In this document: in pieces, positions 1-32,000 of the stretch
Layout: every line of letters starts with the position of its first letter
Position numbering within the stretch: position 1 is the stretch's first letter
Assembly (NCBI RefSeq): GCF_018336915.1
Contig: NZ_CP064924.1
Location: 150,001 to 182,000 of the forward strand
Length of the DNA: 32,000 nt
Source of the DNA: Acaryochloris marina S15
GTDB taxonomy: Bacteria > Cyanobacteriota > Cyanobacteriia > Thermosynechococcales > Thermosynechococcaceae
Direction: 5' to 3'
Notes under the pieces: model-generated
Databases searched by the model: none
The model's input: the letters and a program-made list of their open reading frames with translations, nothing else
What the model was told of the DNA's origin: nothing
Made by a program: the position numbers and the translations under genes

Positions 1-298
1 TCAGAGCCATGCTCAAGTTCAAACTGAACATTGAGATATGACCGCTAAAACCTTTGCCCTAAGTATACTAACAATTCTCTCGTGAAGGTGTGGGGGTTAT
101 TTCACATAATTTCAGTTGAGAAATTTATCAATAGAACTATCAACGGAATCCATTGAGATTCACCTATTTTTTTAAACACCTTGCAATTCATCACAAACCA
201 CAATATCGAAGCTAATAAGGTTATTCACCAACAAGTCATCGTTAAAGGCCATCAGAGCGTCTTGAACTACGATAGAAATATACCTTCGCGTATTCCTG

Positions 299-1087
299 AT
301 GGCTTATCCCCTTTCAGCCACTAAACTCATCACCTACCAGCAGTGCCCCAAAGCCTACAACTTCAGATATGAGCGGGGACTCTCTTCACCCTCTGCCTTC
401 GGATCGCCTGCCTTTGGGATTGCCCTTCACAAAACACTCGCAGATATCTACAAAGACTGGAACTACGATTACCCCCTCCCTTCCCTGGATTGGTTTGCCG
501 TTTGCTGGCAGCACCATACTGGAGATCTGAAACCAGCCCAGATTCATGAGGGGTGGATGGCCTTGCAGCTCTATTACGAGAAATACGTTGCCCCGCTACC
601 CATGATTCGCAAACCTCTTGGAGTTGAAGGAAAGATCAAGGCCAGCTTCCAGGTGAATAATATCGAGTTTTCCATCACAGGCCGTTATGACCGCTTAGAC
701 TACACCGATAATGGTCTAGAGCTGATTGACTATAAGACCAGCAAGACGATTGGCCCATCCGATGGCATCGATCTACAGCTTGGATTGTACTTTTTGATTC
801 TGGAGCAGGTCTACCCAGAGGCACTGGAAACGCTGAGTTTAATATATCTACGGCAAGGTCAGAAAGTTACGTTTGATGTGACGCCTGACCATCACCAGCA
901 GGTACGAAAGTTGATCGGAGACATCGCGGTAAAGCTTAGAGCAGATGATGAGTGGAAACCAGAAGTTGGTGGGCACTGCAACCACTGCGGGTATCAGAAG
1001 TACTGCCCTGCGAAGTCCAAGAAGCCAGAGCCATTACCGGAGGGGACGAGGGAGGCGAGGCAAGTTCAGCTGGTTTTAGGGATTTGA
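299..1087 (+). CDS. PD-(D/E)XK nuclease, Cas4/RecB-like, with 4-Cys Fe-S cluster signature
   Basis: 262-aa ORF. It has one N-terminal Cys (YQQCPKAY) plus a C-terminal CNHCGYQKYC (C-x2-C-x5-C). It also has GRYDRLD and IDYK (D...D/E-x-K) motifs and QLGLY (Q-x3-Y). This arrangement is known from Cas4/AddB-type nucleases. Confidence 0.8.
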   Translation: MAYPLSATKLITYQQCPKAYNFRYERGLSSPSAFGSPAFGIALHKTLADIYKDWNYDYPLPSLDWFAVCWQHHTGDLKPAQIHEGWMALQLYYEKYVAPLPMIRKPLGVEGKIKASFQVNNIEFSITGRYDRLDYTDNGLELIDYKTSKTIGPSDGIDLQLGLYFLILEQVYPEALETLSLIYLRQGQKVTFDVTPDHHQQVRKLIGDIAVKLRADDEWKPEVGGHCNHCGYQKYCPAKSKKPEPLPEGTREARQVQLVLGI

Positions 1088-1116
1088 TTCAGCTCTCACG
1101 GAAAAGTGACCACAAC

Positions 1117-1153
1117 AGTAATGCCCTCTACCACAGTGGTAGAGGGCATTACT
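1117..1153 (+). terminator. Perfect 16-bp stem hairpin 30 nt after the nuclease stop
   Basis: AGTAATGCCCTCTACC / GGTAGAGGGCATTACT arms with a 5-nt loop. There is no clear U-tract afterwards (GAATATTAAAAG), so terminator function is inferred from position only. Confidence 0.5.
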
Positions 1154-1648
1154 GAATATTAAAAGAAAGTCCCTTCGACACTAGCAGCATCCATACCCCG
1201 TAATGCTTGGACTTTAGGTCTGCTAATCTGCGTCTTACCCTTTCGGTGTAAGTTGCCATTTCGGGGACTTAAACTGAGCTGGTGTGGGGGGTATGACAGC
1301 CCAATACATCTACTGTAGCTATCGATGCAATACAAATTAAACCGAAGAATTACTGAATCTTAAGAGATTTTTATGAGGAAATATCAGTGGTAGTGCGGAT
1401 TACAATCAAATATCTTTCTTTATTCTAGATATAGACCTAAATTTATCCAATTCTTTAAAGATTTAAGCAGACAATGGGGTCTACGAGTTTGTCATCAAAA
1501 TGCCGACCTAATATATGCATGGTCGGCAGTATTTAAATAAATATCAAAAAGCTGGCTTTTATATTTGTCGCCAACGGTATTTATGCTGTTAGTCTCATAA
1601 TGCGCTGAATTTCTATATTCCGGTAGGGTTGATCTACCCGAAACGCAG

Positions 1649-2053
1649 CTAATCCCTCATCCAACCTGGACAAGTATCGACCTCGCCTGTCTGGAATACA
1701 CTGAAGAGTTGTTCTGCAAACGCCACCGGAATAAACCAGTGGGCACAACCGATGTACAAATATGCATGGGCAGGTTCTCCCAGATAGAAAATTTCCAGGT
1801 TGATGTCACTATTTTGCTGCCAGATATCTTCTTCGTAGAGACTGGTTCCTCCTGGACAGATATAGGTGCAGATTAAACATTCATCGAAACTACCATCTTC
1901 CATATAGCCGATGTAGTTCTCTTGGTAAAAGTCAGAGGTTTTGAACTTGCGAATGACGATATGCAGCTCCCCTGGCCCCTGAATCTCCAGCTCTTGTCTA
2001 CCAGGATGATCCGTGATGCCGACTCGCCACCCCTGAATGTATTCCCTCTTCAT
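1649..2053 (-). CDS. Hypothetical Cys-rich protein, last gene of the modification operon
   Basis: The ORF-track entry runs 1649..2059. I prefer the ATG at 2053 because GGAGGTG lies 7 nt upstream, and the DUF5131 stop (2069) is only 15 nt upstream. No family recognised. Confidence 0.6.
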   Translation of the reverse strand: MKREYIQGWRVGITDHPGRQELEIQGPGELHIVIRKFKTSDFYQENYIGYMEDGSFDECLICTYICPGGTSLYEEDIWQQNSDINLEIFYLGEPAHAYLYIGCAHWFIPVAFAEQLFSVFQTGEVDTCPGWMRD

Positions 2054-2068
2054 CCGCAATCACCTCCG

Positions 2069-2938
2069 TCATCCAAACTCTGGAAATTCTCTCACTCGCA
2101 GCTCTTCCGGCCACTCTTGTATATCCCCACCCTTCGCTGAACGGAGCTTGGGAACACCCACGGGTTTGCTGCCGAGCTGCTTGATAAACACGGGGATATC
2201 TGCGGTCTTACACTGGTCTCGGATGGAGCGAATCCAGTCCACATCGTAAGGCCGAGCGCCAGGGCCAGACTCACCCCCGGTGATGCACCAATTTGCGGCA
2301 AGAGCACCAAGATCTACGGGTTTGAGCAGTGGTTCACAACTCAAAAACCGGACTGCTGCTGGTGTTTCTGCTAGCAACGGAATTCGCTCATCTGCGGCTT
2401 TCTGGTTCTCGACTGATACGCCTAACCAGAGATTGGACAGGGGCCAATCCCATTGACATGATTCAAGGTCAGCCAATACCTTTTGGCTAGCATTGGTTGA
2501 TCGGCCCTTAATGACAGCAGCAATCCGAATTCTGTTTTTGGCAGTCATGAGATAATCCCGCATTCGTCTTGGTCGTTTGGTCAGCATCTGCACTGTGACT
2601 TGAGGATTGAGCGCGATTGCAGCAAAAATCTGATCCAGCCACTCGTCTTTCACGGCTGGGTGGAACGGGTCAGACATCGACGGCATGAATACCCTGATCG
2701 GTTTCCGAAACTTGAATAGCTTCTCCAACTGCTCAGGGACAAAATTCACCTGGCCTGTCCAGTTCCCCTGCTCATCCACAACCCCCTGATACTGGGAAAA
2801 CTGTTGCAGCCGTCCTGACTTTGAAGCTCTGGCTGCATAGCAATGCTTACAACCGCTTTCCTTGGCTCCCTTAGCTCGAACTTTTGTGCAGCCCACCAAA
2901 CAATTGATGGTGTGATCGGTCCATTCGATAGTGGTCAT
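2069..2938 (-). CDS. DUF5131 (phage Gp37/Gp68 family) protein
   Basis: N-terminal IEWTD...GCTKV...GCKHCYA Cys motif, then SMSDPFH and LTKRP motifs typical of the family as I recall it. Its ATG overlaps the ASCH stop (ATGA at 2935-2938). Confidence 0.8.
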   Translation of the reverse strand: MTTIEWTDHTINCLVGCTKVRAKGAKESGCKHCYAARASKSGRLQQFSQYQGVVDEQGNWTGQVNFVPEQLEKLFKFRKPIRVFMPSMSDPFHPAVKDEWLDQIFAAIALNPQVTVQMLTKRPRRMRDYLMTAKNRIRIAAVIKGRSTNASQKVLADLESCQWDWPLSNLWLGVSVENQKAADERIPLLAETPAAVRFLSCEPLLKPVDLGALAANWCITGGESGPGARPYDVDWIRSIRDQCKTADIPVFIKQLGSKPVGVPKLRSAKGGDIQEWPEELRVREFPEFG

Positions 2939-3378
2939 GTCTTTTGCTCCATCAAAATTTTCAACGTTTCAGATCGGACATCTCGGAGTCCCTGCCCCCC
3001 GCGATAGGGACTAGGATCAGGCAGTGCAACGATGTTTCCTAACTGCCAAGCAAAGCGCCCAGGTTGCCAGCACCCCACGGCCAGCTCCAGTTCGGTTTGT
3101 GTGTCGATAAGCCTGGAGTCCATCTGGGGACAGTCCACCAGATCCGCAATCGCCACGATGCAACCGAGTGGGTAATCACATGGTTTGCGCGGCACCTTGT
3201 CACCCGTCAGATCATTAACTTGGCTCACTATGGCTTGCCCATCTAAGCCGATGGTTCGCTTGGCCGCATGAATAGCCAGCTTGCCTCGGTAGCGAGTGCC
3301 CCAAGAGCGGGTTTCAAATTGCTTGAGATTCAGGGCAATGAAGGTTGCCCACGGTTGCCAGAGGGTAATGATTTTCAT
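2935..3378 (-). CDS. ASCH domain protein
   Basis: MKIITLWQPWATFIA...ETRSW...YRGKLAIHAAK matches the ASCH beta-barrel N-terminus. I chose the ATG at 3378, 2 nt after the MT-A70 stop at 3381, rather than the track start at 3423. Confidence 0.7.
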   Translation of the reverse strand: MKIITLWQPWATFIALNLKQFETRSWGTRYRGKLAIHAAKRTIGLDGQAIVSQVNDLTGDKVPRKPCDYPLGCIVAIADLVDCPQMDSRLIDTQTELELAVGCWQPGRFAWQLGNIVALPDPSPYRGGQGLRDVRSETLKILMEQKT

Positions 3379-3380
3379 GG

Positions 3381-3998
3381 CTATGCCTCCGCTCCCCAGT
3401 TCTCCCAGCCTGGACGAGGGCACCGAGAGAACAACTCAATCCGCTGACCCCCGAGGGCATCACCTAGCCGATCTGCCATCTGGTAAAACTCTTCAGGCTT
3501 TTGAGAATGCTTACCCACAGGAGCTTGAAATGCGGTGGGAATATCGGTTAGTCCAAGGGCAGTAAAGGTCTTGGCCTTACCTTTACGACCTACTAAAATT
3601 TGCTCAGTTGCATTTCGCCCATAGTGTCCAATACCGTATCTAATCTTGCTTCTGTCTTGAGTAACCTTGACCCACGTATGAATTGCCTTATATTCAAACC
3701 CCCAGGACGCCATGACTTTGAATGCCAACGGTAGGTGATTATTTGTCGTCCACAACAACAGATAAGAATCTGGAGCGGCAATCGAACTCACAGGCATCGC
3801 CAAGATTTCCTCATCGGTCATCGAGGGATAAGGGCACCGTCCACGGTGGGTTTTGTCAGATTCTCTGAGGTGATAGCTCCACGGTGGATCAGCCACGATC
3901 AGGGAATAGGCACCCACAGGAAGGGCTGGGGTATTCGGAACAAGGTTGAGCGTAATAGCAAGCTTCTGCTGACCACGCTTGTCAGTGGGGGCATACAT
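3381..3998 (-). CDS. MT-A70 family DNA methyltransferase (N6-adenine type, DPPW motif)
   Basis: 205-aa ORF with IVADPPWSY catalytic motif and LLLWTTN / GHY motifs typical of MT-A70. Confidence 0.85.
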   Translation of the reverse strand: MYAPTDKRGQQKLAITLNLVPNTPALPVGAYSLIVADPPWSYHLRESDKTHRGRCPYPSMTDEEILAMPVSSIAAPDSYLLLWTTNNHLPLAFKVMASWGFEYKAIHTWVKVTQDRSKIRYGIGHYGRNATEQILVGRKGKAKTFTALGLTDIPTAFQAPVGKHSQKPEEFYQMADRLGDALGGQRIELFSRCPRPGWENWGAEA

Positions 3999-4041
3999 GG
4001 TTTTGCTCCAAGGTATAGAGAGTTGTATTCAGTCAAATTAT

Positions 4042-5169
4042 TCAAACTAGTGAGAGCTGCTTGACCTTCCCGGTCGCCTCTTGCCAGGTCTGCTCAAAGT
4101 AATTCGGTCGATGCACCTTATCTTGAATAAATCCAGGGGCCGCAACCCAGAACCCTTCACAGGTCAGGGACTCATTAGGCTTCCTGTGGTACTCGTAAGC
4201 TCTGGTGTAGGTCGGGTCTGATTCGTCACAGGTATAGCCGTGTTGCTTGGCAATCACACTCACTTGAGCATCAGCAGCACTACGATGCATTGGCTCAGAC
4301 ACTCGCGTGACTCGCCTACTGATTTGCTTGCCTTGATAAATGCGCTCAACCCGGTAAACCACCCAGTCAATTGAGTCTAGGTGATTCACTGCCAACTCCC
4401 TGACAGATTGGGGGGCAACCTCCCAGGCAGAGCGACTGGCAAACAGCTTCATTCTGGGGTTGAGGGCAAGCGCCGCAGCTTCCAAAACCAAGGCGTACAG
4501 GCCCGCATCCGGTTCAGCTTCCCAGCGCTGCCTCGCCTGTTCGGGCTTACAGAAGGGACAGAAAACACAGGCCGACTTGAGCCAATCTGCCCCGGTCTTT
4601 TCATGGATGTAGTCAATGCAAGTCTGTCTATCCCAGCCCCATTCTTGGAGGGGGAATCGATAATCAGACCCCATGCAGGGGTAATCAGCACACTTGGCTG
4701 AGCGCTTTTCTTCCCCTTTGCAATAACCCAGATATGGACCGATGGCCTCACCAGAGAGATGATCCGATATCCAGCTATCAATGACGACACCTTTAAACTT
4801 CATGGCACAGGTATGGGCACCACTCACAGGTTGGCTGGTGCCTGCAATTTTGAGAGAATGACCGAGAGTGTAATCTCCTTCGATATGGCAGATCTGGGGG
4901 TTTCGAGTATCACTCAAGACGGTGTATCCATCTTTTTTAGAGTGACCCGCCTTGGCGACCTGGACAAAGCGAATCTGATGTTGCCTGAGCAAGGGCAAGA
5001 TGTGTGCTTCGACCAAGTGCTTAGTGGATTGATGTTCGTTACCCGTCTGAGCGGTTATCAATATCAGATCATCAAAGCTAGAAAAAGGGCGATTTTGGGG
5101 ATTGTAGATCCAGGAAAGCAAAATTGCAGTTGAGTCAACTCCTAAACCCAAATTAAGTACGTGCATCAT
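4042..5169 (-). CDS. Divergent PP-loop-like (PAPS-reductase/adenine-nucleotide-alpha-hydrolase-like) protein
   Basis: N-terminal LNLGLGVDSTAILL resembles a degenerate SGGxDS PP-loop. PLQEWGWDRQTCIDYI...SACVFCPFC resembles the W..V..YI...C..C block of phage-type PAPS-reductase-like proteins, including the one at 6783-7808. I chose the ATG at 5169, which is coupled to the upstream micro-ORF, instead of the track start at 5244. Confidence 0.55.
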   Translation of the reverse strand: MMHVLNLGLGVDSTAILLSWIYNPQNRPFSSFDDLILITAQTGNEHQSTKHLVEAHILPLLRQHQIRFVQVAKAGHSKKDGYTVLSDTRNPQICHIEGDYTLGHSLKIAGTSQPVSGAHTCAMKFKGVVIDSWISDHLSGEAIGPYLGYCKGEEKRSAKCADYPCMGSDYRFPLQEWGWDRQTCIDYIHEKTGADWLKSACVFCPFCKPEQARQRWEAEPDAGLYALVLEAAALALNPRMKLFASRSAWEVAPQSVRELAVNHLDSIDWVVYRVERIYQGKQISRRVTRVSEPMHRSAADAQVSVIAKQHGYTCDESDPTYTRAYEYHRKPNESLTCEGFWVAAPGFIQDKVHRPNYFEQTWQEATGKVKQLSLV

Positions 5170-5267
5170 GGGTAGCTCTTCAAGACATCGTAGAGGAAGA
5201 AATACAAAAACATTCCGAAGTAGAGGGACTGCCAGAGCAGCCACCAGAGAAGGGTGTAGGCGTCCAT
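5166..5267 (-). CDS. 33-aa hydrophobic/aromatic micro-protein (MDAYTLLWWLLWQSLYFGMFLYFFLYDVLKSYP)
   Basis: Below the ORF-track size cutoff. TTAGGAGGCAATT precedes the ATG, a strong SD with a 5-nt spacer. Its TGA overlaps the next gene's ATG (ATGA at 5166-5169). The sequence has the composition of a single transmembrane helix. Confidence 0.45.
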   Translation of the reverse strand: MDAYTLLWWLLWQSLYFGMFLYFFLYDVLKSYP

Positions 5268-5319
5268 AATTGCCTCCTAAGTTTTCAAATTCCAGGTGGA
5301 AACTGAAATATTCGCGGTT

Positions 5320-6771
5320 TCAAAAATGTGGGGATGACAGGGAATCAAGGCAACGTTGCACAATCATCTGCATTACGGGTGGAGTAACGGCGTTGCCAAG
5401 CTGCTTGACCCTCTCGCGTTTATTTCCTAAAACTTTGTAATCTTGAGAAAAGGCCATCGCTGCCTGGATTTCATGAGGTTGCAACATGCGAAAATAGCAG
5501 TCTTCAACAGAGATAGAGCGATCCGGTTGCACCAGGGCATGGCGGTCGCCGGCAGTGATGGTGGGAATGGCTTTATCCACTCCACAGACTTGATCTGAGC
5601 CACTGTAATAGCTGGCTAGAAAAGGCTGAACTAAACCGTGATGCCCTCCCCCAGCGGTGACCGTACCTAGCGGCTCCTCCAGTGAGTGTGCTTGGTTGTG
5701 GTTTCGGAGTGTCACCATAAACGGCTGCACCAGCGAATTATGGTCAACCGTTGTGATTGTGGGCAGTGGGTCATGAATGCTAGCGGCCTGCGCTCCGGTA
5801 TAGTTCCTGACAATGAACGGCATTGCCAAGGCCATTGTTTGGCGGGCAGTCTGGGTGGGCAGAACCCTATCCACACTCCGAATTCGATGGCTCGTATCTT
5901 TGCCGTATGCTGTCTCCACCAAAACAGGAGAACAGAACTTCTCTAATCCTTTGCGAATGCGCTCTAGGGTTGCTGGCCTCAGTGGTCGCTTGCGATTGCC
6001 CACCTTGGTGCTGGGATAGCTCCAGTCAATCGCGGTATAGGCTGGGGTATAGTATGGCTCCACGACCTGGGCACAACGGGGGCAGCGGTATACGTACTGA
6101 TTGCGCTTGCCATAGCGACCCCACTTTTTAAATGGGGTTTTCCAAGACTGGATGGCCTCGACCTCGCCACATTCAGAGCATTGGGCCAGGGGAGTAAAGC
6201 TAAGGCTGGGCTTTGGGTTACCGTGCCTCCAGAAGACTATGTAAACACGATCTCTACTTTGAGGGCAGGAAGAAAACATGCTGTTGAAGAACACTGCCTC
6301 ATGGTCATACCCCAGCGTGTGCATGGCATTGAGCCAGCTATCGAACAGCGTCCAATGACGGACCTCAACAACGTTCTCGACGATGACGAAATTGTACCGA
6401 TGAAGCTCTGAAAATCTGACGATATCCCACATAGTAGCCCTCGACTTTTCTTCAGCCGGATCAATAGTTTGTGGGTTGAATAAGTCCATCTGGCCCAGGT
6501 TCTTGCGTCTTTTTCCTTTCGCAATCGTATGGTTTGTACACTCGGGCGAACTCAGCAAAATATCCGTACTGGGATAGCGACGAGGGTCGCAAGCACTGAT
6601 GTCACAACAGTCATGATTAGTGTTGGGGAAGTTGGTATTGTGGGTTTCCACCGCTTTAGCCCAGTGGTTAATCGCCATCACAATCTCGCAACCTGCTTGG
6701 GAAGCACCACTGCTCGAACCACCACACCCAGCAAATTGGTCGGTGACTGTGATGTAAGATTTCTTCTTCAT
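5320..6771 (-). CDS. DNA (cytosine-5)-methyltransferase
   Basis: Motif I DQFAGCGG, motif IV SPECTNHT (catalytic Cys), motif VI ENV, motif X QLGNAVTPPV. AAGGAG SD 7 nt upstream of the ATG. Confidence 0.9.
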   Translation of the reverse strand: MKKKSYITVTDQFAGCGGSSSGASQAGCEIVMAINHWAKAVETHNTNFPNTNHDCCDISACDPRRYPSTDILLSSPECTNHTIAKGKRRKNLGQMDLFNPQTIDPAEEKSRATMWDIVRFSELHRYNFVIVENVVEVRHWTLFDSWLNAMHTLGYDHEAVFFNSMFSSCPQSRDRVYIVFWRHGNPKPSLSFTPLAQCSECGEVEAIQSWKTPFKKWGRYGKRNQYVYRCPRCAQVVEPYYTPAYTAIDWSYPSTKVGNRKRPLRPATLERIRKGLEKFCSPVLVETAYGKDTSHRIRSVDRVLPTQTARQTMALAMPFIVRNYTGAQAASIHDPLPTITTVDHNSLVQPFMVTLRNHNQAHSLEEPLGTVTAGGGHHGLVQPFLASYYSGSDQVCGVDKAIPTITAGDRHALVQPDRSISVEDCYFRMLQPHEIQAAMAFSQDYKVLGNKRERVKQLGNAVTPPVMQMIVQRCLDSLSSPHF

Positions 6772-6782
6772 GTCTAATCTCC

Positions 6783-7808
6783 TTAAGTCGGTCCTGCGCT
6801 CTCCCCAAATGCCCCAGCAGGCAGGGTCCAGGTATTCGGGTCAATGAGGATCGGGGCTGTGTATTCATTGCTCAGGGCTAACCGGAGCTGATCAGGATTC
6901 TGGTGGATGGCAGCGTAAGCCGTTCCCTTATCGGCCATGTCTGGGATGGAAAGCTTGTTGTCGATGGTGTGTTGAAACTCTTGCTCGTACTGGTGCAACC
7001 GCTTTGTGCGCTCTGGCGAGATGGCCGCATTAGAAGCCCACTGATTAGGTGAGCCGAAAATGCAGAACTGACAGCTCAGCCGACCCCAGTCGAGGTAGTA
7101 GGCAGGATGTGCCAGGACTCCCCAGCGCTGAATCATCTCCCAGACTTGCTCACTCGTATATGAGTGGACGGGTCGCCAGTGGTCAATATGTCGCCTGAGT
7201 TTAGGGCTGTCCCGCCTATCAGTCCGGTGTGGCTCGAAGCTCTGGTACTTTGCTCTGGCTGCGCTCTCCTGTGCCCGCTCTCCGGTTACCACCAGAGTTC
7301 GAGCATGGTTGAACCGGGATTGGTTGGCAATGGCGGTGCTGAGAACATCAATCTTCAGATAGGAAGAACACCACCGAGTCTTGAGATCAGCGGTCTTTGC
7401 TGGGAACTTGCACCGAGTTCCGGGCTTGCCTTGCCCCCCAGATATTTGCTCACCATTAGGAGTCTGGAAGTGTGTGGGTGCTTTGGGTTGGTCCTTGCGG
7501 CACATCTCGCGTTCTAGCCCACCTTCTAGCCAACTCATATAAATGGGAAGGCCGAAGGCTTGGGCAAACTTGCGGCAATAGCTCTCGGTGACAGGCCAGT
7601 CGAAAAGGTTGTGGCCCATTGAATCGACCAAATGATGATGCAATTCAATCCTGTCTTTGGGTACGCCCAACTCCAGTAGTCGCAACAGACAGCAGATAGA
7701 GTCCTTACCACCGGAGAAGGCAACGAGAATGCGATCATAGGTGGACAAATCGGGGAGGGTCGAGGCACCGGGCACCTGGAAAGGCAAGGCCATTTGGGTA
7801 GCACTCAT
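6783..7808 (-). CDS. Phosphoadenosine phosphosulfate (PAPS) reductase-like PP-loop protein, phage/plasmid type
   Basis: FSGGKDSICCLL PP-loop and a later RLSCQFC motif. The track start at 7871 is a GTG lying inside the IS inverted repeat, so I use the ATG at 7808. The stop is 11 nt from the C5-MTase start. Confidence 0.8.
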   Translation of the reverse strand: MSATQMALPFQVPGASTLPDLSTYDRILVAFSGGKDSICCLLRLLELGVPKDRIELHHHLVDSMGHNLFDWPVTESYCRKFAQAFGLPIYMSWLEGGLEREMCRKDQPKAPTHFQTPNGEQISGGQGKPGTRCKFPAKTADLKTRWCSSYLKIDVLSTAIANQSRFNHARTLVVTGERAQESAARAKYQSFEPHRTDRRDSPKLRRHIDHWRPVHSYTSEQVWEMIQRWGVLAHPAYYLDWGRLSCQFCIFGSPNQWASNAAISPERTKRLHQYEQEFQHTIDNKLSIPDMADKGTAYAAIHQNPDQLRLALSNEYTAPILIDPNTWTLPAGAFGESAGPT

Positions 7809-7869
7809 GATTCTGGACCTAACAACACAATCTGAGTCGAACGGCGGGGCGTAAATCCGTGATTCTGAC

Positions 7870-9364
7870 ACGACTTGGCAAACTTCTTTATTTTTATAGA
7901 GGGATAATTAGTTCTAGGCTGGCATTATCACCTCCACAACTTGCTCGACAGATTGGCCTTGTTCAAAGAGTGATTGACAAAACTGTACGAGCGGATGCAA
8001 AACCTCACGAGTCAATCCGTAGAGCTTCTGGCCAATGCTTGGCGTTTTACTTGCAAAGCTAAATTTTTCAGATGTTCCCCCAGCGACAGGCGCATCCTGG
8101 AGCAACGACTGCGCCAGACAACTTAAAGCGATGTGGCGTTTGACCGCATCCTCGTTGCGTAGCTGAGCCGATTCCAGGCCACAGATGCCTTTGGTAAACT
8201 CATGAAAAACTTCACAGGGCCAGCGATAGCTCCAGGTGATGGCAATGCGCGAGACATCCCAGTGCAGCGCGTCAGTCACTAAAAAGCGAGGGGTATCATT
8301 CAAATCCTCCGTTTCATGAACAATGACAATCCGTTTGCGTCCGATTTTTTTGAGGCGTACGACTTTGCTAAAGGCCCAAATCTCCTTCACTTCGCCATTG
8401 CGTTGATGAATGCGGTAGTGCCGAAACGACTGGCCAGAGGTGCTACGAAGTTGTTGAGCCACTGCGTCAATGCGAGTCCATTGGTTGAACCAAAGCACGG
8501 AACGATTACACGCCAGCTCACTCACCCAATGCTTGCCGAATCCTTCAATGACGGTCGTTAAGTCCGCTGCGCATACGCCTGCATCAAAAGCATAATCCGC
8601 TGTCGGAAACTGCCCTTCCCCTTCAATTTGCTCAATCATGGCACTCAGCAGTTCCGTTCGCGTTTGATAGGCGTCACGATTATGCTGGTAGGCCACCAAC
8701 TCACTCAATCGCTCCATCGCCGCTGCGATAGTTTCATACTCGCCTTGACGGGTCATCTTCAGATACTCCAGTTCTGCGGCTTCCCACTGGGCCGCTTGCA
8801 CGGCGACGCCTATCCCATCTTGTCGCACTCGATTTGCCGCCACTGCGGTCAGAATCGTCTGATAACAGCTCATGCAATTATCAACATAATCGTACTGACG
8901 TTTGACCCCAAAAATCTGTTTGCTCCGTTCGTGATGTCCCAGTGTCCAATCTAGGCTAATCACTACACGTGCTCTGGGGTCATAATGCTGTGATACCTGT
9001 AGACGGTGGCGCACCATCAATGCCTCCTGCTCCCATGGCGATTCAAACACCCCGGCGTGCATTGCTCGACGACCTGAAAGGGGCTGCTCGGTTGTCGAGA
9101 CAAACTGACTGTGAATCCCTTGCAATGTTTTGTTCTCACTGAGTAGTAAGCCACTGAGGTATCGGCTCACATGCTCAAATCCGGCTTGTCGAGGAAATAA
9201 GTCGCGGTAAGCGCTCATGCCCTGCTTAATCGTGTTGGGGATGCCGACAAAAGGAAGCATTGTTGACGTTGCTCATTACGCTACAAACCTGAAACAAGCA
9301 TGACGCAACTAACACCATTAGCGACATAAATTGATGGCCTCAATGGGAAACTTTGCCAAGTCGT
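7870..9364 (-). mobile_element. IS element (IS701/IS4-like DDE transposase), 1495 bp, intact ends
   Basis: Terminal inverted repeats ACGACTTGGCAAA (7870-7882) and TTTGCCAAGTCGT (9352-9364). Flanking direct repeat GATTCTGAC at 7861-7869 and 9365-9373. This reads as a 9-bp TSD, or 7 bp if the IR is taken as 14 bp. Confidence 0.8.
7914..9260 (-). CDS. DDE transposase (IS701/IS4-like)
   Basis: 448-aa ORF. The ISLDWTLGHHERSKQIFGVKRQYD block resembles the first-D region of IS701-type transposases. The ORF lies between the IRs. Confidence 0.85.
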   Translation of the reverse strand: MLPFVGIPNTIKQGMSAYRDLFPRQAGFEHVSRYLSGLLLSENKTLQGIHSQFVSTTEQPLSGRRAMHAGVFESPWEQEALMVRHRLQVSQHYDPRARVVISLDWTLGHHERSKQIFGVKRQYDYVDNCMSCYQTILTAVAANRVRQDGIGVAVQAAQWEAAELEYLKMTRQGEYETIAAAMERLSELVAYQHNRDAYQTRTELLSAMIEQIEGEGQFPTADYAFDAGVCAADLTTVIEGFGKHWVSELACNRSVLWFNQWTRIDAVAQQLRSTSGQSFRHYRIHQRNGEVKEIWAFSKVVRLKKIGRKRIVIVHETEDLNDTPRFLVTDALHWDVSRIAITWSYRWPCEVFHEFTKGICGLESAQLRNEDAVKRHIALSCLAQSLLQDAPVAGGTSEKFSFASKTPSIGQKLYGLTREVLHPLVQFCQSLFEQGQSVEQVVEVIMPA

Positions 9365-9538
9365 GATTCTGACTGAAGTGAAGTCTTTGCTCCACTTCCC
9401 TGATTTACTCTTGGCAATCATCAGAACGTGCTGCCGGGAGACTGTTGAGAACACCTTGAGACGGGCGCCATTTCGTCTCCTGAGCGTTCCGAGGAAGTAC
9501 ACGAGATGATTCTGAGGCGAGTAGACTAAATCGCGCAT
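9281..9538 (-). pseudogene. Small operon gene with its 3' end replaced by the IS insertion
   Basis: GGAGGA SD 7 nt before the ATG at 9538. The ORF crosses the IS right end at 9364/9365. Deleting the IS and one TSD copy restores a 71-aa ORF ending at TAG 7819-7821, 10 nt before the PAPS-reductase-like start. Confidence 0.5.
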
Positions 9539-9586
9539 GAGAGTTTCCTCCAATATTTAGTTGGCTAATTGGGGTTGTGGCTCCCC

Positions 9587-9880
9587 TTAAACTTCGATAT
9601 AGGTGACGGCAAACGCACCCTCAATATCTGCATTGCACTTTCTAAAGCAGTAGCAATCACTATCGATTTCTAGGGGATATTCCATCCAAAATCCTTGATG
9701 AACCTGTTGAGCTTCAGCAGGACAATCTGGAACAGATTCAGCGTTAACAGCTTGGATAAAAGGAACTGGATCGTGATGACCGATGGCATAGTAGCCAAAC
9801 AGGTCACCGCTCCAATCACAACCCACTTCCCGCAGTTCTTGAATCTCAATCGAGGCTGTCAACGGTTTAAGGCACTGCAT
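9587..9880 (-). CDS. Hypothetical small acidic protein
   Basis: 97-aa ORF with AGGAGG SD upstream of the ATG. D/E-rich with several Cys. No family recognised. Confidence 0.6.
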   Translation of the reverse strand: MQCLKPLTASIEIQELREVGCDWSGDLFGYYAIGHHDPVPFIQAVNAESVPDCPAEAQQVHQGFWMEYPLEIDSDCYCFRKCNADIEGAFAVTYIEV

Positions 9881-9975
9881 GATTTACCTCCTATTTGAGT
9901 GATGCGATTTTTTAGAAATTCGATAGTTGTTCAAAAGTTGATTCTTAGGCTGACATCGGCGTAGATAGCCACGTC

Positions 9976-10233
9976 TCACACCTGGGCCAGCACCTTCGAT
10001 CCTGCCTCCGTCTGATCACCCTCATCCATCGTTTGAAGATTCTTCAGATATCCTGGGGTTGCTCGTATTCCTCGCTTGTGACCGCAGCTCTCACAAATCC
10101 AACGACAGTAGGGACGACCAGAGGATTTATGAATCAATACTTGGGATGCGATCGCAAACTTCAGTTGATGACAACTAAAGCAACGACGAACTAACGGCAC
10201 CTCTAAGGGCCGCACAGATTTTTTGGAAAACAT
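9976..10233 (-). CDS. Hypothetical zinc-ribbon-like protein
   Basis: 85-aa ORF with CFSC...CESC cysteine pairs. Same strand as the array. Confidence 0.5.
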   Translation of the reverse strand: MFSKKSVRPLEVPLVRRCFSCHQLKFAIASQVLIHKSSGRPYCRWICESCGHKRGIRATPGYLKNLQTMDEGDQTEAGSKVLAQV

Positions 10234-10272
10234 GATAAATTTTTCCTAGTAGTTTTAATTGGTTATTGGCTG

Positions 10273-10304
10273 AGGCGATTCTTCTAGTTGGGAATCGCCT
10301 TTTT
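10273..10304 (+). terminator. Hairpin AGGCGATTC/GAATCGCCT followed by a T-run on the + strand
   Basis: 9-bp stem, 10-nt loop and TTTTT read directly. It is antisense to the surrounding minus-strand array. Confidence 0.45.
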
Positions 10305-10455
10305 CATTGATTCGATTGAGTCAAGACAGCCCTAACTACGGGGTTTCTGGTGCTTCCACTCCAGATAGGACTTGATGACATCGCAGTGGCAGGGCAAGGG
10401 AGCGCACCGTGATATGTTGTTCCTTGAGAAATGGAAATATGAATTACATAGTCCA

Positions 10456-10488
10456 AGGCGATTTTCAGGTATGGGAATCGCCTTTTTT
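10456..10488 (+). terminator. Second copy of the GGCGATT/AATCGCC hairpin with T6 on the + strand
   Basis: 8-bp stem AGGCGATT/AATCGCCT, 12-nt loop, TTTTTT. The stem sequence is shared with the hairpin at 10273. Confidence 0.45.
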
Positions 10489-10596
10489 CAAGGAATTTCT
10501 TGGTAGTCCTATGACTTGGGATGTTGGGAATGCTGTCAGAGTGGGAACCCTAAGCACATGTCTTATTCATTAGAATTCCAAAGGTAGCTTTCTGAG

Positions 10597-10911
10597 TTAG
10601 CTGCCTTTTTTGTTGCTCAAGCCAACCTCACACCAGGCAATCCAAGATTTCGCCAACTGGCAATCAGTGACATCATCAGGCACCCCTGCCCAGAACAGCT
10701 CGAAGGCTTGCTGAGCTTGCCAGAAATAAGCAAAATACCCCTCGCGCACCGACCAGTTGCACAACAGAAGATTGCGGAGAAACAGGGCTTGGAAGGGATG
10801 AAGGCGACCAGGATAGATCGGAAGCCCCTCATCCTCACAAAAGCCCTTGATATCTTCCCGGCAATATTCCGTCAAGGTTTTCAGTGCTTGCCAGTCGATG
10901 GTCAGGTTCAT
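10597..10911 (-). CDS. Hypothetical protein
   Basis: I chose the ATG at 10911 because it overlaps the upstream stop (ATGA at 10908-10911). The track start at 10959 would overlap the upstream gene by 50 nt. Confidence 0.55.
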   Translation of the reverse strand: MNLTIDWQALKTLTEYCREDIKGFCEDEGLPIYPGRLHPFQALFLRNLLLCNWSVREGYFAYFWQAQQAFELFWAGVPDDVTDCQLAKSWIAWCEVGLSNKKGS

Positions 10912-11354
10912 ATACCAAACTTTTTCTGAGCAGATATGAATAAGGTACTGGCCGCACACTTGAGTGTCTCTTCAGCCACTCCAGACTCCCCTAGTGCCCT
11001 GGATGCCTGCTTGAAGCAGAACGCATAGAGATCCGCTCGACTCATGATGTAACTTGCGATCGCACTTTTAGTATCCGCATCCAACTCTCCAGTATCCAGG
11101 GGTGGAGCCTCGACCACCGGAGGCTGACCTGGAACCGGGGCTTGCTCCACCAGGCTGTACTTTCCTTTGCTATCCTTAGCGACCTGGACAGGTTGGCCTT
11201 TGCGGAGAGCTTTGAGCACTGCATCATCGGGATTACCCCAAATCTTTATATCTTCTCCATCAGGGAGTGTGATTTTTGCATTGAGTCTTGGACCATGCTG
11301 GGTATCCCATTCTTTAGCGGGAAATTTGACCTTAGCAGTTAGTATTTGTGTCAT
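10908..11354 (-). CDS. Hypothetical protein with Pro-rich linker
   Basis: 148-aa ORF. ATGA overlap with the upstream gene at 11351-11354. No family recognised. Confidence 0.6.
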   Translation of the reverse strand: MTQILTAKVKFPAKEWDTQHGPRLNAKITLPDGEDIKIWGNPDDAVLKALRKGQPVQVAKDSKGKYSLVEQAPVPGQPPVVEAPPLDTGELDADTKSAIASYIMSRADLYAFCFKQASRALGESGVAEETLKCAASTLFISAQKKFGI

Positions 11355-11590
11355 TGTTCTGCTCCTTCTAATACCTCCATCAGTCCTGGCAAATTCTTAT
11401 TCGAAGCAGCCAGCAGATCAGGAGGAATCACTGATAACACTTGGGGAGAGAACCCCCAGATCAAGATTGCCGGGTCAATTCTTCCAGCTTTAACAAAGGC
11501 GATTGCTTGTTCTATCGATAACTGACACCAGGCATTCTCTGGATGGGGAGCTGGTACAGGGGGCAGAGTCGGCAGGGCAGAAGTGGTCAT
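11351..11590 (-). CDS. Hypothetical small protein
   Basis: 79-aa ORF, GGAG 8 nt upstream, translationally coupled to the next gene. Confidence 0.55.
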   Translation of the reverse strand: MTTSALPTLPPVPAPHPENAWCQLSIEQAIAFVKAGRIDPAILIWGFSPQVLSVIPPDLLAASNKNLPGLMEVLEGAEQ

Positions 11591-11638
11591 GAGTTTTTCT
11601 CCAGATACGCGAAACCCCCAGCGAATAAGCCAGGGGAA

Positions 11639-11671
11639 TTAATAGGTGTGAAGTCTTTTAATAGGTGTGAA
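11639..11671. repeat. Two direct copies of TTAATAGGTGTGAA spaced 19 nt apart
   Basis: Copies at 11639-11652 and 11658-11671 in the upstream region of the 11590 gene. Candidate operator. Confidence 0.6.
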
Positions 11672-11756
11672 ATGAGGAGGAAGATTTAAGCTAGCTTGTA
11701 GGTGGATGCGATTGCTAACGAGCAGCAGGTGATCGCATCCGCTAAGACCAGGATTG

Positions 11757-11912
11757 CTAAACCCTACACCAATAAACCAACCTCAACCCCATTGCAGCAA
11801 CATACTCCCTGATGACCGACCCAAGGCTTTCCTGGGTTTGGGCCTGCTGAAAGTCAATGAGCTGGAACGTGCGGCCATTCCAGACTTCGATTTTGGCAAT
11901 GTGGATTTTCAT
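11757..11912 (-). CDS. 51-aa small protein (MKIHIAKIEVWNGRTFQLIDFQQAQTQESLGSVIREYVAAMGLRLVYWCRV)
   Basis: Below the track cutoff. GGAGG 8 nt upstream of the ATG, and the sequence is non-repetitive. It explains the antisense 124-aa low-complexity track ORF as a shadow. Confidence 0.4.
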   Translation of the reverse strand: MKIHIAKIEVWNGRTFQLIDFQQAQTQESLGSVIREYVAAMGLRLVYWCRV

Positions 11913-12139
11913 GGGATTGCCTCCGATGATTCAGAAGAAAGCCCCCTAGCAGTGAACCAGGGGGCAAATGAGTGTGAGGGGAACAAGAAGGATAAGAAAG
12001 AAAAGAGAAGGTTTTGGGGGAGGGGGGTGCTGTTAATTGAGTTACAAGGCTTGGAGATATCCCGCCAATATTTCAGAAGAAAAACCCCGGACAGTAGATG
12101 CCGGGGTGCTTTGGAGATAATGAAATGAAGGAATGGGAA

Positions 12140-12370
12140 TTACCTTAACACTGCGGGAACGATGATGGCAATTACAGCCGTTGCAATCAAACCAAAGGCC
12201 AGGTTGATGAGCAGTTTCGAGGCTTCCCAGTAGGTGTCAGTTCGTTCATTAGCTGCTCGAACATCTTTATCGAGAGCTTCGACCTTGGTTGTTAGCTCCT
12301 GAATCTGGCCTGACATCGTTGTTAGAGCCTGTTCAATCGGATTATTGCTTTCAGGTGTAGATGCTGTCAT
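12140..12370 (-). CDS. Small coiled-coil protein with C-terminal transmembrane anchor
   Basis: AAGGAG 6 nt before the ATG at 12370. C-terminal LLINLAFGLIATAVIAIIVPAVL hydrophobic helix. Confidence 0.55.
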   Translation of the reverse strand: MTASTPESNNPIEQALTTMSGQIQELTTKVEALDKDVRAANERTDTYWEASKLLINLAFGLIATAVIAIIVPAVLR

Positions 12371-12455
12371 TGCAAGCTCCTTGGTTACTGTCATTGTATC
12401 AATCAGAGAAGAAGGGCACCCCAGCCAAGAGCCAGGGCGCAGAAGGGACGGGATA

Positions 12456-12800
12456 CTAGTACTCGCTGGAGTGCATCAGAGTCAGAACTCGGGTGGTGAC
12501 AGCGGTATTACCGGGTTCATCCGAGCCGTACTCCAGTTTTTTGTCAAAGTAGTCAATCTTCCAGAGATATTGCTCTCCTTTGAACTCGATCCGCCCGTAA
12601 TCGTGTTCTTGCCACGGGTCATTATCTTCCGTGAAATCATCGAACACACGGACCAGTCGAAAGAGTTCTTGCTGAGCTTCTGACGAAAGACCTTTAACAA
12701 GCTGAGTAGTGTAGACCTGACCTAGGGTATGGTCACCCTTACGAAAGCGGTCATTGAGCTGGGCAATGGTGGGGGCTTGGGTTACTTCTGTAGTGGTCAT
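12456..12800 (-). CDS. DUF3768 domain protein
   Basis: FDDFTEDNDPWQEHDYG...WKIDYFDKKLEYGSDEP...TTRVLTLM matches the DUF3768 consensus as I recall it. The internal ATG at 12800 with AGAGGA upstream is preferred over the track start at 13076, which would overlap the next gene. Confidence 0.7.
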   Translation of the reverse strand: MTTTEVTQAPTIAQLNDRFRKGDHTLGQVYTTQLVKGLSSEAQQELFRLVRVFDDFTEDNDPWQEHDYGRIEFKGEQYLWKIDYFDKKLEYGSDEPGNTAVTTRVLTLMHSSEY

Positions 12801-12864
12801 AAGATTGTCCTCTGAAATTCCTGAAACGGTCGAAGGGGCAGAGGTTGCCCCTTCGATGGATGGT

Positions 12865-13158
12865 CTAGAATTCGTCTTCGTATGCATCCTCAGCCCGGAG
12901 CTGACGGGATGAGGGAACTGTCTCCCAATGACTAAGTCGGGCATTGGGGCCAAATTGCTGCTTGACCCAATCTCTGAGCCGATCACCGAGTGAGCCAGGT
13001 CGATTCTTGACAGCGAAGTAGTATTCTTTTGAGTCTCCCCCATCGCGAATACCAGGCCAGAACTCAACCTGAACAAAGACTAGGAAATATTCAGGATGGA
13101 GTGGATCTGTAACTCGTTCATCGATCCACTGCTCTAGTTGCGTTAAGGTAGTTGGCAT
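12865..13158 (-). CDS. Hypothetical acidic protein, first gene of the minus-strand array
   Basis: 97-aa ORF with AAGGAAA upstream. No family recognised. Confidence 0.55.
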   Translation of the reverse strand: MPTTLTQLEQWIDERVTDPLHPEYFLVFVQVEFWPGIRDGGDSKEYYFAVKNRPGSLGDRLRDWVKQQFGPNARLSHWETVPSSRQLRAEDAYEDEF

Positions 13159-13384
13159 CTGTATTTCCTTTGTTAATTGGTTTACAGAGAGAGCCGCTGA
13201 GGTTCCGGCAAGAAAAGCAGCGGCTCTATTTAATAGATATTTTTTGAAATCATTCAGTTTGTAGCACTGAAGGGCATCGGGCTATCCCCGGTGGCTGCGG
13301 TATCAGCAGTTTGACCAGCACTCAGCAGAACTCGCTTATTCAGTTAGTTTGCAACCCTGGATTTTTGTTTTTTGGTGAGGCCGT

Positions 13385-13412
13385 TTGCTTTCCTCATCCA
13401 TGTATCTATAAT
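13385..13412 (+). promoter_or_regulatory. Candidate sigma-70 promoter for the XRE gene
   Basis: TTGCTT (13385-13390), 16-nt spacer, TATAAT (13407-13412), about 100 nt upstream of the ATG at 13509. Confidence 0.4.
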
Positions 13413-13508
13413 ATCAAATTCATTTATATAAATCAACTTTATTTTTAGTTTGCTCTTTTATTTGGAAAAAGCTAAGCTATTCGGTAGTTCCGTAATTAGG
13501 GAGGCTAT

Positions 13509-13754
13509 ATGCTGACTCTGTTGAAGTTGGTCGAGAATTTGGAACTCAGTTTCAGTCAGTGGTTTCTCTTAACACGTCGAACTCAGGGATTAACTCAAGA
13601 CGATGTAGCTGAGGCACTTGGTATTAGCGGTCAGTCAGTTAGTAATTGGGAAAGAGGCCGTTCTATTCCTACACTGACCATTGATCAGATAAAAACTTTA
13701 TGCAGAATTCTAAACTGCACCCTGGATGACATTCCTAATGCTGATGTTGAATAA
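13509..13754 (+). CDS. XRE-family helix-turn-helix transcriptional regulator
   Basis: LTQDDVAEALGISGQSVSNWERGRSIP is a canonical HTH_3 motif. GGGAGG SD upstream. Confidence 0.85.
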   Translation: MLTLLKLVENLELSFSQWFLLTRRTQGLTQDDVAEALGISGQSVSNWERGRSIPTLTIDQIKTLCRILNCTLDDIPNADVE

Positions 13755-13990
13755 ACTGACTTTGGCTTAAATTGCTCTTGCTGACATCAGTAAAATGTTC
13801 AAGCAAATAGAAGTGATGCCTGAAATTATTTGAGAGATTAACAGTCCATAGCCTAATCGACTATCGCAGCCTTAACTGGATCAAACCATTCAGGGTAATC
13901 GTGCTCAAAATCTATACATACATGGCAGAAACAAGCCACTGCCGAAATTCAAGGAGGTGAGAACAATGTAATCCCATTAAACGTAAAAAA

Positions 13991-14019
13991 CCCCGACTGG
14001 TCGAAGAGTCAGGGCTTTT
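13991..14019 (+). terminator. Intrinsic-terminator-like hairpin between the XRE gene and rep
   Basis: CCCCGACT/AGTCAGGG stem (7 of 8 pairs) flanked by AAAAAA upstream and CTTTT downstream. Confidence 0.5.
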
Positions 14020-14198
14020 AAGCGTCCAAGCACTCCCAATATTTCAGGGGACTTAAACTCAATGCTATTTTCCAGAGCATGTTTTGGGTCTCCAAAGGAG
14101 CCGTATGTCCATCTTAGCTCAAGATACATTCAGGTCAAGATTGCTATGGGCAATTTCTGACCAAAGGCTTCCTATCACTACGTCTAGGGAACCTATTC

Positions 14199-17100
14199 AT
14201 GAACTCATCCCAATCCTTCATCCCCACCCGCAAGGGCAACCCCTGCGACCTCTGCGGGGACTTCAAAGGAAAATGCAGCACCGTCGAAAACCTCCATCTC
14301 TGCATGTCCCTCTCAGGCCAGATCGCAGGCTATCGCTATCTCGGCCAGTCCAAAGATGGACTCTGGGGTAAATATGTCGTAGACAATGGGCAGAACCTCC
14401 GTCAGGAAGACCGGGAACGCAGATGGCAAGAGCAACGGATTCTTAGAGAAAAACGTGCCCAAGCCGAAGCCAAACGTCACGCCCAATCCCTCCCTGCACC
14501 AGAACGGGATCGGCTCTACCGCCAGCTCCTAGGTCAACTCACCTTGCACCCAGCAGATCGGGCTGACTTGTATCGTCGTGGATTTACAGATGATCAGATC
14601 AAAGACTGGGGCGTGAAATCAGTCGATCAGTGGCAATCGCTTACGACAGAGCTACCCCATACCTTGCCAGGGGTGAACTTGGATGGCAGATCGATCAATA
14701 CTCCAAGGCCAGGATATTTGTGTCCAATCCTTGATGCAGATAATCTGATCGTCGGATTCCAGATCAGATCCCGCAGTTCTGAAAGGGGGCGCTATTATTG
14801 GCTGACAGGAAAGACTAGGAAACGACCCAACGGACCCACACCCCACCTTCCCACTGGTGAACTCCCTCTATCCATTCACCAGCCAGAGCAGATCACTAGA
14901 GACTCAATCGCCCTCGTAGAGGGAACTGGGGCCAAGCCTCGCATTCTTGCTCAACGACTTGGACTCATTGCCATCGGCGCGGCAGGGGGATTGTTTGCGG
15001 CATCCCCTGAAACATTGAAAGCAACTCTGGCTCAGCTCGGCACAACCACTATCGAGTTTTACCCAGATGCCGGGGCTATTCAGAACAAGTCAGTGTTGCG
15101 ACAATACCGGGCAACTTGGGAACTTCTCAAGGATTGGGGCTACAGTGTTAGGGTCGCATGGTGGAAGCAGACCGATAAACGCATCCATCTTGACATTGAT
15201 GAACTGGACGACATTAGTCAGATTCGGTTGTTGTCAGTGGCCGATTTTGAACAGATTGTGGCCCAGTGCAACCGATTACTGCACAAGCTCCAAGACGTTC
15301 TCACAACGTTTATCCGTCCTTCATCACCGACCCTAGGGTTTGCGACTTCTAATGAACAACAAACCCAGACCCCTAACCTTCGTAGAACGAAGCGAACTGC
15401 ATCATATGATGAGTGTGCTGAAATACTACATACAGCAAGTCGTCGAGCTAGACGATCCCATCCCCGTGTTGCACGACTGCTTAAAGCCCATCGAAGACAG
15501 CAACATGTTTCAAGACTTCGACTGGAAAACTATCGAAGACGCATTAGAAGACGTGCTGCAACATCGACAGACCACTCAGGGCGCAGCATCCATAGCAGCC
15601 CTGGAAATCACGGGACTCTCAATACAACAACGCCTCTAGTCCACGAATACCAACCTGGCGAACGACTCCAGACCTGGCAAACCCTCATCTCATCGGGTTT
15701 TCCCTATATCCTCGATACCTCCCAACCGGGTACAGGTAAAAGCTACGACTCTGGGAACATCAACCCGATTGACTTCAAGGTATCTCAGGTCATCTATCTC
15801 TCAGACCAGCACCGAAATCCCACCGTATCAACCCTAGAACGTGGGAATGGCTGGAATGACCTAGAAGCTAGACATGGGGGGCTGAATCGGGTCGGCAATC
15901 GACTTCAGCGATCTGCCAAGGGTGATATGTATGCAGTTCCTGCCAACTGTAGTCGGATTGGGGTCTTGAATGCCCTACGGGATAAGAATATCCCTGGTGC
16001 CGATACTGCCAATTTGATCTGTGGAACCTGCGTGGCTAGAGAAGCCTGCATCAATGCGGAAGGTCCAGGGTATGGGTATTTGAACCAGCGGCGTAATGTC
16101 CTGGGTTCACCCCTACTGAGGGCACACCCTGATAGTCTGCCTGACCCAGAGGATTATCCCCTGGAAAACTCGATGTTGATCTGGGATGAACCGGGACAGA
16201 ACTATCAGGTTAAGCAGTCTGTAGTTGTCACCTTCAACGACTTGCAGCAAACAATCTCAACCCTCATTCTTTATCCTGAAGTGTTCGCCTTAGTGCAACC
16301 TTTACTAGTGGCACTGCTACCCCTGTTAGATGGGTCCGAGAACCTGGGCAAGTATGGCCTGAAGCATCTGGAGGTGAAAGGAAAACTCCCCGATATGGCA
16401 GGGGTAAAGCTTGGTGAAATTGCTCTGCTACTATCCCCTAACCTAGGCTTTCTCAACACCACATCAGACTATGGGGTGGACCTTGCGGATTTGCCCAAGC
16501 AACTCAGAAAGGCATTCTCTGAACGAGACTCCGAGATGGCAGAGCAGGCTAGGAATGGGGTCGTTAAGCAATGGCTGGTTCCCCTAATCCGCATACTGCA
16601 AGGTGGAGCAGGATGTGTCCAGGTTAGTCACTATGGCCTTGTTCTGAACACCCCAACCCCTCGACATCGAGCCTTAGCTCAAGCTGCCCAAGCCAATGTG
16701 TTCCTCGATGCCACCTTATCCCGTGAAGACTTAGCCCTAAAGCTGGGTTGTTCTCCTGATGAAATTCTAGTCGTGCAGCAAGCCGTCCCAGATACCGGAA
16801 ACCTGGAGGTGATTCAGGTGAAGGACATGGGACGAGTGGGCATGAGTCGGGGTGGCGATCAGACCAAGCGCATTGGGGCCTTAGCTCAGCATTACCAAGA
16901 CTTGGATGCAGTGAATACCCGAACGATTGACTTCAAGAAGTTTGAGAAGGATGGGGCCTGGTGGCGGGATAGCCGAGGGGTTAATGATTTTCTTACAGTC
17001 CAGACCCTAGTCCTCGTGGGCACTCCCTGCCGTAACCTCAATGACCTCGCTGCTGAGTTTGCGATTGTCTGTGGGTATTACCCAGAAGACGATGACCCGC

Positions 17101-17708
17101 AATTCACCGCATTTATAGACCGCTCCATCCTCGCGGAGATTCACCAAGCCATTGGGCGACTCAGGGCACATCGGCGGCCTGAAGAATCCCTGCAAGTGGT
17201 GCTGCTCTCCAATATAGAAATGGATACCCCAGTACAGATAGTCCAAGCCAAGGATCTAACGATTGAAGCAGCCAAGAAAACTGAGCGAGTGCAAATCGCT
17301 ATCAAATCCGCGATTCTCCAGTTGCAGGCTAAAGGCGAGAAAATCACCCAGCAGATCGTTGCGGGCATGACCAAAATCCCAAGGGGCACGATTGCCCGAT
17401 ACTGGCGACTGTTCACTTCGCTATTAGAAAGTTTAAATAGCAAAATGAACAATTCAAGCAATGGGCCAAATCCAGATCAAGAAACCCATCAAGCGATTGC
17501 TGGTGTTCTGGATGAACTGGCGGATCTGCCCGTCAATGAGCTGCTGCCGAGCCTAAATGAGGTGTTCTTTGACTGGCTCAAACCCAAGGAATGGGGGTCT
17601 GTGTGGAGTGAAATCAGCGCATCGGGCCAGATGGCGATTCTGGAGGGTTTGGCGCTGGTATTGCCCGTGAAGATGCTGGAGGGAGCGGTGCCAGAGCTGG
17701 TGGCGTGA
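14199..17708 (+). CDS. Replication primase-helicase (N-terminal Cys motif, DUF3854/Toprim-like region, P-loop NTPase)
   Basis: 1169-aa ORF. It has CDLCGDFKGKC, then a Toprim-like ALVEGTGAK...YPDAG, Walker A SQPGTGKSY (about nt 15720-15747) and Walker B LIWDEPG. The architecture resembles cyanobacterial plasmid Rep proteins (CyRepA type), from memory. Confidence 0.85.
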   Translation: MNSSQSFIPTRKGNPCDLCGDFKGKCSTVENLHLCMSLSGQIAGYRYLGQSKDGLWGKYVVDNGQNLRQEDRERRWQEQRILREKRAQAEAKRHAQSLPAPERDRLYRQLLGQLTLHPADRADLYRRGFTDDQIKDWGVKSVDQWQSLTTELPHTLPGVNLDGRSINTPRPGYLCPILDADNLIVGFQIRSRSSERGRYYWLTGKTRKRPNGPTPHLPTGELPLSIHQPEQITRDSIALVEGTGAKPRILAQRLGLIAIGAAGGLFAASPETLKATLAQLGTTTIEFYPDAGAIQNKSVLRQYRATWELLKDWGYSVRVAWWKQTDKRIHLDIDELDDISQIRLLSVADFEQIVAQCNRLLHKLQDVLTTFIRPSSPTLGFATSNEQQTQTPNLRRTKRTASYDECAEILHTASRRARRSHPRVARLLKAHRRQQHVSRLRLENYRRRIRRRAATSTDHSGRSIHSSPGNHGTLNTTTPLVHEYQPGERLQTWQTLISSGFPYILDTSQPGTGKSYDSGNINPIDFKVSQVIYLSDQHRNPTVSTLERGNGWNDLEARHGGLNRVGNRLQRSAKGDMYAVPANCSRIGVLNALRDKNIPGADTANLICGTCVAREACINAEGPGYGYLNQRRNVLGSPLLRAHPDSLPDPEDYPLENSMLIWDEPGQNYQVKQSVVVTFNDLQQTISTLILYPEVFALVQPLLVALLPLLDGSENLGKYGLKHLEVKGKLPDMAGVKLGEIALLLSPNLGFLNTTSDYGVDLADLPKQLRKAFSERDSEMAEQARNGVVKQWLVPLIRILQGGAGCVQVSHYGLVLNTPTPRHRALAQAAQANVFLDATLSREDLALKLGCSPDEILVVQQAVPDTGNLEVIQVKDMGRVGMSRGGDQTKRIGALAQHYQDLDAVNTRTIDFKKFEKDGAWWRDSRGVNDFLTVQTLVLVGTPCRNLNDLAAEFAIVCGYYPEDDDPQFTAFIDRSILAEIHQAIGRLRAHRRPEESLQVVLLSNIEMDTPVQIVQAKDLTIEAAKKTERVQIAIKSAILQLQAKGEKITQQIVAGMTKIPRGTIARYWRLFTSLLESLNSKMNNSSNGPNPDQETHQAIAGVLDELADLPVNELLPSLNEVFFDWLKPKEWGSVWSEISASGQMAILEGLALVLPVKMLEGAVPELVA

Positions 17709-17851
17709 GGGGACGAGCTTGCAGAGTTAGTGTGTCTATTTAATGCGCGGAAGCTATACAAACACCTTAGTCAGTCATTATTAGGATGGGGGTAAGTTCT
17801 GATTCTGCCTATCGAATTAAATGAATCTTTGCTAACAAACGGCGAGTTCGT

Positions 17852-18628
17852 GTGGAGCAAAAGACACTATTGAATATTTTGGATATACAGCCTAATTTTT
17901 GGGTTTATTGGTTTGCCTTTTGTGGCATTATCATGGGTCGCTACTTTATTACGGCAGGAGGGACTCATTGGCTATTGCATTTAATATTGGGTGAGCAGCT
18001 TTTAGATACTTGGTTTGGGAATAGGCAGCAAGAACAGAAGGCGATTTCAGAAGACATCAAGCTCTCTACCTTGTCAGCTATTTTCTTCGCGCTAAGTGCA
18101 GCCTGTTTTATGGGTTGCTATCAATTAGGAGTGACACGGGTTTACACCCAGTTGAGAGTTCAAGATTTAACCTATCTGGTCACTAGCTACCTTGGTGTAT
18201 TGATACTCCAGGATACGTATTTCTACTTTATGCATCGGCTATTTCACCTACCCATGCTCTTTAAGCGCTTCCACCAAGGACATCATCGGTCTAGAATTCC
18301 AACGCCTTGGACCTCTTTTGCCTTTGATCCCCTAGAAGCAGCCATTCAAGCTTTTTTCTTATTCTGTATTACCTTGATCATTCCCTTGCATTACGATGTT
18401 CTACTTGCTCTTTTGACCACAATGACAATTTGGGCTGTCGGTAATCACCTGGGATTCCAAATCATCCCTGATTCTCGGCTCAGTCGCTGGTGGGGAAGAT
18501 GGTGCATCGGGTCAACCCACCATTTGGTGCACCATAACCGATACTCACGACATTACGGCCTCTATTTCACCTTTTGGGATAAACTTCTGGGAACTCAAGA
18601 TATCAACTACGAAGCGAAGCGCTCATAG
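17852..18628 (+). CDS. Fatty acid hydroxylase / sterol desaturase family membrane protein
   Basis: Histidine boxes HRLFH, HQGHHRS and HHLVHH with several hydrophobic helices. GTG start as in the track; an ATG 27 codons in is an alternative. Confidence 0.8.
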   Translation: MEQKTLLNILDIQPNFWVYWFAFCGIIMGRYFITAGGTHWLLHLILGEQLLDTWFGNRQQEQKAISEDIKLSTLSAIFFALSAACFMGCYQLGVTRVYTQLRVQDLTYLVTSYLGVLILQDTYFYFMHRLFHLPMLFKRFHQGHHRSRIPTPWTSFAFDPLEAAIQAFFLFCITLIIPLHYDVLLALLTTMTIWAVGNHLGFQIIPDSRLSRWWGRWCIGSTHHLVHHNRYSRHYGLYFTFWDKLLGTQDINYEAKRS

Positions 18629-18885
18629 TATTAAGCAAGCTAAACCAGGACAATCAAGCAGAAGAATGACCCACCAACCACCATAGCCACAGCAACCATC
18701 GAATCAATCTTAGGAACTTCTGGGGTTCTCCTTTGGCACTCCACCAGGCCAGAAGTTCGCCCGGTGGAGGTTTGAGGGAGTTTGAGTTTGGTACTACAGT
18801 CATATCAACCAAGAGCTTGTTAGCGTACTGCTTGATAGAATGCAAGAGATGAATAAGAAAGTGGTAAATCTAAGGGTGACGAAAT

Positions 18886-19347
18886 TTGGATGAAGTTGCT
18901 AAAAAGCTAGCAGAATGGCAATGGACCTATGCTCCACAAGATCCTATTGCCTATGCAGAATTAGAAAAACGAATCGCAAAAATCGGTAAAAGATCGAGCT
19001 TAATAACATACTCTGATCTGGTCAGCGGTATAGAGTTTCATTTGCCTAGTGTTGGTGATGGAGATACATATTACATGAACACCTCTGGCTTGACAGGATT
19101 AGATAGACATATTATTGGCGATTTTCTAGGGCAAATTTCATGTCATAGCTATTGTGAGTATGGCTTTATGGCAAACGCACTTGTCGTAAATCGCACTGAA
19201 TATAAGCCAAGTAAGATTTTTTTCGATTGGATGGAGTTACTAAATATATTGCCTGACAAAAAGGAAGACACTGTTTTAAACTTCTGGACAGAGCAAGTCA
19301 ATAAAGCCCACAGCTGGTATAAATCGCAACGAAGGATATCAACTTAA
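18886..19347 (+). CDS. Hypothetical protein
   Basis: 153-aa ORF with a TTG start, in an AT-rich segment. No family recognised. Confidence 0.5.
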   Translation: MDEVAKKLAEWQWTYAPQDPIAYAELEKRIAKIGKRSSLITYSDLVSGIEFHLPSVGDGDTYYMNTSGLTGLDRHIIGDFLGQISCHSYCEYGFMANALVVNRTEYKPSKIFFDWMELLNILPDKKEDTVLNFWTEQVNKAHSWYKSQRRIST

Positions 19348-19542
19348 GTTGATAATGGAGTTCTCCTTGCAGACCTGTACCCCTGGGTTTGACTGGCAGG
19401 CTGGCATCAAGATTACGATCGCACCCACAATACGGCAGATCAGAACGCAACCAAACCTGATGCCAGCGATGGGATAGTTGACAAATCAATTGGAACGGCT
19501 TTTATTGTCTTAATTTATAGGTAATCAAGTACAAGTTTGCAT

Positions 19543-19824
19543 ATGATTAATTGGGTACTTTCTATTGTGGCGCTAGTTGTAGCCCTTACTGTCCTGGGAT
19601 TGCTGCTTGATCGTCTATTCAGAAATCGACGGCCACTTCCCTTGCTTCCACTATTGCACCGAATGCTAATTTTGATGATCGGTCATACCATTACATCCAT
19701 CCTGTTTATAGTAGTGTTGGAACCATCAGGCCCTTGCATGCTATTTATCTCAGGAATTTCTGGTGGCTTTTGGAATGTAATGTGCTCCAAGAAATATGTC
19801 GGACATACTCCAGAGAACGGGTGA
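19543..19824 (+). CDS. Hypothetical small membrane protein
   Basis: ATG at 19543, two codons inside the track TTG start. Two to three hydrophobic helices. Confidence 0.4.
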   Translation: MINWVLSIVALVVALTVLGLLLDRLFRNRRPLPLLPLLHRMLILMIGHTITSILFIVVLEPSGPCMLFISGISGGFWNVMCSKKYVGHTPENG

Positions 19825-20569
19825 TCAGGTTAGCGCCTCCTCTGTAATCATATCTTTTTCTTAGCTATAGACCTCGCGTTGATCCGTTGCTGTCGCTGTT
19901 GAGGTAGACATGAATCCCCCCCGCACAGCTAAAGCTCTACGGGAATTGTGTTTCACGGATAAAATCAAAAAAGTCTCCGCACGGTCAAAGCAAGGTAATC
20001 CCTACGAAGACCGAAGCCTGCCAAACGATTGAACTGATGGAGTTTAAAGCAGACCGATATGTTTTTTTAGGAGCTGGTATCAAACTTGAGATCGCATCCC
20101 CAATACCGAAAACAAGACCGAATAGTTCCTAGCCATCAACGGGTCAACGAGAATTCCCATAGACCCCCTATACTCAAACATTGGAATTCCAATGATTCAA
20201 TCGTGGCAAGGGTTTAAGGTATGCTAAGGACAAGATGTTCTTAGCATCAAAGGCATCTTGGCAAAGCTTCCTGAGTTTGACTCGCAGTCTGGTCTTGTGG
20301 TTTGCGATGGTCTACAAACTACAATACCACCAACAGCCAAAATCCCAGACACACCAAAGATAGCCCAGGTCCAGGAAGCTCCCAGGTGAGGGCTTGAGAG
20401 GGGCCTCCAAGGTACTGGGAATTGATGGGGGAGTGTGGGGCTTTCTCGACATGAAAGGTAGGGTTTTCATACTTCTCAATCAAAGGTCAGATATTGCATA
20501 TTGGAGTTAAGACAAACAAAGCGGTTACTGCCGCTACACGATTAATAGTCATTGTGAGGTAAAAATCCT

Positions 20570-21070
20570 ATGATGATTCGCTACTGGAACCCAATTGAAG
20601 AAGTAGATTCTGTTCGTCACCAACTTGATCATCTTTTTGAAGGAATTTTCGATACTGATGAATCCCCAACCCATGCAAGTTGGACGCCTGCAATAGATCT
20701 CTGGGATAGGGGAGATGCCTTAATTCTGAAAGCCTTTTTACCCGGTGTAAAATCAGAAGACCTAGACATCCAAGCTACTCGTGAATCTATTTCGATCTCT
20801 GGAGAACGTCATATTGGCCAATTAGAAGAAGGTGCACGACGGTTATTCACAGACATTAATTATGGTCGCTTCCGTCGAGCTGCTAAACTGCCCATTGCTA
20901 TCCAAAATACGGAAGTAGAGGCGTCTTTTGAGCAAGGCATTCTCACTCTCACACTTCCTAAGGTTGAAACAGAACAGAACAAAGTTGTCAAAGTCAACCT
21001 TTTAGACAGCAATAATGGCGAGACTTCTCAGACCGAATTAGAGTCTAGCCACACCTCTGAAGATAGCTAA
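20570..21070 (+). CDS. Hsp20/alpha-crystallin small heat-shock protein
   Basis: WTPAIDLWDRGDALILKAFLPGVKSEDLDIQ...GILTLTLPK is a typical alpha-crystallin domain. Confidence 0.9.
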   Translation: MMIRYWNPIEEVDSVRHQLDHLFEGIFDTDESPTHASWTPAIDLWDRGDALILKAFLPGVKSEDLDIQATRESISISGERHIGQLEEGARRLFTDINYGRFRRAAKLPIAIQNTEVEASFEQGILTLTLPKVETEQNKVVKVNLLDSNNGETSQTELESSHTSEDS

Positions 21071-21095
21071 CACAAGTCTCTGGATTCAAGTCCCT

Positions 21096-21162
21096 AATTT
21101 AAGCGCAGGAAGATCTAAAGCATGTAATTGCACAGGCTAGCAGATCTTCCTGCGCTTAAATT
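21096..21162 (+). terminator. Perfect 21-bp inverted repeat downstream of hsp20
   Basis: AATTTAAGCGCAGGAAGATCT (21096-21116) and its exact reverse complement (21142-21162), with a 25-nt loop. Confidence 0.55.
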
Positions 21163-21298
21163 ATTAATTCAAAAATGGGAAGGCGGTCCAGGACGATAAT
21201 CCACCAAGCAAATTAACCACGATGCAGCTCTAAAGCTTGATAGCATAAACTCAAACAATCAATCTGGAGAGACTCCCAAGATACCCAGCACTCGTGAA

Positions 21299-21523
21299 AT
21301 GTTCAAAGCGATACCCCTGACAGATAAGCCAGAGGGGGTTTCCATGTGTGGGATGTCTCAGGCGACCTTTGCCCAGCACTGTTTTACAAACAAATGGTAT
21401 GAGCTTTCTGCAAATGGTCAGATCATTGGCTCAGCCCTAGATTTGGACTTCTACAAGCATGGCAGTCAGCAAGGGCCAAGTACACGGTCTACGGTCAAAA
21501 CCAAGGAACTGTCGAAGGTTTAA
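21299..21523 (+). CDS. Small conserved protein, family A copy 1
   Basis: 74 aa. It shares KPxG(V/I)SxCG(M/I)S.AT.A.HCFT.KWYELS..GQIIGSAL with 27526-27681. Many differences between the copies are synonymous third-position changes, which supports a real CDS. Confidence 0.6.
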   Translation: MFKAIPLTDKPEGVSMCGMSQATFAQHCFTNKWYELSANGQIIGSALDLDFYKHGSQQGPSTRSTVKTKELSKV

Positions 21524-21532
21524 AGTTTTTTG

Positions 21533-21799
21533 CTAACTTGAAAAGTATTTGCTTTCCCGGATGGACTTTGCAACTTGCTCCTTCGGAATAATGGCCGTTG
21601 ATGTACCACTGCAATACGGCGGTACTTCCTCTGGATGACAAGTGTCCCAAGCCGCAGTCATTGCTCTAACTGCGGATTCTAATGGAATGTTCTGAAGGGT
21701 TTCACAATGGTGGAATTTGAGGCTGATCGCAAGTTGCATTCTTAGGCAAGATATCTCATCTAATCCAACCACTTCACCTGAATCTCTTTGCTTTCCCAT
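21533..21799 (-). CDS. Small conserved protein, family B copy 1
   Basis: ATG at 21799 preceded by AAGGAG; the track start at 21817 is a GTG inside that SD. SLKFHHC.TLQNIPLESAVRAMTAAWDTCHPE...STAIIPKEQVAKSIRESKYF is shared with 28220-28480. Confidence 0.65.
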   Translation of the reverse strand: MGKQRDSGEVVGLDEISCLRMQLAISLKFHHCETLQNIPLESAVRAMTAAWDTCHPEEVPPYCSGTSTAIIPKEQVAKSIRESKYFSS

Positions 21800-21938
21800 G
21801 CCAGTTCTCTCCTTCACAATACCTCAAGCTTAGTGTGAACAAAGTATCTATGAAATTGACTCAATCACTAGATTTCGTCCTACACTCAATAGCAATTAAT
21901 TTGCTTATCCAATTGGGGGACAGTAGATATGAGGTTTA

Positions 21939-22331
21939 ATGATGCCGAAGAAAACTAACAAACTAAATAAGCCTTTAACGGGGAAAGCGCTATTGACCCA
22001 AGTTAAATCCCTAAACGATTTGACTCGTGAAGAAAAAGCCAAAGCCTGTGGGTACTACAAAGTCACTAAAGATGGCACAGAACGCATCAACGTCATGGCC
22101 TTCCTCAATGCAGTTTTGGACGCAGAAGGAATGGACCTAGATGCAAAAAGCAAGAGCAACAAGAAGATGGAAGGACGACCCTCCACCTTTCGCATCAGCG
22201 TACAATCCAATGGCAATCTATTGGTCGGCAATGCCTACACCAAGAGAATGGAACTGCAACCGGGAGATGAGTTTGAAATCGCTCTAGGGCGTAAACATAT
22301 TCATTTGAAACTCAAGACTGAAGAGGATTGA
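21939..22331 (+). CDS. AbrB-family (cyAbrB-like) transcriptional regulator with C-terminal SpoVT/AbrB domain
   Basis: The C-terminal FRISVQSNGNLLVGNAYTKRMELQPGDEFEIALGRKHIHLK matches the swapped-hairpin AbrB fold sequence pattern. A C-terminal position for this domain is typical of cyanobacterial AbrB-like proteins. Confidence 0.75.
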   Translation: MMPKKTNKLNKPLTGKALLTQVKSLNDLTREEKAKACGYYKVTKDGTERINVMAFLNAVLDAEGMDLDAKSKSNKKMEGRPSTFRISVQSNGNLLVGNAYTKRMELQPGDEFEIALGRKHIHLKLKTEED

Positions 22332-22339
22332 TCGTTGAT

Positions 22340-22377
22340 AAAAAAGACTCCCTAGTATTGTCTTGTACGGGGGAGTC
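22340..22377 (-). terminator. Intrinsic terminator oriented on the minus strand between abrB-like and hup
   Basis: GACTCCC/GGGAGTC 7-bp stem (22346-22352 / 22371-22377). The A6 run at 22340-22345 gives a T6 tail only on the minus strand. Confidence 0.45.
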
Positions 22378-22523
22378 GAAAAAGCCTTTGTAACTTCACT
22401 ACATGGCAAAAACAGAGGGAGTTATTTCCAACATACGTCTATGGCCCATTGATATTGCCAGGTTCCCAAATAAATCCTACAATCCCTGCTATACAATGCT
22501 CATAAGCACTTTGAGGCAAGACC

Positions 22524-22799
22524 ATGAACAAAGGCGAGTTAGTAGACGAGATTGCTGAAAATACTGAAGTCACAAAGAAACAGGCCGATACCATCCTCAC
22601 GGCACTAACAGACATCATCATCGAGACTGTCAGCTCTGGCGAAAAGGTCATTCTGGTGGGCTTCGGCAGCTTTGAGGCCAGGGACCGCAAGGCCAAGGAC
22701 GGGCGCAATCCACAGACAGGGAAAAAGCTCAAAATCCCTGCAACAAGGGTCCCTGCTTTCAGTGCGGGCAAGGTCTTCAAGGAGAAGGTCAACGGCTGA
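22524..22799 (+). CDS. hup: HU family DNA-binding protein
   Basis: MNKGELVDEIAE...VILVGFGSFEARDRKAKDGRNPQTGKKLKIPATRVPAFSAGKVFKEKV is the canonical HU/IHF sequence. Confidence 0.95.
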   Translation: MNKGELVDEIAENTEVTKKQADTILTALTDIIIETVSSGEKVILVGFGSFEARDRKAKDGRNPQTGKKLKIPATRVPAFSAGKVFKEKVNG

Positions 22800-22842
22800 T
22801 AGACTAAGAACATCGCTAAGACTTAACCTCATTCCAACAACT

Positions 22843-22876
22843 AAGCTGGCAGATAGTTCTGAGCATCTGCCAGCTT
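22843..22876 (+). terminator. Hairpin after hup
   Basis: Perfect 12-bp stem AAGCTGGCAGAT/ATCTGCCAGCTT with a 10-nt loop and a weak CTTC tail. Confidence 0.55.
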
Positions 22877-22974
22877 CTTCATGTCGACATCTTTTTCCTG
22901 AGCATCAACGAGATAATCGCTTGATTGCTAGCATTGGGGGGACGACCTCATAACGGCAATGCTCGTGAGGATCG

Positions 22975-23784
22975 ATGATGATTACTACTCCAGACAGTCT
23001 CCATTCCTATCTAAATGAGATGGGTCGCTATCCTCTTCTATCTTCAGAAGAAGAAATCGAACTTGCCAGACAAGTGAAAGCTGGAAATCTTCAAGCCAAA
23101 AAGAGGATGATTGTCTCCAATTTGCGTCTGGTCGTCTCAATCGCCAAGAAACACCAGAACCGAGGGTTACCCCTGTTGGACCTAATCCAAGAAGGTAATA
23201 TCGGACTGAACAGAGCTGTAGAAAAGTTCGATCTAACTCAGGGCAATCACTTCAGCACCTATGCATATTGGTGGATCTTACAAGGGGTTACCCAAGCGAT
23301 AAAAACTAAATCACGCCTGATCTACGTGCCTGGGCATTACTGGGCTGTTGACAACAGAATAAAGAAGTGTCACCAAAAGCTAACTCATCAACTTGGAAGA
23401 GAACCCTCGCTTACTGAGTTATCACAGACAATAAACCTCAATCCAGATGTGATCCGACAGACACTGAAACTATTCCAAAAAGTGTCTTCTCTCGATCAAC
23501 TCGTAGGTGAACAACAAACAAGTACTCTTATCGACTTGATTCAAAAAGAGGATGCACCCATACCTTACATGGAGTCACTACAACTTGATGATGAAATCTC
23601 TCGATTAATCGCCCATCTGGATGAACGAGAACAGTTTATTATCAGCCAGAGATATGGTCTAGAGGATGGTCAGCCCAAAACAATGAAAGAAATTGGTCAA
23701 CAGATTGGATTGAGCTACGAAGGTATCCGATCTCTCCTCAAAAGAATCATGAAGAAGCTAGAGAAAAACGCCAAGCCTGCATAA
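22975..23784 (+). CDS. RNA polymerase sigma-70 family factor (short, group 3-like length)
   Basis: Region 2 [18 protein letters not shown]...FSTYAYWWI, and region 4 [31 protein letters not shown]. Confidence 0.9.
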
Positions 23785-23945
23785 CATTTCAGCCATTTCT
23801 CGCGTTAACCGATGAAAATTAATATTAAACTGATGGGGCAATACCAATCGAAACCGGAGAGGAGAGAGGAAATCAATGATTGATAGAGTGGAGAAACACA
23901 TGATTTTCCTACTCAAATACCTCACTTCTTATCCACGTACAAATC

Positions 23946-23980
23946 AACTGGCTAGCACCTTTGTAGAGCTGCCAGTTTTT
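23946..23980 (+). terminator. Terminator-like hairpin downstream of sigma (AACTGGC...GCCAGTT + T-run)
   Basis: 7-bp stem, extendable with a bulge, followed by TTTCTTTC. It shares GAGCTGCCAGTTTTTC with the hairpin at 24163. Confidence 0.4.
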
Positions 23981-24162
23981 CTTTCGCTGACCTATCATGG
24001 AATCGCAAATATCGATACCAAACAACCCAGAGATACCAGGAGACAGACAGGGGAAAGACTTAAGACAACTTAGGGGCATAATACCCTTAAACTCAAAATA
24101 ACCAGGAAGGTTGATAAACTGGGTAGCATGGTCAGAATGCTGACCACCCTAGTTACGACTCG

Positions 24163-24195
24163 CTGGCAGACATCTTAGTCGAGCTGCCAGTTTTT
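24163..24195 (+). terminator. Second terminator-like hairpin (CTGGCAG...CTGCCAG + T5)
   Basis: 7-bp stem, 14-nt loop, TTTTT at 24191-24195. Confidence 0.45.
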
Positions 24196-24226
24196 CATGA
24201 CCAATCCCCCTCACTAGGTCCAAGGC

Positions 24227-24359
24227 AAAAAAGAACCCCTGAAGTACCGCAGTAGATTCAAGGGTAAATATTGCGGTTTATTTAAGTCATAGGCAGATGA
24301 AATTAATCCAATAACTCCATCCAAAACCTATCATTCAAATCTGTGGAAATCTTGAAGCC
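24227..24359 (-). repeat. Conserved non-coding element copy B (3' UTR of the DUF1830 gene) ending in an intrinsic terminator
   Basis: Alignable by eye (roughly two thirds identical) with 26370-26485. On the minus strand it ends in the CCCTTGAA...TTCAGGGG stem (24236-24264) followed by TTCTTTTTT. Confidence 0.6.
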
Positions 24360-24429
24360 TAATTAGGAGAGAATTGATGAACCATCACTCCATTGCCCCA
24401 TAGACCGATAAAAGTCACTCTAAAGCTAT

Positions 24430-24765
24430 TTACACCAACACACTGTCATTTGTTACCTTATGAGAAAAGTACTTATCTAAATCTCTGTTAGACTTTGCTT
24501 TTATCCGTTCCAAAGCTAGGCGACAGCAAGGAATAGTGTCAGATAGAACTGAACTGATGAGTGAACCAGAATGCACCTCAAGCTGAGAATCTAAATTTGC
24601 TTCAAATACAAGCTGTTGACCAGGGCAAACTACACGTTCAAAGAAGAAATTAGGCAGCTCTACAATACGAATAATTTGAAAGTTAGAAGTTTGATTAGCA
24701 TAGCGACAACGCAATCCTTGAGACGTCTCTTTGCTGATATCTGGCTTCTCTAAGATTCCTTGCAT
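24430..24765 (-). CDS. DUF1830 domain protein (cyanobacteria-restricted family)
   Basis: CRYANQTSNFQIIRIVELPNFFFERVVCPGQQLVFEA resembles the DUF1830 consensus as I recall it. Confidence 0.65.
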   Translation of the reverse strand: MQGILEKPDISKETSQGLRCRYANQTSNFQIIRIVELPNFFFERVVCPGQQLVFEANLDSQLEVHSGSLISSVLSDTIPCCRLALERIKAKSNRDLDKYFSHKVTNDSVLV

Positions 24766-25484
24766 GACTCTATCCTCCAGAAAAACACCACATTAAATTC
24801 AATGAAATAGCCTAATAGATTGATTCCACTAACAAGTTGACTCAATATGACTCAAGTAATCATAAAAGCTCAATATTAATAATAGATATATTGAAATTAT
24901 CTACTTTTAATATATTTTTCAATCATTTATTATACAAATAAATTTTATATGCCAATATGCAAGGATTAATATTATTATTCTGTTTACAAAAATCTATATC
25001 AAAATAATTGAATTATAAAGATTTTAGCTGTCAACAAGTTTAATTATGAGTTAGTTAGAGATCAAGGTTATACCTGAAATTGCTTTAAAAATGTAGATCT
25101 ATAGGATGAGGATCTTGTGAGGATTGTCAGTTTGGTTCGTATTCTGTTTACTTTAGCTTGAACTATTTCTATACCTGTAATATAGCGATCTGACGTGAGT
25201 TGTGAGAATTATATTCAACCTAAATGGATACTGGTAAAGATTTCAGCCTCTCTACATCTCACGATTGATTTCAGATTGCTATATATCCATCTTAAACATC
25301 ACCTCACCACTTCGCTTACTCAGCAATAGTTGTTAGCAAGTAGAGCACTCCTGATATGTTTGGATTGAGAGTATAAATTACTAGACAGCTTGCTAGAGCT
25401 GCCAATACACTGAGCGTTGGACGACACCCCCCTTAAGGTTCACCCAACTTACATAGTTGTGAGGGTGGACGCATTTTTACGGTG

Positions 25485-25511
25485 GAATATTGATGAAAAC
25501 CATCAATATTC
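25485..25511 (-). terminator. Perfect 11-bp hairpin just after the 25521 stop
   Basis: GAATATTGATG / CATCAATATTC with a 5-nt loop. No strong U-tract. Confidence 0.4.
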
Positions 25512-25520
25512 AAAACAGCC

Positions 25521-25970
25521 TTACTGTATCCAATCAACTCGTCCACGTTGTTCCTTTCTGCTACGGACCAGATAGCCATTGCTAAGGGTTAAGTGAATAT
25601 CTAACTGCCATTTATATTGTGACGGTACGATAGGAGGTCCAGGATGACCGGGCCAAGTAATTAATAACCCATGACCAACAATTTGCTCTTGTTCCATTCG
25701 GCCTCGAACACAAACAAACGTCCCGGAATGAGGGTAGCCATAATATCCATCCACGCGATCACCCTGTTTAACAAAGTTAAAGCAGACACCCGCGCCGTCT
25801 CGCCCATCCTTGGGATCGATTTGGCTACAGAACTGATAGTCACCGTTACTAAGCTTTTCCAGCGCAGAAGCCTGAGAGGGAATAGCTGTGCTTAAAACGA
25901 TAGTTAAGGTAGATATAATTGACGGCACTAAAACCATCATGCTTATCAGTAGAGAGTTTATTGCCAACAT
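25521..25970 (-). CDS. Secreted hypothetical protein
   Basis: ATG at 25970, inside the track GTG start. The N-terminal hydrophobic signal ends in SQASA. The mature part is Gly/Cys-containing. No family recognised. Confidence 0.55.
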   Translation of the reverse strand: MLAINSLLISMMVLVPSIISTLTIVLSTAIPSQASALEKLSNGDYQFCSQIDPKDGRDGAGVCFNFVKQGDRVDGYYGYPHSGTFVCVRGRMEQEQIVGHGLLITWPGHPGPPIVPSQYKWQLDIHLTLSNGYLVRSRKEQRGRVDWIQ

Positions 25971-25998
25971 CCTCTCACCTTTCACAATTAGGTCATCA

Positions 25999-26274
25999 CT
26001 AGCAGAACTGATTGAAAATGTTGCCAGCCCTATATTTGCTCATCCCAGAAATGAGTGCATAAAATTGCGACCCAAAAATTGCTCCTAGAAATGCAGTTAT
26101 TCCTGAGCAAACACAAACAATATTTTTGAAGAATCTAGGGAAGTAGGAGGGACTTGAATATCCACCACCGCAATATGAAAAAGCCGACAATCCCAATTTC
26201 AACCAGAAGATACTTATCAGGAGGCCAGAAAACAAACATAACTTTACCTCCTTGTATGCCTCATCATGCAGCAA
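25999..26274 (-). CDS. Hypothetical membrane protein
   Basis: 91-aa ORF with two or three hydrophobic helices. Weak support. Confidence 0.35.
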   Translation of the reverse strand: MLHDEAYKEVKLCLFSGLLISIFWLKLGLSAFSYCGGGYSSPSYFPRFFKNIVCVCSGITAFLGAIFGSQFYALISGMSKYRAGNIFNQFC

Positions 26275-26369
26275 TGCTACTTTGACTATAGTTTGATGCT
26301 AACGCAACAAATTGAAGAACCTGTGATATCAATATCTACCCCCCAGTCCCTCGCCAGGGCCAGGACAGC

Positions 26370-26485
26370 AAAAAACCCCTGAAATCCAGGGGTAGGTATA
26401 TCCTTATTCACGTCATAGGTATGAGGAGTTAGCACAGTAACTCCATCTCCAAAATACAAATTAAATCTGGGGGAATTATGAAGCC
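26370..26485 (-). ncRNA. Conserved non-coding element copy A, candidate small RNA or orphan 3' UTR ending in an intrinsic terminator
   Basis: Paralogue of 24227-24359. On the minus strand it ends in a CCCCTG/CAGGGG stem (26376-26392) followed by T6 (26370-26375). No minus-strand gene lies immediately upstream. Confidence 0.4.
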
Positions 26486-26566
26486 AAGCACACCCAAAAC
26501 AGTGAGGTGAGATATAAAAATCATTTAGAAGGGGAATAATACCCCCTAGACGCATTAGTGGTTTAT

Positions 26567-26734
26567 ATGACGAATTTCACCAGCCAGACATCAGATATAT
26601 CTCCAGAAATTGCTGCCTTGAAGGTGCAGCTAGCAATCAGCCTGAACTTCCATCATAGAAAGACATTGGAGCGTCTACCCCTAGAAGAAGCTGTGCGAGT
26701 GATGGCCGAAGTTTGGGATTCTTGCGACCACTAA
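26567..26734 (+). pseudogene. Degenerate or truncated third member of family B (55 codons)
   Basis: MTNFTSQTSDISPEIAALKVQLAISLNFHHRKTLERLPLEEAVRVMAEVWDSCDH* aligns with LR.QLAISLKFHHC.TLQNIPLESAVRAMTAAWDTCHPE. It stops where the full-length copies continue. Below the track cutoff. Confidence 0.4.
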
Positions 26735-27053
26735 AGAAACAGCTAAAGTCGTGACTCCCGCCGATGCCTTCTACAACAGCACCCTCACCGCCCCAAACAA
26801 AAATAGAACAGAAGTACAAAAAGATAAGGGAAGGAGACTTTATTTATATCCTGCTTCACAAATCAACCCATGCGGTCCAACGCTGATTCACTATTACTTC
26901 GGCTTTATCTTTTATACAGATCAAACTTTGAAAAAAATCATGTTTGATACGCTCAATGCATGTGTTAATCCTCACAATCAACTGACATACTCAAATATCT
27001 CTAGATACCTTTTTATCCAACTAGAGCATATCCTTGCCTAGAAGGAGAGGCTA

Positions 27054-27425
27054 ATGAGATTACAAGATATATACCAATATTTTTTAAATCCTCCCCCTGT
27101 TTATCTTGGCAAGGAAGTAGCTGTTTGCTACATTCTGTCCATTCTGATTGATAATGGCGATTCTTACGGTACAGCTTTAATCCAACATATCAGAGCAGAA
27201 CATCCACCTTATCGACTCTCAGATACCGTCCTATACAGTGCCCTGGAATTTCTAACTGACGAAGGAATGATTCAGTCGTGTTGGCAAAGTGCACCCACGA
27301 GAGGCAGACCGAAACGGATATTTTCAGTCAGACCAGAAAAACTAGATGAGGCCAAGCGCTTGGCCCAATTATGGCATCAGCATCTGGGGGCAGATGACAG
27401 GCCAGCCACAGCTAAACCCAGCTAA
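27054..27425 (+). CDS. PadR-family transcriptional regulator
   Basis: GDSYGTALIQHI...LSDTVLYSALEFLTDEGMIQSCWQ...RGRPKRIFSV is the winged-helix PadR pattern. AAGGAGAGG SD upstream. Confidence 0.85.
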   Translation: MRLQDIYQYFLNPPPVYLGKEVAVCYILSILIDNGDSYGTALIQHIRAEHPPYRLSDTVLYSALEFLTDEGMIQSCWQSAPTRGRPKRIFSVRPEKLDEAKRLAQLWHQHLGADDRPATAKPS

Positions 27426-27525
27426 ACCAACTCTGAGATATTTTGCTCAAACAGAGTTGCTAACATAAACTCAGATGATTGAACTGGGGAGATATTTGAG
27501 GTGCCCAGCACTCGTGAACAGAGCC

Positions 27526-27681
27526 ATGCCCCTGAAGGATAAGCCAGCGGGAATATCCCGGTGTGGGATTTCTCATGCAACTATTGCCCCGCATTGCTTC
27601 ACTAGCAAATGGTATGAGCTTTCAGAACAGGGTCAGATCATTGGCTCAGCACTGGAAACGAACTCCAGGTTGAACCAATGA
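27526..27681 (+). CDS. Small conserved protein, family A copy 2
   Basis: I prefer the ATG at 27526 (51 aa). The 15-mer CCCAGCACTCGTGAA upstream is conserved with copy 1 but is read in a different frame, so it is leader rather than coding sequence. Confidence 0.55.
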   Translation: MPLKDKPAGISRCGISHATIAPHCFTSKWYELSEQGQIIGSALETNSRLNQ

Positions 27682-27706
27682 TCCTAAAGAAGATATGCGG
27701 GCGAGA

Positions 27707-28036
27707 TTAACGCTGTTGAAGCGTAGCAACGTTCTTTGTATTACTTATCTCTTGCTCAACAGCAACAGGGCGAGTCTCTTGAGCGTCAGGTACAAATGCT
27801 CTAAAGACAAACCCTAAACGAGATTCTTCTACAGTGTTATCGGGAGAACTATTAGGTGCAGACGTTGCGGCCAAATGGCGACACCCGGCTGGAACAATTT
27901 TCACAATGGACGCAGCACCATTAGGACCACACGTAACGAGTGTTCCTGCGCGGGCAGAAGTGGTGCTTAGCAAGGCTGACATACTGACTAAAGAACCACA
28001 AATTAAAGCGGTATGAAGCAAACCTTTTTTACTCAT
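27707..28036 (-). CDS. Small secreted hypothetical protein
   Basis: ATG at 28036 with AGGTGAG upstream. Signal peptide ends in SARAG. No family recognised. Confidence 0.5.
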   Translation of the reverse strand: MSKKGLLHTALICGSLVSMSALLSTTSARAGTLVTCGPNGAASIVKIVPAGCRHLAATSAPNSSPDNTVEESRLGFVFRAFVPDAQETRPVAVEQEISNTKNVATLQQR

Positions 28037-28219
28037 CGTGCTCACCTACTAATTGATATGAAATTATTGTCTGCATCAATTATGGGATAAATCGCTGAAA
28101 CCCTTATAAAAATTGTATAAAACTATACTGAATTATTCTCTCGTCCGAGCATATCAATCTATTTTTCTTGCATACGATGCATTAACACCCTACTAAAACA
28201 GAGCAACTATGATTTGCGG

Positions 28220-28480
28220 CTAACTACCTGAGAAGTATTTGCTTTCCCGGATGGACTTAGCAACTTGCTCCTTCGGGATAATTGCTGTTGAAGTATCACT
28301 GCAATACTGCGGCAAATCTTCTGGATGACAAGTATCCCAAGCCGCAGTCATCGCTCTAACTGCGGATTCTAATGGAATGTTCTGAAGGGTTGCACAATGG
28401 TGGAATTTGAGGCTGCTGACCAATTGCTGACGGAGAGCTAAGATTTCGTCATCGTGTGTCGTCTCTCTACTTGTATTCAT
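28220..28480 (-). CDS. Small conserved protein, family B copy 2
   Basis: ATG at 28480. The C-terminal two thirds is nearly identical to 21533-21799. Confidence 0.65.
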   Translation of the reverse strand: MNTSRETTHDDEILALRQQLVSSLKFHHCATLQNIPLESAVRAMTAAWDTCHPEDLPQYCSDTSTAIIPKEQVAKSIRESKYFSGS

Positions 28481-28781
28481 AAGTCCCCCAAAAACCAACA
28501 ACCCACTTACATTATGACTGCTGCTAAATAAATTTACTCACAGATGAGGGAGGCAGCCCTAAACCTATTCCCCATGCCTAATAGGTTGTCTACGAATTGG
28601 GTTAATACGGATAGGGAGACTGACAAAATATCTAAACAAACCATAAAAATCGCAATGGCTTCTGAAATCTTACTTTTGGTAGATACGAACTGCAAAAACA
28701 ACCTTGTAAGCTAAAAACGTTTTTAGGAAAGCGTTTCATTCATTAGAGCAAAATAATGACTACAGGTTGACTCAGAAGGAG

Positions 28782-29213
28782 ATGAAAGAGAAAGTTCTCA
28801 ACATTTTGTTGATAGAAGACGATGAAGTTGACGTGATGAACGTCAAGCGAGCATTCAAGAAAGGCAACATCTTGAACCCCCTATATATTGCCAAAAATGG
28901 CCTAGAAGCCCTAGCTCTTTTACGAGGAGAATCTAATAGCTCTCCATCTATGCCAGCCTATAGGCGTTTGATCTTACTTGATTTGAATATGCCCAGAATG
29001 AACGGCTTGGAATTCTTAGAAGCTCTGCGAAATGACCCAGGCTTGAAAAGCATTCCTGTGGTGGTATTAACTACTTCAGACGAAGATCGAGATCGTGTTG
29101 AAGCCTATAACTACAATGTGGCGGGCTATATCCTCAAATCCGTGAACTTCTCCAAATTCAAGGAGACAATGATCACTCTCAATCATTATTGGACTCTCAG
29201 TGAAATATTGTGA
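28782..29213 (+). CDS. Single-domain response regulator (CheY-like receiver)
   Basis: ILLIEDDEVD...LILLDLNMPRMNG...PVVVLTTS...GYILKS gives the acidic pocket, the phospho-acceptor Asp and the T/K signature. I chose the ATG at 28782 behind the GAAGGAG SD rather than the track TTG at 28767. Confidence 0.85.
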   Translation: MKEKVLNILLIEDDEVDVMNVKRAFKKGNILNPLYIAKNGLEALALLRGESNSSPSMPAYRRLILLDLNMPRMNGLEFLEALRNDPGLKSIPVVVLTTSDEDRDRVEAYNYNVAGYILKSVNFSKFKETMITLNHYWTLSEIL

Positions 29214-29257
29214 TACTGCTATACACCCAAACCCTAGAAAACCTGTTAAGCATTTGT

Positions 29258-30808
29258 GTTACTGCCCAGGCTGAAGCATTGGTAGCACAGGAGTTCCAAC
29301 AAAAATACTTCTAAGTGAATCAAGTACAGGGATATCTTGCTTTCTCAAAGTCGAAATATAACCGCGAATACGGCAGAACTGCTGGGCACCCGCCAACGAG
29401 CGGAAGCAACCTGAGATCTTCTGCTTCAATTTCATCATGCGAATATCCCGTTCAGCCTGATTGTTATCAAAGGGAACCTGGAAATCATACATAAAGGCCA
29501 GAACAGCAGATTGGTACTTCTCCAGTCGGTCGAGAAGGTTTTTCGGTGTACTTTGTTTTTTCTTGCCTCGTTTCTTAGGTGCGTTTTCATCAACTGGCAG
29601 GATTGGATTACTCTTGAATCCATCGGCTAATACTTTTCGGTAACGCTGCTCAAACATCTCGATTTGTTCTGTGCTGAGAGCTTTTAAGCCTTCAGCATGA
29701 GCACTCTCTACCTGAGTTTTGATGTCCACCAACAACGTCATCATCTCTTCAGCCCAAGGTTGCTGATAGTGCTCAACGACAAAGCGTAACTCCCGCAAAT
29801 GATGAGCATTGCAGAGACCATGAGCACAATCATAGGTGGCGTAACTCTGCCAACCATCATGAATGCTGGTACCCGTAAAGTTCGGCAGAATATCCATTTC
29901 GTCCATCGCTGCTTTTCCGCGTTTGGCATGAACAAAGTAGTAGGTCAACCCACTCGTACAGGCGACATGTAGCCACCATAGCTTGCTGTTCACCCGCAGC
30001 CCTGTCTCGTCAAAATGCCCTATTGCTGCTTGCTCAATACCGTCTTTGATCTGTACCTCAATCGGTTCTAATTTCTGAGCACAGGTTGTACGGGCATTGC
30101 AGAGGGTTCCTTCAGAAACCTGGCAACCAAAAACTTCTTTCAACAGGTCACTCGTTCGCTCAAACGGCAACAGTTGAGCGTCCAGCAAGTACACCATCAA
30201 GCCTTTAAGGCTACTGCCATACTGAACCACATTGGTGACATCTGCAGGGAATACACCCCGGCTCAAGGTTTGGCAGTGCTCACAATACTTGACTTCTGCT
30301 TGATGCTCAATCACCTGTAGTGACAAGGGGGGTAACTCATGAACCTGGCTAAGGTCATATTGTTGTGGTGCTACTTCTGTTAAAGAGGCACCACATTCTT
30401 GACACTGAGTCACCGGATGTAAAACTACGGCATCGACGGTCTCACGCCACTCCAATGTGCTACCAGGATGACCTTTTTGCCCACCACTTTTGCGTTTACT
30501 CTTACCCCGTAGACTTTTTGTCCGCTTCCCAAAGCCATCGCCTGAGGGTGGTTTACTACTGTTACGACTATCCTTGTCAAGACGTTCTTCTAGTCGCTCT
30601 ATCCGCTCGATAAGACGGGTGACTAGCTCAACAACCGCATCCTCACCTTGATGGTAGATTGCTCGAATATCAGATTCACTAATTTTTTGATCAGAGACTT
30701 TCTTGTTCAACGGAAGATCACGGATTGATTGCTGTTGTGCTTAAAACATAGATCCAGAGAGAGTTATAACTTCATTCTCAACACAATGATTTAAGCCTGG
30801 GCAGTAAC
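29258..30808 (-). mobile_element. IS66-family insertion sequence, single-ORF type, 1551 bp, intact
   Basis: Inverted repeats GTTACTGCCCAGGCT (29258-29272) and AGCCTGGGCAGTAAC (30794-30808). An 8-bp direct repeat GCATTTGT lies at 29250-29257 and 30809-30816; 8 bp is the TSD length typical of IS66. Confidence 0.85.
29259..30710 (-). CDS. IS66-family transposase
   Basis: 483-aa ORF with an N-terminal leucine-zipper-like region, a Cys-rich zinc-finger (CQECG...CEHC), then the DDE core (HFDETG...HDGW...). This matches the IS66 TnpC layout. Confidence 0.9.
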   Translation of the reverse strand: MNKKVSDQKISESDIRAIYHQGEDAVVELVTRLIERIERLEERLDKDSRNSSKPPSGDGFGKRTKSLRGKSKRKSGGQKGHPGSTLEWRETVDAVVLHPVTQCQECGASLTEVAPQQYDLSQVHELPPLSLQVIEHQAEVKYCEHCQTLSRGVFPADVTNVVQYGSSLKGLMVYLLDAQLLPFERTSDLLKEVFGCQVSEGTLCNARTTCAQKLEPIEVQIKDGIEQAAIGHFDETGLRVNSKLWWLHVACTSGLTYYFVHAKRGKAAMDEMDILPNFTGTSIHDGWQSYATYDCAHGLCNAHHLRELRFVVEHYQQPWAEEMMTLLVDIKTQVESAHAEGLKALSTEQIEMFEQRYRKVLADGFKSNPILPVDENAPKKRGKKKQSTPKNLLDRLEKYQSAVLAFMYDFQVPFDNNQAERDIRMMKLKQKISGCFRSLAGAQQFCRIRGYISTLRKQDIPVLDSLRSIFVGTPVLPMLQPGQ

Positions 30809-30901
30809 GCATTTGTCTAATTTTCTTAAGAAATTAAAAGATTCCAACTCTATTGCCAGCATTTTGGTGTATTCCTCTACCCATGATGTTTCCAAGGTTC
30901 A

Positions 30902-30959
30902 ATGATGGCTACTAAGCATGACAGTCTTCATTATTACCTCAAAGAGATGGGCCGTTACC
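30902..30959 (+). pseudogene. 5' fragment of a second sigma-70 gene, truncated by IS insertion
   Basis: MMATKHDSLHYYLKEMGRY aligns with [19 protein letters not shown] of the intact sigma at 22975. Homology stops abruptly at about 30959. Confidence 0.6.
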
Positions 30960-30976
30960 TACGGTGTACACATAAG

Positions 30977-31546
30977 TCATTCCTGAGCTAGTTTCCAGCC
31001 AGAGAACATCACCTCAAACCTTTTCAGGCCATGCGTTAGAGTTGCTGTACCTGGAGGTCTTTGGGATTGATACCCGGACCATCCGCCCAGACGAGCAATA
31101 ATCCAAGTTGTCCAAGCCAAGGATTTCATCGGATAGGGATTTTTTAGCTTTTTAGTTTTGCCTTGAACAGTGGGGAAAATTTTTTGCAAGCACTCCTGCT
31201 GTACATCGGTGAAAGTGACAGATGCAGGCCACTTTGGGTTATCTCTGCCTTCCACCATTTGCAAGGTTCGAACCGCAACCGATAAGGCTAAAACGGTAAG
31301 GCGCTGAATCGCTTCACCCGATTCGAGTTGCGTCGATTCGAGATCTAAGCCAATCTTTTTAAGCCCCGCGAAAATCCGTTCGATTTTCCACCTGAATTTG
31401 TACCATTCCAGTATTTGTAGTGCTTGCTCAAGGGATTGCACCGTGTGGGTGGTCAGTAAGCGCCAATGAATCGGTTCCTGTCCTTTGGGCGTTCTGTGTT
31501 CTATCGCTTCAATGGCATACAGCTGAATACTGGGTGGATAGTCCAA
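30977..31546 (-). pseudogene. C-terminal fragment of an IS4-family (IS50/Tn5-like) transposase
   Basis: HWRLLTT...YKFRWKIERIF (Y-x2-R-x3-E signature)...LALSVAVRTLQ...ARLGGW parallels the Tn5 Tnp C-terminus. The N-terminal roughly 60 percent, with the first catalytic residues, is absent. The element remnant spans roughly 30960-31600. Confidence 0.75.
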
Positions 31547-31654
31547 CTCCTTTAAATGCTCAGGTTGCTGAATTTTGGTTAGTGTCTTGATTTATTCGCC
31601 ATGAGCTGGAATAGCTGAAATGCTCTGATAATAGAGAATTCGGAGCACTCCTTG

Positions 31655-32000
31655 ATGAACATTTCCCAACGTGAGCAGCAGATTATCCGTATCCAGTCTC
31701 AAAGTTCATATGCCTCTATTAACAAAGCTTTAGAAGCAACCCTGCGCCTTGAGGCTAACCGAGTTACCCAGATAGCAGTAGAGTCAGCACTAGACGAAGA
31801 AGTCCAAGCTTATCTATCAGAGCTTCAAGGGACTCGCCCTCGACGTTCAGGCTATTATCAGCGGGTTCTTGATACCCAGTACGGCAGGATTGCTCAACTA
31901 TCTGTCCCGAAACTACGGAAAGGGAATGCAGACCGAGAGTGGAAGATTCTAGAGCGTTACCAACGAGCCCTCGGTAGCCTTCTAGAGTTTTGCCTGGGCT
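31655..32000 (+). CDS. IS256-family (Mutator-like) transposase, N-terminal part, runs off the window
   Basis: RRSGYYQRVLDTQYGRIAQLSVPKLRKGN...WKILERYQR matches the conserved N-terminal region of IS256-family transposases. Not in the ORF track because it has no stop in the window. Confidence 0.8.
   Translation, partial: MNISQREQQIIRIQSQSSYASINKALEATLRLEANRVTQIAVESALDEEVQAYLSELQGTRPRRSGYYQRVLDTQYGRIAQLSVPKLRKGNADREWKILERYQRALGSLLEFCLG

Follow-up and report, generated by a model that had tools for sequence, protein, structure and literature searches.

The minus-strand genes at positions 1649–9538 of the window (the whole 32,000-nt stretch of Acaryochloris marina S15 DNA that was analysed) are a patchwork and not a fixed eight-gene pathway. 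They probably represent the distal half of an anti-restriction and establishment island of about 11.5 kb, carried on a single strand of an Acaryochloris plasmid and assembled from separately exchangeable modules, and the array is best read as partly decayed. An initial annotation had suggested that the whole set installs a DNA modification beyond m5C and m6A, and had named a non-conserved gene order as evidence against this. Since gene order and content are conserved neither within Acaryochloris nor outside it (subsets differ among sister plasmids, and members are rarely found together beyond the genus), we do not retain a joint pathway. The other proposal made at the time, a composite anti-restriction device, fits the two intact orphan methylases, the lack of a nuclease to accompany them, the phage and plasmid families in the row and the DUF932-headed relatives.

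Organization of the gene row

The minus-strand row is real, and each gene of the initial annotation lies where it had been placed, although the list, described as eight genes, holds nine ORFs. Along the minus strand the order is as follows, with the flanking features given last.

9366..9538, minus strand: 5' part (57 codons and 2 nt) of a basic 71-aa small gene, cut by an IS
7869..9365, minus strand: IS701-like insertion sequence, 1497 bp, transposase ORF at 7914–9260
7819..7861, minus strand: 3' part of the 71-aa gene, stop codon 10 nt ahead of the PAPSred start
6783..7808, minus strand: PAPSred, PAPS-reductase-like PP-loop ATP pyrophosphatase, 341 aa (PF01507, E 1e-7; phrog_424, E 1e-28)
5320..6771, minus strand: orphan C5-cytosine DNA methyltransferase, 483 aa (PF00145, E 9e-31; phrog_116)
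5166..5267, minus strand: pep33, conserved hydrophobic micro-ORF of 33 aa, ATGA-coupled to the next gene
4042..5169, minus strand: PPloop2, divergent PAPS-reductase paralogue, 375 aa (phrog_424, E 2e-13)
3381..3998, minus strand: orphan MT-A70 family N6-adenine DNA methyltransferase, 205 aa (PF05063, E 1e-35; phrog_359, E 1e-62)
2935..3378, minus strand: ASCH (PUA-like) domain protein, 147 aa (phrog_3193, E 6e-32)
2069..2938, minus strand: DUF5131 (Gp37/Gp68) protein, 289 aa (PF07505, E 1e-70)
1649..2059, minus strand: lineage-restricted orphan small protein, 134–136 aa, last in the row
299–1087, convergent to the row: Cas4-like PD-(D/E)XK nuclease
9587..13158, minus strand: upstream part of the array, ORFs of 97, 85, 120, 148, 79, 51 and 84 aa
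10329–10406, within the upstream part: DUF4326 remnant
12456–13076, minus strand: DUF3768 protein (PF12599, E 9e-36)
13509..13754, plus strand: Xre-type HTH regulator, divergent, at the array head (NCBIfam HTH matches)

Five of seven junctions are gaps of 2–11 nt or ATGA overlaps; with the 10 nt behind the split gene, the short distances read 10, 11, -4, 2, -4 and 9 nt. The earlier description of all junctions as 2–15 nt or ATGA overlaps holds for these but not for the remaining two, which measure 52 nt (C5 methylase to pep33) and 43 nt (PPloop2 to MT-A70). The short gaps and overlaps suggest co-translation inside modules. The interval is not one full unit as had been proposed: co-oriented genes extend upstream of 9538 to about 13.1 kb, and 1649–9538 is therefore only the distal part of the row. 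Homologues of the upstream ORFs occur in the same order in the Acaryochloris plasmids pMB03, pMB01 and pREB3, as does the divergent Xre-type regulator. Matches to the row at the DNA level are confined to Acaryochloris plasmids, and six of the nine ORFs have PHROGs matches.

A Pfam scan of the 30 larger ORFs of the window, together with NCBIfam and PADLOC scans restricted to the array and its neighbouring ORFs, recovered neither a restriction endonuclease nor a partner gene of the Dnd, Ssp, BREX, DISARM or Dpd systems, in agreement with the initial annotation. Nor were the classical anti-restriction genes (ArdA, ArdB/KlcA, ArdC, PsiB, SSB) detected in the array, or a relaxase, oriT or DUF932 gene within the 32-kb window.

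Insertion and decay in the window and its sister plasmids

Disruption of the first gene by an IS, as initially annotated, was confirmed. Terminal inverted repeats of 17 nt (CACGACTTGGCAAA) lie at 7869–7885 and 9349–9365, flanked by a 7-bp target duplication (TCAGAAT) at 7862–7868 and 9366–9372, and the limits 7869 and 9365 are the exact ends of a 99.7% megablast match (H4, another Acaryochloris plasmid). The transposase scored above the cut-off for Pfam DDE_5 and, with 105 bits, under the 150-bit cut-off of NCBIfam IS701. Joining 9366–9538 to 7819–7861 yields a 71-aa ORF with a GGAGGA Shine-Dalgarno sequence upstream of its ATG at 9538; in pMB03 the IS site is empty and the 71-aa gene is intact, and the restored ORF shares 96% identity with it. 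Copies of the IS that are 99.7–99.9% identical occur on other Acaryochloris plasmids; because of this near-identity the insertion is taken to be recent, and since the transposase is oriented as the row, read-through is possible.

The set is reshuffled and eroded among Acaryochloris plasmids. In pMB03 the gene order is unchanged, but a different IS separates PPloop2 from MT-A70, and identity to the window is 90% for ASCH and MT-A70, 42% for DUF5131 and 36% for the orphan. Plasmid pREC3 keeps PAPSred and the C5 methylase and has no PPloop2; pMB01 retains only ASCH, a split (frameshifted) DUF5131 and an orphan with an internal stop; and in pREB3, DUF5131, an unannotated MT-A70 and PAPSred fragments remain. 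A DUF932 gene heads the related Acaryochloris arrays but not the copy in the window. The MobF relaxase of pREB3 lies about 40 kb from its array, and pMB03 and pMB01, two of the four plasmids examined, were typed as non-mobilizable.

These lesions raise the improbable alternative that the row is an eroding, functionless relic, silenced by the IS at its head and kept by hitch-hiking. The split first gene, the different IS of pMB03, the damaged DUF5131, orphan and PAPSred genes of the sister plasmids, the DUF4326 remnant and the two non-mobilizable plasmids would accord with such a fate. However, the eight ORFs downstream are without exception intact and keep their catalytic motifs, the insertion appears recent and permissive of read-through, and pep33 shows purifying selection, its pN/pS being 0.23–0.47 across six of six pairs. 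This micro-ORF, with AGGAGG 5 nt upstream, is intact in four plasmids, and its stop codon always overlaps the following start, be it that of PPloop2 or of MT-A70; pep33 may thereby couple translation into whichever gene comes next.

PP-loop proteins and the C5 methylase

PAPSred carries four invariant motifs: a canonical SGGKDS, C147-x4-K152, GxRxxESxxR and SC246xxC249. Its matches to DndC, BrxP and SspD are weak and far under the family cut-offs. A homologue with 49% identity in Pseudoalteromonas phage KB12-38 lies near a DndB-like gene and is followed by a non-orthologous C5 methylase. The methylase of the row shows the motifs FAGCGG, ENV, QSRDR and GNAV in translation, a motif IV (SPxC) common to its whole subfamily and a large insert in the target-recognition region; it scored 102.9 bits with TIGR00675 (cut-off 100.65).

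The second PP-loop-like protein of the initial annotation proved to be a homologue of PAPSred (hhalign probability 95%, E 3e-8, 225 columns). PPloop2, whose start at 5169 was set by 20 homologues, has no Pfam or NCBIfam match and represents an uncharacterised family with 513 representatives at E<=1e-30. It is without the ATP-binding SGGxDS signature, having a degenerate P-loop, G[ML]GV[DE]S, and an extra C-terminal domain, and it shares with PAPSred a C-x4-K ... SCxxC cysteine triad similar to the 4Fe-4S site formed by three Cys in DndC. Foldseek searches with its AF2 model (pLDDT 91) gave a phage 'PAPS reductase' as the best match in BFVD (E 7e-6) and the PP-loop enzyme LarE as the best in PDB.

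MT-A70, ASCH, DUF5131 and the orphan

The MT-A70 protein contains a DPPW motif and matches MTase_II in PADLOC. The ASCH gene begins 2 nt further on and overlaps DUF5131 by ATGA, an overlap retained in pMB03, pREC3 and pMB01. Its product has no Pfam match at an E threshold of 0.01 but hits human ASC-1/TRIP4 in PDB through the ASCH domain (E 1e-10), and its counterparts in pMB03 and pREC3 (88–90% identical) are annotated as ASCH. The orphan was without a family match in Pfam, NCBIfam, PHROGs and PADLOC and has only seven close homologues among 5.8 billion proteins; copies with 36–37% identity follow DUF5131 in pMB03 and pREB3. It had been called Cys-rich, but only a single Cys is invariant across the divergent copies.

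DUF5131 has invariant C17, C30 and C33 and a GGESG motif. SFLD/RadicalSAM.org places the family as a radical SAM subgroup beside spore photoproduct lyase (PMC9477430), and our literature searches turned up no experimental work on any member. Like those enzymes, it has three invariant N-terminal Cys and a GGE-type motif, and its AF2 model (pLDDT 88) is a partial TIM-barrel for which PDB entries of spore photoproduct lyase rank highest. The best of these had a probability of 0.97 but a TM-score of only about 0.35 (0.3–0.4 across the matches), and the Cys spacing is CX12CX2C rather than the CX3CX2C of radical SAM enzymes.

Its PADLOC matches, the candidate-system components PDC-M41B and PDC-M30B (E 3e-55), would suit a defence system, whether serving host or plasmid, that discriminates self from non-self by modification, with DUF5131 or the nuclease at 299–1087 as effector; the top PADLOC match of the C5 methylase, DrmMII of DISARM (E 2e-42), and the presence of the nuclease beside the row here and in pREB3 point the same way. 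We nevertheless consider this very improbable. The PDC partner 'A' proteins are not found among the neighbours, the arrays of pMB03, pREC3 and pMB01 are not flanked by the nuclease, which resembles Cas4/RecB-type exonucleases (phrog_69) and not restriction enzymes, and DrmA/B/C, PglZ, BrxC and DndD-H were all lacking in the scans described above. The surroundings of such genes are instead mobile-element cargo of the relaxase, DUF932 and ParB type.

Co-occurrence outside Acaryochloris

Outside the genus the members of the row almost never co-occur. Neighbours were counted by tblastn and phmmer with single-sequence queries, which may miss distant MT-A70 and ASCH proteins, so that zero counts are lower bounds. 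Around 88 PPloop2 loci in other phyla we found a PAPSred-like gene at 36, a C5 methylase at 8, DUF5131 at 1, and MT-A70, ASCH or the orphan at none. Other PPloop2 neighbours encode MobA/VirD2 or TrwC relaxases, DUF932, ThiF/E2 (PRTRC-like), ParB, RadC, DUF3560, LPD29 and SSB. At 85 viral DUF5131 loci, each partner was present at less than 10% (C5 methylase 8, ASCH 6, PAPSred 3, MT-A70 2, PPloop2 1), and at 75 viral PAPSred loci every partner stood at 5–12%. The usual place of DUF5131 is alone at the end of small-gene arrays of mobile elements; examples are an alphaproteobacterium, Planktothrix and a Nodularia plasmid, in each of which it closes a long run of small unknown ORFs on one strand that has no methylase in its vicinity.

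Only PAPSred and PPloop2 recur jointly enough to suggest a common function. PAPSred-like genes are by far the commonest PPloop2 neighbours, 24 of the 36 within 1.5 kb and 35 in the same orientation; either gene may come first, across Cyanobacteria, Acidobacteria and Actinobacteria, and in Kitasatospora the two genes overlap and adjoin a TrwC relaxase. Both occur with the same C5-methylase subfamily in the window and pMB03 and at four further loci (L015, L044, L088 and L102), and in L015, where the order is permuted to PPloop2, small gene, PAPSred and C5 methylase, the small gene encodes a 39% identical copy of the 71-aa protein.

The modification idea narrows to this smaller module, PAPSred and PPloop2, joined at times by the 71-aa protein and the SPxC C5 methylase. 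The pair, with the 71-aa protein and often the methylase, could be a two-subunit Fe-S ATP-pyrophosphatase that, needing no partners of the DndD/DndE type, puts a non-methyl mark (e.g. sulfur or amine) on element DNA, with the rest of the row as bystanders; we regard this as unlikely, though deserving of some weight. The recurrent pairing across phyla, the overlap in Kitasatospora and the repeated triad speak for it, and paralogues with a common Cys triad of which one has a degenerate P-loop are a typical active/inactive heteromer pattern; DndC itself combines the PP-loop fold with a 4Fe-4S centre bound by three Cys (PMC10853773). Yet at 52 of the 88 PPloop2 loci a PAPSred-like gene is missing within 10 kb, of 80 viral loci anchored on PAPSred only 7 have PPloop2, and in pREC3 PAPSred and the C5 methylase persist without it. 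Sulfur donor, ATPase and DNA-targeting partner are all absent. Moreover, both families are frequent cargo of such islands, which alone would raise their co-occurrence.

Comparison with known systems and proposed roles

The island reading draws on likeness to the anti-defence islands of plasmid leading regions (Samuel et al. 2024, PMC11541004), where orphan methylases are enriched and lie on the T-strand and the DUF932/YubP family has a median position of 1 from oriT. As in these islands, the row has nuclease-less orphan methylases on one strand and many small unknown ORFs, and DUF932/YubP comes first in related Acaryochloris arrays. In contrast to them, it has no oriT, relaxase, SSB, PsiB or Ard gene nearby, and it is carried by megaplasmids of cyanobacteria, not by plasmids of enterobacteria. 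The earlier view of PP-loop enzymes as lacking any assigned role in mobile elements is outdated: leading-region tables include PAPS-reductase family and ASCH proteins (PMC11541004), and a PAPS-reductase-domain::Dam fusion from Vibrio crassostreae podoviruses, with a neighbouring gene, counters Dnd (Piel et al.; bioRxiv 10.1101/2021.05.05.442762; restated in PMC13551039). Both that module and the row couple a PAPS-reductase-type domain to a DNA methylase in a variable anti-defence region of a mobile element. The row differs in that 11 nt separate the PAPSred stop from the methylase start instead of a fusion, in that the methylase is C5-cytosine and not Dam, and in having a second, degenerate paralogue. 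PAPSred also shares the PP-loop/PAPS-reductase fold with DndC and SspD (direct matches of E about 1e-8 to 1e-10) and three conserved cysteines comparable to the reported 4Fe-4S site, but reaches 34 bits against an equivalog cut-off of 290, and unlike DNA phosphorothioation systems the row is without DndA, DndD/SspC and DndE/SspB.

Within the island we infer four modules, whose enzymatic activities and protective role are proposed from these likenesses. The C5-cytosine and MT-A70 N6-adenine methylases would pre-emptively methylate element DNA against host restriction. ASCH, a putative binder of nucleic acids or modified bases, would form a second module with DUF5131, a candidate radical-SAM-type enzyme closest in fold, among solved structures, to the DNA-repair enzyme spore photoproduct lyase, and the lineage-specific orphan may be a module of its own. 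Independent modules are not the whole story, because ATGA coupling and the recurrent PAPSred–PPloop2 adjacency tie some neighbours functionally. In the remaining module, PAPSred and the basic 71-aa protein, often joined by PPloop2, the two paralogues may form an active/degenerate hetero-oligomer that, by analogy with the phage PAPS-domain::Dam protein, would act on DNA or on a modification-dependent defence of the host.

Organization of the array

The genes that the initial annotation had placed on the minus strand of 1649-9538 are all present, and they are listed here in gene order.

Genes of the array
9538-9366, resumed at 7861-7819, minus: small gene, split by an insertion sequence (IS)
7808-6783, minus: PAPSred, a 341-aa PAPS-reductase-like PP-loop protein (Pfam PAPS_reduct, E 1e-7)
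6771-5320, minus: C5MT, a C5-cytosine methylase (Pfam DNA_methylase PF00145, E 9e-31)
5267-5166, minus: pep33, a 33-aa ORF
5169-4042, minus: PPloop2, 375 aa (start, the ATG at 5169, fixed by 20 homologues)
3998-3381, minus: MT-A70 methylase (Pfam, E 1e-35)
3378-2935, minus: ASCH protein (PDB match to the ASCH domain of human ASC-1/TRIP4)
2938-2069, minus: DUF5131 protein (Pfam, E 1e-70)
2059-1649, minus: last gene, 134-136 aa (without family match)

Successive genes are spaced by 10, 11, 52, -4 (ATGA), 43, 2, -4 (ATGA) and 9 nt. Junctions of 2-15 nt or ATGA overlaps, as had been described, are thus seen at all but two positions, those between C5MT and pep33 (52 nt) and between PPloop2 and MT-A70 (43 nt). 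With minor corrections, the initial observation is confirmed. Past 9538 the co-oriented row continues up to ~13.1 kb with seven more small ORFs, a DUF4326 remnant and a DUF3768 gene, and an Xre-type regulator in divergent orientation stands at its ~13.1-kb head. All 17 array ORFs between 13158 and 1649 lie on the minus strand, and the two methylases among them have no nuclease partner. PHROG phage-protein families are matched by six of the nine ORFs listed. Promoter and terminator scans returned no more sites than were found in shuffled controls.

Two of the upstream ORFs deserve mention. The DUF4326 remnant (10329-10406, minus strand) retains 26 codons of a gene still complete in pMB03 and pMB01, two sister Acaryochloris plasmids, and is a further mark of array erosion. 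An 84-aa ORF within the row (12140-12394, minus strand) matches the ssr2422 thylakoid membrane protein family (72 bits against a cut-off of 38), which is unusual company among DNA-modification genes.

Insertion sequences and surroundings

The small gene is indeed IS-disrupted. The element occupies 7869-9365, is bounded by 17-nt inverted repeats (7869-7885 and 9349-9365) and is flanked by a 7-bp target duplication, TCAGAAT. By megablast, a 99.7% identical copy on another plasmid matches up to exactly 7869 and 9365, and the empty site is found in pMB03 as an uninterrupted 71-aa gene. The transposase falls under the cut-off for the IS701 family NF033540 (104.8 bits; cut-off 150) and exceeds that for DDE_5 (31.2 bits; cut-off 27). 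Copies 99.7-99.9% identical to this IS701-like element lie on plasmids of Acaryochloris sp. 'Moss Beach', so it has been recently active. A different IS, similar to window positions 30958-31577, lies between MT-A70 and PPloop2 in pMB03, and IS elements appear to have targeted the array repeatedly.

Array DNA gave megablast matches to Acaryochloris plasmids only, and its DUF5131 product has a 100% identical counterpart in Acaryochloris marina. Elsewhere in the window there are cyanobacterial genes (cyAbrB, a group-2 sigma factor, DUF1830) and more transposases. The AbrB-like regulator and the group-2 sigma factor (21939-23784, plus strand) resemble an AbrB/HU/sigma-70 module, of which the sister plasmid pREB3 holds two full copies and a partial HU copy. 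A 1169-aa ORF (14199-17708, plus strand) with an N-terminal CxxC...C motif sits where pMB03 carries a DUF932 gene and a regulator; it gave a faint DnaG-like match in PADLOC (E 3.5e-4) and none in PDB, Pfam or NCBIfam. Convergent with the array end is a Cas4/RecB-like PD-(D/E)XK nuclease gene (299-1087, plus strand), which is 95% identical and in the same place in pREB3 and is not beside the array in three other plasmids.

Methylases, pep33 and the last gene

Both methylase assignments are supported by profile scores and motifs. The MT-A70 protein scores 123.5 bits in Pfam against a cut-off of 23.9, and its translation contains IVADPPWSY, which includes the DPPW catalytic motif. C5MT scores 107.9 bits with PF00145 and 102.9 bits with TIGR00675 (cut-off 100.65); its motif IV reads SPEC, and the SPxC form is common to its subfamily. 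Residues 4-85 of the ASCH protein align with the ASC-1/TRIP4 ASCH domain in the PDB (E 1.3e-10), and Pfam at E 0.01 gave no match to this protein. The last gene has seven close homologues in all, with one conserved cysteine. A role for this Cys-rich protein as a TcmP-like metal-cluster partner of DUF5131 was considered and rejected, given no family match, so few close homologues and cysteines that are otherwise unconserved.

The micro-ORF pep33 (MDAYTLLWWLLWQSLYFGMFLYFFLYDVLKSYP) is aromatic and hydrophobic, is preceded by a strong AGGAGG site and is intact in four plasmids.

Copies of pep33
Window, 5166-5267, minus
pMB03 (locus L001), 13583-13684
pREC3 (locus L002), 10831-10932
pREB3 (locus L004), 9590-9691

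Its stop always overlaps the next start (ATGA), which is that of PPloop2 in the window and pMB03 and that of MT-A70 in pREC3 and pREB3; in the latter two, the MT-A70 start reads MITKYAPTD, not MYAPTD. In every one of six pairwise comparisons the pN/pS ratio of pep33 falls within 0.23-0.47. The micro-ORF could act either as a coupling leader or as a small membrane peptide. Comparison of the window (4042-5169) with pREC3 (L002, 10808-10935) suggests that PPloop2 is a cassette whose gain or loss took place precisely at the ATGA junction of pep33 and MT-A70.

PPloop2 is a divergent paralogue of PAPSred

The P-loop of PAPSred is an invariant S32-G-G-K-D-S37, in agreement with the SGGxDS pyrophosphate-binding loop of PP-loop ATP pyrophosphatases. 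Proteins of this type share SGGKDS, C147-x4-K152, GxRxxESxxR and SC246xxC249. PPloop2 gave no match in Pfam or NCBIfam scans, and its loop, G[ML]GV[DE]S (invariant as GxGV[DE]S in 20 homologues), departs from SGGxDS. The same 20 homologues conserve C121-x4-K126, a GxxxxExxR stretch and SAC201xxC204P. In a profile-profile comparison PPloop2 and PAPSred align over 225 columns (probability 95%, E 3e-8) with their motifs in register. A structural model of PPloop2 (pLDDT 91) has the PP-loop sulfur transferase LarE as its sole meaningful PDB neighbour (probability 0.99, TM 0.41) and a Vibrio phage "PAPS reductase" as its best viral neighbour (E 7e-6). PDB sequence searches with PPloop2 and PAPSred yielded nothing usable, the weak 'PptA' alignment having an E of 0.57. 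The literature on IbrA/IbrB, as searched, gave no relevant hit, the papers found being unrelated work on the retina.

The motifs, the profile alignment and the model neighbours therefore bear out the description of this protein as a second, divergent PP-loop-like protein. We conclude that PPloop2 is a paralogue of PAPSred whose nucleotide loop is degenerate and which has the same cysteine triad and an additional C-terminal domain. Its family comprises 513 representatives at E<=1e-30 in a library of 1.84 billion proteins, and among 120 homologues listed, all 23 names supplied by the source are "hypothetical protein".

PAPSred and PPloop2 recur together on mobile elements

The genes near PPloop2 were surveyed by HMM-level detection within about 10 kb at 80 genomic and 8 viral loci, the genomic ones spanning Cyanobacteria, Acidobacteria, Actinobacteria, Heliobacteria and Chloroflexi. 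The commonest neighbour is a PAPSred-like gene, found at 36 of the 88 loci and within 1.5 kb at 24 of them; the two genes share a strand in 35 of the 36 cases, and both orders occur. A triad of PAPSred, PPloop2 and an SPxC-type C5MT is seen in five independent contexts, one order being permuted in an Acaryochloridaceae MAG (PPloop2, a 71-aa protein, PAPSred, C5MT). Other recurrent neighbours are MobA/VirD2 relaxases, DUF932, Gp157, ThiF, prokaryotic E2, ParB, RadC, DUF3560 and LPD29, and relaxases lie 3-5 kb from PPloop2 in other phyla. ThiF and prokaryotic E2 form a PRTRC-like set, and the surroundings of PPloop2 are conjugative-element cargo.

On a Kitasatospora chromosome (locus L005, 9156-11200), the gene for a 282-aa PAPS reductase runs into the start of the PPloop2 homologue, and the pair is flanked by SSB, VbhA and DUF2637 genes and a 1698-aa TrwC relaxase, a setting that resembles a leading region but on an integrated element.

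The row is a mosaic

The initial annotation had suggested that the set may install or process a DNA base modification beyond m5C/m6A, or act as a composite anti-restriction device. Conservation of gene order was examined in sister plasmids and at loci anchored on single genes.

Array content of sister plasmids and anchored loci
pMB03: same order; a different IS between MT-A70 and PPloop2; DUF5131 42%, last gene 36%, ASCH and MT-A70 about 90% identical
pREC3: without PPloop2; two other genes between PAPSred and C5MT
pMB01: reduced to ASCH, a split DUF5131, a remnant of PAPSred and a last gene interrupted by an internal stop
pREB3: DUF5131, an unannotated MT-A70 and two PAPSred fragments
88 PPloop2 loci: PAPSred-like 36, window-type C5MT subfamily 8, DUF5131 1, MT-A70/ASCH/last gene 0
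85 viral DUF5131 loci: C5MT 8, ASCH 6, PAPSred 3, MT-A70 2, PPloop2 1
75 viral loci with distant PAPSred: each partner 5-12%

In these counts distant MT-A70 and ASCH relatives, which were detected with single sequences, may be underrepresented. For viral contigs, single-protein scans gave 5 (DUF5131) and 0 (PAPSred) loci, and alignments were used instead. With PPloop2 as anchor in genome and viral collections, and PAPSred and DUF5131 as anchors in viral ones, the whole set never recurs outside Acaryochloris. Because the sister plasmids and the anchored loci hold differing subsets, the gene order is not conserved in relatives: the set is reshuffled within the genus and does not recur beyond it. 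The nine-ORF row is a mosaic, and the single-pathway reading does not stand. The IS insertion, together with the pseudogenes of the sister plasmids, points to relaxed selection.

DUF5131

DUF5131 belongs to a very large family, all 8000 scored candidates lying at E<=1e-10. Its invariant residues are C17, C30 and C33 (CX12CX2C, a non-canonical spacing) and GGESG. The radical SAM superfamily is marked by a three-Cys cluster motif and a SAM-binding GGE motif on a partial TIM barrel. SFLD/RadicalSAM.org lists DUF5131 among the radical SAM subgroups, next to spore photoproduct lyase (PMC9477430), and the structural model (pLDDT 88) has spore photoproduct lyase as its top PDB matches, with lysine 2,3-aminomutase lower and TM scores of only 0.3-0.4. 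The protein scores far below the cut-off for TIGR04471, radical SAM mobile pair protein A (54.3 against 355 bits), and matches the PADLOC candidate components PDC-M41B and PDC-M30B. Literature searches under the names DUF5131 and PF07505 found no functional study. At three loci from unrelated elements of Planktothrix, a Nodularia plasmid and an alphaproteobacterium (L257 7001-7936, L259 7001-7936 and L260 7001-8059), DUF5131 is the final gene of a long run of 10-18 small unknown ORFs on one strand, with convergent genes beyond it; a staphylococcal-nuclease (SNase) gene is nearby in two of the three.

Comparison with known systems

As the initial annotation had noted, there is no Dnd, BREX or Dpd partner among the 30 larger window ORFs (Pfam) or the array ORFs (NCBIfam, PADLOC). 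The Dnd core set includes a DndD-type ABC ATPase and the DNA-recognising partner DndE (PMC12707154), and both families are absent under the same searches. PAPSred scores 34.2 bits with the DndC model TIGR03183 (cut-off 290.4), and its PADLOC match to DndC (E 1.5e-10) covers residues 143-229 only. DndC itself has been described as a PP-loop enzyme in which three cysteines carry a 4Fe-4S centre (PMC10853773), a site that the conserved triads of PAPSred and PPloop2 match by analogy only. For Ssp, PADLOC gave a weak SspD match (E 2.6e-7) and neither the SspB nickase nor the SspC ATPase. BREX requires PglZ and BrxC, and DISARM has DrmA, DrmB and DrmC next to DrmMII. C5MT matches DrmMII (E 2e-42), and no helicase, DUF1998, PLD or PglZ protein was found in the window by Pfam or PADLOC. 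With core genes missing and scores below thresholds, membership in Dnd, Ssp, BREX, DISARM or Dpd was rejected.

Samuel et al. showed that orphan methylases, encoded on the transferred strand, rank with the most prominent functions of leading regions (PMC11541004), and the window array likewise combines orphan methylases with one-strand genes, as in a leading-region anti-defence island. In their tables DUF932/YubP has a median position of 1 from oriT, and ASCH proteins and a PAPS-reductase family with 73 members are also listed (PMC11541004). The pMB03 and pMB01 arrays start with a DUF932 gene. No relaxase, oriT or DUF932 gene was found in the window, although oriT itself is not locatable by the sequence tools used, and classical Ard, Psi and SSB genes were not found. 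A strict leading-region placement could not be established: the window lacks a relaxase, and in pREB3 the MobF relaxase is about 40 kb from the array.

A further precedent comes from phages. Piel et al. demonstrated escape from host Dnd through two phage-specific genes, one of which codes for a fusion of a PAPS-reductase domain with a Dam methylase (bioRxiv 10.1101/2021.05.05.442762); a 2026 survey repeats the anti-Dnd result and notes a clustering of PAPS reductases in anti-defence hotspots (PMC13551039). Whereas the phage PAPS::Dam module is a fusion, PAPSred and C5MT in the window are adjacent genes with an 11-nt gap. In Pseudoalteromonas phage KB12-38, an isolated phage, a PAPSred 49% identical to that of the window precedes a non-orthologous C5MT by 39 nt, with a PPloop2-like gene 3 kb upstream and a DndB-like gene downstream. 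The KB12-38 cluster (L341, record 46448-55293) reads on one strand as methyltransferase, PPloop2-like PAPS reductase, ligase-like, PAPSred, C5MT, DndB-like and 'sulfate reductase' genes.

Discussion

The interpretation offered initially is partly supported: its anti-restriction composite reading stands. We read the row as a modular anti-restriction or establishment array, in which the methylases, whose domains are clear, would pre-methylate the DNA of the element. PAPSred, probably with PPloop2 as a degenerate partner, may act on DNA or on modification-dependent defence, as the anti-Dnd precedent and the adjacency statistics suggest. ASCH and DUF5131 would be a loosely linked pair, and the last gene is an orphan.

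A more ambitious proposal is that PAPSred and PPloop2 are the two subunits of an Fe-S PAPS-reductase-like machine, so far undescribed, that conjugative elements and phages carry. In this machine an ATP-binding subunit would be paired with a degenerate one that has an extra C-terminal domain, often together with a small basic protein and an SPxC-type C5MT, and the complex would put a non-methyl mark on incoming DNA or neutralise phosphorothioation-type defence without a DndD/E- or SspB/C-like partner. We regard this proposal as unlikely.

As a single pathway, the nine-ORF row is a clear negative and not worth effort as such. If the modular anti-restriction reading is right, the row is a cyanobacterial-megaplasmid example of the methylase-rich anti-restriction islands already known from plasmids and phages; such an island helps annotation and is unsurprising. 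DUF5131 is a very large family, putatively of radical-SAM type, that recurs consistently on mobile elements. KB12-38 has a richer PAPS-reductase/methylase cluster and is a possible experimental model. PPloop2 defines an uncharacterised family with hundreds of clusters, a confident model and, as its main partner, a canonical PAPS-reductase-like paralogue on mobile elements. This family is a concrete target for how PAPS-reductase-type proteins, linked to anti-Dnd activity in one phage, work.
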